DNA of 64,000 nt from a virus. A model generated the notes under the pieces. It worked only from the letters and a program-made list of their open reading frames with translations. It was not told the origin of the DNA and did no database searches. The stretch is taken from UHGV virus genome UHGV-0117053; one strand, written 5' to 3'. This document shows positions 1 through 64,000 of the stretch, piece after piece. The number at the start of each line of letters is the position of its first letter. Within the stretch, counting starts at the first letter, position 1. The translations under genes were made by a program, and so were the position numbers.

Positions 1-17
1 AAACCAACGTTTTAGTC
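1..17. other. Possible partial Cin crossover (cix-like) half-site at the window edge (AAACCAACGTTTTAG)
   Basis: AAACC-NN-CGTTT core resembles Hin/Gin/Cin crossover sites and sits just upstream of cin; truncated by window start. Confidence 0.2.
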
Positions 18-73
18 TTAATCCCTACCTATACCAACGATGTATTTTTAACTAAACAAAGAGGTTGTTTTTC

Positions 74-646
74 ATGCAAATTGGCTACATTCGTGTGTCA
101 ACAAATGACCAAAACACAGATTTACAAAGAAATGCACTGAACTGCGCAGGATGTGAACTGATTTTTGAAGATAAAATAAGCGGAACAAAGTCAGCCAGAC
201 CAGGCTTGAAAAAGCTGCTCAGAACGTTATCAGAAGGAGATACGCTGGTTGTCTGGAAGCTGGATAGGCTTGGCAGAAGTATGAAACACCTTATCACGCT
301 TATAGAGGAGTTGCGGGAAAAAGGTGTTAATTTCCGTAGTCTGACAGACAGTATTGACACATCAACACCCATGGGGCGTTTCTTTTTTCACGTCATGGGG
401 GCTTTAGCAGAAATGGAACGTGAATTAATTGTTGAGAGAACACTGGCCGGACTGGCAGCTGCACGCGAACAGGGACGCATTGGCGGACGTCGCCCGAAGT
501 TGACAAAAGAACAACATGAGCAAATAGCGAGGTTGATCGAAAATGGCTACAGCAGGAAACAGTTGGCAATTATTTACGATATCGGTGTATCGACGATTTA
601 TCGTTATCATCCTGTAGAGAAGCGCCAAACTCAATCTGAGCTGTAA
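74..646 (+). CDS. cin: Cin DNA invertase (serine recombinase, Hin/Gin/Cin family)
   Basis: N-terminus MQIGYIRVSTNDQNTDLQRNAL with catalytic Ser motif and C-terminal HTH; ATG at 74 with AGAGG RBS (track ORF starts at an upstream TTG). Confidence 0.92.
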   Translation: MQIGYIRVSTNDQNTDLQRNALNCAGCELIFEDKISGTKSARPGLKKLLRTLSEGDTLVVWKLDRLGRSMKHLITLIEELREKGVNFRSLTDSIDTSTPMGRFFFHVMGALAEMERELIVERTLAGLAAAREQGRIGGRRPKLTKEQHEQIARLIENGYSRKQLAIIYDIGVSTIYRYHPVEKRQTQSEL

Positions 647-1081
647 TTCTAATGCCGCGTCGGTGTAATTTATCTTGATAGAATAGGTACATTTATCGCG
701 CGGCACATCAATTCGATGTATCTAGCGCCTGCTGACCGCTAATGAAAACTGTCCTCGAAATGTTGTCCCTAGCCCGAGACTAGGGTATCACCTCTGGAAA
801 GCATACGCAGAACCTTTTTTAACCCAGGGTGCCCAGCCTTTTTGCTGCTCGCCTTATTCGCAAAAATTAGCTCACATCCTGCGCTTTCAAGTGCTTTTCA
901 CTGCATAGCTGTGTTTTGTTCATTTGTCTATATGCGTACATAGCCTATTAGCATATTTTCTGCCCACTATCGTTATTTATTGCAAGCTACAGGTTTTAAT
1001 TAACAAAACCAGTGTGTGTGGAAATCACAAAGTGCATACCGTTCTCAGATGTTGTTCAACTTACTGTTGTATAGGTAAAAA

Positions 1082-1345
1082 ATGACATTTTATGTACATA
1101 TCGTGATGTTATCCCTTCTTGGTGGGGTGTATTCGTATTTGAGTGGGCTATGTGAAAACCGTTACGAGTCTTCATGCAAGAAATTGCTGGCCGAATGTAT
1201 TTCCGCCGTACTTGCTGGCTTTATTGGCATGTATCTCGCGGAATATAAGGATATGAATGAAAGCCTTCAGAGCTGCATGGTTCTTATTTTCAGCGCCAAT
1301 AGCAGGCTTATTATTGAAGGTTCCAAAAGTCGGTTGAATAGGTAA
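1082..1345 (+). CDS. Small membrane protein, holin-like (possibly P1 LydC-like)
   Basis: 87 aa with hydrophobic segments, directly upstream of lydA. Confidence 0.45.
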   Translation: MTFYVHIVMLSLLGGVYSYLSGLCENRYESSCKKLLAECISAVLAGFIGMYLAEYKDMNESLQSCMVLIFSANSRLIIEGSKSRLNR

Positions 1346-1419
1346 GTCTCTTATGCAACATAACCGGTTGAGAAGTTACTTTGCATACCATTACCTCCTG
1401 ACAACGTAGGAGGGAACTT

Positions 1420-1749
1420 GTGCTTGACACACAGGAATTAGCTCCAGTTGCTATTGCGCTCCTGCTTTCAGTAATTGGTGGGATAGGCACGTTCCTGATG
1501 GATGTCCGAGACGGTCGCCAGTCTGGCAATTTGTTGGGATTGGTTACGGAGATCTTTGTTGCAGTGACAGCTGGCGCGGTGGCGTACCTATTGGGGCAAC
1601 ACGAGGGCTGGGAGTTATCAATTACGTACTTAATGGTAACGATAGCCAGCAATAACGGTCATGAGGTGATTTCAGGGATGAAACGAGTGAATATCGATAG
1701 CATTCTGAATGTTCTTACAAGTTTGGTGAAAAAGGGAGGCGGGAAATGA
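1420..1749 (+). CDS. lydA: Holin LydA
   Basis: 109 aa, hydrophobic segments, GTG start after GGAGGG RBS, stop overlaps lydB start (ATGA). Confidence 0.75.
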   Translation: MLDTQELAPVAIALLLSVIGGIGTFLMDVRDGRQSGNLLGLVTEIFVAVTAGAVAYLLGQHEGWELSITYLMVTIASNNGHEVISGMKRVNIDSILNVLTSLVKKGGGK

Positions 1750-2189
1750 TTGGCTGGGGTGTATGCGTTCTTGCGTTAGCCTTAGCCGATCGCTATTTGC
1801 TAAAACGCAAGGACATCACGCATTTAGAACTTGGTGATGTGGAAATTAAACCGGGTTTCATCCGGGTGCCGTTCAAATACCGGTCTAAATTCCCGTTTTT
1901 GCGCGGCGCAACGGTCAGATATTGGATCCGCGATGTTCAGAAGCCGACGACAGTGATTGAAGGCGAACAACGTTGTTTGACGTCGGCTGAACAGGGCGAA
2001 AACAGTGAATGGTTGTACATACCCACTGAATATATGGGTAAAGGAGAGCGACTGTGGCATTTCAACGTCATGGTTACGCATGGCGACTCGTTCATTAACC
2101 CGTTGTATCGGATTTTCCCTGTTACTCAGCAAATCCGCAGAAGTTACGTAATAAATCTCGCACAGGATGTGTCAGATGACGAAAAATAA
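1746..2189 (+). CDS. lydB: Antiholin LydB
   Basis: 147 aa, translationally coupled to lydA; position and size as recalled for P1 lydB. Confidence 0.7.
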   Translation: MIGWGVCVLALALADRYLLKRKDITHLELGDVEIKPGFIRVPFKYRSKFPFLRGATVRYWIRDVQKPTTVIEGEQRCLTSAEQGENSEWLYIPTEYMGKGERLWHFNVMVTHGDSFINPLYRIFPVTQQIRRSYVINLAQDVSDDEK

Positions 2190-2778
2190 GTATGCAACGG
2201 TCGATTTTGACCAGGTTAATGAAAAGGGGCTGAAATCCCTTATCGCGGCGATCAATAAAACCGGTGTTACGGTAATTGAGGTTGACTCCAGCAACCGCGC
2301 AACAACGAAAGATGGCGTTAAAGTTAAAACCGCAAAGCTGGTTCTTAACGACGGACAAATTCTTGCCATACAGGTAAACGATACTGGCGATATATCGTCT
2401 GTGAGGCTGAATGGAAAAGCTATTCCTAACGCTCAATCGCCGGATATCAAGACGCTTGGTACCGTCATGGGGCAAGCGGCCCGCAAAAACTCCGCAAAAT
2501 TCCAGAAATCACTGATCGCCAAAGCGAAACGTGTTGCCAATCCGGTAGACAAGAAACCGGCAGTAAAATCCAACTTTCAGCGCCTGCAAGAGGCAAAACA
2601 GCGGAATGCTCAGGTGGTTGCCGCTTATAAATCAGCGCAGAACTCGGTGTCTTTCAATCAACAGCAGATCACTGATTTGCGGGCGAAGCTGGATAAGGAG
2701 ACAGGCCGACTCAATAACGAAAAGGCCCGAAATGGCGAACTCAAACGCCGTCTTAAGCAACTGAAAGCAGGAAATTAA
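2176..2778 (+). CDS. hdf: Hdf, first gene of the darA operon
   Basis: about 200 aa; shares the KNSAKFQ-containing segment with the DarA N-terminal region; start 2167 or 2176. Confidence 0.6.
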   Translation: MTKNKYATVDFDQVNEKGLKSLIAAINKTGVTVIEVDSSNRATTKDGVKVKTAKLVLNDGQILAIQVNDTGDISSVRLNGKAIPNAQSPDIKTLGTVMGQAARKNSAKFQKSLIAKAKRVANPVDKKPAVKSNFQRLQEAKQRNAQVVAAYKSAQNSVSFNQQQITDLRAKLDKETGRLNNEKARNGELKRRLKQLKAGN

Positions 2779-2779
2779 C

Positions 2780-4699
2780 ATGGAACAGTTCAATATCAAT
2801 AAAGGGGTGACGATCAAGCCTGGGCTTGACGTGCTTCCCCCGCCAGTGACTGATGATGAATATCGCGCATTAATGGCCGGTGAGGACCGCTATCTGATGA
2901 CGGAATCCAACACCCTGGAGGAAATCGAGGCTACGTTCTTCTATGACACGCCGATCCACTGGTGTGCTACGGATTTACTGGAGGCGATTAGTTCTACTCG
3001 TTTGCAGTTACACCGGACCATGCAGGCATTTGTCCGGGCATTGAACCAGAAGCTGAATGGTACCGGAATCTCTGCGGGGAGTGATAAAACGGGGGATGTG
3101 GCCCAGAGCGGCGCGCGCGCGATCGGCGGCGCTGAAATTGGCCGGGCACGTAACGTTAACGGGCTGCCGGTCTTGCCAGCCATTATTCCGCTCAGTGATG
3201 GTCAGACTATCAGCATTCTGTTTCATAGCCCGACAGCGGAAAACCGGATCACCAATAGCGATACGCTGGTTGCTTTCCAGTTCTTACTGAATAAAAAAGA
3301 CGTTACTCACACCGTTGCTCCGATGAGTGGACGTGATATGACGCTGGCGCAGGTCACCATGAAACTTGCCAACCTTGCAGAGAAAAACTCGGCAAAATTC
3401 CAGCGTGCGCAGAAGAAGAAAAAAGCTCTTGTTGATGAAATAACCCAACTACAGGCTGACAGTGACCAGAAAGAGGATGCCATGAGCGACCTCGCGGATC
3501 AGGTGGCAGCGGTAGAAGGGCAGAAGGCAGATCTGGAGCAGAAAATTAACGCTGTTGCATCGGAAGCGGATTCTCTTTATGAAGAGAATGAGCGTTTGCA
3601 GACGGAGATTGATCAGCTCAATCGCACTGGTGGGCGCGAAACCATTGCTCCTGCGGGGATGACTGGTGGACACTCTCGCGCGATGACGGATCGCCTTGCA
3701 AGTATCAAAAATCGTATGCATATGAACGGGGAAGTGACGCTCAGTAATGGTGCATCAATGAAGCAATTCATTGAGGACGGTGAAGGGTATATCCAGTTAA
3801 CCGATTCGGATGGCAGCGTGTACATGATCAAGGCTAAATCCATACAGGGCGTGGACATGGCAGATGCGATCGGCAAGCTGTTTAAAGCCTATAAAGCGGG
3901 TAATGTATCGGAATACCTGGTCCAAACAGAAGAACATAAACCGGAAAAGGTCGAACCTGAACCAGCGGAGGATACCGGTAGCTCTTCGCCTGAACCAGAA
4001 GTCTCTGTAGGTGCATATCGATATGCCCTGCAAATGCGTCCGGCGGCCCCTGGCGCAATACCTGAAGGTAACAAAGCAATTCTGCCGCGCCCTGATGAAG
4101 GTGACCCGTATTATGAATATGCACGCTACGGCATTGCTACTTACGATACCCCGCTTTCTGATCAGCAAATGAGTGAGTACGACCTGAAGTTATTGCCTCG
4201 CGAGGATTCTTTCGACTTCCTGGCGAAGACACTTACTAATGGTCCGTTTGGCAAATATGCACAAAAAGCTCTGGAGCTGGCCACCAGCTCACCAGACGAG
4301 TTCCGCGTAATGCTGAAAACTCAGTTTCAAAAAACTTTCCCCAATATTGCGTTTCCTGGGGGCGCTGGCACCGAGAAAATGGTGCAGAGCATGATCAATG
4401 CATTGCAGGCCGAAGTCGGTGAGATTACTCAGCCAGAACCGGCCCCGGCACAGCCTGATGAAACGGTTAGCGAAGCAGATGCAGAGGCTAATAAAGCCAT
4501 TGAATATCTCAATAACGTGATGGATATGCAAAGCACTGACATGGCGGAGATCCGTAACGCTCGGGGCAATGTCCGGGAAGCGATTGCAGCCCTTCAGGCT
4601 GCCGGACGTTTTGAGGAAAACGAAGAGCTGGTTAACGGCGCAGCTCGCCACCTGGCTGATCTGTTGGTAGCAATCCAGAAAGCGGGGGTAGCGGCATGA
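2780..4699 (+). CDS. darA: DarA antirestriction capsid-internal protein
   Basis: 639 aa, size and operon position match P1 DarA as recalled; AGGAAA RBS. Confidence 0.8.
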   Translation: MEQFNINKGVTIKPGLDVLPPPVTDDEYRALMAGEDRYLMTESNTLEEIEATFFYDTPIHWCATDLLEAISSTRLQLHRTMQAFVRALNQKLNGTGISAGSDKTGDVAQSGARAIGGAEIGRARNVNGLPVLPAIIPLSDGQTISILFHSPTAENRITNSDTLVAFQFLLNKKDVTHTVAPMSGRDMTLAQVTMKLANLAEKNSAKFQRAQKKKKALVDEITQLQADSDQKEDAMSDLADQVAAVEGQKADLEQKINAVASEADSLYEENERLQTEIDQLNRTGGRETIAPAGMTGGHSRAMTDRLASIKNRMHMNGEVTLSNGASMKQFIEDGEGYIQLTDSDGSVYMIKAKSIQGVDMADAIGKLFKAYKAGNVSEYLVQTEEHKPEKVEPEPAEDTGSSSPEPEVSVGAYRYALQMRPAAPGAIPEGNKAILPRPDEGDPYYEYARYGIATYDTPLSDQQMSEYDLKLLPREDSFDFLAKTLTNGPFGKYAQKALELATSSPDEFRVMLKTQFQKTFPNIAFPGGAGTEKMVQSMINALQAEVGEITQPEPAPAQPDETVSEADAEANKAIEYLNNVMDMQSTDMAEIRNARGNVREAIAALQAAGRFEENEELVNGAARHLADLLVAIQKAGVAA

Positions 4700-5061
4700 C
4701 ACTATCAGCTATTGAGTTAATGGATCTCAGCGATAAGTTGGATGCTCTGATGTCCAAAGCGGCTACCGCGAGTGGCATGGAGTTGCTGGATATCAGCGAT
4801 AAAATTGACCAGATCATGCAACAGATGGGGTACGGCGCGTCCGGCGGCAGTAGTGGCGAGGAAAAACAACCTTTGGTACATGATGGTGTGCCAAAACTGG
4901 TTGCTGATTTCCTGGCTGATAAATTCGTCGATCAGAGCACAGATGCATTTATCGGTACCTTGCAGGACTTGAGTCAATATGTTGGCACATACATCGACCT
5001 GGACCAGGTTAAACAGCACACGGCGGCATGGATAGCCGCCAACATTAAAGAGGCAGCATAA
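4696..5061 (+). CDS. ddrA: DdrA (darA operon)
   Basis: 121 aa, ATGA overlap with the darA stop. Confidence 0.6.
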   Translation: MTLSAIELMDLSDKLDALMSKAATASGMELLDISDKIDQIMQQMGYGASGGSSGEEKQPLVHDGVPKLVADFLADKFVDQSTDAFIGTLQDLSQYVGTYIDLDQVKQHTAAWIAANIKEAA

Positions 5062-5073
5062 GGCGTAACAGGG

Positions 5074-8061
5074 ATGAGCTTAAGCGATCAGGTGGTAATG
5101 GCCACCAGCATAGAAACGCTGATCGAGCTGCTAAAGAACCTGCCCGATTATGGGCGGGTTTCGTATGTGGTGACAGCGAAGGGAGACGAGGTAAAAACAG
5201 CGTTTGATATCGTCGATGCCTCAGCTCTTTTGATATCCAATACTCTGGATGGGAAAATTAATCCTGACTATCCCCAGGAACTTCAGCCGCGCGACCGGAC
5301 CCGCGCATCCAGCCTTCTTCAGGTTAACCAGATATCCAAAGATTTGCGGCCTGCTCAGCTTACCGATTCCGGTTTATCCAGCCATGGCGCGCCGATAATT
5401 GGTGAGGACAATGCCGTTGAGTCAGGTAATGGACGGACCATGGGGATCATCAAAGCCTATCAGGACGGCAATGCGGATCGGTATCGTGAGTACCTGATTG
5501 AACATGCGACCGAATTCGGCATACCTCCTGAAAAGGTTGAATCAATGACGGCTCCGGTACTGGTGCGCCGCCGGTTAACTAAGGTTGACCGCGTTCAGTT
5601 TGCCAAGGACTCAAATATTTCTGATCTTCAGGAAATGGCAGCCAGTGAAAAGGCTTTTGTTGATGCCGACAGCATAACACCGGCGATGATGGCGCTGTTT
5701 AATCCGTCAGAAAGCGGAGATCTGCTTAGCCGCAGTAATGACGCGTTTATTCGCGGATTCATGACGCAAGTTGGTGCCACACAGGCGGCTGGCCTTGTAA
5801 CTGAAGATGGGCGACCAACACGGCAACTTGTAGACCGTATACAAAACGCGATCTTTGCCAAGGCATATAAGGATGCGCGCCTGGTAAGGATGGTTGCAGA
5901 AGAACCTGATCCGGATATGCGTAATGTTCTGACGGCGCTTAATGCGGCAGCCAATGATTTTGTCCAGATGCAGGCTTTATCAGGAGAAGCGCACAAGCAG
6001 GCTGTGACAACTATTGTTGATGGCATTGAGACAGCGGATAGCCTCGATAAAAAGGCGCTGGCGGCATTGAAAGATGCGGTAGACCTGGTAAGGCAATCGA
6101 AGGAGTCAGGCCAGCATATTACCGATGTTATTGCTCAGGGGGATATGTTCAGCGAAACGGCCCCGGAAGTGAAAGCACTCGCGTTGTTCATCGTCGCGAA
6201 TAACCGTAGCGCGAAGCGTATGGCCACCGCCTTTAAGTTGATGGCTCAACGTATCAATGATGAGTTACAGCACCAGGGCCAGGCACTGGGGGATATGTTT
6301 GGCGGCGGCGATGTGTCGTTACAGGATATCCTTCGCCAGGTGTCTCAGGAACTGGAAAACGAAGGCATGCAAGGGATATCCGGCGGTCTTTTCGAGTCCG
6401 TTTCCGGCGGTAGTTACAACGGTGTTGCTCCGTATACCAGTTTGCTATTACATCGGGCATCCGGCATCAAAGACATTATTCATCTGATCAGGCTGCTTTC
6501 CCGCACAGATCCCCAGGATGAACAGCTTGTACAAGTGCTTGCGCATTTTGTTCGAATGCCTGTTGCCGACGTGAAAAAATGGTGCCGATTATTCGGTATC
6601 AGCAATTCGTTACTTCGCGGCTTGTTAAATCACGCATCCTCCCTTGGGCGCGATGGCTTTGACGAGATAGCGCAGGCGATAAAAAACGGAGATATGCCAC
6701 CAGCTATTGACTGGTTTTCCATTCGCCCAACCAGGGTGAAAGCATTCCTTAGCGCGGCGCATTCGGCATCACCATTGGCAGAAATGGTTCAGAGGTTGTC
6801 GCTCATATTCACAGACCATACCGCGTTGGGTGATCTGACTCTGGACGAGATGAAAGAAGCCTCCATTCAGTGGGCCGATCAACAAAATGAGGTTAACTCA
6901 GACTTCTTGCCAGCATTCAGGAAGGCCGTTAGTAAAGCGGATGATGCCCGTGGAATTCTGAAGGCATTTAAGGCATTGCAAAGTCGTGTTAATAAACATG
7001 TCGGTGATATCGATGGGGTAACGGCGGAAGGCCGGGATATCCTTAAAGAGCACGGCATAACGCCAGAGTTTATTGATGAGATCAGGACTGATATGCAGCG
7101 TGAGGTCGTATCGTCCCTGCAAATCGTAGCCAGAGCGTTGGCGGATGCTAATCCGAAGAGTGCGGCCATTGTTAACCGGGTTATTGGTGATATTGAAGCA
7201 TCGGAGGGCATGGGGGCGCTGAAACTCTTCCTGTCGCGAGCGTTTAATCCTAACGGCAATATTCTCCCTGGCATTATTGGTGAGGCTAAAAAGTATGTCA
7301 GTGAAGAAGAACTTGAGCAGCTTGACCAACTACTTAAGCGATTCTCATATAACCCGCAGACACGCTGGCAAATGAATCAGCGAAGTATGGGTTCGGTCCA
7401 CGAGAAAGTGTTATCTGCCATGAACAGTGCGATCGCAAACTCATCCGTATCTGAAGAAAAAGCTCTTGAGTGGGCCGACTCTTTTATCACGGAAGAAGTG
7501 GAAGAAGCCCGCGCTGGACAGAATGGTGGGATAGACCTGCGCAAGGAACTTGCTGATATTTATCGCCTGACCGGCGGGAAAATATCGACCTTATCAAAAG
7601 TGGTTCACCACCAGGGAAGGGCATATGCAAATCTAAATGGTGTTGTTGCTGTCAATTTGAACGATGAAAATGCAAGTGCACTGTGGCACGAGCTGGGTCA
7701 TCATCTTGAGTACAGTAACCCTGGTTTGTTAGAGAAAGCCCGGTCATTCCTGAAGGCCAATGTTGAAGGGGATAAGCCATCTTTCGTCAATATCGGTGGG
7801 CGTGGCAAGCCTGAATGGTGCTTCAGATCTCGATTGAGTAATATTTATATGGCGAAGGTATACCCGCCAGCCTCAGTAAGTAACACCGGGAAAATTCGGC
7901 AGAAATCACCGACTATTTCCAAAACGTCAGCAACGGAAGTATTCTCTATGGCTCTTCAGTTGTATCATGACAAAGAGGCCGCTGCCGCATCACTGATGAA
8001 TGGTGACGGATTGCTGGAACTGTTATTAGGTGTGGCAAAGGAGCTAAATAATGCAGATTAA
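5074..8061 (+). CDS. ddrB: DdrB (darA operon, large virion protein)
   Basis: 995 aa ORF following ddrA on the same strand. Confidence 0.65.
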   Translation: MSLSDQVVMATSIETLIELLKNLPDYGRVSYVVTAKGDEVKTAFDIVDASALLISNTLDGKINPDYPQELQPRDRTRASSLLQVNQISKDLRPAQLTDSGLSSHGAPIIGEDNAVESGNGRTMGIIKAYQDGNADRYREYLIEHATEFGIPPEKVESMTAPVLVRRRLTKVDRVQFAKDSNISDLQEMAASEKAFVDADSITPAMMALFNPSESGDLLSRSNDAFIRGFMTQVGATQAAGLVTEDGRPTRQLVDRIQNAIFAKAYKDARLVRMVAEEPDPDMRNVLTALNAAANDFVQMQALSGEAHKQAVTTIVDGIETADSLDKKALAALKDAVDLVRQSKESGQHITDVIAQGDMFSETAPEVKALALFIVANNRSAKRMATAFKLMAQRINDELQHQGQALGDMFGGGDVSLQDILRQVSQELENEGMQGISGGLFESVSGGSYNGVAPYTSLLLHRASGIKDIIHLIRLLSRTDPQDEQLVQVLAHFVRMPVADVKKWCRLFGISNSLLRGLLNHASSLGRDGFDEIAQAIKNGDMPPAIDWFSIRPTRVKAFLSAAHSASPLAEMVQRLSLIFTDHTALGDLTLDEMKEASIQWADQQNEVNSDFLPAFRKAVSKADDARGILKAFKALQSRVNKHVGDIDGVTAEGRDILKEHGITPEFIDEIRTDMQREVVSSLQIVARALADANPKSAAIVNRVIGDIEASEGMGALKLFLSRAFNPNGNILPGIIGEAKKYVSEEELEQLDQLLKRFSYNPQTRWQMNQRSMGSVHEKVLSAMNSAIANSSVSEEKALEWADSFITEEVEEARAGQNGGIDLRKELADIYRLTGGKISTLSKVVHHQGRAYANLNGVVAVNLNDENASALWHELGHHLEYSNPGLLEKARSFLKANVEGDKPSFVNIGGRGKPEWCFRSRLSNIYMAKVYPPASVSNTGKIRQKSPTISKTSATEVFSMALQLYHDKEAAAASLMNGDGLLELLLGVAKELNNAD

Positions 8062-8359
8062 AATCGCAGCGCCATTAGGCGGAGATGCCATTATCGAATT
8101 TGATGATAATGAAGAAGTTTCCGGGCGTTTAAGCATTATCTCCGGTGACATTACCGAGGACATGATCGCTGAAGCCATAGCTGGGGCAAATCCCAATAGC
8201 TATATGGGATTCGTTAACACCCTTGATGCTCCCGCAAGTGATGTTCTCCGAACGCTGCATCTTTACGCTGGCTGGTTTGTTGATTGGCCAGCAGTAGATG
8301 GTGGCGATGAGGACGACGACGATGATTTTGGTGATCATGTAGACCAGATCGTATATTGA
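8051..8359 (+). CDS. Hypothetical acidic protein, last gene of the darA operon
   Basis: 102 aa, start overlaps the ddrB stop, acidic tail (DEDDDDDF), followed by a terminator. Confidence 0.5.
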   Translation: MQIKIAAPLGGDAIIEFDDNEEVSGRLSIISGDITEDMIAEAIAGANPNSYMGFVNTLDAPASDVLRTLHLYAGWFVDWPAVDGGDEDDDDDFGDHVDQIVY

Positions 8360-8363
8360 AGAA

Positions 8364-8390
8364 ATCCCGCCAATCGGCGGGATTTTTTTT
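8364..8390. terminator. Rho-independent terminator between convergent operons
   Basis: ATCCCGCC-AATC-GGCGGGAT perfect stem followed by T8. Confidence 0.7.
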
Positions 8391-9171
8391 AATCGCTTTC
8401 CACTTCTTCCGTGGTGTTTTCTTGCAGTTCTGTTAATGCAGCACGACATAGGTTCCGGGCATTGGCTATAGCCACACTTTTGACTTCATCCGTCATCGTG
8501 CAGGTAATGTACTGATCGAGTTCTTCAGCGCGGATGATGCTTTTGCCAATCAGAAACTGTATTTGCCAGAGCAGATCGGCATCCATAATCAGAATTTCTG
8601 CCGGGCCTTCAGGGCCAGCCGGGAAGGAAACATAAGACTGTTTGCCCAGGCCGACAACTCGACAACTTGCTTCAAGAATTGCGCGCTTGAGGTCTGACTT
8701 TATAACGGAAACAGGTTGATTTTCACCAGTGATTACGCCGTTGACATGGAAAGGCATGTAGCTTGAAATACGCTCCACTTTCCACACGCCAGCAAGCGAT
8801 CCTTCATGCAGCACAATGGGGGTAACCGCGAGTTTCATCTCACCATATAGCTGCTGGCAGATAGCTGGATTGCTGAATACATCTAAAGGCTCACATTCAA
8901 ACAGCGGCGCAATCTGCATGAGGTCCATCATGGTCATCCCTGGGGTACGAGCAGTAATGAATCTGCGCATACCAGTATCCATTGCGCTCCAGATTGCTAC
9001 ACCATGCTTTTTGCTCACTTCTTCAGTAAAGCCAAGGTGGCACATGATGGTTTTTTCGATAGCCAGATCAGAGATCGAAACCTTTTCGCCAGGCACACCA
9101 TCATTATTGATGGTCACTTCGACACTCTGACCATTACGCAGGCGGTATTGAATTGCTTTAGTATTTTCCAC
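8389..9171 (-). CDS. Hypothetical protein (GTG start), coupled to the upstream DUF2829 gene
   Basis: 260 aa; GTG start at 9171 preceded by GGAG; 7 nt after the stop of the upstream gene. Confidence 0.6.
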   Translation of the reverse strand: MENTKAIQYRLRNGQSVEVTINNDGVPGEKVSISDLAIEKTIMCHLGFTEEVSKKHGVAIWSAMDTGMRRFITARTPGMTMMDLMQIAPLFECEPLDVFSNPAICQQLYGEMKLAVTPIVLHEGSLAGVWKVERISSYMPFHVNGVITGENQPVSVIKSDLKRAILEASCRVVGLGKQSYVSFPAGPEGPAEILIMDADLLWQIQFLIGKSIIRAEELDQYITCTMTDEVKSVAIANARNLCRAALTELQENTTEEVESD

Positions 9172-9177
9172 GTTAAA

Positions 9178-9855
9178 TCACTCCACTACAAACCAGTCAC
9201 ATGCCAGTAAGTCGCCTACAGAAGGAACCCACGGAACAACTACACCTTGTGCATTTTTTAAGGCGAAATAAGCACCATACGGAACGAGGTCGCCGGGGAA
9301 ATATCCCTTAATGGCTTCCATTCGTGCCGGGTACTGTCCTTCAGGAACCAGCCAGCAGAATTGGTTTTCGCCGTTCCACCCGCGTCGAGCAACTTTCTTG
9401 CCATCCTTCAGCCACATCAGCGCGTCAGAAAAGTCGGCTGCTTCAAGGTCGATTTCTTCTTGTGTGGTAATGATGCCACTGGCAGCAATAGTTACGTCCC
9501 TGGCTGTAATGGATGTCACCCCATTGTGACCTTCAATAATGAGCGATACCCCATTTTCGAAGAAGTCGTTAGTCCGACTAAAGCCTTCTTCAAATGTTTT
9601 TTCTGGTGAATAGGACAGAGAACCGTCCTCATAAGCGACCAGATATCCGCCAATTTCTGGTCGGTGTTTTTGCAAAAACATTTTATCAACATGGACTTTT
9701 ACCCCTTCTGGCTCAACGACTTCGATGTTGCAAAAAAGGACCACATCCATTAGGGCGATAATTTCGATATCTTTGATTTTTGAGGCGCGAACTGTTTTAT
9801 GGCTTTTGTATTTTGGAAGTGCCGTCAAAAGCTCTTTCGTTGTCATGTTATTCAT
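9178..9855 (-). CDS. Two-domain protein with C-terminal DUF2829 (Tad2-like) domain
   Basis: C-terminal LKDGKKVARRGWNGENQF...VVPWVPSVGDLLACDWFVVE matches the DUF2829 signature; ATG at 9855 has GAGGAAAG RBS (track ORF begins at an upstream TTG). Confidence 0.65.
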   Translation of the reverse strand: MNNMTTKELLTALPKYKSHKTVRASKIKDIEIIALMDVVLFCNIEVVEPEGVKVHVDKMFLQKHRPEIGGYLVAYEDGSLSYSPEKTFEEGFSRTNDFFENGVSLIIEGHNGVTSITARDVTIAASGIITTQEEIDLEAADFSDALMWLKDGKKVARRGWNGENQFCWLVPEGQYPARMEAIKGYFPGDLVPYGAYFALKNAQGVVVPWVPSVGDLLACDWFVVE

Positions 9856-10052
9856 AGTCTTTCCTCTGCTTAAAACCTGATGTATTGCGCCTTCAGGTGG
9901 GTCAGGAATGTTTTCCCACCAGCGAAAGCAATATCTCGGGGTGTTCTTTTCGTGAAAAGCGCGTGCCATTGCCAACTTTGGCGTTTGTTTGCGAGTTCGT
10001 GCTTTTGTCGGCGTCTGGACTACCGCTTTTCTTTCAGTCGTTTTTTACACAT

Positions 10053-10541
10053 TCAAAACGGAATATCGTCGTCAAAGTCCATTGGAGGTTCGTTATTGGC
10101 GTTGCTCTGAGGTTTACCGCCACCACTGTATTGCTGGTGGTTTTGAGGTTGGTTTGATTGCCCCCAGCCATTTGAGGACTGTGAATCGTCACGGCGAGCG
10201 CCGATCATTTGCATGGTGCCGCCCTGGCTGACGATAATTTCCGTCGTGTAACGTTCTACACCGGCGTCATCTGTCCACTTACGGGTTTTAAGTTTCCCTT
10301 CGATGTAGACCTGAGAACCTTTTCGTAAATACTCACTCGCAATTTCAGCAAGTTTTCCGAACAAAACGACTTTATGCCATTCTGTTTGCTCTTTCTGTTG
10401 GCCCGTTTGCTTGTCCCGCCATGATTCATTCGTTGCGATGCTGAGTCTTCCGACCGCGCCGCCATTTGGTATATACCTGATCTCCGGGTCTTGCCCCAGG
10501 GTACCAATCAGGATGACTTTGTTTACACCGCGTTGTGCCAC
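10053..10541 (-). CDS. ssb: Single-stranded DNA-binding protein
   Basis: Near-identical pattern to E. coli SSB: OB fold, Gly/Gln-rich linker, C-terminal [11 protein letters not shown]. Confidence 0.95.
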
Positions 10542-10560
10542 TTATCTTACCTAATAAAAT

Positions 10561-10577
10561 AAATTAATTAGAGCAAT
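10561..10577 (-). promoter_or_regulatory. C1 repressor operator (AAATTAATTAGAGCAAT, 1 mismatch to consensus)
   Basis: Match to P1 C1 operator consensus ATTGCTCTAATAAATTT in the ssb/lyz divergent region. Confidence 0.7.
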
Positions 10578-10710
10578 AATGTATATCTTTGAAACGTAGC
10601 TAACAAGTGATTTGCATTATCCTGTGCCTTCTAAAGGGATCGAGTCAGTCGGTATTGGCTGTGAATGGGTGTTTGTCCTGGAGCGTAAAAAATTCGCTTA
10701 TGAGGTCTTT

Positions 10711-11268
10711 ATGAAGGGAAAAACAGCCGCAGGAGGCGGTGCAATTTGCGCTATCGCGGTGATGATTACCATCGTGATGGGTAATGGCAATGTGCGAACC
10801 AACCAGGCGGGGCTTGAGCTGATTGGTAACGCTGAAGGTTGCCGACGTGATCCATACATGTGCCCGGCAGGGGTATGGACTGACGGGATCGGTAATACAC
10901 ACGGGGTAACGCCGGGTGTGCGAAAAACAGACCAGCAAATCGCCGCTGATTGGGAAAAGAATATCCTGATCGCTGAACGCTGTATTAATCAGCACTTCCG
11001 GGGCAAAGACATGCCCGATAATGCCTTCAGTGCAATGACAAGCGCGGCATTCAATATGGGATGCAATAGCTTACGGACCTACTACAGCAAAGCGCGAGGC
11101 ATGCGAGTAGAAACGTCCATCCACAAGTGGGCGCAGAAAGGGGAATGGGTGAATATGTGTAACCATCTCCCTGATTTCGTGAACAGTAACGGCGTGCCCC
11201 TGCGAGGTTTAAAGATTCGCCGTGAAAAAGAACGCCAGCTTTGCCTGACGGGACTGGTCAATGAATAA
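10711..11268 (+). CDS. lyz: Lyz, SAR-type endolysin (T4-lysozyme-like)
   Basis: 185 aa beginning MKGKTAAGGGAICAIAVMITIVMG (signal-anchor-release segment) then lysozyme domain. Confidence 0.9.
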   Translation: MKGKTAAGGGAICAIAVMITIVMGNGNVRTNQAGLELIGNAEGCRRDPYMCPAGVWTDGIGNTHGVTPGVRKTDQQIAADWEKNILIAERCINQHFRGKDMPDNAFSAMTSAAFNMGCNSLRTYYSKARGMRVETSIHKWAQKGEWVNMCNHLPDFVNSNGVPLRGLKIRREKERQLCLTGLVNE

Positions 11269-11559
11269 ACTCCGGCAGCTCCGCCGACTTTCGACAATGA
11301 AGTTATCGTTGGCGGCGATAGTTTTCGACTCGATTTTCATGGCGGTATATGTGCTCAATGAGACGTGGCCACTGGAACCGCTATTGTATGCCGGGCTTCG
11401 GCTGTGCCTGACATTTTTGAGCATGGCTGCAAGATTGATGCAGCAGAAAGAAACCGCTTCAGATTGTCCACGCCGCGCGGTGCGCAAATATATGGCACGC
11501 AGGCGAAGGCGATAATAGTTAACGAGAACCCCGGCAGCCGCCGGGGTTATTTTTGGTGG

Positions 11560-14290
<2,731 letters not shown>

Positions 14291-14328
14291 TTAATTAGAA
14301 TAATTCACATCGTGTTTGAACGGAATTT

Positions 14329-14345
14329 AACACTAGTCACTTGTT
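14329..14345. promoter_or_regulatory. Candidate late-promoter element shared by divergent prt and darB (AACACTAGTCACTTGTT)
   Basis: A(A)GTGACT-like motif about 20 nt upstream of a -10-like hexamer; related motif upstream of lyz, lydA, pacA and the 48022 operon. Confidence 0.35.
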
Positions 14346-14356
14346 AAGGATTACCA

Positions 14357-17300
14357 ATGAACAAGCTATCTATGGGGGTGTTTCGCTGTTCAAGTGTCAG
14401 CGAAATATTGAAATACATTAGGGCAATAACATCTCACCGAGCGCCGATTAAATACGGCGTGGAAAAGGTGGAAGGCAAAAGCTATGACCGACTGCGCCGG
14501 GAGGCGAATCAGAAGGCGATAGATTTGCTTAATTCGCTGGTGGACGGCGCGACACTGACAGATGAACAGCGCCAGATCCTGGCTGGGTACACCGGTGAAG
14601 GCGGCATTGGCGGGTCCGTCTCCGAATATTACACACCAAAGCCGATCGCTGAAGGTGTCTGGGAGATCATGAAGCTCTACGGCGCGGACGTAGGTAACAC
14701 TCTGGAACCATCGGCGGGCACCGGCGTTTTTAATGAGACAAAACCGGTTGGTACGGTGATGACTGCGACTGAGATCAGCAGTGTTTCCGGTCGTATAAAC
14801 CAGCTGTTACACCCGGAAGACAGCGTACAGATTTCCCCGTTCGAACAGCTGGCTGTAAGCACGCCTAACGATTCATTCGACCATGTTGTGGGTAACGTTC
14901 CGTTCGGTGGTCGTGATAACACACGCAACATCGATAAGCCTTACGCAGAAGAAACGGACATGGGTTCTTACTTCATGCTCCGCATGCTGGACAAGATAAA
15001 GCCAGGCGGATTCATGTGCGTGATTGTGCCGCCGTCCATTGTTTCAGGTTCAAACATGAAGCGGTTACGCCTGCGCCTATCACGGAAAGCTGAATTTCTT
15101 GGTGCTCACCGCTTGCCTACCGGTACTTTTGACGCAAACGGGACCAGTACAGTCGTTGATGTGGTGCTGATGCGCAAACATCCGGCAGAGATGGCTGAGA
15201 AAATCCCCCTGGTGGATGAAAGCACTCTTGAATCGGCAAATGTGCTTTGGCCAACGTTTATTTCTGGCAAGTGGTTTGAAAAGGACGGTCGCCGGTTTGT
15301 TCATGGCACCCAGGAGAAGGGATTCCAGGGGCGTATTGAGGTTCGTGCCGACGGGCAGATTGATAACCAGGCTCTTAAAGCGAAGCTGATTCATCGTTTC
15401 GAAAGTCGTATCGACTGGTCTTTGCTCAATATGGCTGAACCGTCACCGACCGCAGACGTTGTTGATGAAGGGGAAATGCGCCTGATTAATGGCGTATGGC
15501 AAAAATATGCTGGTGGTCGCTGGATTGAATCTGATGCAGGGAAGGAGCTGAAGATTGATGTTGCCAGTTATGGCGCGGACAGCTGGGAGGCTCTTCAGCG
15601 TAACCTGACTACAACAGAAGGCCGTCTCGGTATGACATTTACCCAGATGGCAAATGTCCGCGATAAGTACACCACATCAATCAGCGACGATATGGTGCAG
15701 CTGGTGGACTGGATTAACAGCCAGCCTGAAAAATACCGTGAACGCTTGTATCGCGGGGCGATGATTGGCCGGATGTTAATTGAATATCAGGACATGAAGG
15801 CCGCCGGGCATAGTGCTGAACAAATCGAACAGCAGCGCCTTTCTCTGGTATCCCGTTTGCAGGCAGAGATTGACCGTTTTGGTAACCCCGGTCGCGGTCC
15901 GATAGCGAAATTATCGGGGAGCGGTGCGCGCGCCTGGTTTGCTTTCCGTGGTGCAATTAAGCTGGATGGCACTATTTCTGACGAGCTGACAGGAAAACTG
16001 GTTACGCATGATTCCAGCGCCAGTTATGACTCCACCAGCTATCAGGACACCCTGCGTTATCTCTACAGTGATCTCACTCGCGATCCAATCCAGCTCGATG
16101 ATTTCCGCCTTGCGTTTACCGGCGAACTGCCAGCCAGTGATGACGAGTTGCTTAATTTATTGGCCAGCACCCCTGGCATTGCGGTTTCACCGTATGGCGG
16201 GATTGTTCCGTTCGCCCGCGCCACCAGCGGCGACATTAACGAGATAGTGGCACCAAAACAGGAATTCCTTGCCACACTCCCCGACGGTCCAGTAAAGAAC
16301 AACGTCCTTAATCAGCTGGCAGCGATCGAAGAGAAGCGCATCAAGACGCCAGCAGAGAATATCCGCTTTAAGCTCAATAGCCGTTGGTTCGACCGTTCCG
16401 TCATTCTGGAATTTTTGCAGGAAAACGGCTATCCGGATCTTCGCTATGTGCAGTCAGTGCAGCTGGAAGGCGACGAAATGGTTTCTGACACCTATCACGG
16501 TGGTGATGGTCTGTTCGTCGGGCACAGATACGGTGTCGTCCAGCGCAAGGATAAAGAAACAGGCGAGATCCGCTACGAGTGGGATCGTAAATCAGGTGAA
16601 AACGCGACCGGGTTCCCGGCACAGCTGGAAAAGTATCTCAATGGTGCGCGTATCGGTGGCAAAGATAGCGCGACGGCGAACGGCTACCGCGAGCAGATGG
16701 CACTGCTTGAGGACCAGTTCAATAAGTGGATCAAGACGCACGATCGCTACGATGAACTGGTTGCCAAATACAACGATGTGTTCAATAGCAATATCCCGTA
16801 TGAACACTCTGGCGATCCGCTTGGGTTGAAGGGATTAAGCGGTAAGCGCCAGCCATTTGATTACCAGAATAGCGAGGTGCGCCGACTGTCCGAAGATGGG
16901 CGCGGCATCCTGGGCTTCGGCACCGGGCTGGGTAAAACCACGACCGCGCTGGCGCTTGAGGCGTTCAACTATGAGAACGGTCGCTCCACCCGTACTGCGT
17001 ATGTAGTGCCTAAATCAGTGCTGGAAAACTGGTATTACGAAGCAAAAGAATTCCTGAGTGAAGAGGCATTCAGTAACTACCTGTTCGTCGGTCTTGATGT
17101 GCTGATGGATGGCGATCAGATTCGCCAGGTGCCGGTGCTCGATGAGAACGGTAAACCTGTTCTTGGTACTGATGGCACTCCAGTTATGCGCGATGCCCTA
17201 AAACTGGCAGATGAAGCCACTATCACGGCGCGGATGAACGCGATCCCGCACTCAAATTACCGTGCAGTCGTGTTTACCAAAGAACAATACGCCCGCATTC

Positions 17301-20300
17301 CGCTACGTGATGACACCGTAGATGAGCATGCACAGGATATGCTTTATGACTTCGTTGCCGCCGGGCGCGTAGCCAGCGCAATGGACTCCGACTCCCACCG
17401 CAAAGAGGCCGCGCGTCGCCGGGTATTGTCGGAGTATTCAGATACCGGCACCGAAAAAGCAGAGAAGTATCCGTACTTTGAGGATATGGGCTTCGATAGT
17501 GTGATCGCTGACGAAGGTCACAACTACCGCAATAGCTATAAAAATGGTCGCGAAGCGTCACAACTGGCCTATCTGCCCACCAGCGCGGTGGCGCAATCGG
17601 CGCGGGATATGGCAATTAAAAACGCGTACCTGATGAAAAAGAATGGTGGGCGCGGACCGGTTCTCCTGACTGCAACGCCAGTCGTTAACACCCCGATCGA
17701 TGCATACAACATGCTTTCTCATGTGCTGCCGAAGGAATACTGGCAGAACATGGGGATCTACGGTCCTGATGACTTCGTTAAATTCTTCGGCAAGACCAGG
17801 CTGGAAACGGTACAGAAAATTAGCGGTGAAGTTGAAGAAAAAATGGCGCTGGTGGGCTTTGAAAACCTTGATGCGCTGCGCGGTATATTCCATCGCTGGG
17901 TAACGCTTAAAACGGCGGAAGACGTTAAGGATACCGTGGAGATCCCGGAGCTGGACGAACACCAGCAGGATGCACCACTTACTGAAGAACAACTGGCGGC
18001 GTATGAAGAATTGCGTCAGCAGGCGGAAGCGGCGGCCAAAGCCAACAATGGCGTAACGACCTCGGTCAATGAAGACGGCGTGATTGAGCACGAGAAAGCC
18101 CGTCCGATCTTCTCAATAATCAGGGATATGGACCGCGTATGTACTGACATGGACCTGTACTATCGCAGGATCACCTATCGTTTCCTGCCGGAGTACGCCG
18201 ATGCGGTGCAGCAGCTGGCGGACAGTTTGCCTAAACAAGCCACCAGCGAAGACGACGACAGTGATGATTCGATCACGCAGCAATCGCAATACTCCCTGAT
18301 AGATAAGGGCGAGTTTATTCAGTTGCAGGTTCCGGAAGCGTTCGAGCAGGAAGTGAATAAGCGCCTGGCCAGGTTTGGCATTGACGAACAGACCGTAACT
18401 CACCCCGTTACGCCCAAATACGCGAAGCTGATTGCCACGCTGAAGGAGTTTTTCCCGGAAGGTAAGCAAATCATCTTCACCGATGAAAAAACGCAACACC
18501 AGAAGCTCAAGCGCATTATCTGCAATGCTCTTAACCTTGAACCTTCAAAGGTGGGGATCCTGAATGCTCAGACGGTTGCCGAGGCAGGTAAAACCGGTAA
18601 GAAACTGAAAGCGGTTAAACCGCCGAAAGAGCTACCGGATGAACCAACAGATGCACAGATAGCGAAATACAACGAGCAAATGGCTCTGTATGACGCCTAT
18701 ATCGCGCAGCAAAATGAAATGTCGTTGGGCGGTCTGGAAAAGATTGCAGCCGACTTCCAGGAGGGCCGGACTCCGATCATCATCTGCAACAAAAAGGCAG
18801 AGGTGGGTATCAACCTGCATCGAGGAACGACGGATATCCACCACCTGACGTTGCCGTGGACACCAGCCAGTATCGCACAACGTAACGGTCGCGGTGCACG
18901 AGTTGGCTCCAACCGTGCAAGCGTTCGCGTTCACTACTACTGCGGCAAGGGGTCTTTCGATGAATACCGACTGAAGACGCTGAAGCGTAAAGCAGGCTGG
19001 ATCTCCGATATCCTCCGTTCAGATAAGTCAGAAATGGAGAACGCCGACGCCAATGACATGATCGAAATGCAGATGTATACCGCGAAGGATGACGGCGAAC
19101 GTCTGGCAATGATGCAGGTTCAAATGGATAAGGCGAAAGCTGCGAAACGCGCTCGCCAGAAAGAACAGGCTACTATCGACCTTCAGAACTACATCAAGGC
19201 GCAGCACGCAGCTGGTGAGGATGTGGAGGTACTTACCGCTGAATTGGAGCGAAGCAAAGCGGAACTTGAAAAGACCACCGCCGACGTCGCCAAATTCAAA
19301 CAGGCGGTAATGGCCAAAGCAGCGGATAACGCAGACTGGAAAGCCCGCTGGGGTAGCGTCCATCACACAGACCGTATGTTGTTAGCACAGTATCGCGCGT
19401 CGTTGAAAAGCGCCATTCAGCGCAAGGCTAATATCTCTCAGGCCATCTCCCGCTATGAGAAATTATTGAACCGTACTCAGAAGGCCGCGACGGATATCAA
19501 ACGCCTGCGCCCGCTGGTGGAGGATGCAATAAATAAAGGCATTCTGGATGTTGATCCTGATCTGGTTAACCATGCGAATGAGTTCCTTGTTATCGGCGAT
19601 CGCTCATGGCGTGTAGGCCAATACTATGATTGTGCCGGTGATATCGTTCGCATTAAGTCGCTGGACTTCGACAGCCAGCGCGCAGACGTGGAGATCATCT
19701 TTACCTTCAAAGGCACCAAATCGGGTAACTGGGATGTGAAGACGCTGGATAAACAGGTTGATGTAACTCCCGATGAAGATGCTGTTATGCAGAAAATCAG
19801 TGGTGGCGTCTCCATCGCCGGGATTAACGACATCATTTCCTGTGACGATTTCTACCGTTTCCAGCAGCGCGGTATGATCAAAATCACTGACTCATACGGC
19901 GTTCAGACTACAGAGTCAGGCTATAGCATTGATTTTGTTGGTTCCTATACGGCCCCACTGAAGCATGCGGTTTACCCGGATCGCCGTGACGGCGCGCTGA
20001 AGTCGTCAATTGCAAAATGGGTGCTTGGTATGATGTCGGAAGGGAATAACCGCCAGATCCGTTCGGCAGAAACATTCCTGGTTGAATTGTTTGGCTCCAA
20101 TTATGGCGATGTAATCGCGTCATACGGAGATACGCTATCCCCTGAAGCAATTCAGGAGAAAATAGCGGATGCGATCGCAAAAATGCCGGAGAAAACAAGC
20201 CAGGGGGCTACTCGTAACGGGGATTCTGAACTTGAGGTCACCAATGCCATTTTCGGTACCCATGAGTTCCGGGCGTCAGATTATGAGATCACCACAGCAC

Positions 20301-21124
20301 AGTTTGGCACCATTGGCATTTACAGCAATAAAGCCGAGATCAAGCAGGCAATGGACTCAGCAAGCGCGCGCATCGCAGCAGAACGGGAAGCCAATCTGAA
20401 TCATGCAGTCGCCGCACTGACTCAATCGTGGGTAACAGCAATCAGGGAGGCCGCTACCACAGGGAAAATCACACCTGCAATTGCGGATGTCGTAAACGAC
20501 GGCTCTAAATTTATGGATGCCTATCAAATGGATGCGGTGCAGTTGCCATCAGCCTATGGCCAACTCAGCTATCGCATGACCTACAACCTGGTATCAATGT
20601 TTTCCGACCTTGCCATCCTTGGGCTGGTGGATCTTAACGAAGTTACGCCGGAATTGCTCAGCATGCGTAAGAATCATGTGGAGATATTGCAGAGAATTAA
20701 CACGGTTCTTGCCGGGCGCACCGATGAAGAGAAACAGGCCGACGCTGATCGGATAAACCTGGCCCTTGGCAACATCACGGAGGAAGAAATTGCCGCCAGA
20801 AACGAGAAACAAGAAGAGTTATCATCAATACAGGGTGATGCCACCAGCATAGCTCAGTCTCTTGGTCTGAATTATCGCGTATCCACCGCCGACCTGAAGA
20901 TGATGTACGCACCAAAATTCGCCGCTGGCGAGGTATTTGGGCTTCAGGAAGCCTCAGGCATGAAAGGCGTTCTTTTCCGTGCGAAAGACGCAATCAAGGC
21001 GAAATTCGGCGCTCGCTGGCTGCCAGCGAAGGCGAAGAACAGCGATTTCCCGGGTAACTGGTGGATTATCGAGACAAAACACAACGTGGCGGACGTTCTG
21101 GCCGTCATCCAACAATACGCATAA
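14357..21124 (+). CDS. darB: DarB antirestriction protein (N6-adenine methyltransferase plus DExH helicase domains)
   Basis: 2255 aa; GNVPFGG methyltransferase-like motif, GTGLGKT Walker A and DEGH box. Confidence 0.9.
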   Translation: MNKLSMGVFRCSSVSEILKYIRAITSHRAPIKYGVEKVEGKSYDRLRREANQKAIDLLNSLVDGATLTDEQRQILAGYTGEGGIGGSVSEYYTPKPIAEGVWEIMKLYGADVGNTLEPSAGTGVFNETKPVGTVMTATEISSVSGRINQLLHPEDSVQISPFEQLAVSTPNDSFDHVVGNVPFGGRDNTRNIDKPYAEETDMGSYFMLRMLDKIKPGGFMCVIVPPSIVSGSNMKRLRLRLSRKAEFLGAHRLPTGTFDANGTSTVVDVVLMRKHPAEMAEKIPLVDESTLESANVLWPTFISGKWFEKDGRRFVHGTQEKGFQGRIEVRADGQIDNQALKAKLIHRFESRIDWSLLNMAEPSPTADVVDEGEMRLINGVWQKYAGGRWIESDAGKELKIDVASYGADSWEALQRNLTTTEGRLGMTFTQMANVRDKYTTSISDDMVQLVDWINSQPEKYRERLYRGAMIGRMLIEYQDMKAAGHSAEQIEQQRLSLVSRLQAEIDRFGNPGRGPIAKLSGSGARAWFAFRGAIKLDGTISDELTGKLVTHDSSASYDSTSYQDTLRYLYSDLTRDPIQLDDFRLAFTGELPASDDELLNLLASTPGIAVSPYGGIVPFARATSGDINEIVAPKQEFLATLPDGPVKNNVLNQLAAIEEKRIKTPAENIRFKLNSRWFDRSVILEFLQENGYPDLRYVQSVQLEGDEMVSDTYHGGDGLFVGHRYGVVQRKDKETGEIRYEWDRKSGENATGFPAQLEKYLNGARIGGKDSATANGYREQMALLEDQFNKWIKTHDRYDELVAKYNDVFNSNIPYEHSGDPLGLKGLSGKRQPFDYQNSEVRRLSEDGRGILGFGTGLGKTTTALALEAFNYENGRSTRTAYVVPKSVLENWYYEAKEFLSEEAFSNYLFVGLDVLMDGDQIRQVPVLDENGKPVLGTDGTPVMRDALKLADEATITARMNAIPHSNYRAVVFTKEQYARIPLRDDTVDEHAQDMLYDFVAAGRVASAMDSDSHRKEAARRRVLSEYSDTGTEKAEKYPYFEDMGFDSVIADEGHNYRNSYKNGREASQLAYLPTSAVAQSARDMAIKNAYLMKKNGGRGPVLLTATPVVNTPIDAYNMLSHVLPKEYWQNMGIYGPDDFVKFFGKTRLETVQKISGEVEEKMALVGFENLDALRGIFHRWVTLKTAEDVKDTVEIPELDEHQQDAPLTEEQLAAYEELRQQAEAAAKANNGVTTSVNEDGVIEHEKARPIFSIIRDMDRVCTDMDLYYRRITYRFLPEYADAVQQLADSLPKQATSEDDDSDDSITQQSQYSLIDKGEFIQLQVPEAFEQEVNKRLARFGIDEQTVTHPVTPKYAKLIATLKEFFPEGKQIIFTDEKTQHQKLKRIICNALNLEPSKVGILNAQTVAEAGKTGKKLKAVKPPKELPDEPTDAQIAKYNEQMALYDAYIAQQNEMSLGGLEKIAADFQEGRTPIIICNKKAEVGINLHRGTTDIHHLTLPWTPASIAQRNGRGARVGSNRASVRVHYYCGKGSFDEYRLKTLKRKAGWISDILRSDKSEMENADANDMIEMQMYTAKDDGERLAMMQVQMDKAKAAKRARQKEQATIDLQNYIKAQHAAGEDVEVLTAELERSKAELEKTTADVAKFKQAVMAKAADNADWKARWGSVHHTDRMLLAQYRASLKSAIQRKANISQAISRYEKLLNRTQKAATDIKRLRPLVEDAINKGILDVDPDLVNHANEFLVIGDRSWRVGQYYDCAGDIVRIKSLDFDSQRADVEIIFTFKGTKSGNWDVKTLDKQVDVTPDEDAVMQKISGGVSIAGINDIISCDDFYRFQQRGMIKITDSYGVQTTESGYSIDFVGSYTAPLKHAVYPDRRDGALKSSIAKWVLGMMSEGNNRQIRSAETFLVELFGSNYGDVIASYGDTLSPEAIQEKIADAIAKMPEKTSQGATRNGDSELEVTNAIFGTHEFRASDYEITTAQFGTIGIYSNKAEIKQAMDSASARIAAEREANLNHAVAALTQSWVTAIREAATTGKITPAIADVVNDGSKFMDAYQMDAVQLPSAYGQLSYRMTYNLVSMFSDLAILGLVDLNEVTPELLSMRKNHVEILQRINTVLAGRTDEEKQADADRINLALGNITEEEIAARNEKQEELSSIQGDATSIAQSLGLNYRVSTADLKMMYAPKFAAGEVFGLQEASGMKGVLFRAKDAIKAKFGARWLPAKAKNSDFPGNWWIIETKHNVADVLAVIQQYA

Positions 21125-21157
21125 CAGGAGCGCCCGGTTCGCCGGGCGTCGCATAAT

Positions 21158-21598
21158 ATGGCCACACTATCTGATACAATAAAACCGAATAAAACATATC
21201 TTGAGGCGGTACTCCGTACAGCGTTGTTAGGAAAGACAGAAGACGAATACGTTGATTTCTTCCTGTCAGGGCTACGCGGGCGATTACTGAAAAATCCCCG
21301 CCTGTACCGCAGCTATGGTCCATACTGGCCGGAAATTAAAAAATTATTACTGGAGCGCGGTTATGGTAATTTCGGTCGTCTCGTTGACCGTGACGTTCGC
21401 AAAATTTACCGTTATGACCGCCCGGCGCTGACGCTCATAGCTGCGACGCTCTACAGCCAGGAGCGTTTTGATAATGGTCAGATATACTCAGCCTGGCATT
21501 TACTGCCAGTGCCTGAAGAGGTTGACGACCAGGACTATGAGTTTGAGTCTTACGATTTGGAAGTTGAAGCCTTAGCACAGGCTGGAGAGAAAACTTGA
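21158..21598 (+). CDS. ulx: Ulx
   Basis: 146 aa between darB and lxc, stop overlaps the lxc start. Confidence 0.65.
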   Translation: MATLSDTIKPNKTYLEAVLRTALLGKTEDEYVDFFLSGLRGRLLKNPRLYRSYGPYWPEIKKLLLERGYGNFGRLVDRDVRKIYRYDRPALTLIAATLYSQERFDNGQIYSAWHLLPVPEEVDDQDYEFESYDLEVEALAQAGEKT

Positions 21599-21843
21599 AA
21601 AAGCGATACTACACAGTAAAGCATGGGACGCTACGAGCATTACAAGAGTTTGCTGATAAGCATAACGTTGAGGTGCGCAGGGAAGGGGGAAGTAAAGCTC
21701 TGCGCATGTACCGTCCGGACGGGAAATGGCGTACGGTCGTCGATTTCAAAACTAACAGCGTTCCCCAGGGCGTCCGTGACCGGGCATTCGAAGAATGGGA
21801 GCAGATCATCATAGATAACGCATTGCTCCTGAATGCTGATTAA
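21595..21843 (+). CDS. lxc: Lxc (Bof), C1 co-repressor
   Basis: 82 aa, size and position as recalled for P1 lxc/bof. Confidence 0.8.
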   Translation: MKKRYYTVKHGTLRALQEFADKHNVEVRREGGSKALRMYRPDGKWRTVVDFKTNSVPQGVRDRAFEEWEQIIIDNALLLNAD

Positions 21844-21846
21844 TTT

Positions 21847-21879
21847 ATCGGGCAGTTTTATCTGCCCGATAAATTTTTA
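21847..21879. terminator. Inverted-repeat terminator between lxc and the SIR2-like gene
   Basis: ATCGGGCAG-TTTTAT-CTGCCCGAT followed by AAATTTTTA. Confidence 0.6.
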
Positions 21880-21889
21880 TCGACCACAA

Positions 21890-23197
21890 TTACACTATAT
21901 TCTTAACTATAAGGTTGGCGTCCTTCAAGGTGCCTAATGTTTCAATGTGGTTTTTTATCATTAATCTATTTGAGGCAATTATTGCAGGCCATCGTGTTTC
22001 CCAAGCTCTGTAAGCATGCCAAGAAACTCCCCAATTCCTTTCTTTACTCATATGACCCATCGAGTATTCAACTGCGTCTAAATATGTTTTTTCATACTTA
22101 GTATTGCTAACCTCTATGATGCTTCCAAAATATATAAGCCATTTTGCCAACTGTTCATATTGCTCCCACGCTCCGTTATTCCTTGTTAACTTTCTCTTTT
22201 TTTCTATTATCCTTTCGAAAAGAGAAACGACTTTATCATCATTCCAATCTAAACCTTCCGATATAATTGATGATATAATTTGATAAAATGAATCCTCTAA
22301 TTTAAGATATTCATTTTTATAAGTGTAAGCCCCCGAAACAACTTTTCTGATATTTTCGCGCGCTCTTTCAATGATGTCTTTAATGAGAGAAATCTTATAA
22401 CTTAATCGACTAAAGAAACAATCTATTTCTGTATTGTCAATTACCCTTATACCAAAGCAATAGAAGTAATAATCCTTCATATCTTGACTTACTTTGTTGC
22501 GAGATATCAAAAAGATATTAGAGCACAGGGCATTATTTTTCGAAAATTTTTTATAGTCATTTATAATTGCTTTAAGATTTGTGTCGCTTAAAGAATACCC
22601 TAATATCGCAACTGTATTTTCATGCAGCATCGTACTAAGTTTTCGTGAAAAATAAGTATCGGAATTTATAAATCTGAAGTAATCATCTGAAGTGACAATC
22701 ATATTTTTTGGCGAATCAATAGAACCATGAACATGATATATTTTCACCTTGGATGGATACTTTGGAATTGGCAGACCGGGCGTGATAGACTGCACACTTT
22801 CATCTCCAACCAAGCATTCAGCCAACTTGTCATAATTTGTTGTAATGACACGGAATGAGTTTTTTTGGAAAAAATCTTTTATATTTGATATGTCTTCTCC
22901 AAGTTGAATTGGAGATATGATGTCAACAATTTCATCATAAATCGACTTACCCTCAATATTGAGCTTCAAAGATAGTATTTGTGCGGCTTCTTCAAGACTC
23001 AGTGCTGGTGGTTTATCATCAGGGAATAACGTGTCTTCCAACTTTTTGGCATTGTGAACTTTGCTGCAAACTTTTTTTAATAGTTCCTTCCACGTTGGAG
23101 CTTCACCGTTCGAGACTGCCTTTGAAAAGCCAGTCCCGGTAAATAGACAAAGCCTGCTTGTAGCGGCAGCGTATGCTAACTCAACATATTCGCTCAT
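21890..23197 (-). CDS. SIR2-like (sirtuin-fold NADase-type) protein, candidate antiphage effector
   Basis: 435 aa; motifs LFTGTGFS, ITTNYDKLAE, YHVHGS, ILGYSLSD in SIR2 order; AT-rich codon usage unlike flanking backbone; GGAG RBS. Confidence 0.85.
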   Translation of the reverse strand: MSEYVELAYAAATSRLCLFTGTGFSKAVSNGEAPTWKELLKKVCSKVHNAKKLEDTLFPDDKPPALSLEEAAQILSLKLNIEGKSIYDEIVDIISPIQLGEDISNIKDFFQKNSFRVITTNYDKLAECLVGDESVQSITPGLPIPKYPSKVKIYHVHGSIDSPKNMIVTSDDYFRFINSDTYFSRKLSTMLHENTVAILGYSLSDTNLKAIINDYKKFSKNNALCSNIFLISRNKVSQDMKDYYFYCFGIRVIDNTEIDCFFSRLSYKISLIKDIIERARENIRKVVSGAYTYKNEYLKLEDSFYQIISSIISEGLDWNDDKVVSLFERIIEKKRKLTRNNGAWEQYEQLAKWLIYFGSIIEVSNTKYEKTYLDAVEYSMGHMSKERNWGVSWHAYRAWETRWPAIIASNRLMIKNHIETLGTLKDANLIVKNIV

Positions 23198-23253
23198 TAC
23201 TTACTCCATTTACTTATAGTTCTATGGAGAAGTATACCCTAATGCATTGACGT

Positions 23254-23895
23254 TTATAGATAATTTCCTTTTCCAGTTAACTCCCCTTTAGGCACCCGTT
23301 TTTGTGCCAGCGTTTGGGTTCCGCGAATTATGTTAATCAGAGGGCTTAGTAACGATGATTCCTGGCGGGCATCAACTTCTCCTGCCATTGCCCTAATGTA
23401 GTCGGCGCTTGCAACGTTGTTATATTCCGTTGCGAAGCAGCATAACAACGTCAGAACGTGCTCTGTCGTTATTTCGCTCCAGTTGATGTTGAAAAATTCA
23501 TCGCCTTTTTTATCGTGTTCGGAATCGAAGATGCTTTGGTGGAGGATGTATTTGCCGGATTCCTTGCGCGGTAACTTGATTGCTTTCTGGCGTTCCAGCT
23601 CCTTATAAATCTGCATTGCCTCATTTAGTACCGGCCTGCCGTTCATGAAGGGATCGCGCAACCTTACACGCTGGCCAACTCGACCAGTAATAAAGCTGTT
23701 TTCCTCTTCCACCAGCACGATAAAACCCTTTTCCTCTTTTTCTCGCAATTCGCGCAGCAGCTGGAGTTCCATATCGCGGCGGCGTTCAGGGTAGCTGGTC
23801 CGCTCAGCCATTATCAGCTCGTTATTGATCCATGCAGCAGTCATTGATGCCGGTTTGCCGACGCTCATCGAAACAACGCATATTTTCTTATCCAT
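23254..23895 (-). CDS. Hypothetical protein (213 aa), possibly the P1 mat equivalent
   Basis: Backbone-like GC; ATG at 23895 preceded by GGGGG; sits between ref and the SIR2 gene on the same strand. Confidence 0.6.
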   Translation of the reverse strand: MDKKICVVSMSVGKPASMTAAWINNELIMAERTSYPERRRDMELQLLRELREKEEKGFIVLVEEENSFITGRVGQRVRLRDPFMNGRPVLNEAMQIYKELERQKAIKLPRKESGKYILHQSIFDSEHDKKGDEFFNINWSEITTEHVLTLLCCFATEYNNVASADYIRAMAGEVDARQESSLLSPLINIIRGTQTLAQKRVPKGELTGKGNYL

Positions 23896-24084
23896 AGCGC
23901 CCCCTACAAAAAAGAAAAGCCACCAGCGGCGGCTTAGCAATACAACTGAAGGTAGCGCCCGGTACTCAGACTGTGCCGTCCATGGAATATTTGAAAAGGG
24001 ATCCATCCGTACCGGGCATGTGATGATTCTGACTGAAGTCACTTGTCAGTTGTCAATTATTTCAGATTAAAAATAATATATTTA

Positions 24085-24645
24085 TTAGTGCATGATGTTT
24101 GCCATCTCATAGGCGTCAGCCAGCAACTCCATCTCTAACTTGTTCAGCAAGGTGAATTCTTTCTTGCCTCCAACCACACCATCGGCATGAACAGGGACCA
24201 GCCAGGGGTATTTTTCTCTTACTTCAGCCGGTGCTGCATGCTGGTGGTGCCATCTACAAAGGGGCAATTGCTTTTTGTGACAACCCGGCGCGGTACGACC
24301 GGAGATATGGTGCAGAGATACCTCTTCAGATATTACTCCATGCATGTAGCAGGCAATGCAGGGGAGAGCGCCAAGAGCATTGGCGATGCGCCGTTCCTCC
24401 GCCGTTGGTGTTCTCCCCTTCAAGCCACGAGATTTTATTTTTACCGCGCTTTTCCGCGTTTTGCTGGCTGGTGGGCGCTCTTTCTGTTTAGCGATACGGC
24501 GGTCGATAGAATCCCGCATTTTCTGATATTGCGATTCTCGCCAAGCGGGGTCAGCCAACTTTTCCCGTTGCCGAGCGATCGCTCGTTCTCTGGCTGCCTT
24601 CTGCCACTCGCGGCGCTGTTCAAGTTTTTGTTCGATTGTTTTCAT
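24085..24645 (-). CDS. ref: Ref, HNH-family recombination enhancement endonuclease
   Basis: 186 aa from MKTIEQKLEQ; HNH-like HHISGRT...CRWHH motifs. Confidence 0.9.
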   Translation of the reverse strand: MKTIEQKLEQRREWQKAARERAIARQREKLADPAWRESQYQKMRDSIDRRIAKQKERPPASKTRKSAVKIKSRGLKGRTPTAEERRIANALGALPCIACYMHGVISEEVSLHHISGRTAPGCHKKQLPLCRWHHQHAAPAEVREKYPWLVPVHADGVVGGKKEFTLLNKLEMELLADAYEMANIMH

Positions 24646-24650
24646 ATGGC

Positions 24651-24676
24651 AAAAAAAAGGCGGCCTAATGGCCGCC
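24651..24676 (-). terminator. GC hairpin plus U8 in the ref leader, 5 nt upstream of the ref ATG
   Basis: Minus-strand GGCGGCC-ATTA-GGCCGCC followed by TTTTTTTT. Confidence 0.5.
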
Positions 24677-24743
24677 AATGATGTCAAGGAGTTAAGTAAT
24701 GGCAACGTCTTCGTAGTTGACAAAAACTGCGGCTTAATTATAG

Positions 24744-24760
24744 CAATCAATTAGAGCAAT
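24744..24760 (-). promoter_or_regulatory. C1 operator upstream of ref (core TTAGAGCAAT conserved)
   Basis: CAATCAATTAGAGCAAT; a second degenerate overlapping copy just upstream. Confidence 0.55.
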
Positions 24761-24891
24761 GGTAGATATTTTGTTAATCGCGAATCACATTTTTTCACTT
24801 CAGTACCTGTGTGCTATACTCCTTCTTGATTGATTGGATGCGGAATACAAACCCGCTCTTTTGTGCAGCCTGGCTCCTTGCCAGGCTTTTT

Positions 24892-25203
24892 TTATTTCAT
24901 CATGGAAGCTGTTAACGCTTTGGATCTTGCTGAACTGATTGAAAGGGCATTGTTTACCTTACCCAGGAGTTCGCCAAATTCCACCATCACTCTAGTAAGC
25001 CCGCGCCGCGCTTCCTCCTCCGTTGCATTCATCACAAAATGTTCAGCACTCCGCATGCTTTTAACGGGGAACGCAACAGATATCGAGTCGATATCAGGCA
25101 TCCTATCGCTCAACTTTACGGTGACAATGACAGATGGTGACTGAATTTGAGAGCTTACAGACAGCACCACATATTTTCCGTCTATTTTGAAATCCTTCCG
25201 CAT
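24892..25203 (-). CDS. cra: Cra-like small protein downstream of cre
   Basis: 103-aa ORF on the cre strand between cre and ref; the opposite-strand ORF is low-complexity. Confidence 0.5.
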   Translation of the reverse strand: MRKDFKIDGKYVVLSVSSQIQSPSVIVTVKLSDRMPDIDSISVAFPVKSMRSAEHFVMNATEEEARRGLTRVMVEFGELLGKVNNALSISSARSKALTASMMK

Positions 25204-25253
25204 GTGTCACCATAAATATCAAATGATTAGAACAATCAAGCGCAAATGAACGG

Positions 25254-26285
25254 CTAATCGCCATCTTCCAGCAGGCGCACCATTGCCCCCGTTTCACTAT
25301 CCAGGTTACGGATATAGTTCATGACAATATTTACGTTGGTCCAGCCACCAGCTTGCATGATCTCCGGTATTGAAACTCCGGCGCGGGCCATATCTCGCGC
25401 GGCTCCGACACGGGCACTGTGTCCAGACCAGGCCAGGTATCTCTGACCAGAGTCATCCTTAGCGCCGTAAATCAATCGATGAGTTGCTTCAAAAATCCCT
25501 TCCAGGGCGCGAGTTGATAGCTGGCTGGTGGCAGATGGCGCGGCAACACCATTTTTTCTGACACGGCAAAACAAGTAGTTATTCGGATCATCAGCCACAC
25601 CAGAGACAGAAATCCATCGCTCGACCAGTTTAGTTACCCCCAGGCTAAGTGCCTTCTCTACACCTGCGGTGCTAACCAGCGTTTTCGTTCTGCCAATATG
25701 GATTAACATTCTCCCACCGTCAGTACGTGAGATATCTTTAACCCTGATCCTGGCAATTTCGGCTATACGTAATAGGGTGTTATAAGCAATCCCCAGAAAT
25801 GCCAGATTACGTATATCCTGGCAGCGATCGCTATTTTCCATGAGTGAACGAACCTGGTCGAAATCAGTGCGTTCGAACGCCAGTGCCTGTTTTGCACGTT
25901 CACCGGCATCAACGTTTTCTTTTCGGATCCGTCGCATGACCAGTGAAACAGCATTACTGTCACTTGGTCGTGGCAGCCCGGACCGACGATGAAGCATGTT
26001 TAGCTGGCCCAAATGTTGCTGGATAGTTTTTACTGCCAGACCGCGCGCCTGAAGATATAGAAGATAATCGCGAACATCTTCAGGTTCTGCGGGAAACCAT
26101 TTCCGGTTATTCAACTTGCACCATGCCGCCCACGATCGGCAAACGGACAGAAGCATTTTCCAGGTATGCTCAGAAAACGCCTGGCGATCCCTGAACATGT
26201 CCATCAGGTTCTTGCGAACCTCATCACTCGTTGCATCGACCGGTAATGCAGGCAAATTTTGGTGTACGGTCAGTAAATTGGACAT
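25254..26285 (-). CDS. cre: Cre site-specific tyrosine recombinase
   Basis: 343 aa beginning MSNLLTVHQNLPALPVDATSDEVRKNLMDMFRDRQAFSEH and ending MVRLLEDGD. Confidence 0.98.
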   Translation of the reverse strand: MSNLLTVHQNLPALPVDATSDEVRKNLMDMFRDRQAFSEHTWKMLLSVCRSWAAWCKLNNRKWFPAEPEDVRDYLLYLQARGLAVKTIQQHLGQLNMLHRRSGLPRPSDSNAVSLVMRRIRKENVDAGERAKQALAFERTDFDQVRSLMENSDRCQDIRNLAFLGIAYNTLLRIAEIARIRVKDISRTDGGRMLIHIGRTKTLVSTAGVEKALSLGVTKLVERWISVSGVADDPNNYLFCRVRKNGVAAPSATSQLSTRALEGIFEATHRLIYGAKDDSGQRYLAWSGHSARVGAARDMARAGVSIPEIMQAGGWTNVNIVMNYIRNLDSETGAMVRLLEDGD

Positions 26286-26292
26286 TTAACAC

Positions 26293-26514
26293 TCAGATAA
26301 TGGTTTTAAGTAAAGTGTACAGGATCGGCTCTGCCTTTACCTGTTTATGGTTCTCGTCATAGAAACGCCAGCGACCGCGCGTGCGTTCTATTTTCTCTTC
26401 ACCGCGCGATAATGACAGTTGACAACTATCACGATCAAACCCTTTTGCCCGCCAGTAACCACGGTTTTTCTCAAGCTCAAGATGAGTGGACACTTTGGCA
26501 GCTGAATATCCCAT
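26293..26514 (-). CDS. Small upstream ORF (73 aa) immediately preceding cre
   Basis: ATG preceded by AGAGGTG RBS and the conserved CCAATCAATCA leader; stop 7 nt before the cre ATG. Confidence 0.4.
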   Translation of the reverse strand: MGYSAAKVSTHLELEKNRGYWRAKGFDRDSCQLSLSRGEEKIERTRGRWRFYDENHKQVKAEPILYTLLKTII

Positions 26515-26702
26515 TTTTCACCTCTGATTGATTGGTGGTGCTAAGTGCGCTACGCGAAATCTGTAGGACTAACACCGCCAACATTTCGCAGATTTTACGT
26601 AGCGCTACCTTGATCAAATGATCAAGTGATCACTATTTGACCTGATAAGGTATTGAACTGTATGGATTTACAGGTAAATTGATCATGTTCAATAACCCTT
26701 AA

Positions 26703-26736
26703 GATAACTTCGTATAATGTATGCTATACGAAGTTA
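26703..26736 (+). other. loxP: loxP recombination site
   Basis: Exact 34-bp ATAACTTCGTATA-ATGTATGC-TATACGAAGTTAT. Confidence 0.97.
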
Positions 26737-26780
26737 TTAGGTCTGAAGAGGAGTTTACGTCCAGCTGCGCATAAAAATCA

Positions 26781-26797
26781 AGAATTATTAGAGCAAT
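26781..26797 (-). promoter_or_regulatory. C1 operator (immC region)
   Basis: AGAATTATTAGAGCAAT, 2 mismatches to consensus. Confidence 0.7.
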
Positions 26798-26863
26798 AAA
26801 TTTTGAGAGAAAAATCCCACTCCACCAGCCAAAAACTGGATTGTTTTTCATAGTTGTTTGACA

Positions 26864-26880
26864 ATTGCTCTAATAAATTA
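26864..26880 (+). promoter_or_regulatory. C1 operator (immC region)
   Basis: ATTGCTCTAATAAATTA, near-perfect consensus, upstream of coi-c1. Confidence 0.8.
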
Positions 26881-27118
26881 TAGTTTTGCCGCCGTTTCGT
26901 AATACGACTTTGGATTCACTATTTAATGTGTCTTCAGCGTTGTAGAGCGGCTCAGAAGGAAATGAGCAAACAGGGAAACCTTATACAACGGCATTACAGC
27001 TATGCATTGCTCATCTTACACACAGCGCAATGTTGTTAGATTACCCCAGCATGGATCATGGGTGAAACAGTAGGTCAGAGCTTCAGGCTCTGTGTTGTCA
27101 ATACAGTGAGGCATAATT

Positions 27119-27328
27119 ATGGCTTTCATTCCACCAACCATCGACGACGTTAGACATTGCTCTAACGCTTTATCTGTAGACCCTGCCGAAACCGACGCTG
27201 CCCGCGCCATTGCTGAACACTACTCAAAGATATCCAATCAGGAGTACCGCATCACCCAAGACGACCTGGATGATCTCACTGACACAATCGAATATCTCAT
27301 GGCCACTAACCAGCCAGACTCACAATAA
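27119..27328 (+). CDS. coi: Coi, C1 inactivator
   Basis: 69 aa directly upstream of c1. Confidence 0.9.
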   Translation: MAFIPPTIDDVRHCSNALSVDPAETDAARAIAEHYSKISNQEYRITQDDLDDLTDTIEYLMATNQPDSQ

Positions 27329-27438
27329 ATGCACTAATAAATCTATTATTTTCGTTGGATCCTTCTATAATGGTGGCCAACAACTCCCAGTGTAATCCGC
27401 TGTGAGTTGTTGGCCATGTCAATTCTGGAGGAGGATCA

Positions 27439-28290
27439 ATGATAAATTATGTCTACGGCGAACAACTGTACCAGGAGTTCGTCAGCTTCAGGGATCTCTT
27501 TCTAAAAAAAGCTGTTGCACGCGCCCAACACGTTGATGCCGCCAGCGACGGTCGTCCTGTACGCCCGGTTGTCGTTCTACCGTTCAAAGAAACGGACAGC
27601 ATTCAGGCTGAAATTGATAAATGGACTTTAATGGCGCGGGAACTGGAACAGTACCCAGACCTCAATATCCCAAAGACTATTTTATATCCTGTGCCTAACA
27701 TCCTTCGCGGTGTGCGTAAGGTTACGACTTATCAGACAGAAGCTGTGAACAGCGTCAACATGACCGCTGGCCGCATTATTCATCTGATTGATAAGGACAT
27801 TCGCATCCAGAAAAGCGCGGGGATCAATGAGCACAGTGCGAAATACATAGAGAACCTGGAAGCAACAAAAGAGCTAATGAAGCAGTACCCGGAGGATGAA
27901 AAATTCCGTATGCGTGTACACGGCTTTAGCGAAACAATGCTGCGCGTCCACTACATTTCCAGTAGCCCTAACTACAATGATGGTAAATCAGTTAGTTACC
28001 ATGTGCCGCTGTGTGGTGTGTTTATCTGCGATGAAACTCTCCGTGATGGAATCATCATCAACGGTGAATTCGAGAAAGCAAAATTTAGCCTTTATGACTC
28101 CATAGAACCGATCATCTGCGACCGCTGGCCGCAGGCAAAAATATATCGCCTGGCAGATATTGAAAATGTAAAAAAACAAATTGCCATCACTCGCGAAGAG
28201 AAAAAGGTCAAATCAGCCGCATCAGTTACGCGCAGCCGTAAAACTAAGAAGGGGCAGCCGGTAAACGACAACCCCGAAAGCGCGCAATAG
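27439..28290 (+). CDS. c1: C1 master repressor
   Basis: 283 aa beginning MINYVYGEQLYQEFVSFRDLFLKKAVARAQ. Confidence 0.96.
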   Translation: MINYVYGEQLYQEFVSFRDLFLKKAVARAQHVDAASDGRPVRPVVVLPFKETDSIQAEIDKWTLMARELEQYPDLNIPKTILYPVPNILRGVRKVTTYQTEAVNSVNMTAGRIIHLIDKDIRIQKSAGINEHSAKYIENLEATKELMKQYPEDEKFRMRVHGFSETMLRVHYISSSPNYNDGKSVSYHVPLCGVFICDETLRDGIIINGEFEKAKFSLYDSIEPIICDRWPQAKIYRLADIENVKKQIAITREEKKVKSAASVTRSRKTKKGQPVNDNPESAQ

Positions 28291-28314
28291 TTTCTATCCG
28301 GCATGGTCAATGAG

Positions 28315-29799
28315 TTATTCATTAAGCCATGCCAGAGCTTCATCAACCTGCGCTTCGTCTTCGATGCTAAGCACTTCATCCTGGGGAACATAATCCGCCA
28401 GCATAGCGAAACAATATGTATCCCAATGGTCTGGTGAGTGCAGGTTGAGTTTTTTCTTCATATCCTCCTTACTCATCACCTTCCATTGACCTGCGGAGTT
28501 AATCCCTACAGGGATTTTCGACGCTTCCTCAATAGTTTCATTACCCTTATCCAGTCTCATACGACCAGATTTTACGGCCTCTGCGGCTTGAACGTTGGCA
28601 TAAGCACGTTTATCAAAGTACAGGCTCTTATCTTCACGGCTATGCATCTTTTTACCCCAGCGTATACGCTGTACGGTAATACCATAATACTCGTACATCA
28701 GATCCGCCGTTGCTTTACCCAGGCCATCGCCGTCTATCGCTATGGTGATATTTGGGAATCGCTCAGGATTGCATTCTGCGAAAATTTTGGCGGCAAGCTG
28801 CGTTTCTGTAACGTCTGTGTATTCCAGCATTCGATAGTTGATTACACGGCGTTTATTTCGCTGGCCGGACACCATCATGATATTGATAACGGACTTATCC
28901 CGTCCCGTACCACCAGCAACGTCCACACATGCAAGCCAGCCCCATCCTTTGGCAATCTTGACTTTCCGCCGCGTTGCACGTTCAACCTCATCACGTCCAA
29001 GAAGGAAGCCATCCTGTGATTTAGGGAATAGGCCGCGTACCTTAATCATGTACATAGGGTTATCACGCCCGCCGTACTCCGCCAGCTTCATTTTGATAAA
29101 TGCTGGCGTTACCAGCGGTGATTCCTCACTGTTAAGCGTGATCGCCGTATAAACGCCATCAGGGTTACCAGGACGCTTGGCCAGTTTATGGTGAGTATCG
29201 TAGAAGTAGCCGCTTGGGCGTGTAGGCTGTGACAGTAATAAGATGCGGTTATCCTGTCCGGTAAGAGCACCGGTGATGATACCGAAAGCTCTATCACTGA
29301 CACCGGAGGCTTCATCGATAATATACAGAAGATGATCTGCGTGTTCACCGGCGAGAGCTTCTTCACTTCCCAGACGAAAGCCCTTCGGTACTACAGTCCA
29401 TACACCTTTACCAGTAACCTCATAGAAAGCGGTTTCTGTCAGAACAAAATAATCAGCAAGCCATGGAAAACGGCTGGTGGCAGTAGCCCAGTTTATCTTG
29501 ATGTACTTGAATATACCGGTCATTACCTGCTGAATTTTGTTCGCAACGATAATGGCGCGGGCACCGGGATACATGATTATGAACAACATGATCATGATAG
29601 AAGTCATATCTGATTTCCCGGTACCGTGACCAGACGAAACAGATGTCTTGCTACCCTGTTCCTGCACAGACTCAATAATCAGATCCTGCTGCCAGGTAGG
29701 TGTTTTGCCGAACAAAACATCAGCGGCAGCAATCCAGTCATAACGATATAGCGCCACCAGCTCGCGCCAACGTGGATCCGTTACGCAACTTCTGGCCAT
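28315..29799 (-). CDS. pacB: PacB terminase large subunit
   Basis: 494 aa with ATPase-like segments; directly downstream of pacA. Confidence 0.9.
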
Positions 29800-30992
29800 T
29801 AATCATCATCCCCGTATAGCTTGCGGGTAACTTCTTCGTCTTCCTCCTCGTCTTCGTCCAGGTCTTGTTCCAGCCATGGGTCGTTTGATACACCTTCAGT
29901 ATCAACATCTCCATAACCGCCTGTATCAACGATATCGGCGATTTCTTCCCTACGCTGCTCAATCCACAATGCGGCATCGGCGCGGCGGTTGGCGGCCCGT
30001 TCTCGCGCAACTTTGTCCAGATCTTCAAGAGAAGGGCCACCGACGGCTGTTTGCCTTTCCTCATCATCGGTATTGGTCTTAGGAGCACGCAGATCGGCTT
30101 TGATTTGCTCCAGCATCAGGGGCGGCACTTTCCCGCCATGCGCCTCAATGAATTCAGCTGCTTCCAGCACTGACCAGTTATTTTCACGCTTTCGTTCGTA
30201 TGCCAGCTTAACAATGCCAGCTTGCCCCATAGACAAAGCGTGCTTTTCCGCCTCCCGGCTTTCTTTTCGATAGTTATTCCGGATGCTGTAAATGGTGTTG
30301 ATCAGGCTGCTTATCTGCGCGGAACAGCTGTTTAGCATGCTCGCGATACGGTATTCAGGCGGAGTACCTTCATCATCGTCTTTTTGCTGATCGCGCATTT
30401 CCTGCACCAGGCGAATACACGTATCCCTGGCGTTCTCCAGCATAAGGAGATGAGAGAGAGACTTTTCCAGAAGAGTGGTTTCCAGAACATCAGCCCCGGA
30501 CCGACGCAACATAGCGCGCGCGGCCTTCCGCGCTTCAACGTTATCTATCAGGTAATCGCCAGCTTCGAATTCAAAGCGTTCACCATCATCATCCAGGGTG
30601 TCGCGTTCCAGGCGATCACGTAAGGTCCGGTGGGCGCGGGTGATCACGTCATGATCATCAGAACGATCATTTATGCGCTTATTCTGGCGCTTCGCGTTCT
30701 CGACTGCGGCACTGACAACAGCATTAACTCTTTGTTTTTCAGCCATTTCAGCCACAACGTGATCACCTGCACGTTGATCATTAGCGTGATCAATGATCAT
30801 GCTTTTTAGTGGTTTTCTGACAGGCTTATTTGGCTTACGGCTGTCCGCTGTTCCGGTGTCTTCTTTGAATGCACGGAGATAACGACGTGCGGTGTTTGGG
30901 TTGAGATTAAACTCGGCGGCATATTGTGCGATGGTGTAACCACCATCTCGCGCCAGGCGAGCAAAATTCTTCTTGTGATCGTCCCAGGTCAC
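29799..30992 (-). CDS. pacA: PacA terminase small subunit / pac recognition
   Basis: 397 aa; contains the GATC-hexamer pac site within its coding sequence. Confidence 0.9.
30612..30799. other. pac: pac packaging site (two clusters of TGATC(A/G)-type Dam hexamers)
   Basis: Four GATC hexamers at 30612-30668 and four at 30760-30799 separated by about 90 bp, inside pacA. Confidence 0.75.
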
Positions 30993-31078
30993 TTATGCTT
31001 CCTTTCGTATAAAACTCTTTTTGACGCGAGGGTAACGAAAGTCACATGTCAAAAGGCCCGGAACGGGCAAGCAATCAA

Positions 31079-31531
31079 TCAGATACGTGCGGATGTGGCA
31101 TTACCGTAATGACGGTGCTGACGGACCACCTTATTGAAAAGTTGACGCGCCATCACCCAAGGCTGGTGCTCCCGGCGTTCCTTTTCGTCCTGCGTCATAT
31201 AGAGTTCGTTCTGGAGTTTTTCATCAAACCGGCGCGGAGCGCGGCTGCGGCGAAAGAATTCAGGATTCAGAGAGTGGATCTGAAATCTACGTGGGCGTGT
31301 ACTGTCATCAATCAAAACAGACGAATACTTAGACACAGCGATAGCCTTTAAGCGCAGATAAACATCGCGCTTATCGACATCCAGATGCGGGTATTCCTTT
31401 TCAAGAATTGCTGCGAGTTCTTTCGCTGATAGAAGAGATTTAGTGCGGATCATGTAATCCGCAATCTCGTACGATGTTATTCGTGAGTGATTTATTTCCA
31501 TGAAGTGGCGTCCCTGCCAGTTAAGTAACAT
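31079..31531 (-). CDS. lpa: Lpa late promoter activator
   Basis: 150 aa immediately upstream of pacA with a C1 operator in front. Confidence 0.8.
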   Translation of the reverse strand: MLLNWQGRHFMEINHSRITSYEIADYMIRTKSLLSAKELAAILEKEYPHLDVDKRDVYLRLKAIAVSKYSSVLIDDSTRPRRFQIHSLNPEFFRRSRAPRRFDEKLQNELYMTQDEKERREHQPWVMARQLFNKVVRQHRHYGNATSARI

Positions 31532-31601
31532 CCTGTCACCTACTGATTAGCCCATGTCAACTAATCAACGTCGAATATAATACCCTCGATTAAAGAAATA
31601 G

Positions 31602-31618
31602 CAATACATTAGAGCAAT
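31602..31618 (-). promoter_or_regulatory. C1 operator upstream of lpa
   Basis: CAATACATTAGAGCAAT, core conserved. Confidence 0.6.
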
Positions 31619-31619
31619 T

Positions 31620-32663
31620 TTATCTAACGCTCGACGAATGACTTGTGATAGCGCCGACTCCAAGCGCGTAATCAAAGAACAATCGTTGATGCATCGCCAG
31701 CCTACCGTGCGTCTTCTCCCAATTATCGCGGTCACGCTCAATATCACGCTGGCATGACTGGCACAGAGGAATAGCATAAATGTCATGCGCGCATAATCGA
31801 CTATGACGAACGATATAAGGCGTAATGTGAGCGCCAGCTCCCGCAGCTCCACAGCCACAGCATGGACGGGAAGCCACAAAGTCCATGTACTCGGGCAATT
31901 TTAGCGATTGAAGTTTTGGTATTTTGAAATGCGCCATACCTGGGTCGGAGTCAACATCCACAGGGCATACTTTTGCACGCATCGGCGCGGCGCGTTCTTC
32001 CATCATCTGAACATATGCTGTAGCGCGATCGTCATACGGGCGAATATCCGCCTCTTTCAGAGGTCCGCTATCCTGCGGAGTAGCCTTCATCTTATTTATT
32101 GATATGCGGCAGACTTCTTCCGGCATCAGGTGCATCATGTTGCGCATGAAAGCCCACCAGCACAGCTCCTGAATACTTAAATCATGGCTATTTGAAAGGC
32201 CCATTTCCTGACGGGCGACATCCAGTATCCAGTTAACGCGATTATTGTGCAGCGTTTCTTTCAGCTCATTAAAACCACGCATCCGATAATGGTTATCGTG
32301 ATGCCAGCACAACAACACCGCGCTATTGTCTCGTTCAGCGTGGACAATATGGTTGTCACACCAACTACGATCTGCGGCCTGGCATTGACCCTCTTTCTTA
32401 CGCAACCACGTCACCAGCGCGTCAATTCCACCAATACGGCGAAACAGTTCATCGCTGTTAAAAAACGGCTGCAACGCCTCATTTGTTGCCATGGTTTGCT
32501 CGGTAACAACGAGGCCGTCTTCCATGTGCTCGATTAACTCACGCGGCACCGGCTCCATAATAAATTTACGGCCAGCCTCCACCAGCTTTCTGACCTCCTG
32601 ATCCACTTTGAACGTGGCGAGGCCAAGCTCTTTCTGTACAAAGGGAGTAATTATGGCTTTCAC
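31620..32663 (-). CDS. pdcB: PdcB-like protein (Cys-rich C-terminus)
   Basis: 347 aa downstream of the phd-doc module. Confidence 0.6.
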
Positions 32664-32690
32664 ATCACACCTTTAATCACTGATTGGGCT

Positions 32691-32870
32691 TTATCTGCTG
32701 CCCGGCATTCTCTGTTTAAGCACAACCATTTCCTGACGGCATAACACAGCAATAGCGGTCCTGACTCCAATTTGCTTACCAACCAGGTATTGCTTTACCT
32801 TGCGGCGGCTCACGCCATCAAGAAGCATCTTTAACGCTTCACGGGACAACTTGTTGTATTTACGTGCCAT
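32691..32870 (-). CDS. pdcA: PdcA-like small protein
   Basis: about 59 aa basic ORF between doc and pdcB. Confidence 0.45.
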   Translation of the reverse strand: MARKYNKLSREALKMLLDGVSRRKVKQYLVGKQIGVRTAIAVLCRQEMVVLKQRMPGSR

Positions 32871-32874
32871 TAAT

Positions 32875-33255
32875 CTACTCCGCAGAACCATACAATCTAC
32901 GTAACGTGTCGGCGACAGAAGATACAGATATCTCGCCAGTCGCAGCGCCTACAGTAAGGTCTGCCAGTTCAGGTGAATCAAATACCTGCACCCCGTTACG
33001 GCGTAGAAATAGCAGCGCACTGTTTAGCGCGGTACGCTTATTGGCATCATTGAATATATGCCCTCTCGCCGTAGCCACCAGGTAGGTGGCGGAGACTTCG
33101 AAAAGGTCGGTGATCTCTTCGTAGGCAACTCTGGCCTGAACTCTCCCGATAATGGCCTCTGCCCTACCCGGATCTGACATTCCCGGCAGGCCGCCGTAGC
33201 GGCTTATATTCGCATCATGAAGCGCAATAAGTTCTTCCGGTGATATATGCCTCAT
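32875..33255 (-). CDS. doc: Doc toxin (Fic-fold kinase)
   Basis: 126 aa beginning [25 protein letters not shown]. Confidence 0.95.
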
Positions 33256-33476
33256 TATCGGTTAACCAGTTCCTTGTTGGTGGAGTCCAGGGTGTCAAAC
33301 AGGGATGCAAATTCAGCATCCAGCGCCGCTTTTTTGTAGGCTTCGAAAGTAGCCTTGCTGACAATTACTGCTGGCTCACGGCCTCTGCGGGTGATTTCAA
33401 CCTCTTCCCCGGCTTCAACATTGTTGAGCACTTCAGAAAGGTTGCCACGCGCGGTACGGAAGTTAATGGATTGCAT
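33255..33476 (-). CDS. phd: Phd antitoxin
   Basis: 73 aa beginning [32 protein letters not shown]; stop overlaps the doc start. Confidence 0.95.
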
Positions 33477-33548
33477 AAACACCTCGTGTACTCGTTATGT
33501 GTACACAATTATAAACTTCACAGGCATAAAGCACCAGCACTTTGCAGC

Positions 33549-33938
33549 TTAAATAACCGGACAATCATCAAATTCCCCACTTCGGGCATCATTGATGACA
33601 TGAGTGATCACACCAAAAACAGCATTACTGCCCGTGTATCCATCGTCATCTACTGGTAACGCCTCTTTCTTCCCGGTGCTTAAGTCCTCCAGGTGCTGGC
33701 GCGGATACTTCCTGTATCTCTTTATGCGATATTCACCCTCCATAGCGCACACAAGCAGAGAACCATCAACCGGAGTAAGCGAGGAATCAACCACCAGCAA
33801 AGCACCCTGCAATATTCCCTCACGGTGATGGCTATCAGCTGCCCGCATGAAGTAGGTCGCTGAAGGATGTCTAATTATCTGCTGATCAAGAGAAATTCGG
33901 CTTTCAACATAATCCGCCGCAGGAGAAGGGAAGCCCAT
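33549..33938 (-). CDS. humD: HumD (UmuD-like LexA-family S24 peptidase)
   Basis: 129 aa with UmuD-like domain; LexA box immediately upstream. Confidence 0.9.
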   Translation of the reverse strand: MGFPSPAADYVESRISLDQQIIRHPSATYFMRAADSHHREGILQGALLVVDSSLTPVDGSLLVCAMEGEYRIKRYRKYPRQHLEDLSTGKKEALPVDDDGYTGSNAVFGVITHVINDARSGEFDDCPVI

Positions 33939-33956
33939 AGCGTTTTACCTCAATGA

Positions 33957-33976
33957 TACTGTTTATTCATACAGTA
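33957..33976. promoter_or_regulatory. LexA (SOS) box TACTGTTTATTCATACAGTA
   Basis: CTGT-N8-ACAG palindrome 19 nt upstream of the humD start. Confidence 0.8.
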
Positions 33977-34061
33977 TACATTAAAAAGGCATAGTTTGTG
34001 AAAGCGGGGTTTGTAGGCGCGCCACGCTGGGGGCTAATCACATTTCTCCCCCATCTTGCCG

Positions 34062-34334
34062 TTATTTTTTTGGTGCATCCTCGTTCTGATACACCGGATC
34101 GCTCCCTTTTGGCAACTGGAGGCTTAACTGCCGATAGTGCCGTAACCGTTCCATGAAATAGGTGCGCAGATTCTCTGGTTGCTCGCGGGCTACCTGTTCA
34201 GCTATGACAGGTATGTTCAATCGCTCTTTGTACGCCACACCGCTGGCAGCCAGATCAACGTTAACCTTATCCCGTTCTTCCTGACTTTTAGCTGCAATAT
34301 TCCAATCGTGCATATCAAATCCCATCCAGAACAA
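34062..34334 (-). CDS. hot: Hot, homolog of DNA polymerase III theta subunit
   Basis: [43 protein letters not shown] aligns with E. coli HolE. Confidence 0.85.
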
Positions 34335-34762
34335 TTGCGTAACGACTATTATTTAACCAGCAAAGTAACTTTTAATTTTTTTTCTTTTCCCATTGATTTT
34401 TGTGCACAGCTTATCTGCCTTGCCGTGCGCAGAATCAACTTTTTTCTTCCTGATTTATCCACAAAGTTATGCACTTGCAAGAGGGCCATTTTCTAAATAT
34501 TGTGATGTTTCACAAATGAAATGAATTTTGATTAATGAAGATAAGGAGAAAATTTGAGATGCAATCATGACGTTAATAGATAGGGTCTGCATTACAGACC
34601 CCATCCGCATCAAGGAATTAGCCGTTCCCTGATGTTGTTCCGAAAACATGTGCCGTAAGCTCACGTTAACGACTTTCTTTCACCGAATCCAACTATATAG
34701 GGGTTGGGTTTCTACGTCAACGTGAGCAAGTGCTCCTTTACATTTGACAAGGAACCACCTTA

Positions 34763-34900
34763 ATGACTGCTTTTTTTCAGTTCCTGAGTGCATTTTTAGA
34801 TGCGCCTGTTATTAGCCAGATTCTGGCGATCATCCTCATCATCGTTTTGATTTTGCTTTTAAGGTCAGTAAAAAATGGAATTATGCACTGGCTTACTTAA
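34763..34900 (+). CDS. Candidate 45-aa hydrophobic small protein (MTAFFQFLSAFLDAPVISQILAIILIIVLILLLRSVKNGIMHWLT)
   Basis: ORF below the track cutoff with GGAACCACC upstream; one strongly hydrophobic helix; lies in a 640-bp ORF-free, hairpin-rich interval. Confidence 0.35.
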   Translation: MTAFFQFLSAFLDAPVISQILAIILIIVLILLLRSVKNGIMHWLT

Positions 34901-34974
34901 TGTTCAGTGAAACATTAAAATCTCCTTGATGTGGAAACAATCATTTTCTGTATGTGCTGGTGGGTACCTGTAGT

Positions 34975-35337
34975 TCAGCTTTCGTTGGCATTTAACTTCG
35001 TCTTTGCTTTCTCCACCAGCAACTTCCAGATGCCTATTTCATTAGCAGCCGCCTTGATGGCGGCATAAAAAGCATCTTGCTGATCGTAACGCTGAATCTG
35101 TTTTTTCAGTTTTGCCTCCACCAATTTAATTTCATTACGTGCTTTCTGAAGCCGCAGCGCCGCCCGGTTACGTCTGTTCTTGTATAGCGCGTTAATCTCT
35201 GATAATTGCTTTAATTTACCAGCCTGACTGCGGATTATCGCCTCTCTGACTTCTGCCGTGCGTCTCATCTGATCTCTTAAGAGTTCACCGTTTTCGATAA
35301 TTCTTTCAAGGTGTTTGATGTGATCTGCAACTCTCAT
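34975..35337 (-). CDS. Coiled-coil hypothetical protein
   Basis: 120 aa, stop overlaps the upstream gene start region. Confidence 0.55.
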   Translation of the reverse strand: MRVADHIKHLERIIENGELLRDQMRRTAEVREAIIRSQAGKLKQLSEINALYKNRRNRAALRLQKARNEIKLVEAKLKKQIQRYDQQDAFYAAIKAAANEIGIWKLLVEKAKTKLNANES

Positions 35338-36371
35338 ACTTCACCCTCGCTTGTATCGCCAGCATCCACCAGCGGCAATAAAGCCCTGGCCATCTTATGA
35401 ACCAATAGTGCATCAATAATGCCAAGCGTATGCCCCGGCTTAATGTTTAATGCCGCCTCAAGGTGACACCTTTCCAGGCCACTTTTCTCGGCTTGTTTAT
35501 GATGATCTGGTGTAATAACGTCGCCCAAAACACGGCTAATTCTTTCTCGTAATTGCTGGGTGCCAGCACACTTGATCGCTGTATCGTGGAGACGGTTAAC
35601 CAGTTCGCGATAAACATGCGGCTTAATTCGGATACGTTCACCGGTGACGCCCTTTCCTGGTGCTGGCACCGAACTATCCGGAGTTACCGGAGAGTTGCCA
35701 GCCAGTCTACGCAAAACAGCCTTAACAGCCTCAATACGGTCATCATCGCAATTTTCCAGCGTATCTATGCGGTCGAGCATGATGATGGCGTTATCAATAT
35801 CAGGATTGCCAGTCCACTCATTACCGCGATTGGATTCGGCAGCCTGGTTGCCAGATGCTGGCTGATTGTCGGCTTGGCTATAGCTAACAGCACGGCAGGC
35901 ATCCTCTACGTTCTTCACTGCATCTGCGCAGTAGTTATAGCGATTGCATTCCACTAACTTCTGCTTGAGATTTTCAATTGCTTGCGCGACATCAGCCTGT
36001 ATTGGCGGAACGGCTGTTTGCTCTCGAACGTCATTAGTCGCTATCGGTTCTGCTGCCAACTGACTGGCATATTTGTTAATGGTAACGATAAGCTCTTGCT
36101 CGGCCTCATCCAGACAATCACCGATACCTCGCCTGTCACCGTCAAAATCATCGAAATCGGCACGAATCCTGGCAACCTCCCGGATTGCGGACAACACTTC
36201 ACCAGGAATAAGCGGAGAGTTGCCCGATAGTACATTCTGCTCCAGCGATGCCAGAGCAATTCGTGCCAGTTCTTCCGCTTCTTCTGCTGGCAGTACAACG
36301 TTGCTACCAGGTCCGTATGTTTCGCGCCACTGCTTGATTGTCAGTAGTCGCTCTTTGGTAATAGTGATCAT
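35334..36371 (-). CDS. Hypothetical protein (345 aa)
   Basis: Long ORF in an operon of overlapping genes. Confidence 0.6.
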   Translation of the reverse strand: MITITKERLLTIKQWRETYGPGSNVVLPAEEAEELARIALASLEQNVLSGNSPLIPGEVLSAIREVARIRADFDDFDGDRRGIGDCLDEAEQELIVTINKYASQLAAEPIATNDVREQTAVPPIQADVAQAIENLKQKLVECNRYNYCADAVKNVEDACRAVSYSQADNQPASGNQAAESNRGNEWTGNPDIDNAIIMLDRIDTLENCDDDRIEAVKAVLRRLAGNSPVTPDSSVPAPGKGVTGERIRIKPHVYRELVNRLHDTAIKCAGTQQLRERISRVLGDVITPDHHKQAEKSGLERCHLEAALNIKPGHTLGIIDALLVHKMARALLPLVDAGDTSEGEV

Positions 36372-36883
36372 GCCGCGTTTCCTTCTTTCTTATTAACAAT
36401 TACACCGTCATATATTTCATTAAGGTGCCCTCTTAACTCCATGCGCCTTAATGCAGATAACATGTAATCGCATTCAACCTGCTTATTTCCAGTAAATGGC
36501 TTATCGTCAGGATTACCCCAACAGCAATTACCCTTGGGCCACCCATGTACTTTCCGTACTCTTCCGTTAACAACGTGAAGTAATCCCCAGCCAGGTGGTA
36601 AATCCTCAATTGAAATAATTCCCGGCTCACTAATAAAGAATCGCCAGTCGCCCATTCCAAGAGACGGATTTTTACGAAAACGCTTTTTTCTATCTGCCAA
36701 CAAGTCAGCACGAGAACATTTCGCCTCTATCAGGCATGATGCTGAATTTCTGAATCCCATAGCATCTGGCTGTTCTCCGGTACTGGTTACAGCTATAAAG
36801 CGGTCATGAAAACAAACCTTGAACCCGTTGCGCTTAAGGAACTTGTACGCAATCTGACAGAGTTCGCGGTGTGTTAACGCCAT
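36368..36883 (-). CDS. Putative PD-(D/E)XK-type nuclease
   Basis: About 171 aa from MALTHREL; D...GEQPD...IEAK motif spacing; ATG 2 nt after the stop of the upstream small ORF. Confidence 0.5.
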   Translation of the reverse strand: MALTHRELCQIAYKFLKRNGFKVCFHDRFIAVTSTGEQPDAMGFRNSASCLIEAKCSRADLLADRKKRFRKNPSLGMGDWRFFISEPGIISIEDLPPGWGLLHVVNGRVRKVHGWPKGNCCWGNPDDKPFTGNKQVECDYMLSALRRMELRGHLNEIYDGVIVNKKEGNAA

Positions 36884-36884
36884 A

Positions 36885-37073
36885 TCACTCTCCTTTAGTG
36901 CGCAAGTGGTTTTTCCAGCGGTTTTGCGCCGCGCTGGGCTTTTTGCAAAAACCACAATCCATCATCCCGTAATATTTCATCAACCCCATCCGTCGGTTGC
37001 TGAGTCTCACCCACTGCCAGACGCCAGGAGCGTTTCTACGAACTAACAGAATCTTTGCTTTACGGTTTTTCAT
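36885..37073 (-). CDS. Small basic protein, MKNRKAK paralog 1
   Basis: 62 aa; start ATG overlaps the stop of paralog 2 (ATGA). Confidence 0.4.
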   Translation of the reverse strand: MKNRKAKILLVRRNAPGVWQWVRLSNRRMGLMKYYGMMDCGFCKKPSAAQNRWKNHLRTKGE

Positions 37074-37246
37074 CTTACAGCGTACCCTTTCTTCCGCCTG
37101 TTCTGTGACGCAGTAGGCTTACGCTTTGCGGCAAAAGCCACCTGACCAAATGGATGGAGTACCGCTATCTTATGGTTGCTAATAACCAGCTCCACCACAC
37201 GCACAGGTCGCTGTAAAAAAAGTCGTTTTGCCTTACGGTTTTTCAT
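37071..37246 (-). CDS. Small basic protein, MKNRKAK paralog 2
   Basis: About 58 aa, GGAGAG RBS, same N-terminal heptapeptide as paralog 1. Confidence 0.4.
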
Positions 37247-37418
37247 AGCTTTGCTCTCCTGCGTCTCTTTGCTGCTCGTCGTGCCGCTGCAATACCGGTA
37301 TGGCGGCGCTTTGGTGCCGGGATGATGTTGTCAGCCATCAGGACATGTGGCTTTGCAATTAGCGCAGAAGCCCAAAAACGAGTCGGGTACGGTAACAAGC
37401 CGATACATGCCACACGCA

Positions 37419-38108
37419 CTACTCACCTCCGTTGATGCGAATGCCAGCGGCACGGGAATCATTCCATCGCTTTACTTCTTCACGAATTACGTCAATGCAT
37501 TCTTTCGAATCCATTAGGTAATCTTCATCAAAAAGCCTTTCCTGTTCGTTTTCTATCGCAACAATGATTGCTTCAACTAACTTTTGTGCCTGAGAACCAC
37601 TTTCTAACTCTGCAATGCGCTTCTCTGCGGCTTCCAGCTTCTCGCGCATATCGTCAACGTACTCGACCAGAGATCCGCCAGCAGGAATTTCGCACTCCTC
37701 GACCAGTTGGAAGTAGATATCAGCTGCGGCCCGTGTGTTGCTATGCCTAGCGTCGCCCATCTCACCTTCACGAAGAGCATCGCGTTCGGCGGTAAGATTG
37801 GCTATTTTGCTGTCTTTGCCTTCCAGCTCAACGCGAAGCCTCCCTACCGTTAGCGCAATTTCCTCGTTCTCCTGGTCACGGCGTTTGATGTATTGCTGGT
37901 TTCTTTCCAGTTCATCCAGCAGTGCCAGCACGGTTTCTGGTCCGGCCAGAAATTTGAAGGCGTTGAGCGCATCAATATCCACACCGTAATCTTTAAGTTC
38001 CTGTTCGCTTATCAGATCATCATCAACTGGCAACATTAACAGGCGTTCCATTGCCGGAATTGCACGTTCTGCCGCCTCACGCAGTGCCTGATAGTTAATT
38101 TTGGTCAT
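37419..38108 (-). CDS. Hypothetical protein, member of a local paralog family (N-terminal INYQALREAAE)
   Basis: 229 aa; N-terminus similar to the 39403-40113 protein. Confidence 0.6.
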   Translation of the reverse strand: MTKINYQALREAAERAIPAMERLLMLPVDDDLISEQELKDYGVDIDALNAFKFLAGPETVLALLDELERNQQYIKRRDQENEEIALTVGRLRVELEGKDSKIANLTAERDALREGEMGDARHSNTRAAADIYFQLVEECEIPAGGSLVEYVDDMREKLEAAEKRIAELESGSQAQKLVEAIIVAIENEQERLFDEDYLMDSKECIDVIREEVKRWNDSRAAGIRINGGE

Positions 38109-38109
38109 A

Positions 38110-38409
38110 TCACATCACCCTGAAGCCGTTGCATTTACGTAAAAAATCGCAGATATAGCCCTTCATTTTTTCGTGCCAATCTCGATCATTCCCATTGCAC
38201 CAACCATCAGGTGGAGTCCAGTTTTCTATCAGAGCAGCCATTTTCTTTGCTTTCGCCGGAGTAGCTGTTGCGGTATCGCAGTAATGACGAGTGTCAACCA
38301 ACGTATCCATACCATCGATATCAAGTACGCAAAACCATGTGTGATTCGGCATTTCAACAGATGGTATTTGTTGCCCACGTCGACGTTTATCAATAAGACA
38401 TACAGTCAC
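38110..38409 (-). CDS. Hypothetical Cys/Trp-rich protein
   Basis: 99 aa, GTG start overlapping the upstream stop, GGAGG RBS embedded in the upstream gene. Confidence 0.5.
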   Translation of the reverse strand: MTVCLIDKRRRGQQIPSVEMPNHTWFCVLDIDGMDTLVDTRHYCDTATATPAKAKKMAALIENWTPPDGWCNGNDRDWHEKMKGYICDFLRKCNGFRVM

Positions 38410-39119
38410 TGGTTGCCTCCTTTGCGAAGCTGGGCAGCAAAGTCAACTAACCACTCAGTCATTTCAACCTTCCCTACCCGGTCTGAACCAGGGTGCATAC
38501 AGCAATCACTCTGCGCCGCTTTGAAATCCTTATACTCATATTCTTGGGCCACCAGATTTTTTGCAGCTTCTATAGCAGCATCCACCCCCTGCGCCCGAAC
38601 TTCAGCCAGGAAAGCGTCGGTGGCTGGAATTTGCGGCATCCCTCCGTCTGTTGCGCAGATATACGCATCAGATATTTCATCCTGCTGGCCATCAAACACG
38701 TAGCAACAGCCCCTGATAAACAGCTTCATTGAGGCATTCTCCACTGCCAGCGCCGTGCGATTACCATCCAGCTCTGCAATGCGCTGTTTTGCGGCATCCA
38801 GTTCAATCGACAATTTTTCCAACTGCTCTTGATGCTTCTTGTATTCCTGATATGCGTGCCAAGACTGACCTTTGCGCACACTATCAGTGATATCAGTAAT
38901 CTGTTCTGGTGTTAGCGTGGTCAGTGGCTGTGATGGGAAAATAAGCACTTTCCCGGAATCCCAATCAAAACCAGCGTGAATTGACTGAACCTCAACTGAA
39001 GGTGTTGAACCAATGCTGCCAGGCGAATGAACAACGATTGTTACATCCATATCGCGACGATGGCTGTGGTTGTTGGACAAAATACGATTCACCAACTCAG
39101 AAAATTTGGAAAATTTCAT
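38406..39119 (-). CDS. Hypothetical protein, paralog family (C-terminal AAQLRKGGNQ)
   Basis: 237 aa; shares TDAFLAEVRAQGVDAAIE and the C-terminal motif with neighbours. Confidence 0.6.
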   Translation of the reverse strand: MKFSKFSELVNRILSNNHSHRRDMDVTIVVHSPGSIGSTPSVEVQSIHAGFDWDSGKVLIFPSQPLTTLTPEQITDITDSVRKGQSWHAYQEYKKHQEQLEKLSIELDAAKQRIAELDGNRTALAVENASMKLFIRGCCYVFDGQQDEISDAYICATDGGMPQIPATDAFLAEVRAQGVDAAIEAAKNLVAQEYEYKDFKAAQSDCCMHPGSDRVGKVEMTEWLVDFAAQLRKGGNQ

Positions 39120-39402
39120 GCTGATTCCCCTTTCTCTGCTCTCTCCTGTCGGAACATCACTATCATCAGGTCGCCTTTTGTCGCTATCCTGGCTGTTGTA
39201 CCTGGTTCAATGCGGCTAAGCTCAAATGCGTCATAGAACGCTTCTAATGCCTTCTGGCGTAGTTCCTGTTTGCGCCGTTTTTTCCACTGTTTTAGGAAAA
39301 TGGAACCCAGCCATCGCCATGTACGGGACATGATGTAAAGCCAACCGAGAAGTGCCAGACCGGTATTTAGGAGCGTATCGATCGTTATTGTCGTGTCGAT
39401 AT

Positions 39403-40113
39403 TCACTGGCTGCTTCCTTTGCGAATCTGTTCCGCCCATTCTTCAAGGGATTTCTCCGCATATTCACCAGACAGGCCATCAATCGGATGCGCTTCATTAG
39501 CCAACTCTTCTTTCGCTGACAAAATCATGCGTGTAACGTCGAAAACTTCACGCAAAGACTTATTGATAAATCCGTGATTGAACGCAGCAGCAAGACGGCT
39601 GGCGGTATAGTTAATCCCCTCGTTGCGTGCTTCCGCACGAATTTCAGCCAGAAAAGCATCGGTAGCTGGAGTTTCGCTGTGGTATAGGGCATCGTTGATA
39701 ATCATTGCAGCAACACCAGCCTGCCCTGCATCCGTGACCGACACATGCTCAAGAGTTACGGCCATTGCGTGTTTCAGCCCGGCGTTCTCTGCCACCAGCG
39801 CCGCGAGATTAGTCTCAAACTCCGCAATACGGCATGTGGCATCAATATTTGTGTCCTCCAGGTGCTTAATTTTATCCAGTAGCGCCAGCGCAACTTTTGG
39901 TGGGATAGCCGCGATATAACGGGCATTGGCACCAGCATTCCTTTGTCCATCAATGCCAGGCCAGTCAATAAAGTATCCGCAATGCCTACCCTCAGACGTG
40001 CGCGCAGGATAAATGCCGTTATGACCCGGCAAAATATATGCTACCCATTCATCTTGCGTTGCCTGTTCCGCTGCTTCGCGCAGTTCTTGATAGTCAATTG
40101 TCATTCTCGCCAT
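39403..40113 (-). CDS. Hypothetical protein, paralog family (C-terminal AEQIRKGSSQ)
   Basis: 236 aa. Confidence 0.6.
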   Translation of the reverse strand: MARMTIDYQELREAAEQATQDEWVAYILPGHNGIYPARTSEGRHCGYFIDWPGIDGQRNAGANARYIAAIPPKVALALLDKIKHLEDTNIDATCRIAEFETNLAALVAENAGLKHAMAVTLEHVSVTDAGQAGVAAMIINDALYHSETPATDAFLAEIRAEARNEGINYTASRLAAAFNHGFINKSLREVFDVTRMILSAKEELANEAHPIDGLSGEYAEKSLEEWAEQIRKGSSQ

Positions 40114-40727
40114 CCTTCACAGTTGTAATCACTACAGCCTTCAAAATCATATGGGCTGTACTGCCAGGTGATTTTTCCGCAATGCGGACAATTCCAGCGC
40201 ACCTTCCCGCTTCGTGACTTCTTTCTTCTGTTTTGCTTTTTCAACCAGTCAGGCATGATCAAACCTGCGCCCTGAACCATTGTTCTGCGGTTAAAATTAT
40301 TGATATTGAACGTCCGCCGCTTTGCTGCATCGGCAATGGAAAATGGCAACCAAACTATTCCTGGTTCGTTTTTGTTGGCGACGCTAAAGATGGTTGCTTT
40401 ACTGAAGTCATCGGTTGGCAATCCACCGTGTTGAAGCCAGTAAACATCGTTGCCGTTCCAGCTACCTTTTTTGTAGGCCACATACGCAGTGCAATCTGAC
40501 TCAATCAGGCTTTCTGTAGGGATGTACTGGCAATCAACGTGCCACACAGCCATTGCATCCACACTATCGGCACAAACAGGCTGATCGATATCTCGCCCAC
40601 AATTCCAGGCTTTTTGGGCTTCTTCCAGCGTGTAAACATGAGCGCGATCGATATCAGAGCTATAACCATTGCCGTTATGGCAATGGAATGAGGCGTTATT
40701 ACCCACAGTTTCACGCAAGCACATCAT
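40101..40727 (-). CDS. Hypothetical Cys-rich protein
   Basis: About 208 aa from MMCLRETV; AAGGAGG RBS lies in the last codons of the upstream gene. Confidence 0.55.
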   Translation of the reverse strand: MMCLRETVGNNASFHCHNGNGYSSDIDRAHVYTLEEAQKAWNCGRDIDQPVCADSVDAMAVWHVDCQYIPTESLIESDCTAYVAYKKGSWNGNDVYWLQHGGLPTDDFSKATIFSVANKNEPGIVWLPFSIADAAKRRTFNINNFNRRTMVQGAGLIMPDWLKKQNRRKKSRSGKVRWNCPHCGKITWQYSPYDFEGCSDYNCEGWRE

Positions 40728-40741
40728 GTAAAAACGGTTAC

Positions 40742-40981
40742 TCACTGGTTGCCTCCTTGGCGGAGTTGCGCTGCGATGCATGAAAAAAAAGACTCCCGAG
40801 TGTGACAGTTAAGAGCTGGTGCGAACGCCGCGTTAAGAACGGCGGCATCACAGCCGTCATCAATATAGAGCGCAATTTTTTTCTCCAGGCGCGCTTTGGC
40901 TTCCTGCAACTGCATACCCCGGCACGCACGCGGGATATAATCAGCAATTTGAGCGATAGCTTTTTCGTTCTGTTTAAACAT
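40742..40981 (-). CDS. Small protein, paralog family C-terminus (AAQLRQGGNQ)
   Basis: 79 aa. Confidence 0.5.
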   Translation of the reverse strand: MFKQNEKAIAQIADYIPRACRGMQLQEAKARLEKKIALYIDDGCDAAVLNAAFAPALNCHTRESFFSCIAAQLRQGGNQ

Positions 40982-41177
40982 GCTTCACCTCGATAGGCTT
41001 GATGGTGTCTAACAGCAGTCGGCGGCGCGTATTTTCTGCAAAATGGCGGCGTCCAGTTTCTTTGTGGTAAAACTCGTTTTTGCCGACGACCCACATCCGC
41101 TCTGTTTGGTGCAGTTTTTTTACCTTCGGGCCATCTTTGGTGATCACGGTACCGGTATGGGTTTTTACGATTGTCAT
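40974..41177 (-). CDS. Small hypothetical protein
   Basis: 67 aa, overlaps the downstream start. Confidence 0.45.
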   Translation of the reverse strand: MTIVKTHTGTVITKDGPKVKKLHQTERMWVVGKNEFYHKETGRRHFAENTRRRLLLDTIKPIEVKHV

Positions 41178-41260
41178 GCCACTACCTATTCGAACAGATG
41201 AACGAGACAGGCCGATGCTCGTCCACCTGAAAAACTGACGATTTGATGCATACTCACGGT

Positions 41261-41989
41261 TTATTCCTGAATGCGCTTAAACTCGATTACCCACACCCAG
41301 GGATTAGCGTTCCAGCTTTCTTCACCATAGATGGATTCCCACAGGCGCTGGAACGCAACCTTGGCCATTGCGAAATCCCCCTTGGGAGTAAGGAATGTTC
41401 CCGGGTGATCAGGAAGCAAACTTCCAGCAGGCGGAACGCCCTCATCCCTTGCATCGCATTCGCTGATATCGTTCAACCGCTCAACGCGCACGTTGGTAAT
41501 TTCCAACAGGATGCGTGATGCCCATCGCGGCATGTGAATTGATGGACGCCACCCACCATCAAACTTTTCATTCACAGTGTGAGGTTTCCAGTCGGCATCA
41601 TCGGGTATCGACCATAAACCGTAATCACCAGGCTTTTGCTCACAACTGGCCCGATAAATCCTTGCTGCGTTCTTCTCATCGCCACGACAAAGGTTGTCGT
41701 TCCAGTCCACACTGCAACCATCTTCATTGCCTAATATCGCCCATGTTTCACGAACCCAAATTCGATCGCCGACGATACCAAAGGGGCAATTGAAAACACT
41801 GCTTACACCATCAGCCCCGTACCACTGAAAACCTGCACCAATTTCCCTAACCATCACTGGTGCTTCTGGACCAACTTCCGCAGGCTGATTTTTCATTATC
41901 CGCCGCGTCTGCGTTTTCCTTCCTTCGAGGATGGCTCGGACCATCTCATCGTTGAAAATCATGCCGCGCTCTTTCACTTCGCCTTTCAT
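41261..41989 (-). CDS. ASCH-like domain protein
   Basis: 242 aa; N-terminal IFNDEMVRAILEGRKTQTRR typical of ASCH-type phage proteins; AAGGGGGA RBS. Confidence 0.6.
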   Translation of the reverse strand: MKGEVKERGMIFNDEMVRAILEGRKTQTRRIMKNQPAEVGPEAPVMVREIGAGFQWYGADGVSSVFNCPFGIVGDRIWVRETWAILGNEDGCSVDWNDNLCRGDEKNAARIYRASCEQKPGDYGLWSIPDDADWKPHTVNEKFDGGWRPSIHMPRWASRILLEITNVRVERLNDISECDARDEGVPPAGSLLPDHPGTFLTPKGDFAMAKVAFQRLWESIYGEESWNANPWVWVIEFKRIQE

Positions 41990-41998
41990 GCATCCCCC

Positions 41999-42085
41999 TT
42001 ACCCATGCGCGACGATGCCGCCAAAAGTGATAGAGAACAGCCAGAAATAGATCGCGGCCATAATGATTTTGAATGCCGTGTTCAT
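41999..42085 (-). CDS. Candidate 28-aa hydrophobic leader peptide (MNTAFKIIMAAIYFWLFSITFGGIVAHG)
   Basis: Preceded by CCAATCAATCA-CAGGAG leader; stop lies in the RBS of the ASCH-like gene. Confidence 0.35.
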   Translation of the reverse strand: MNTAFKIIMAAIYFWLFSITFGGIVAHG

Positions 42086-42167
42086 ATTTTCAGCTCCTGT
42101 GATTGATTGGATACATGCCGCGCCTTACGGCATGTTTTTATTTTCACTTTCTCTGTTTTAAAAATCA

Positions 42168-42184
42168 AGATTTATTAGAGCAAT
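42168..42184 (-). promoter_or_regulatory. C1 operator
   Basis: AGATTTATTAGAGCAAT, 1 mismatch. Confidence 0.7.
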
Positions 42185-42690
42185 TATTGTTGATGGAGAA
42201 GCGCGTTTTCATACTCCCTGACCATTAACGTAAGTACGCCGTGACTCCTGAAAACACGCGCCACTTCAATCTTATCTTCCAGCGCGAACGCAATTTTACT
42301 TAGACCAATTTTCTTCAGGAGATCAATCTTTGCTGGACCGTCATTTCTGTCATCGGTGGCAGGACGCATAGATAGCAAAGGCTCCGCCCCATTTGTTACG
42401 TGCTTACGCAACCAGGCTCGTGTTTTATCCCTGGCTATCTCACAGCGCCCGGTTACAAACCAGAGGGTGTAAATGCCGGACAACTGGCGCACCATATCAA
42501 TAACTGGAGTGATGGGAGCATCAGTGTCACAGGCAAGGTTAAACTCGTTCCAGTGCTCTGTTAATGCACCTTTGCCAGGTGGTGGAAGTAAATGCAGCCT
42601 GTCTTCCGTTGCCTCTGATATCGTCCCATCAATATCTACTATGACGATGTACGGACGTTCCTGGTGTGCGTGTTTATTGAAAATACTCAA
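42184..42690 (-). CDS. HAD-superfamily phosphatase-like protein
   Basis: 168 aa; VIVDIDGTI (DxDGT) motif near the N-terminus. Confidence 0.6.
   Translation of the reverse strand: MSIFNKHAHQERPYIVIVDIDGTISEATEDRLHLLPPPGKGALTEHWNEFNLACDTDAPITPVIDMVRQLSGIYTLWFVTGRCEIARDKTRAWLRKHVTNGAEPLLSMRPATDDRNDGPAKIDLLKKIGLSKIAFALEDKIEVARVFRSHGVLTLMVREYENALLHQQ

Positions 42691-64000: not shown

Follow-up and report, generated by a model that had tools for sequence, protein, structure and literature searches.

The founding member of the Tad2 family, SPO1 Tad2 (gp34.65; PDB 8SME/F/G), is a sponge for 1''-3' gcADPR; its target is type I Thoeris, and its helix alpha1 mediates tetramerisation. ModTad2 (also MoTad2), from a Myroides odoratus prophage (PDB 8V3E, apo form; 9EIB, with His-ADPR), and Tad2_68, an IMG/VR metagenomic homologue, are stand-alone proteins of about 88 aa. 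MoTad2 is an inhibitor of type II Thoeris and of the two Pycsar systems, does not inhibit type IV Thoeris, also binds cUMP and cCMP, and holds His-ADPR and cUMP in separate pockets. Tad2 is likewise one module of larger proteins, namely Acb4-Tad2 of Pasteurella phage Pm86 and Tad2-Sequestin, which were described together with Sequestin-Acb4 (Tal et al., 2025, preprint). Activity against both targets has been shown for an Acb4-Tad2 fusion. In P1 and D6 phage-plasmids, Tad2 was detected by an independent automated survey at frequencies of 56% and 93%, respectively.

We analysed a stretch of viral DNA of 64,000 nucleotides (UHGV virus genome UHGV-0117053), hereafter the window, in which a gene encodes a Tad2 domain preceded by 137 additional residues. 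The Tad2 domain belongs to the same Pfam family and clade as ModTad2, its top structural match, and Tad2_68, to which it is 45% and 65-68% identical, respectively, over the whole domain of about 87 aa, with the same length. SPO1 Tad2 shares the fold, the GWNG motif, the C-terminal DW, and an early-phage context (about 34% identity; TM score of 0.7-0.8 normalised to the target), but it is less closely related than the members of the ModTad2 clade, differs in its central region, and is devoid of the N-terminal module. The partner domain in the window is unlike Acb4 and Sequestin, since it matches neither PF13876 nor PF21825 and displays an OB-fold instead. Close relatives of the window Tad2 domain, in contrast, do carry Sequestin (P0060, P0063, P0072, and P0106). 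Since Tad2 in P1 and D6 phage-plasmids had been reported, the OB domain is the new part of the present analysis.

The gene and its operon

The open reading frame proposed by an earlier sequence-only reading is present and intact. It runs from an ATG to a TGA at 9178-9180, and the C-terminal sequence quoted in that reading was found in its translation of 225 aa. This protein is 100% identical to the product of a PGAP-called CDS (WP_112901341.1) of the E. coli IncY plasmid p886Rt_IncY; PGAP called the same 678-nt CDS, with the same start, in a 100% identical plasmid. The gene and its surroundings comprise the following features.

8364..8391 (.), GC-rich hairpin ATCCCGCC-AATC-GGCGGGAT followed by a T run, located by eye
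8389..9171 (-), isaA homologue, 260 aa, GTG start at 9171, from alignment to P1 isaA
9178..9855 (-), three-module gene (OB-fold, stalk, and Tad2 domain), 225 aa
9181..9184 (-), GGAG, probable ribosome-binding site of the isaA homologue that follows, in the last codons of the three-module gene (GTGGAGTGATTTAACGTG)
9181..9444 (-), Tad2 (DUF2829) domain, residues 138-225, ModTad2/Tad2_68 clade, from PF11195, ModTad2, and Foldseek
9445..9564 (-), beta-rich linker or 'stalk', residues 98-137, ending in the conserved junction EIDLEAADFSD
9565..9825 (-), Dec-like OB-fold domain, residues ~11-97, without a Pfam or NCBIfam model
9856..10052 (-), untranslated spacer of 197 nt between ssb and the three-module gene, near-identical in P1, SJ46, and the window
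9859..9866 (-), Shine-Dalgarno-like GAGGAAAG, 3 nt before the ATG of the three-module gene, from reading of the sequence
10053..10541 (-), ssb, first gene of the operon (Pfam SSB, E = 7e-40; annotated ssb in SJ46 and P1)
10561..10577 (-), C1 repressor operator, equivalent of P1 Ossb/Op21, upstream of ssb and overlapping the ssb promoters

The sequence-only reading had placed the gene directly after ssb and behind a C1 operator, and both the position and the operator were recovered. The operator, ATTGCTCTAATTAATTT, differs from the consensus ATTGCTCTAATAAATTT at one position, and the annotation of P1 carries the homologous site (Ossb/Op21). Operator-like C1 sites are frequent in the window (14 observed versus 0.25 expected). 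A consensus scan of the minus strand detected no terminator-like site in the interval from ssb to the gene. The possibility that the 197-nt spacer contains an RNA element or its own promoter or terminator was rejected, as it had no above-threshold Rfam match, a folding z-score of -1.25, and no promoter or terminator match in minus-strand scans. Thus, P1 biology and the absence of an intervening terminator suggest that the gene is co-transcribed with ssb. The hairpin at 8364..8391 may be a bidirectional terminator common to hxr on the plus strand and to the ssb operon on the minus strand. This assignment was made by eye; the hairpin is not among the sites returned by the consensus terminator scan, and sub-threshold Rfam matches of the leader or terminator type cluster at this position.

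The 260-aa neighbour mentioned in the sequence-only reading is a homologue of P1 isaA. It belongs to PHROG 2326 (1.5e-149), a PHROG of unknown function, and has no match in Pfam, NCBIfam, PADLOC, or the PDB; its relatives are confined to P1-like elements. Translational coupling between the two genes is plausible, since the GTG lies 6 nt past the stop codon and is preceded by the GGAG at 9181-9184, although the genes do not overlap. In laboratory P1, the Tad2 gene is missing altogether, and alignment of the P1 DNA to the window shows that isaA starts there at the same Shine-Dalgarno-like site and ATG. The same alignment led us to reject the notion that P1 isaA (320 aa) is a read-through fusion of the Tad2 gene and the following gene. 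The longer start of SJ46 and P1 isaA is absent from the window, in which the corresponding codon is GTA. The sequence-only reading had also proposed that the element combines Dar antirestriction, a sponge, and a SIR2 effector. The Dar and SIR2 components are present, as the window contains ddrB, darB (assigned by its place in the gene order of P1), and, at 21890-23197, a SIR2_2 protein, but no functional link between the latter protein and the gene was found.

Homologues of the 225-aa protein at a coverage of at least 80% were found in 239 PLSDB plasmids, nearly all of about 90-100 kb and non-mobilizable, and isaA in 329-406 plasmids. Clusters at 90% identity whose sequences are 96-98% identical to the window protein contain 140 and 453 members. 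Phage D6 orf114 (DUF2829) contains the same stalk followed by Tad2 (86% identity over residues 100-225) without any OB domain, the upstream module of D6-type elements being a dUTPase (orf115 in D6; separate or fused) in contrast to the OB-fold of the window. An isaA homologue (48% identical) is also located 6 nt downstream of the Tad2 gene in D6-type elements. The D6 Tad2 locus adjoins cre, and in a D6/P7-like contig (L008) it lies between c1/cre and humD/hot.

The Tad2 domain and its likely ligand

Residues 138-225 form a Tad2/DUF2829 domain, as the sequence-only reading had proposed. The Pfam model PF11195 ('Tad2-like') matched residues 141-224 well past chance (E = 1.6e-22; 80.3 bits for a cut-off of 25), over profile positions 2-73 of 73. 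Searches with phmmer against PDB sequences retrieved ModTad2 (8V3E/9EIB; E of about 1e-20 to 6e-20), HgmTad2 (8.5e-12), and SPO1 Tad2 (E of about 1e-9 to 6.5e-9). The alignment with ModTad2 extends over 86 aa with a gap of only one residue and 45% identity. No match for the gene was found in NCBIfam or PADLOC. Comparison of the predicted structure with known structures, the second verification suggested by the earlier reading, gave the same answer: the top 24 Foldseek matches were all Tad2 structures (probability of 1.00; TM scores of 0.6-0.9 normalised to the target), headed by ModTad2 in complex with His-ADPR (9EIB; E = 1.4e-7), followed by apo ModTad2, SPO1 Tad2, and HgmTad2. The AF2 model displays the N-terminal helix, antiparallel sheet, and helix-bearing loops of the Tad2 fold, with helices at residues 142-150 and 213-217 and strands at 154-157, 166-170, 196-200, 206-209, and 221-224; pLDDT values are 80-89 in the core and below 50 in the loop 181-190. 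Family-invariant residues are conserved (W160 of the GWNG motif, W209-x-PS, D215, and D220-W221), as are the motifs RRGWNGE and PWVPSVGDLLACDW, whose columns are invariant or nearly so among 39 homologues. Some sister alleles harbor EWKG in place of GWNG. With 225 aa and three modules, the protein exceeds the size of stand-alone Tad2 proteins (about 70-110 aa), a length that is typical of the family and not obligatory (AcrIIA7, 158 aa; the Acb4-Tad2 fusion). The natural Acb4-Tad2 and Tad2-Sequestin proteins indicate that Tad2 tolerates a fused partner.

The central loop region of the Tad2 domain exists in at least four allelic versions, which are shuffled with differing alleles of the N-terminal domain and stalk, as expected of an arms-race gene.

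Sponge activity of the window protein is predicted from homology, and its ligand may be approached through the nearest tested proteins, Tad2_68 (65%) and MoTad2 (45%); the other tested proteins in this comparison, which covered the sequences of 14 homologues and the MoTad2 control, are at most 38% identical. For type II Thoeris, the score of Tad2_68 is y/y/y. It is also listed among the proteins validated against type I, its entry for the latter system being ambiguous ('n, N/A, y'); it was negative in the screen for type IV Thoeris, both CBASS, and both Pycsar systems. Of the sponge homologues assayed in published work, about one quarter had no effect on any of seven systems. Homology to Tad2_68 and MoTad2 points to histidine-ADPR, which is the signal of type II Thoeris, as the most likely ligand; 3'cADPR, as well as cUMP and cCMP of Pycsar, may be bound in addition. 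Cyclic ADP-ribose isomers, which the sequence-only reading had proposed for a binding assay, are probably not the main ligand, since the nearest characterised relatives bind His-ADPR.

The N-terminal OB-fold and stalk

The N-terminal extension of about 140 residues announced by the sequence-only reading amounts to about 137 residues and is conserved in homologues. No match to Acb4 (PF13876), Sequestin (PF21825), or Acb2/Tad1 (PF24729) was obtained for this module by profile or by fold. Residues ~11-97 form an OB-fold (beta1-3, alpha, and beta4-5, followed by a helix) homologous to Dec, the capsid decoration protein of phage L (P22-like; PDB 6E3C), with which they share the motif PE(V/I)GGYL...Y...(S/M)...(T/A)FE. 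Conserved basic residues of the OB-fold are H19, K20, and K63/H64. Dec, the only characterised relative of the module, is also beta-rich after the OB-fold, and a weak BLASTP alignment continues into its residues 100-124, the region of the beta-helix spike, with TARDVTIA of the stalk opposite TARTITL. In the window protein, four strands are predicted with low confidence at residues 103-131 (pLDDT of about 50-60). The N-terminal part is co-linear with Dec (OB-fold, helix, and predicted beta-rich stalk). Dec differs in being a late structural protein of 134 aa that binds capsids as a trimer, whereas the window module has a shorter stalk, is fused to a putative sponge, and is encoded in an early operon. 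The stalk exists in at least two allelic versions among homologues, and the N-terminal part is a separable, swappable module. The 137-residue appendage joins directly onto helix alpha1 of Tad2. If the stalk trimerised as in Dec, it would clash with the Tad2 tetramer.

At 50% identity, the OB family comprises at least 5,681 clusters. Most of these are phage proteins of about 85-95 aa that stand alone, without a stalk. Where a fusion partner was recognisable, it was nearly always a module already known from anti-defence (Tad2, Sequestin, Acb4, the Acb2/Tad1 hairpin, or T7 gp5.9), so that all major sponge families are represented among the partners. The homologues of phages Dolphis, Bas106, and SopranoGao are located among small early or accessory genes. 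The neighbourhoods of stand-alone OB genes are mixed: in one phage contig, Tad2 and Acb4 genes, each stand-alone, lie less than 2 kb from the OB gene, whereas two OB genes are near portal genes and one neighbourhood is uninformative. We tentatively suggest, as a reading that may well prove wrong, that the Dec-like OB-fold defines a large anti-defence domain family without a database model. Two versions of this proposal fit the data. The OB-fold may be a further sponge for a nucleotide signal; for want of a Pfam model, it would have escaped the Pfam-based search for fusion partners by which Sequestin was identified. Alternatively, by analogy with the binding of Dec to coat protein, it may bind and mask the phage coat protein. 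It is coat protein that the TIR proteins of Thoeris sense as their trigger, and a similar part has been suggested for it in other signalling systems. In the latter version, the OB-Tad2 fusion would block both sensing and signalling.

Proposed role, alternatives, and significance

We consider it probable that this gene of a P1-like (IncY) phage-plasmid specifies a signal sponge that is early and repressed by C1, with His-ADPR as its most likely ligand and the OB domain as an accessory module. When C1 repression is lacking, upon infection or induction, the gene would be transcribed with ssb from the Op21-controlled promoters. The Tad2 domain is expected to form the homotetramer of its family and would sequester the TIR-derived alarm nucleotide ahead of activation of the effector, thereby disarming the signalling defence of the host. 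For the N-terminal part, the likeliest candidate roles are an anti-defence activity of its own or that of a scaffold by which the sponge is oligomerised or targeted.

The same sponge mechanism could be directed at another signal, such as cUMP/cCMP, 3'cADPR, N7-cADPR (the signal of type IV Thoeris, a system native to E. coli), or the cyclic dinucleotides of CBASS. The specificity of the Tad2 family is plastic, as illustrated by MoTad2, by Tad2_71, which blocks Thoeris types I, II, and IV, and by HgmTad2, which binds cyclic dinucleotides; the central loop region varies between P1-like alleles, and E. coli strains were the source of the Pycsar and type IV Thoeris systems in the published assays. 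We nevertheless regard a different main target as unlikely, since inhibition of type II Thoeris is common to Tad2_68 and MoTad2, the closest proteins tested, whereas Tad2_68 is negative for type IV, CBASS, and Pycsar, and MoTad2 is negative for type IV. A primarily structural role is much less probable. In this reading of a Dec-like decoration protein, the OB-folds would be legs bound to the P1 head, the stalk would trimerise, and Tad2 would be a distal structural or adhesive knob. A late or structural operon would be expected for such a protein, whereas the gene lies in the C1-controlled early ssb operon and is dispensable in laboratory P1, the virions of which are normal without it. In addition, the OB module is absent or replaced by a dUTPase in D6-type alleles, the partners recognised in its fusions are anti-defence modules that act inside the cell, its stand-alone homologues have no stalk, and those of Dolphis, Bas106, and SopranoGao are among small early or accessory genes.

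We attach very little weight to the last two readings, an anti-CRISPR of the AcrIIA7 type or a decaying passenger gene without current function. [quoted passage not shown] E. coli is not known to have type II-A CRISPR, which also counts against this reading. Decay is at odds with the intact reading frame, the presence of homologues in 239 plasmids, the conservation of the family motifs, and the clusters of 140 and 453 sequences.

If the sponge assignment is correct, most natural P1 and D6 phage-plasmids carry a counter-measure against TIR signalling that is missing from the laboratory reference P1, in a recombination-prone gene slot with several pocket alleles. Host-range work performed with laboratory P1 may therefore understate what its wild relatives can overcome. 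The OB module, with about 90 aa and thousands of versions, is a candidate new anti-defence family, to which the structurally 'novel' OB-fold of Dec is now tied. Should this module hide capsids from sensors of the TIR or cyclase type, its mechanism would be one of anti-sensing, as opposed to anti-signalling.

Locus, expression signals and spread of the cassette

Salmonella phage SJ46 shares 98.8% identity with the window region, which also matches other P1-like elements and has its genes in the P1 order (ddrB, hxr / isaA, target, ssb / lyz, pro, prt, darB). The E. coli IncY plasmid p886Rt_IncY (NZ_CP080083.1, 93 kb, non-mobilizable) has a PGAP-called CDS, WP_112901341.1, whose product is annotated 'DUF2829 domain-containing protein' and matches the target at 100% identity. 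The following features are discussed.

9178-9855, minus strand: target ORF, intact, 225 aa, ATG start, TGA stop
10561-10577, upstream of ssb: C1 operator, equivalent of P1 Ossb/Op21, one mismatch
26781-26880, 44260-44325, 57975-58002: examples of C1-operator-like sites
21890-23197, minus strand: 435-aa SIR2_2-domain protein (PF13289, E=1.1e-23; PADLOC PDC-S25 and ThsA/LmuA/Dsr SIR2-region matches)
23254-24042, minus strand: 262-aa ORF upstream of the SIR2_2 gene, no family match

The sequence-only reading had placed the target in a C1-controlled ssb operon, followed by a coupled GTG-start gene. Both positions were borne out, and coupling is plausible. The operator lies upstream of ssb, and a consensus scan of the coding strand detected no terminator-like site between ssb and the target. 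The next gene, an isaA homologue, starts with GTG at 9171, six bases past the target stop codon, and is preceded by GGAG within the final codons of the target. Across the window, 14 C1-operator-like 17-mers were found at three mismatches or fewer (0.25 expected by chance), several of them as closely spaced or overlapping pairs, a pattern that fits the dispersed C1 regulon of P1.

When the window DNA was aligned with that of SJ46 and P1, laboratory P1 proved to lack the target gene. The three sequences are near-identical from ssb to the ribosome-binding site and ATG, with GAGGAAAG preceding the target ATG. After the shared ATG, P1 runs straight into isaA (MTAQNTKTIQYRLRNG...); in the window and SJ46, a 678-nt gene comes first and isaA (M-ENTKAIQYRLRNG...) second. 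Thus, the target behaves as an accessory cassette located exactly at the isaA 5' end and borrowing the isaA translation signals. IS1 and isaB, found downstream of isaA in P1, are both absent from the window. The MNNMTTKE start is used by PGAP and by all full-length homologues. In SJ46, and for P1 isaA, a longer start is annotated; it is not usable in the window since its codon reads GTA (window 9856-10052). In the P1 reference (NC_005856, 4001-4963 of the extracted locus), IsaA is annotated as 320 aa from a GTG 30 nt after ssb, and the well-placed ribosome-binding site and ATG shared with the window Tad2 gene lie 168 nt downstream of that start. Together with the GTA codon, this indicates that the P1 annotation probably sets the start of IsaA too far upstream, in which case the true product would be about 264 aa. 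No family or structure could be detected for IsaA, whose relatives are restricted to P1-like elements.

In PLSDB, a target homologue at 80% coverage or more was present in 239 plasmids, nearly all of which are non-mobilizable, measure about 90-100 kb and come from Escherichia, Salmonella, Klebsiella and Shigella; isaA was present in 329-406 plasmids. In a 2025 survey preprint, DefenseFinder assigned 'Tad2 AcrIIA7 (anti-Thoeris)' to phage-plasmids of the P1 (56%) and D6 (93%) groups (10.1101/2025.09.12.675607), and a 2026 preprint mentioned a gut phage bearing P1 dar genes and tad2. Automated annotation has thus already documented Tad2 in the P1-type lineage. In phage RCS47 (FO818745.1, 15495-15950), the target copy spans residues 1-152 only, is labelled 'part 1' and adjoins an inverted repeat; it has apparently been disrupted by an insertion.

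The SIR2 protein that had been noticed on the same element is present. Its gene and the 262-aa ORF lie between darB and ref/cre, the position of the P1 res/mod type III R-M genes, and may together be a two-gene defence system carried by the phage-plasmid. No link from this pair to signalling or to the Tad2 gene emerged.

The Tad2 domain and its candidate ligand

Pfam PF11195 ('Tad2-like') matched residues 141-224 (E=1.6e-22), in agreement with the DUF2829 assignment made from the sequence. In a phmmer search of all PDB chains, the best match was ModTad2, or MoTad2, the Tad2 of a Myroides odoratus prophage (8V3E apo, 9EIB with His-ADPR; E~1e-20, 86 residues, single one-residue gap), followed by HgmTad2/AcrIIA7 (8.5e-12), SPO1 Tad2 (1e-9) and SptTad2. 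AlphaFold2 modelling from 39 homologues gave pLDDT values of 80-89 for this domain, loop 181-190 excepted, and the best 24 Foldseek PDB matches of the model were all Tad2 structures, 9EIB being first. The homologue alignment shows GWNG and, at the C-terminus, W-x-PS...D...DW as invariant or almost invariant. The Tad2 call is solid, and already known for the P1/D6 phage-plasmid group; the original observation, its interpretation and the gene description all stand.

ModTad2 inhibits type II Thoeris by sequestering histidine-ADPR and does not inhibit type I (10.1101/2024.01.03.573942) or, according to the literature, type IV; its second pocket takes cUMP/cCMP, and Pycsar is blocked (10.1101/2025.08.24.671296). 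The window domain was compared with 14 of the tested homologues and the MoTad2 control, using sequences from Table S2 of the latter study. The nearest was the metagenomic Tad2_68 (65-68% identity), MoTad2 was second (45%), and all other sequences compared were at or below 38%. Tad2_68 was positive against type II Thoeris in all three columns of that table, 'validated' for type I, and negative against type IV Thoeris, both CBASS and both Pycsar systems (10.1101/2025.08.24.671296). From these identities we infer that the window domain belongs to the His-ADPR-binding clade. The chance that His-ADPR is its main ligand is put at about even because specificity is plastic within the Tad2 family.

One group of P1-like alleles (P0021, P0030-P0033, P0044-P0052) has EWKG for GWNG and a shortened central loop (LAGSVNLH-DIQVPYGDHF); in other alleles the loop is 20 residues longer. 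Such variation suggests that ligand specificity has diversified within one locus.

A Dec-like N-terminal module in a shuffled architecture

Residues 1-139 had no Pfam match at E<=1 and matched only PHROGs 11049 and 872, both of unknown function; the full-length target had no NCBIfam or PADLOC match. AlphaFold2 predicted a small barrel at residues ~11-97 (pLDDT 85-96; strands 21-35, 38-46 and 53-57, helix 58-64, strands 71-74 and 80-83, helix 85-91), followed by four low-confidence strands at 103-131. A profile of 19 N-domains retrieved one significant PDB sequence, the phage L decoration protein Dec (6E3C, E=1.8e-5), with PE(V/I)GGYL...G.L.Y...(T/A)FE in common. Dec consists of an OB-fold (12-77), a helix (78-86) and a trimer-forming beta-helix spike (PMC6449081, PMC11398494), an order of elements matched by the target. 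Pairwise BLASTP aligned window residues 65-139 with Dec (epsilon34 gp71) at 28% identity, beginning in the OB-fold and reaching into the spike. The N-terminal 135 residues are thus co-linear with Dec, homology of the stalk being weak.

The Dec OB-fold was published as novel and known from P22-like phages only. The dec gene of epsilon34 (2471-2875 of its extracted locus) sits at an accessory position, with the lysis genes on one side and the end of the genome on the other, and lambdoid phage Bas106 carries a stalk-less homologue at the same position (3989-4276).

Three parts vary independently among target homologues: the OB domain, the stalk, with two alleles (NGVSLSIEGHNGVTFITARDVTIS or NGTTVIITDDNGVMINLTGSVTIS), and the central Tad2 loop, with at least four versions, one of which also has GWNG replaced by EWKG. 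The junction EIDLEAADFSDAL is kept in OB-Tad2, OB-X-Tad2, Tad2-Sequestin, OB-Tad2-Sequestin and dUTPase-Tad2 proteins. In phage D6 (2085-3817 of its extracted locus), a dUTPase gene adjoins a 146-aa stalk-plus-Tad2 gene, with an isaA homologue next; the first two are fused in relatives (P0056). An isaA homologue follows the Tad2-containing gene, with a stop-to-start spacing of 6 nt, at both P1/SJ46-type (after ssb) and D6-type (near cre) loci. At a D6-type locus (L008, a D6/P7-like contig, 3001-4500), IsaA is only 48% identical overall and yet identical over its first 14 residues, implying that the Tad2-gene 3' end and the isaA 5' end move together. The shared spacing and IsaA start indicate either a recombination junction in the isaA 5' end or a functional gene pairing.

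In some homologues (P0057, P0106, P0066, P0072), the OB-fold and Tad2 are separated by a further module, recurrent and likewise unannotated, with the motif GDWI(I/V)...G...Y.C....F..TY(E/K)P and a weak PGDYG match only; it may be another uncharacterised accessory domain.

The OB family, its partners and a proposed mode of action

Searching exhaustively with an HMM of stand-alone OB members returned 5,681 clusters (50% identity) at E<=1e-3 and 4,018 at E<=1e-10. The Dec OB-fold is a divergent member of this small-phage-protein family of at least 5,600 clusters. In a word-indexed search, most matches were proteins of 80-100 aa devoid of Pfam domains. A set of 76 longer members contained five Pfam families only.

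Pfam families in the 76 longer OB members: number of members, and examples of fusions from local phmmer (some example ids lie outside the 76-member set).
Sequestin (PF21825): 6; P0341, P0309, P0357, P0171, P0360
Acb2/Tad1 hairpin (PF24729): 3; P0170, P0270, P0344
DUF551: 3
Acb4 (PF13876): 2; P0315, P0304
Tad2: 2; P0299, P0273, P0164, P0203

One further member (P0216) bears the T7 gp5.9 RecBCD-inhibitor domain, and the OB domain also occurs within a Vibrio phage MazG-like protein. A JGI metagenome phage contig (65,992 bp; 3319-5445 of locus L013) encodes stand-alone Tad2 (91 aa), OB (85 aa) and Acb4 (92 aa) proteins inside 2 kb, amid small genes immediately upstream of terminase, a probable anti-defence island that includes an uncharacterised OB protein. 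The homologues of Dolphis, Bas106 and SopranoGao sit amid small early/accessory genes, and two metagenomic examples are near portal genes. Sequestin was found by asking which Pfam families fuse to Tad2 or Acb4 (Tal et al., 10.1101/2025.07.12.664507), a search that the OB domain would have escaped since it has no Pfam model. Our literature search found no paper describing the OB domain.

For the target, we observe the domain identities, that the gene lies in an operon behind a C1 operator, and that it is widespread and allelically diverse. The protein would be made early upon infection or induction, in the absence of C1, and would be silent in the lysogen. Its Tad2 domain is expected to tetramerise and sequester a TIR product. 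His-ADPR is the probable ligand, and 3'cADPR or cyclic pyrimidine mononucleotides may be bound as well; sequestration would hold the Thoeris effector inactive. The OB and stalk module could provide an extra counter-defence activity or a scaffold. Dec-type stalks and dUTPases form trimers and Tad2 forms a tetramer, with an interface helix straight after the junction, which poses a geometric puzzle.

The TIR proteins of Thoeris recognise phage capsid proteins (PMC12578639), and escape from type IV Thoeris has been traced in the literature to a capsid vertex protein. On this basis, we speculate that the domain, if it binds the coat as Dec does, might mask the capsid trigger, with the fused sponge clearing the signal at the same time. 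The OB-stalk-Tad2 architecture is a new variant, and the most interesting outcome is a lead that lies beyond the focus of the sequence-only reading: a Dec-like OB-fold family as a recurrent partner of every major sponge family.

Follow-up and report, generated by a model that had tools for sequence, protein, structure and literature searches.

What is the role of a single extra gene in the place where phage P1 carries its restriction system? The stretch of DNA that we analyzed (64 kb, here called the window) is a P1-like phage-plasmid in which one additional open reading frame (ORF) of 435 amino acids is set within a backbone of P1-type gene order. The order is that of P1 except for this ORF, as P1 holds mat-res-mod-lxc at the same position, just as the preliminary description had stated. 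The relevant features are the following:

14357-21124, plus strand: darB
21158-21598, plus strand: ulx
21595-21843, plus strand: lxc (modulator of C1), backbone gene and left edge of the slot, from the ORF call
21844-21873, both strands: hairpin, lxc intrinsic terminator and structure at the 3' end of the SIR2 transcript, cargo-borne
21890-23197 (stop codon included), minus strand: SIR2-family gene, 435 aa, from the ORF list, Pfam, and the structure model
21893-22432, minus strand: alpha-solenoid domain, codons 256-435, HEAT-like, family-specific
22433-23197, minus strand: SIR2_2 Rossmann domain, codons 1-255
23198-23253, minus strand: leader, 56 nt from the mat stop codon to the SIR2 ATG, holding the Shine-Dalgarno sequence
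23254-23895, minus strand: mat (maturation control), 213 aa, P1 core gene and right edge of the slot, PHROG 1837
25254-26285, minus strand: ref, c8, cre

The insert with the SIR2 gene exactly fills the interval from the lxc stop codon to the mat stop codon

The identity of lxc follows from identical plasmids as well as from P1, RCS47, and SJ46, where the gene is annotated as lxc or 'modulator protein'. On the other side, the preliminary description had seen a ref-proximal gene for 213 aa; the position was right, but the gene is mat itself. In the P1 annotation, mat starts at an upstream ATG that corresponds to window position 24006.

The region had been described as a block of low GC content holding one ORF convergent with lxc and bounded on the lxc side by an inverted-repeat terminator, and all three aspects held in the analysis. 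The GC content of 21847-23253 is 34.9% (0.349), compared to a window mean of 0.487 (standard deviation 0.029 for 1407-bp windows), which makes this the 1407-bp window with the lowest GC content of the 64 kb, about 4.8 standard deviations below the mean. The single ORF at 21890-23197 runs on the minus strand, toward the end of lxc at 21843. Directly after the lxc stop codon, there is an inverted repeat with 12-bp arms and a 6-nt loop (21844-21873), which on the plus strand folds with -22.9 kcal/mol (z = -7.2 relative to shuffled sequences); in the direction of lxc, UUUUU comes next. On the minus strand, the fold has -21.7 kcal/mol (z = -6.3), and the U-tract is weak. The lxc-side hairpin differs with each SIR2 allele and with each other cargo.

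The insert (21844-23253) has a length of 1410 bp and reaches exactly from the lxc stop codon to the mat stop codon. In RCS47, which has the same backbone, the spacer between these two stop codons comprises merely 39 bp, with a hairpin of its own. As 1410 bp replace this 39-bp spacer, the cargo starts and stops exactly where the coding sequences of two convergent core genes end.

The mat-lxc interval is a hotspot for defense cargo

About 710 plasmids in PLSDB carry a P1-like backbone, and the SIR2 gene occupies the mat-lxc slot in about 18% of them. Slot contents were read from an evenly spaced sample of 60 of these plasmids. Besides SIR2, the slot was found to be empty or to contain RelA/SpoT, YaaC, PIN, DUF2971, EAL+HTH, GNAT, IS1, or transposase genes, and some slots held larger inserts that split the match, as res/mod of P1 does. 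The slot is thus variable across P1-like genomes, and the SIR2 gene is not a core gene of P1. The insert is bounded by convergent backbone stop codons, and sister elements have other cargos or an empty site, as expected for a hotspot.

Two of the other cargos are informative with respect to function. In P1, the slot contains EcoP1I (res/mod), and in SJ46, it contains a RelA/SpoT gene that is oriented like the SIR2 gene. CapRelSJ46, an experimentally validated defense system of the fused toxin-antitoxin type, comes from SJ46 and has a phage capsid protein as its trigger (PMC9712102). As the interval is home to a restriction system in P1 and to a validated abortive-infection system in SJ46, we define it as a defense-cargo hotspot, and its remaining cargos (YaaC, PIN, DUF2971, EAL+HTH, and GNAT) form a short list of further defense candidates. 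The presence of CapRelSJ46 in the same slot strengthens the reading of the SIR2 gene as a defense gene, but it also makes this reading less surprising. Both are single-gene cargos in the same orientation, and CapRelSJ46 shares with the proposed SIR2 protein the logic of an enzymatic toxin joined to a small sensor domain with a phage protein as direct trigger (PMC9712102). CapRelSJ46 differs in being a RelA/SpoT-type tRNA pyrophosphokinase, unrelated to SIR2, with an upstream spacer of 112 nt. The SIR2 block is probably a horizontally acquired single-gene cassette in this hotspot, an assumption that belongs to the main explanation given below and shares its probability.

The protein combines a defense-type SIR2 domain with a family-specific solenoid

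The SIR2 ORF starts with ATG, 8 nt downstream of the Shine-Dalgarno sequence GGAG. All motifs that had initially pointed to SIR2 are present in the protein, namely LFTGTGFS at residues 18-25, ITTNYDKLAE at 118-127, HVHGS at 155-159, and ILGYSLSD at 198-205. The Pfam profile SIR2_2 (PF13289) matches residues 117-252 with 84.4 bits at a cut-off of 24.5 (E = 1.1e-23), which bears out the family assignment. G21-T-G23-F-S, T119-T-N121-Y-D123, and H155-V-H157-G-S are invariant in 83 homologs. The catalytic residues expected for SIR2_2 (G21/G23, N121, D123, and H157) are therefore all kept, and H157 aligns with H171 of DSR2. By profile and conserved residues, the protein is assigned to the SIR2_2 superfamily, the family of the defense-type SIR2 NADases. 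A classical sirtuin deacylase (PF02146) would have been recognized by a match to the sirtuin profile and a Cys4 zinc-binding module, neither of which was found, and there is no CxxC zinc module within the 435-aa sequence.

The AlphaFold2 model, based on the 83 homologs, has a mean pLDDT of 85.7 and predicts a Rossmann-type SIR2 domain (residues 1-255) and an all-helical alpha-solenoid (258-432), in line with the helical C-terminal region without SLOG motif that had been described. Its closest structural matches are the defense NADases KomC, ThsA, DSR2, and Avs5.

The C-terminal domain modelled alone reached a pLDDT of 92, and its structural matches were generic HEAT/ARM-like solenoids only (Z <= 9.2). 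No profile in Pfam, NCBIfam, PADLOC, or the PDB profile search matched it. A phmmer search with this domain against 1.84 billion representative proteins returned 75 proteins, all of the same architecture or fragments thereof; the ten most divergent of them all have an N-terminal SIR2_2 domain, and no fusion of the C-terminal domain to another effector was found among these representatives. Judged by these searches, the solenoid appears to occur solely in the SIR2 family at hand. It contains an invariant, Trp-rich set of residues (W344, Q346, Y347, W353, W393, W399, W403, N410, and R411) and presumably serves as a sensor and/or oligomerization domain. As all structural matches are generic solenoids, the domain gives no pointer to a trigger, which counts against the explanation that we favor. 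The compact architecture and its C-terminal domain are new, whereas a fusion of SIR2 NADase and sensor as cargo of a prophage hotspot is of a well-known kind.

The protein is not a member of the known SIR2 systems

The preliminary description had set the protein apart from canonical ThsA and, by its shorter length and the lack of an adjacent HerA gene, from DSR1/DSR2 and SIR2-HerA, and the profile scores, which cover only the SIR2 region, agree with this view. All matches to PADLOC profiles (PDC-S25, ThsA, LmuA, Dsr2, and Dsr1) and to NCBIfam (Dsr1 and Dsr2) end with the SIR2 domain and lie far below the family cut-offs.

The closest match in the PDB is DSR2 of Bacillus subtilis (PDB 8wy8, 8k98, and others), likewise a single-protein system, in which all-helical repeats come after the N-terminal SIR2 NADase and which shares the GxG, TTNYD, and VHG motifs. 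The DSR2 SIR2 domain is the best PDB sequence match (E = 4.5e-10), with ITTNYD aligned to ITTNYD, and in the H171A chains of DSR2, an alanine stands in the column of H157. DSR2 is also the top Foldseek match (E = 1.7e-12). As the query-normalized TM-score is equal for SIR2-only and full-length DSR2 chains, the C-terminal domains do not superpose. DSR2 has about 1005 residues with a large helical MID/CTD that binds the phage tail tube, whereas the protein described here has 435 residues with a solenoid of 180. Assignment to DSR1 or DSR2 was rejected, as the NCBIfam scores (26.2 bits for Dsr1 and 22.5 bits for Dsr2, SIR2 region only) compare with cut-offs of 1400, and as the DSR proteins with their helical sensor region comprise about 1000-1270 residues.

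Thoeris ThsA was rejected because the profiles match positions 108-229 only and the C-terminal part is an alpha-solenoid, without SLOG/STALD or TM; moreover, the neighboring genes are lxc and mat, with no TIR/ThsB gene, and among 115 neighbors elsewhere, there is one ThsB-like gene. Lamassu LmuA-SIR2 (PADLOC PDLC03856) is similar in size (433 versus 435 residues) and also has an N-terminal SIR2 domain followed by a helical C-terminal region. The match (E = 5.8e-16) is confined to residues 13-241, leaving the C-terminal halves unmatched, and LmuA-SIR2 was rejected since LmuB (SMC) and LmuC are absent from this locus and not recurrent in the 59 other species discussed below. KomC of Kongming (PDB 9v0g, 8zsf) is a bare SIR2 protein of 264-278 residues that acts with KomA/B, whereas our protein has an extra C-terminal domain and no KomA/B nearby. 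SIR2-HerA (Nezha), Kongming, and SPARSA were rejected as the slot lacks HerA, KomA/B, and short pAgo-APAZ and none of these recurs in the 59 loci. Avs5 (SIR2-STAND) was rejected as there is no Pfam NTPase domain and the C-terminal part is an all-helical region of 180 residues. The top PADLOC match is PDC-S25 (E = 1.4e-26), an as yet uncharacterized candidate system that consists of a single gene like ours. This match covers profile positions 127-289 of 517, corresponding to the SIR2 core, and the profile is about 90 residues longer than the protein.

The gene is solitary

ORFs and profiles showed no res, mod, IS, HerA, TIR, or Argonaute gene next to the SIR2 gene, as had been stated before. 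For a broader view, 449 ORFs flanking homologs in 59 species were clustered. No recurrent neighbor was found, as no family was present in more than 4 loci, and those seen in up to 4 loci were from close relatives of each other. Since no neighbor is conserved across the 59 species, we take the SIR2 protein to work alone.

The immediate neighbors are mixed and include housekeeping genes as well as genes of defense and mobile elements (type I REase, NERD+UvrD, PD-T7-1, PD-T7-5, AbiU, AbiD, HamB, GajB, the ThsB-like gene mentioned above, DUF2971, resolvase, and terminase). The E. coli chromosomal homolog lies in a lambdoid prophage near narP/ccm, at the end close to the integrase, the Pantoea homolog adjoins an HD-domain gene, and the Pseudoalteromonas and Paracidovorax homologs have unrelated neighbors. 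Many chromosomal homologs are found beside housekeeping genes, which counts against a role in defense. We also considered mat as a dedicated partner and rejected this, as mat is unrelated to the 207-aa gene upstream of the Pseudoalteromonas homolog and is found with every cargo as well as with the empty slot.

Distribution and alleles

The SIR2 gene is not rare: its DNA is present in 127 PLSDB records, nearly all of them E. coli P1-like plasmids with the annotation 'SIR2 family protein'. Of 5426 complete E. coli genomes, 64 have it, and 66 of the 67 places are on plasmids. By identity, the PLSDB records fall into 40 with at least 99%, 2 with 95-99%, 83 with 80-90%, and 2 with 60-80%. One plasmid with 100% identity is pCUVET17-1010.2. 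The full-length protein corresponds to one PHROG family, phrog_7567, to which no function is assigned there, and neither a DNA search nor tblastn at 1e-10 detected a member in 50,697 deposited phage genomes, which counts against the explanation favored below. Homologs of about 434 residues with 42-62% identity occur in Gamma-, Beta-, and Alphaproteobacteria, and a few in other phyla.

In P1-like plasmids, at least three SIR2 alleles occupy the slot, with protein identities of 100%, 86.7%, and 59.5% to the copy in the window. The dN/dS ratio between the two closest alleles is 0.12, and the alleles are thus under purifying selection. Divergence between alleles is faster in the C-terminal domain, with identities of 77% versus 93% and of 51% versus 65% for the C-terminal and the SIR2 domain, respectively. 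The 56-nt leader is nearly identical in all three alleles, whereas the lxc-side hairpin is different in each. This pattern suggests allele replacement by leader-anchored recombination, a constrained expression signal, or both.

Proposed function

We consider it probable (about 0.6) that the SIR2 protein is a single-protein abortive-infection or exclusion module that depletes NAD+. It would be a self-contained NAD+ glycohydrolase that is inactive at rest. The C-terminal alpha-solenoid would detect a cue of infection, which is most likely a protein from a competing phage, and this would induce the assembly of the SIR2 domains into an oligomer or filament, by analogy with DSR2, ThsA, KomC, and Avs5. 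The assembled SIR2 domains would hydrolyze NAD+ by means of N121, D123, and H157, and the infected cell, having lost its NAD+, would no longer support phage growth. As a result, the clonal population with the plasmid-prophage would be protected.

The family had been regarded as uncharacterized, and we likewise found no publication on it. Literature searches for P1-like SIR2, PDC-S25, single-gene prophage SIR2, and three RefSeq accessions returned nothing relevant, and the mentions of SIR2 in Vassallo 2022, Rousset 2022, a language-model preprint, and an S. thermophilus paper refer to other systems. In this literature, no NADase activity or phage protection is reported for any family member, which counts against the favored explanation. 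If active, the protein would be a one-protein NAD+-depletion defense of 435 residues, not even half as large as DSR1 or DSR2, and with its sensor domain that has no known relatives, it would be a tractable model for the off/on control of a minimal SIR2 effector. In E. coli from clinics and livestock, it would also be a candidate cause of failing phage therapy, as the P1-like phage-plasmids that spread the gene carry resistance genes as well.

Transcription from the mat promoters and alternative explanations

The control region of mat is conserved with P1:

24026-24094, minus strand: mat control region, identified by near-identity to P1 2600-2720 and by the P1 feature table
24077-24094, minus strand: Omat, C1 operator
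24051-24056, minus strand: Pmat, -35 box TTGACA
24036-24044 (-22 box) and 24026-24031 (-10 box), minus strand: LPmat, late promoter

A consensus scan of the leader revealed neither a sigma-70 consensus promoter nor a terminator between mat and the SIR2 gene. The latter may thus be transcribed as the last gene of the mat transcript, by read-through from the C1-controlled and late (Lpa-controlled) mat promoters. A weak promoter of its own is compatible with the result of the scan. A leader hairpin that covers the Shine-Dalgarno sequence is no more stable than expected from shuffled sequences (z = -0.48). If expressed from Pmat/LPmat only, the SIR2 gene would be repressed in lysogens and the protein would be made late in the P1 lytic cycle. 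Such timing would be odd for a defense that protects lysogens and counts against the main explanation.

The same arrangement could instead mean that the protein is a weapon or exclusion function timed by the phage itself, transcribed with mat in lytic growth or establishment, for example for the shutdown of host metabolism or the exclusion of co-infecting phages or plasmids, or that it is a plasmid addiction module. The co-orientation with mat at a distance of only 56 nt, the conserved Omat, Pmat, and LPmat elements, and the near-identical leader of otherwise divergent alleles are in agreement with this view. However, chromosomal homologs have AT-rich upstream regions that are unrelated to the leader, and they have no mat, which shows that the family does not depend on the mat wiring. 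In addition, CapRelSJ46, which has this position and orientation as well, provides defense when expressed under its own upstream region (PMC9712102), the scan leaves room for a weak promoter, and NAD+ depletion in the late phase of the carrier would harm the carrier itself. We therefore regard a phage-timed function of this kind as unlikely.

Returning to abortive infection or exclusion by NAD+ depletion, the observations can be joined to a more specific picture, which we offer tentatively and hold to be possible but doubtful as a whole. The protein would be the smallest self-contained immune protein of the DSR type, in which a SIR2 NADase of 255 residues is gated by a private solenoid of 180 residues whose invariant Trp cluster directly recognizes a conserved phage component. 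In P1-like elements, the fixed 56-nt leader would couple it to the mat transcript under C1/Lpa control, so that the timing of the weapon lies with the prophage, whose own virion proteins must not set it off. The three co-circulating alleles, whose C-terminal domains evolve fast, would then differ in specificity and be exchanged for one another through recombination at the leader.

Alternatively, the protein might be an orphaned effector, originating from Lamassu LmuA-SIR2, a ThsA variant, or a part of SIR2-HerA/Kongming, that uses a partner encoded in trans on the host chromosome or is inactive alone. This is quite improbable, as the matches to these systems stop where the SIR2 domain ends, no SLOG, HerA, SMC, or TIR gene is adjacent, and no neighbor family was found in more than 4 of the 59 species. 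Moreover, the full-length architecture is under purifying selection in solitary settings, including the three alleles of P1-like plasmids, and the C-terminal domain is confined to the SIR2-solenoid architecture. A further alternative, to which we likewise assign a low probability, is an NAD+-dependent protein modifier that acts on a specific target without depleting NAD+, either a deacylase, as the present RefSeq name has it, or an ADP-ribosyltransferase of the SirTM type.

Finally, it is very improbable that the gene is a passenger, neutral or in decay, that at present does nothing for the P1-like element: no function has been demonstrated and the slot also tolerates an empty state or an IS, but the ORF is intact and of full length, the dN/dS ratio is low, the catalytic residues are invariant, and the gene is kept in the 127 plasmids from many hosts and countries.

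The SIR2 gene and its leader

The leader directly 5' of the ATG of the SIR2 gene was compared among three alleles, that of the window and those of two further locus sequences, L013 and L014:

Window 23198-23253: 56-nt SIR2 leader
L013 2604-2659: 56-nt SIR2 leader
L014 2591-2646: 56-nt SIR2 leader

Sequence comparison revealed one mismatch in these 56 nucleotides across the three alleles, whereas the proteins share just 87% and 59% identity and the 3' hairpins are unlike each other. This near-identity of the leader next to divergent proteins and differing hairpins implies that recombination had a putative breakpoint where the gene begins (5' end), or that the leader is a strongly constrained expression signal.

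Cargos of the mat|lxc slot and occurrence of SIR2

Among the 60 sampled plasmids with a P1-like backbone (H54-H113), the mat|lxc slot is sometimes empty; its alternative cargos are IS1 or a transposase, a GNAT acetyltransferase, an EAL domain plus HTH protein, and RelA/SpoT, YaaC family, PIN domain and DUF2971 proteins. The RelA/SpoT cargo has the position of CapRelSJ46 from the P1-like phage SJ46, and most of the alternative cargos are uncharacterised candidates for a defence function.

SIR2 cargo was present in about 18% of the plasmid-state P1-like records, but in none of the 23 that were deposited as phages. As the records compared from the phage and plasmid collections are not independent, this absence may be due to chance; alternatively, SIR2-bearing elements could be isolated more rarely as free phages.

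A 60%-identical homologue is found on E. coli chromosomes (L004-L007, 6001-7311), within a lambdoid prophage (YfdP, DUF2303, integrase) and at the end nearest its integrase. The ccm genes for cytochrome c maturation and a gene for a response regulator lie alongside, and morons or defence genes typically occupy such a position. The 115 immediate neighbours of SIR2 homologues in other species (L016-L085) included one ThsB-like gene (TIR; E=6e-52) and two encoding DUF2971 proteins, and PADLOC PDC-S31 also matched two neighbours. DUF2971 is also the domain of an alternative cargo of the P1 slot.

Anti-restriction and Tad2-like genes, tRNA genes and C1-operator-like sites

The backbone carries Hdf, DarA, DdrB and DarB, which is the full P1 anti-restriction set; the first three follow the invertase on the plus strand in this order:

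65-646, +: Cin-type invertase (resolvase and HTH_7)
2167-8061, +: Hdf (DarA_N), DarA (DarA_N and DarA_C), DdrB (ddrB-like ParB domain)
14357-21124: DarB

Between ddrB and ssb/lyz lies an ORF with a domain formerly named DUF2829 (Thoeris anti-defence 2-like):

8389-9171, -: neighbouring ORF
9178-9975, -: 265-aa ORF, C-terminal Tad2-like domain (PF11195, E=2e-22)

This region is intact in the window and in SJ46, whose annotated genes there include isaA, but the P1 counterpart aligns only piecewise, with IS1 adjoining isaA. Judged from these alignments, isaA of P1 may therefore be an IS1-disrupted form of the Tad2-like gene.

Three tRNA genes were found:

55464-55539, -: Met-CAT
57169-57242, -: Thr-TGT
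57245-57320, -: Asn-GTT

Scanning the window for the pattern ATTGCTCTAATAAATTT with up to three mismatches yielded 14 C1-operator-like sites dispersed along it, compared to 0.25 expected by chance; together with the tRNA genes, these sites agree with an intact P1-type immunity circuit.

Follow-up and report, generated by a model that had tools for sequence, protein, structure and literature searches.

Why does the same 11-nucleotide motif recur on one strand of a P1-like phage genome, and are its copies alike in function? The stretch of DNA analysed here (hereafter called the window; UHGV virus genome UHGV-0117053, 64,000 nucleotides) is, judging from its sequence, a P1-like phage-plasmid. Approximately 3.5 kb around the locus of interest share 96-98% identity with phages P1, P7, SJ46, phiW39 and RCS47. 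P1, from which the Cre-lox system originates, is one of the founding models of phage genetics, and its relatives are phage-plasmids widespread in Enterobacteriaceae, many of them carrying resistance genes. The gene order of P1 (AF234172) is found on the minus strand of the window, with lox, the Dam-controlled cre promoters, cra, cre, c8, Oref with the promoters P2ref and P1ref, and ref. A second region harbouring the motif corresponds to the P1 genes pmgR-pmgS-pap, followed by the operator Op88/OpmgT and then pmgT. The relevant features are the following.

26293..26514, minus strand: cra, 73 aa, the first cistron (PHROG 804, to which no function is assigned)
25254-26285, minus strand: cre, with its ATG at 26285, 7 nt past the cra stop codon
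24892..25203, minus strand: c8, 103 aa, convergent with the predicted sRNA gene described below, the terminator hairpin region being common to both
24744..24760, minus strand: Oref (C1 operator) with the ref promoters, downstream of motif copy iii on this strand
41999..42085, minus strand: 28-aa hydrophobic leader ORF MNTAFKIIMAAIYFWLFSITFGGIVAHG, whose TAA is 9 nt ahead of the pmgT ATG
41261-41989, minus strand: pmgT, the gene following the 28-aa ORF
42763-44025, minus strand: pmgS, which carries target site 3 (see below)
42168..42184, minus strand: C1 operator Op88/OpmgT ATTGCTCTAATAAATCT, 74 nt upstream of target site 2 (see below)

A pattern search over the whole window found exactly three copies of the 11-mer CCAATCAATCA, all on the minus strand, at 26525-26535 (copy i), 42100-42110 (copy ii) and 24827-24837 (copy iii). 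Shuffled sequences contain 0.10 copies on average, and none of 100 shuffles reached three. The statement of an earlier note on this DNA that the motif occurs at least three times on the minus strand is thereby borne out, and this number is beyond chance. No further exact copy was found in the ~40 kb of P1 outside the window. The core of the motif is the 10-mer CCAATCAATC, with five copies in the window versus 0.30 expected. One of the two additional copies, absent from the earlier note, is a fourth minus-strand occurrence in pmgS (43996-44005). The other, on the plus strand (52949-52958), is antisense within a 332-aa ORF and is probably irrelevant. C1-operator-related and Chi-related 10-mers are also among the most repeated 10-mers of the window.

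Copies i and ii have the organization that had been described for them. Copy i is followed by GAGGTG, AAAA and the ATG of the 73-aa ORF, i.e. cra (26514-26293), whose stop codon is located 7 nt before the cre ATG, and copy ii by CAGGAG, 8 nt and the ATG of the 28-aa hydrophobic ORF (42085-41999) that heads pmgT. The motif had been proposed to represent a translational-control or sRNA-target module; the sRNA-target half of this proposal fits copies i and ii, both of which are in single-stranded leaders directly 5' of Shine-Dalgarno (SD) sequences, and it does not fit copy iii. The label 'ASCH-like' given to the pmgT product was not substantiated, as no Pfam match was obtained at E<=0.01 and only T4_Y13H (E=0.11) appeared up to E=10.

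Copy iii is best read as the 5' end of an unannotated, ~66-nt sRNA gene of P1-like phages, encoded on the plus strand. The elements predicted at this locus are as follows.

24792..24820, plus strand: predicted sigma-70 promoter (promoter scan), with -35 TTTTCA (24792-24797), a 17-nt spacer and an extended -10 TGcTATACT (24812-24820)
24828..24894, plus strand: predicted trans-acting sRNA of ~66 nt, corresponding to ~complement(1827..1894) of P1 AF234172
24828..24837, plus strand: seed GAUUGAUUGG at the predicted 5' end, complement of copy iii, recognized by its invariance across variants
24836..24859, plus strand: hairpin 1, GGA.GCGG-loop-CCGCUCU (fold and covariation)
24860-24866, plus strand: linker UUUGUGC between hairpin 1 and the terminator (predicted fold)
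24867..24894, plus strand: Rho-independent terminator AGCCUGGC-UCCUU-GCCAGGCU followed by U7 (terminator scan; in DNA, AGCCTGGC-TCCTT-GCCAGGCT and T7)

Consensus scans predicted both a promoter and a Rho-independent terminator, as expected for an independent transcription unit. The promoter scored 9 of 12 consensus matches, plus the TG. The -35 of the P1-type promoter is weak, and that of the homologous locus in Cronobacter phage JK004 fails the scan, leaving only the extended -10. The predicted +1 is the G at 24828, 7 nt past the -10, with which GATTGATTGG, complementary to the motif, begins. At the other end of the gene, the U-tract of the terminator overlaps the c8 stop codon of the opposite strand. 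There is no operator over the sRNA promoter, Oref being located ~30 bp upstream of its -35 on the plus strand, from which we infer that the sRNA would be on in lysogens. The predicted fold of the 66-nt RNA (-23.2 kcal/mol, z=-3.25) comprises ~8 free nucleotides at the 5' end, a hairpin, the linker, the terminator hairpin and a U-tail. This predicted layout, with a free 5' seed, a hairpin, a U-rich linker and a terminator with its U-tail, is the standard one of enterobacterial Hfq-type sRNAs, and by analogy the RNA is probably of that type; it would be transcribed from its own promoter and would depend on Hfq. No feature is annotated at complement(1827..1894) in the P1 record AF234172, though hundreds of regulatory features are listed there.

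The locus is well conserved. With >=90% identity as threshold, a 116-bp unit was recovered from 697 PLSDB plasmids and 18 phage records, and in plasmids it remains beside c8 even where a Tn3-family transposon, other cargo or an icd/ant module has taken the place of ref. Among P1-type variants, substitutions are confined to the promoter spacer, the discriminator, the two loops and the linker. Diverged relatives were identified in JK004, whose Cre shows 79% amino acid identity, and in the IMG/VR contigs L029, L030/L120 and L097. All of them keep TGnTATACT, then exactly 7 variable nucleotides, then GATTGATTGG; the promoter spacer and the upstream sequence vary among P1-, JK004-, L030- and L097-type loci around the invariant extended -10. 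All 25 distinct sRNA variants recovered agree in the first 9 nt of the seed, and a G10U change was seen in two E. albertii plasmids only. The seed is predicted to be unpaired in all four clades, except for its last 2-4 nt.

The structure of the RNA is conserved as well: in the diverged relatives, both hairpins differ in sequence and still pair. Representatives of the four clades fold into the same architecture, with z values of -3.0 to -3.6. In hairpin 1, four of the seven pairs show double (compensatory) changes (GCGG/CCGC, GUAG/CUAC and UGCA.GGA/UCC.UGCA), and in the terminator stem, where pairing is 100% in 18 sequences, one pair changes from U-A to C-G and the next from G-C to G-U. In the structure alignment, which was fitted to the model and represents approximately four independent lineages only, 96.6% of the cells are paired versus 89.2% after shuffling, with double changes at five pairs; the covariation score was reached by none of 500 shuffles, and slid registers are 34-58% paired. 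When a covariance model was built from 16 sRNA variants, its only match in the window was this locus (95 bits, E=7e-20), and JK004 and the other loci gave one match each, at 52-64 bits.

We also delineated how far the system extends. Phage D6, whose Dre recombinase is 41% identical to Cre, harbours neither the seed motif nor a model match in its dre-side locus, and no seed motif is present at its pmgS, ref and dre starts, which indicates that the system does not reach that far; a 10-mer enrichment listing for D6 was too noisy for use. The linker-plus-terminator pattern yielded three P1-type loci only over the genome contigs, among GC-rich chance matches, and the pattern ACCAATCAATCACNGG gave 80 unrelated chance matches in viral contigs.

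If copy iii represents the regulator, the other minus-strand copies are its candidate targets, the seed being predicted to pair in trans with CCAAUCAAUC in phage mRNAs. We consider it likely that the locus encodes a functional base-pairing sRNA acting on the following sites.

26526..26535, minus strand: target site 1, in the leader of cra, where the seed match spans -21 to -12 relative to the AUG and immediately precedes the SD GAGGUG
42101..42110, minus strand: target site 2, where the seed match covers -25 to -16 of the 28-aa ORF, 2 nt 5' of the SD
42113..42135, minus strand: stem-loop at the predicted 5' end of the pmgT-leader mRNA, placed relative to the annotated -10 of P1pmgT, which also scores as a plus-strand terminator
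43996..44005, minus strand: target site 3, within pmgS, where the seed match covers +21 to +30 (codons 7-10)

Alignment of 6 P1-like plasmids showed no change in the cra site. Of the 98 IMG/VR loci with the sRNA gene, 77 have this site, which is also retained in the diverged leaders of JK004 and of an L097-type contig. Target site 2 is present in P1 as well, although the 28-aa ORF carries no annotation there. The pmgS site is found at the same place in P1, JK004, a JK004-like contig and an L097-type contig despite differing flanking codons; part of its conservation could reflect coding constraints (Q-S-I). In the predicted leader folds, the sites are mostly unpaired and downstream of a 5' stem-loop, and the SD is not sequestered; the cra site is partly paired. 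The core duplex has a predicted energy of -12.2 kcal/mol, and with flanks the targets in the window range from -15.7 to -22.4 kcal/mol, the latter value corresponding to target site 2, where pairing extends to 12-14 bp. A sliding 20-nt duplex scan of the window and JK004 did not separate the targets (-21.6 and -22.4 kcal/mol) from other sites (~-20 to -22 kcal/mol). Such a scan is poor in specificity because it ignores the structure of the sRNA, and we relied instead on exact seed matches and their placement.

The earlier note had also described a hairpin on the opposite strand just beyond each motif copy. Such hairpins are indeed present at copy iii (24867-24887 followed by T7) and copy ii (42113-42135 followed by TTTTTATTTT), that at copy i being weak, and they do not constitute one shared feature. 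Those at copy iii are the sRNA's own hairpins, and that at copy ii is more likely an mRNA 5' stem-loop, since its equivalents in JK004 have no T-run on the opposite strand. The possibility that target site 2 holds another plus-strand copy of the sRNA was rejected, as neither a plus-strand promoter nor a model match was found there.

JK004 provides a further view of the putative regulon. Its genome contains the 10-mer six times versus ~0.28 expected, always on the gene-sense strand; one copy is the sRNA gene, and the five others are all located between -26 and +30 of start codons, as follows.

JK004, sense strand: start region of gene_104, which codes for a small membrane protein
JK004, sense strand: codons 7-10 of pmgS, as in P1
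JK004, sense strand: leader of gene_94, a small hydrophobic ORF after pap, the analogue of target site 2
JK004, sense strand: leader of the cra-like gene_62, the first ORF after lox, the analogue of target site 1
JK004, sense strand: site abutting the ATG of gene_52, which codes for Ref (Pfam PF16786, E=1e-41)

The last of these makes ref a predicted target in JK004. Counting the three sites of the window and the five of JK004, each of these complementary sites has the sense orientation and falls between -26 and +30 of a start codon. An A directly follows the seed match on its 3' side in seven of the eight targets, which fits a transcript beginning at the G of the seed; a similar flanking A has reportedly been described for RybB targets.

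The base that follows the seed offers the best available sign, from sequence comparison, of direct RNA-RNA contact. Nucleotide 11 of the sRNA is C in the JK004 type, and the base 5' of the target 10-mer is G in 5/5 sites, so that the two can pair; composition alone is unlikely to account for this. In the L097 type, nucleotide 11 is U, and it faces an A at both recovered targets (the cra-like leader and pmgS). In the P1 type, nucleotide 11 is A, which is paired with a U at the 28-aa-ORF site and left unpaired by an A at both cra and pmgS. As the seed is invariant, covariation is limited to position 11, where the P1 type is mismatched at two of its three sites. The two E. albertii plasmids with the G10U variant show no compensating change in any of their three targets.

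The putative targets share a further property. A same-strand ATTGCTCTAAT operator is located ~74-321 nt upstream of 3/3 targets in the window and 4/5 in JK004, and those ahead of pmgS and pmgT are the annotated operators OpmgR (Op86) and OpmgT (Op88). The predicted sRNA regulon therefore overlaps that of the C1 repressor.

The best reading of these observations is a trans-acting sRNA that represses the translation of C1-controlled early transcripts. The small gene, flanked by c8 and ref, which are both on the other strand, would yield an ~66-nt RNA from its own extended -10 promoter, and the free first ten nucleotides of this RNA would pair with their complement in the cra, 28-aa ORF and pmgS mRNAs. 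Since pairing at -26 to -1 overlaps the 30S footprint, we propose that initiation on the first cistron would be prevented, and that the genes coupled to it downstream, namely cre after cra and pmgT after the 28-aa ORF, would be expressed less as well. The site in pmgS, which belongs to the C1-controlled pmgR-pmgS-pap operon, is at +21 to +30, just beyond the range of known direct initiation block, and pairing might there act through decay rather than direct occlusion. Early transcripts controlled at the DNA level by the C1 repressor would in this way be subject to a second, post-transcriptional lock or threshold. We hold the direction of regulation, i.e. repression, and the physiological role with less confidence than the base-pairing itself.

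Published gene-level RNA-seq data for P1vir are pertinent to the direction of regulation. In a delta-hfq host, pmgS and pap are over-induced and pmgR is reduced, and the cra, cre and pmgT mRNAs are under-induced (bioRxiv 10.64898/2025.12.28.696737). The increase of pmgS and pap concomitant with a decrease of pmgR, which is upstream in the operon and upstream of the seed site, fits repression, as circumstantial evidence. The under-induction of cra, cre and pmgT does not fit simple Hfq-dependent destabilisation; these data report on mRNA and not on translation, and global effects are large. The lower levels of these three mRNAs could indicate instead that the sRNA pairs with its targets and activates them, by protecting them from RNase E or by opening an inhibitory fold, and the partial pairing of the cra site in its predicted leader fold would agree with the latter. 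A related proposal is that the sRNA mainly targets host genes, as its seed overlaps that of OmrA, which contains AUUGAUUGG. We deem these possibilities unlikely, in that the sites are mostly predicted to be unpaired with the SD free, and that sites at -26 to -1 overlap the ribosome footprint, which is the usual geometry of repression.

We consider it very unlikely that the three 11-mers are equivalent cis-acting leader modules, each made of the motif, an SD and a small upstream ORF, with a decayed ORF at copy iii, in which the motif would be a translational enhancer or standby site or the binding site of a factor. The earlier note had treated the three copies as equivalent leaders, with a degenerate ATG-TGA at copy iii. 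A C/A-rich unstructured stretch 5' of the SD could aid ribosome loading. An SD and a small first ORF do come after copies i and ii, and an SD-like AAGAAGGAG follows copy iii; an enhancer role and an sRNA-target role are, moreover, compatible with each other. Copy iii had been assigned to the ref leader, but it is upstream of the annotated C1 operator Oref, P2ref and P1ref. In addition, GAAAAAATGTGA, taken as a leader element there, is the complement of the -35 region of the plus-strand promoter, and AAGAAGGAG is the complement of the -10 to +1 stretch. This SD-like sequence corresponds to the non-conserved discriminator of the plus-strand promoter and is not kept in the JK004 homologue, which has GCGAATG and no start codon. 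When each copy was inspected for a leader, an SD and a small ORF, copies i and ii had all three, and copy iii had no ORF and no SD in JK004. What is conserved around copy iii, with compensatory changes, is the plus-strand promoter, hairpin and terminator, and copy iii thus appears as the antisense image of the predicted regulator gene rather than as a third leader. Finally, sites within pmgS or abutting the ref ATG without an SD do not fit an enhancer acting upstream of an SD. As for the action on ref that had been ascribed to the module, the ref start region in the window has no seed match, whereas that of JK004 has one.

It is highly improbable that the plus-strand RNA acts in cis only, as an antisense or terminator element against c8-to-ref read-through or as the c8 terminator, with the other 10-mers unrelated to it: any c8 read-through transcript would be complementary to the RNA over its whole length and the hairpin directly follows the c8 stop codon, but no U-run follows this hairpin on the c8 strand, and a cis-only role leaves unexplained the invariance of the seed while the rest of the RNA diverges, the tracking of the target-flanking base by nucleotide 11, and the recurrence of the 10-mer in gene-sense orientation in start regions (three more in the window and five in JK004, with ~0.3 expected).

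We searched for known counterparts of the putative trans-acting sRNA. With Rfam 15 at gathering score, only three tRNAs and no sRNA family were detected in the whole window. At E<=10 on the locus, the best match was SorX, with 22.6 bits versus a gathering score of 46.6, and it was driven by the terminator; with this same permissive cut-off, E<=10, the OmrA-B model found nothing in 24700-24960. No earlier description emerged from literature searches for the subject and for the sequence itself, whose coverage is incomplete so that a prior report is possible.

The candidate nevertheless resembles several characterized regulators. Like RybB, OmrA/OmrB and the prophage-associated DicF, AgvB, AsxR and StxS, it is predicted to have its own promoter, a 5'-terminal single-stranded seed and a terminator with a U-tail. 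It also resembles Hfq-dependent 5'-seed sRNAs in its size (~60-90 nt for the latter), in its internal hairpin and U-rich stretch, and in having several targets at or near the ribosome-binding site (RBS) with an A flanking the seed match. In contrast with those listed above, its predicted regulon is made up not of host genes but of early transcripts of the phage itself that are under C1 control. Prophage-encoded 5'-seed sRNAs are a well-known kind, to which the candidate would belong; its locus is next to cre in a classic phage, and its regulon is predicted from sequence only.

Comparison with the c4 antisense RNA of P1 and P7 is also instructive. This RNA, encoded in the immI immunity region, pairs at the RBS of the small first ORF icd and blocks the coupled ant gene. 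Similarly, the candidate sRNA is predicted to block a first small ORF and the coupled downstream gene. However, c4 is cut from the very transcript that it regulates and uses two loops against two sites, whereas the candidate would have its own promoter and terminator, a linear 5' seed and several far-off targets; immI itself is outside the window. In a late-2025 preprint on Hfq and P1, c4 is the sole P1 regulatory RNA named (bioRxiv 10.64898/2025.12.28.696737). There are similarities as well with type I toxin-antitoxin systems (TisB/IstR-1, ShoB/OhsC, Zor/Orz), in which small hydrophobic ORFs are found behind a 5' stem-loop and pairing takes place beside the SD. Targets of this sort are the 28-aa ORF in the window and the gene_94 and gene_104 products in JK004. 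In contrast with type I systems, the small ORFs head longer operons, and the cra, pmgS and ref targets are not toxin-like.

If confirmed, a functional sRNA at this locus would add a post-transcriptional layer to the C1/c4 immunity circuitry and would be the first predicted regulator of cra-cre translation. It would also account for the recurrent motif of the window and represent a clear case of a prophage sRNA regulating the phage's own repressor-controlled genes. A more speculative proposal, possible but doubtful as a whole, is that it represents a second immunity RNA of P1 and its relatives: a constitutive trans-acting sRNA that would co-repress the early transcripts of the C1 regulon (cra-cre, pmgR-pmgS-pap and pmgT, plus ref in some relatives) and thereby set a threshold for lytic commitment and for the level of Cre. 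The sRNA gene abuts c8, a locus involved in the establishment of lysogeny, and the classical clear-plaque c8 phenotype might hence map wholly or partly to the RNA rather than to the putative C8 protein.

The overlap with OmrA was examined in the E. coli genome. The 9-mer AUUGAUUGG is common to the seed and to the conserved 5' region of E. coli OmrA (b4444), as verified in MG1655. In OmrA, it is located at nt 10-18 and not at the 5' end, and the rest of that RNA, including its terminator, is unrelated to the P1 sRNA; the likeness is a resemblance and not family membership. OmrA could form ~11 bp with the cra leader (-18.1 kcal/mol), and, conversely, the OmrA-like seed of the phage RNA might reach host envelope genes.

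In P1vir growing in delta-hfq hosts, pmgS and pap, which form a single operon with pmgR, go up while pmgR goes down (bioRxiv 10.64898/2025.12.28.696737). The break point between down and up in the pmgR-pmgS-pap operon coincides with the position of the match to the phage sRNA seed, at pmgS codons 7-10.

The phage sRNA seed (window 24828-24837) and the conserved 5' region of the host sRNA OmrA have the 9-mer AUUGAUUGG in common; OmrB carries AUUGAUAGG instead.

NC_000913.3 2976102-2976189 (L169): OmrA locus of E. coli K-12

Approximately 11 bp are possible between the cra leader and OmrA (CACCAAUCAAU), with a computed duplex energy of -18.1 kcal/mol. Cross-talk between phage targets and host OmrA, or between OmrA targets and the phage sRNA, is conceivable.

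Among the predicted targets, the leader of pmgT harbours a small hydrophobic ORF that lacks an annotation in the P1 record.

41999-42085, minus strand: 28-aa ORF (P1 AF234172, ~84382-84468)

According to a remark in that record, the stretch with this ORF is 96-98% identical to DNA located 3' of the hsd loci of EcoDXXI and R124/3. In the E. albertii plasmid p2RM10507 a type I R-M system, in place of pmgT, comes after the leader and small ORF. The module made of the leader and the 28-aa ORF seems to move independently of pmgT.

Two more targets are predicted in the Cronobacter phage JK004, both coding for small membrane-type proteins.

L168 23346-23531, minus strand: small membrane-type protein
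L168 ~17734-17896, minus strand: small membrane-type protein

Both are preceded by near-identical 5' hairpins (GGCCGCACGC...GCGGCC), and the combination of hairpin, seed site and SD looks like a duplicated leader cassette. The annotated start of JK004 gene_94 appears to be too far downstream.

Strong hairpins followed by U8-9 are found a few nucleotides 5' of the ref start codon in both phages, 3' of a C1-controlled promoter.

Window 24659-24676, minus strand: terminator-like hairpin, GGCGGCC-ATTA-GGCCGCC+T8, just ahead of the ref ATG at 24644
JK004 L167 ~42403-42430, minus strand: terminator-like hairpin, GACGGTC-TTCG-GACCGTC+T8

This element could be an attenuator in the leader or a module that binds Hfq, to judge by its appearance. 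The Oref variant ATTGCTCTAATTGATTG (24744-24760, minus strand) includes TTGATTG, which resembles the sRNA seed GATTGATTGG ~70 bp away, a likeness that is probably coincidental. Over the whole window, the commonest 10-mers are words of the GCTGGTGG type, related to Chi, and C1-operator cores of the ATTGCTCTAAT family, for which there are 17 operator-like sites; GATTGATTGG, with five occurrences, is likewise among the top repeated 10-mers.

In four P1-like plasmids (pUTME-12-1, pTetA_020022, p2RM10507 and p2RM10705; L003-L006) other DNA takes the place of ref: a Tn3-family transposon, an ester cyclase region or an additional antirepressor module of the icd/ant type. These plasmids still carry cra, cre, c8 and the sRNA unit. 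The E. albertii plasmids L005, L006 and L172+L173 have a naturally altered seed, GAUUGAUUGU (G10U), and their three target sites are all unchanged, providing a possible natural test of the importance of the tenth pair.

Finally, Rfam identifies three tRNA genes in the window.

55467-55539, minus strand: tRNA gene
57170-57242, minus strand: tRNA gene
57248-57320, minus strand: tRNA gene

Follow-up and report, generated by a model that had tools for sequence, protein, structure and literature searches.

Convergent promoters around a conserved leader upstream from a small membrane-peptide reading frame suggest possible antisense control in P1-type phage-plasmids

In loci of the hok/sok type, a hydrophobic peptide of about 50 residues is encoded behind a long structured leader that is transcribed from a weak toxin promoter. 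A strong opposing promoter located within the leader gives rise to a short structured antisense RNA, which covers an upstream Shine-Dalgarno (SD) sequence and start codon and not the ribosome-binding site of the toxin itself. The interval between hot and pmgV in a P1-type phage-plasmid recalls this arrangement: a weak plus-strand promoter, a near-consensus minus-strand promoter inside the presumptive leader, and a short open reading frame (ORF) for a hydrophobic peptide follow one another within 640 bp. The order and conservation of these elements suggest, in our tentative assessment, that convergent promoters and an antisense RNA may control a small membrane peptide here, as in type I toxin-antitoxin loci; we regard this reading as possible and would not call it established.

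The window, that is, the whole stretch of 64,000 nucleotides (64 kb) that was analyzed, is a P1-type phage-plasmid, and over positions 34300-35000 its sequence identity is 99.9% to phage vB_EcoM-813R1 and 98.7% to P1. The interval corresponds to the hot-pmgV gap of P1 and extends over 640 bp (34335-34974) from the start of hot to the stop of pmgV. Both neighbors lie on the minus strand: hot (34062-34334), which encodes a homolog of the theta subunit of DNA polymerase III, and pmgV (34975-35337) on the right. The earlier note saw no ORF of its list in the interval; P1 records place in it the late promoter LPhot, an nrdA-like promoter with a DnaA box, the predicted promoter PupfN, and the ORFs upfM, upfN, and upfO. 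More exactly, the reference annotation of P1 lists upfO, upfN, upfM, LPhot, and three predicted sigma-70 promoters on the minus strand, and an older record (GenBank M95666) adds, at 34438-34493 on the plus strand, an "nrdA-like promoter" and its DnaA box. LPhot, a mapped late promoter for hot in the P1 annotation, occupies 34348-34371 on the minus strand (-10 sequence AATAAT at 34348-34353 and -22 box at 34363-34371; coordinates transferred from P1 AF234172 and M95666); it adjoins the cassette described here and forms no part of it. The proximity to humD pointed out previously is real, and humD is closer here than in P1 because lxr is absent from the stretch.

No feature listed in the earlier note is striking by itself, and such weight as they have is gained from related sequences. 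Relatives of the interval were sought in phage, plasmid, and E. coli genome collections, by pattern scans of IMG/VR, at PmgV-anchored loci, and in species-representative genomes. Only three lineages emerged: the P1 type, the P7/SJ46 type (~90% identical over the interval), and the pRHB27-C18_2 type (77% identical; here called the 77% lineage). Distant blastn searches of plasmids and E. coli genomes, scans of viral contigs and genome contigs, and the PmgV-anchored search added no lineage to these three, and one additional viral-contig locus (L065) was discarded as an unrelated, AT-rich chance match. The stretch from ~34425 to ~34968 stays together while its neighbors change. In the P1 type it is flanked by hot on the left and pmgV on the right; in the P7 and SJ46 type, the left neighbor is DNA other than hot and the right neighbor is again pmgV; in the 77% lineage, hot lies on the left and a type I restriction-modification gene on the right.

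At the left end of this stretch, a plus-strand sigma-70 promoter had been proposed, and its elements are present in the sequence: TTGCAA (34475-34480), a spacer of 17 nt, and TATTGT (34498-34503), with a transcription start that would fall near 34510. The site matches only 8 of 12 consensus positions and lies under the threshold of the promoter scan. It nevertheless coincides exactly with the plus-strand nrdA-like promoter of M95666 and is positionally homologous to the -35 and -10 elements of E. coli nrdA. The DNA upstream (34379-34493, plus strand) is 83.5% identical over 115 bp to the E. coli region upstream of nrdA, the gene directly downstream from the homologous E. coli segment being that for the large subunit of ribonucleotide reductase; the homology ends right before the -10 hexamer. 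Two tandem DnaA boxes annotated in M95666, TTATCCACA at 34455-34463 and TTATGCACT at 34467-34475, are exact consensus matches on the plus strand, and the second abuts the -35 hexamer. Both boxes and the -35 hexamer are invariant across the lineages, and the -10 hexamer reads TACTGT in the 77% lineage. The region thus resembles the E. coli nrdAB promoter region in the 115-bp homology, both DnaA boxes, the -35 hexamer, and a -10 element at equal spacing; it differs in that homology stops before the -10 element and that the part to be transcribed is unrelated to nrdA, and, like the DnaA-regulated host promoter, it may respond to DnaA. The right-hand junction of the nrdA-derived segment is identical in all three P1-like lineages, which suggests that the host regulatory region was captured in a single event. 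D6-like plasmids carry the same host-derived nrdA segment beside the LexA box of humD, followed by unrelated sequence.

The second promoter lies on the minus strand within a core of unusual conservation. Between the P1 type and the 77% lineage, divergence is ~10% over 34532-34711 and 25-30% or more in the flanks, and the conserved core extends over 34538-34727; within it, the 86 nt from 34641 to 34726 are the most conserved of the interval, no more than 4 sites being variable among all the sequences collected. Here we found the near-consensus sigma-70 promoter TTGACG, 17 nt, TATAGT (34692-34720, minus strand), with 10 of 12 consensus matches the best in the scanned stretch 33900-35400. Both of its hexamers are invariant in all lineages, and the P1 annotation labels it as the predicted "PupfN". 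Its transcription would start near 34685, converging with that from the nrdA-like promoter, and ~175 bp would separate the two start sites. The sequence CTATATAG at the minus-strand -10 element was considered as an NrdR box and rejected, as the palindrome, judged by eye, is 2 nt too short.

A long inverted repeat had also been reported in this region, and we located it at 34659-34671 and 34715-34727; its arms stand 43 nt apart and are complementary at 12 of 13 positions (our estimate of the chance expectation is ~0.04-0.1). The right arm spans the -35 element of the minus-strand promoter, and the left arm would be transcribed as nucleotides ~+14 to +26 of the minus-strand RNA, within the first of the stem-loops described below. 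Because of these positions, the arms cannot pair within the minus-strand RNA, which leaves the plus-strand leader as the one transcript in which the repeat could form, or else a role at the level of the DNA. Read on the plus strand, the space between the arms holds a hairpin of 10 bp (34685-34711), three of whose pairs are G-U; this hairpin was examined as an intrinsic terminator and dismissed, the U-tract being inadequate and the scan making no call. The terminator scan as a whole showed no clear intrinsic terminator after either the plus-strand or the minus-strand transcript.

A transcript from the minus-strand promoter is predicted to be highly structured. RNA folding of the candidate antisense RNA (34536-34690, minus strand) gave three stem-loops (34640-34672, 34608-34634, and 34578-34606) and a closing helix that pairs 34678-34690 with 34539-34551. 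The third stem-loop contains the perfect hairpin singled out in the earlier note, GGGTCTG and CAGACCC around a CATTA loop; the hairpin is present with its 7 perfect base pairs, but its coordinates are 34583-34601, one base to the left of the 34584-34602 given before. It forms the core of stem-loop 3 and extends imperfectly to 34579-34605. Taken alone the perfect hairpin is not significant, since we estimate that ~0.2 such hairpins would be expected per 640 random bp; in the 77% lineage, however, its T34586-A34598 pair is replaced by C-G, a compensatory change. The earlier note called the interval structured, and this is better explained on the strand opposite to that of the ORF, where the fold is ~13 kcal/mol stronger: the minus strand folds at -50.4 kcal/mol (z -4.4) and the plus strand at -37.2 kcal/mol (z -2.3) in this stretch, compared with -44.5 and -32.8 kcal/mol, respectively, in the 77% lineage. 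In 9 of 400 dinucleotide shuffles, the strands differed by as much as the 13.2 kcal/mol seen in this stretch, or by more.

When the 77% lineage was folded on its own, it gave the three stem-loops and the closing helix again, and eight G-U pairs of the minus-strand consensus fold would be A-C mismatches on the plus strand. Substitutions in stems comprise one compensatory pair, one change from G-U to A-U, and one from A-U to G-U, and all three changes in the region of stem-loop 2 fall within its loop. The structure prediction and covariance analysis called for previously thus show a conserved, strand-biased fold with one compensatory pair, but the covariation term of RNAalifold is about zero, and the covariation evidence is thin because there are only three lineages. 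Neither D6-like plasmids nor the rest of the 64-kb stretch yielded a copy when searched with a covariance model of the minus-strand RNA, and local alignment to the D6-like interval returned only a 10-mer. The 3' end of the RNA could lie after stem-loop 3 near 34575 or near 34538, or transcription could read through towards hot.

The part of the plus strand that this RNA would cover carries translation signals of its own. The conserved core starts with a perfect SD sequence, AAGGAG (34543-34548), followed by an ORF of 3 codons whose ATG is at 34559 and whose stop codon overlaps the ATG, at 34567, of an ORF of 21 codons (34567-34632); the block 34540-34561 is invariant. In the 21-codon ORF we counted, on the alignment with the 77% lineage, 6 nonsynonymous changes against 1 synonymous one, so the sequence of its peptide is not under selection. 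The candidate antisense RNA would cover the leader SD and start codons and not the ribosome-binding site of the 45-residue ORF downstream. Leader ORFs end at 34632 and 34725, and the 45-residue ORF starts at 34763; hence there is no overlap between them. Both points count against antisense control of the ORF, as they leave a gap between silencing of the leader and silencing of the ORF.

This last ORF was present where the earlier note had placed it, at 34763-34900 on the plus strand, preceded by the SD sequence AAGGA (34749-34753). Its product, MTAFFQFLSAFLDAPVISQILAIILIIVLILLLRSVKNGIMHWLT, has one predicted transmembrane helix (approximately residues 16 to 33) and a basic C-terminal tail, in agreement with the hydrophobic helix and positive tail proposed for it, and as a hydrophobic peptide of fewer than 60 residues with such a helix it is of the kind that a type I toxin-antitoxin system, in the general sense, should encode. 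The ORF is not in the reference annotation of P1; RefSeq (PGAP) has it on P1-like plasmids as hypothetical protein WP_000123562.1, and the annotation of phage SJ46 as J46_0085, also hypothetical. At a cutoff of E = 0.05, the peptide could be assigned to no family of Pfam, NCBIfam, PHROG, or PADLOC, nor does it belong by sequence to a known type I toxin family (Hok, Ldr, TisB, Ibs, ShoB, Fst, and others). When 1.84 billion representative proteins were searched exhaustively with phmmer, only P1-like copies and no relatives outside P1-like elements came back, and the word-indexed protein search likewise found P1-like copies only; several of the copies from these searches have altered C-termini.

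ORFs of about 45 residues are common in the interval in all frames, and the significance of this one must therefore lie in its conservation and not in its existence. Conservation was found: 58 of 59 assessable copies are intact, and the frame is kept in the 77% lineage with the same start, stop, and length of 45 codons (product MIVFFQFLSAFLNAPVLSQVLAIVFIVVLIWFFKSVINRGVRWLI, 60% amino acid identity). The exchanges in that lineage are mostly among I, L, V, and F, and the hydrophobic helix is retained (maximum Kyte-Doolittle hydropathy over 17 residues of 3.3 here and 2.8 there), and only 1 of 14 changes in the helix codons falls at a second codon position. The SD sequence is also kept, as GAGGA in place of AAGGA, and homology reaches ~65 nt beyond the ORF. 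The indels that distinguish the P1 type from the 77% lineage spare the ORF altogether, against six events in ~340 nt of flank; no other frame is open over the span of the ORF, and no other reading frame of the interval persists in the lineage that has diverged most. When the 31 observed substitutions were placed randomly in a neutral simulation, the ORF stayed intact in only 17% of trials (P = 0.17), which likewise favors selection on the frame. The strength of the argument is limited in that the three codon positions change about equally often overall. The dN/dS ratio of 0.45 in the ORF frame is weak and, tried as a frame discriminator, did not separate this frame from the others. Two accessory structures were considered around the ORF and rejected, namely a local anti-SD hairpin masking its SD sequence (CUCCUU, 34733-34738), which is not conserved in the 77% lineage, and a hairpin after the ORF as intrinsic terminator, for which the U-tract is inadequate and the scan makes no call.

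These features admit other readings. According to the reference annotation of P1 (AF234172 and NC_005856), the interval encodes three minus-strand proteins of unassigned function, UpfO (34349-34489), UpfN (34467-34664), and UpfM (34680-34793), and UpfM has a PHROG family of its own, made up of P1-like sequences only. That family was the sole match when the other small ORFs of the interval were compared with Pfam, PHROG, NCBIfam, and PADLOC, where none belonged to a meaningful family; none of the three Upf products matches a family beyond P1 itself, and PGAP calls none of the genes. In the 77% lineage the frames are not preserved, having indels or changed starts; upfM and upfN in particular are broken by one-base indels at 34753 and after 34633 and by a 19-nt insertion, and upfO overlaps DNA homologous to noncoding sequence of E. 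coli. We thus find it scarcely credible that the interval encodes these proteins. By CRISPRi, upfN and upfO were nonessential for lytic growth (PMC10695390); a deletion survey, as cited in that paper, lists upfN, upfO, and upfM as nonessential, and the rating of upfM comes from the cited survey only, there being no usable PAM site for CRISPRi in this gene. Dispensability of the upfN/upfO region for lytic growth is neutral for a model of antisense control, although it points to no essential role. The main alternative, which we consider somewhat unlikely, assigns the minus-strand promoter and structured RNA to hot, as its promoter in the vegetative or the lysogenic state and its long 5' leader, with the DnaA-box promoter modulating hot by transcriptional interference and the 45-residue ORF being incidental or unrelated. 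Indeed, hot lies on the same strand ~350 nt downstream from this promoter with no convincing terminator between them, P1 annotators placed the promoter upstream from upfN, upfO, and hot, and in the only deep comparison, that of the P1 type with the 77% lineage, hot is downstream in both; control of a replication accessory gene by DnaA would also make biological sense. Elements of the P7 and SJ46 type, however, keep the whole core and the promoter without hot, an argument that is weak because their divergence is shallow. The gene already has its own mapped late promoter, and a leader for hot leaves unexplained why the ORF survives, why its SD sequence is retained, and why homology continues ~65 nt past it.

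Two further interpretations dispense with the antisense RNA. If the plus-strand leader were itself the functional structured RNA, either as a cis-regulatory leader or attenuator for the ORF or as a noncoding RNA from the nrdA-like promoter, the minus-strand promoter would be unused. Such a role would account for the conservation of the perfect SD, ATG, and coupled start and stop codons, for the three G-U pairs of the hairpin at 34685-34711, which are workable only on the plus strand, and for the long inverted repeat, whose arms can pair as RNA in a plus-strand transcript only; on this strand, too, the leader SD would be sequestered by the closing helix. It fits poorly with a plus-strand fold that is ~13 kcal/mol weaker, with modest z-scores in all three lineages, and in which eight pairs become A-C mismatches, and it is unlikely that a promoter which is invariant and agrees with the consensus at 10 of 12 positions goes unused; on balance this reading seems to us rather improbable. 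Still less likely, and in our view very unlikely, is that the interval consists of regulatory DNA only, in which a protein would clamp the minus-strand promoter by way of the arms of the inverted repeat, as operator half-sites, and the DnaA boxes would serve to titrate DnaA or respond to it, with neither a small protein nor a functional RNA. The arms do flank the promoter, at the -35 hexamer and at ~+14 to +26, within the most conserved 86 nt with its 4 variable sites. Searched for as a repeated operator, however, the arm motif has no further copies above chance in the 64-kb window, its outermost positions (34660 and 34727) are changed in the 77% lineage, and this reading accounts neither for the compensatory change nor for the concentration of substitutions in loops, nor does it say why the ORF has survived.

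Antisense control of a small membrane peptide from convergent promoters, which we tentatively prefer, can be compared with described systems on several points. With hok/sok of R1, pndA/pndB, and srnB/srnC, the locus would by analogy share the size of the peptide, the leader, the layout of the promoters, and the antisense position predicted here, as well as its place beside another addiction system on a replicon of plasmid type. It differs in that the peptide has no sequence match to Hok or another toxin family and that no mok-like leader ORF overlaps the 45-residue ORF. The 5'-3' fold-back of hok/sok may have a counterpart in the 77% lineage, where a 17-bp pairing reaches -27.3 kcal/mol, but the homologous pairing in this stretch is weak (-7.5 kcal/mol, in the top 7% of controls). 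The resemblance to a type I toxin or small membrane-protein locus, which the earlier note had proposed, thus holds for the general layout, with an SD sequence, an upstream promoter, and an opposing promoter inside the leader; it does not extend to a known toxin family or a mok-like overlap, and the long inverted repeat, which had been counted among its elements, straddles the minus-strand promoter and would not form within the candidate antisense RNA.

Similarities to tisB/istR-1 and dinQ/agrB are found in the small membrane peptide, in an mRNA targeted far upstream from the ribosome-binding site, and in a context of DNA damage or replication, the neighbors here being humD with its LexA box and hot. 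Those systems own short, divergently encoded small RNAs of partial complementarity, whereas the candidate RNA here would be fully complementary; their toxin promoters are controlled by LexA, whereas the promoter of the peptide here has DnaA boxes and no LexA box. The predicted RNA itself, of ~110-150 nt with three stem-loops, a putatively constitutive promoter, and full complementarity to a leader, would resemble ColE1 RNA I, R1 CopA, and P1 c4, although its target is neither a replication primer nor an antirepressor mRNA and it has no match in Rfam: a covariance-model scan of 33000-36500 on both strands gave no match with an E value of 1 or less.

If antisense control operates here, the weak plus-strand promoter, with its nrdA-derived DnaA-box region, would produce an mRNA with a leader of ~250 nt followed by the reading frame for a 45-residue, single-pass membrane peptide. 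The near-consensus minus-strand promoter inside the leader would fire back towards the first promoter and generate the highly structured RNA, which would pair perfectly with the conserved portion of the leader and with the SD sequence and start codons in it. In the prophage state, the strong antisense promoter may keep the peptide off through transcription collision and through duplex formation with the leader, in the manner of type I toxin-antitoxin loci and of other small membrane proteins gated by antisense RNA. A shift in this balance, for example upon loss of the element or altered occupancy of the boxes by DnaA, might then allow the peptide to be made and to insert into the inner membrane, where it may or may not prove toxic.

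Some parts of this picture have been on record: both promoters are annotated, one of them as a prediction only, and the ORF is a hypothetical protein in RefSeq. In the searchable literature we found no description of the survival of this ORF as opposed to the loss of the upf frames, of the strand-biased fold, of the logic of the convergent promoters, or of the capture of the nrdA region in a single event, and our literature search for the interval returned no transcript, translation, phenotype, or small-protein data. Few phages are as widely used or as well annotated as P1, and in E. coli and Salmonella the P1-like phage-plasmids commonly carry resistance genes. Should the hot leader be the correct explanation, the outcome would be more modest, an improved promoter map of hot. 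Should the convergent-promoter model hold, upfM, upfN, and upfO would be artefacts, the annotation of the reference genome would have overlooked an antisense RNA and a genuine small membrane protein, and the type I toxin-antitoxin repertoire would gain a new example without a family. The captured, DnaA-regulated host promoter, if it acts as such, would provide a direct and testable link from host replication control to a membrane peptide encoded by the prophage. A bolder proposal, which we hold to be doubtful, is that P1 and its plasmid relatives carry an unrecognized type I toxin-antitoxin-like switch, in which the promoter of the peptide, taken from host nrdA, is tied to DnaA and replication status and is silenced by a constitutive structured antisense RNA. 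If this were true, P1 would possess, beside phd/doc, a second, RNA-based addiction or dormancy module that senses host replication rather than plasmid loss alone.

The nrdA-derived segment (34379-34493), which is homologous to the region upstream from Escherichia coli nrdA and carries DnaA boxes, has different degrees of similarity to the host chromosome in the three lineages. Its P7-type copy (L007, P7-type plasmids, 1510-1638) matches 130 bp of the E. coli chromosome at 96% identity, whereas identity is 83.5% in the P1 type and 77.6% in the lineage that we call the 77% lineage; this difference suggests a later gene conversion event between the segment and the host chromosome in the P7-type lineage.

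In the 77% lineage (L006), the 5' end predicted for the plus-strand mRNA can pair with a site approximately 45 nt beyond the stop codon of the ORF for the candidate 45-residue membrane peptide (34763-34900 in the window, plus strand). The partners (1666-1689 and 2116-2132 of L006; equivalent to approximately 34509-34525 and 34940-34960 in the window) share 17 bp of complementarity, GCACACACAGGAAAUGG with CCAUUUUUUGUGUGUGC, at -27.3 kcal/mol; the homologous pairing in the window is weak (-7.5 kcal/mol), although one pair differs between the two as G-C and A-U. The pairing resembles the fold-back of hok; because the paired sequences consist of CA/TG repeats, the complementarity may also have arisen by chance.

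The ORF contains a run of seven T residues at codons 3 to 5 (34771-34777). The sequence of vB_EcoM-813R1 has one T fewer in this run, which truncates the ORF, as read, to 7 residues, and four variants of the peptide in protein databases have frameshifted or replaced C termini; these changes may be either sequencing errors or genuine inactivation. Directly 3' of the stop codon lies a near-palindrome, AATGTTCAGTGAAACATT (34901-34918), the P1 version of which, AATGTTTCA-G-TGAAACATT, is perfectly palindromic (9+9); the near-palindrome has no U-tract on either strand. The 641-bp hot-pmgV interval is also found at 100% identity in plasmid NZ_AP026785.1, where its two pieces are spread across 1417 bp and the annotation beneath the match includes an IS1A transposase; an IS1 element thus appears to have inserted within it.

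On the other side of hot, the gap between the start of humD and the stop of hot is only 123 bp long (33939-34061) and contains a LexA-box-like palindrome, TACTGTTTATTCATACAGTA, at approximately 33957-33976. P1 has a gap of approximately 750 bp at this position, which holds the 573-bp lxr gene; vB_EcoM-813R1 likewise lacks lxr.

The nrdA-derived DnaA-box promoter is also carried by D6-like E. coli plasmids (L009, 2010-2660, and L010), in which it includes an E. coli-type -10 hexamer and is directly adjoined by the humD LexA box. In these plasmids (coordinates of L009), a terminator-like hairpin, AAAAAGCCCAG...CTGGGCTTTTT (approximately 2207-2237), lies approximately 70 to 80 nt 3' of the hexamer; farther 3' come a 27-residue ORF, MVNLLFKIVPPMFAIIKAIIEYVNQRP (2539-2622), and a separate terminator for that ORF (2635-2659). 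These elements have no homology to the proposed convergent-promoter cassette of P1; they may constitute an analogous module of a small RNA and a small peptide.
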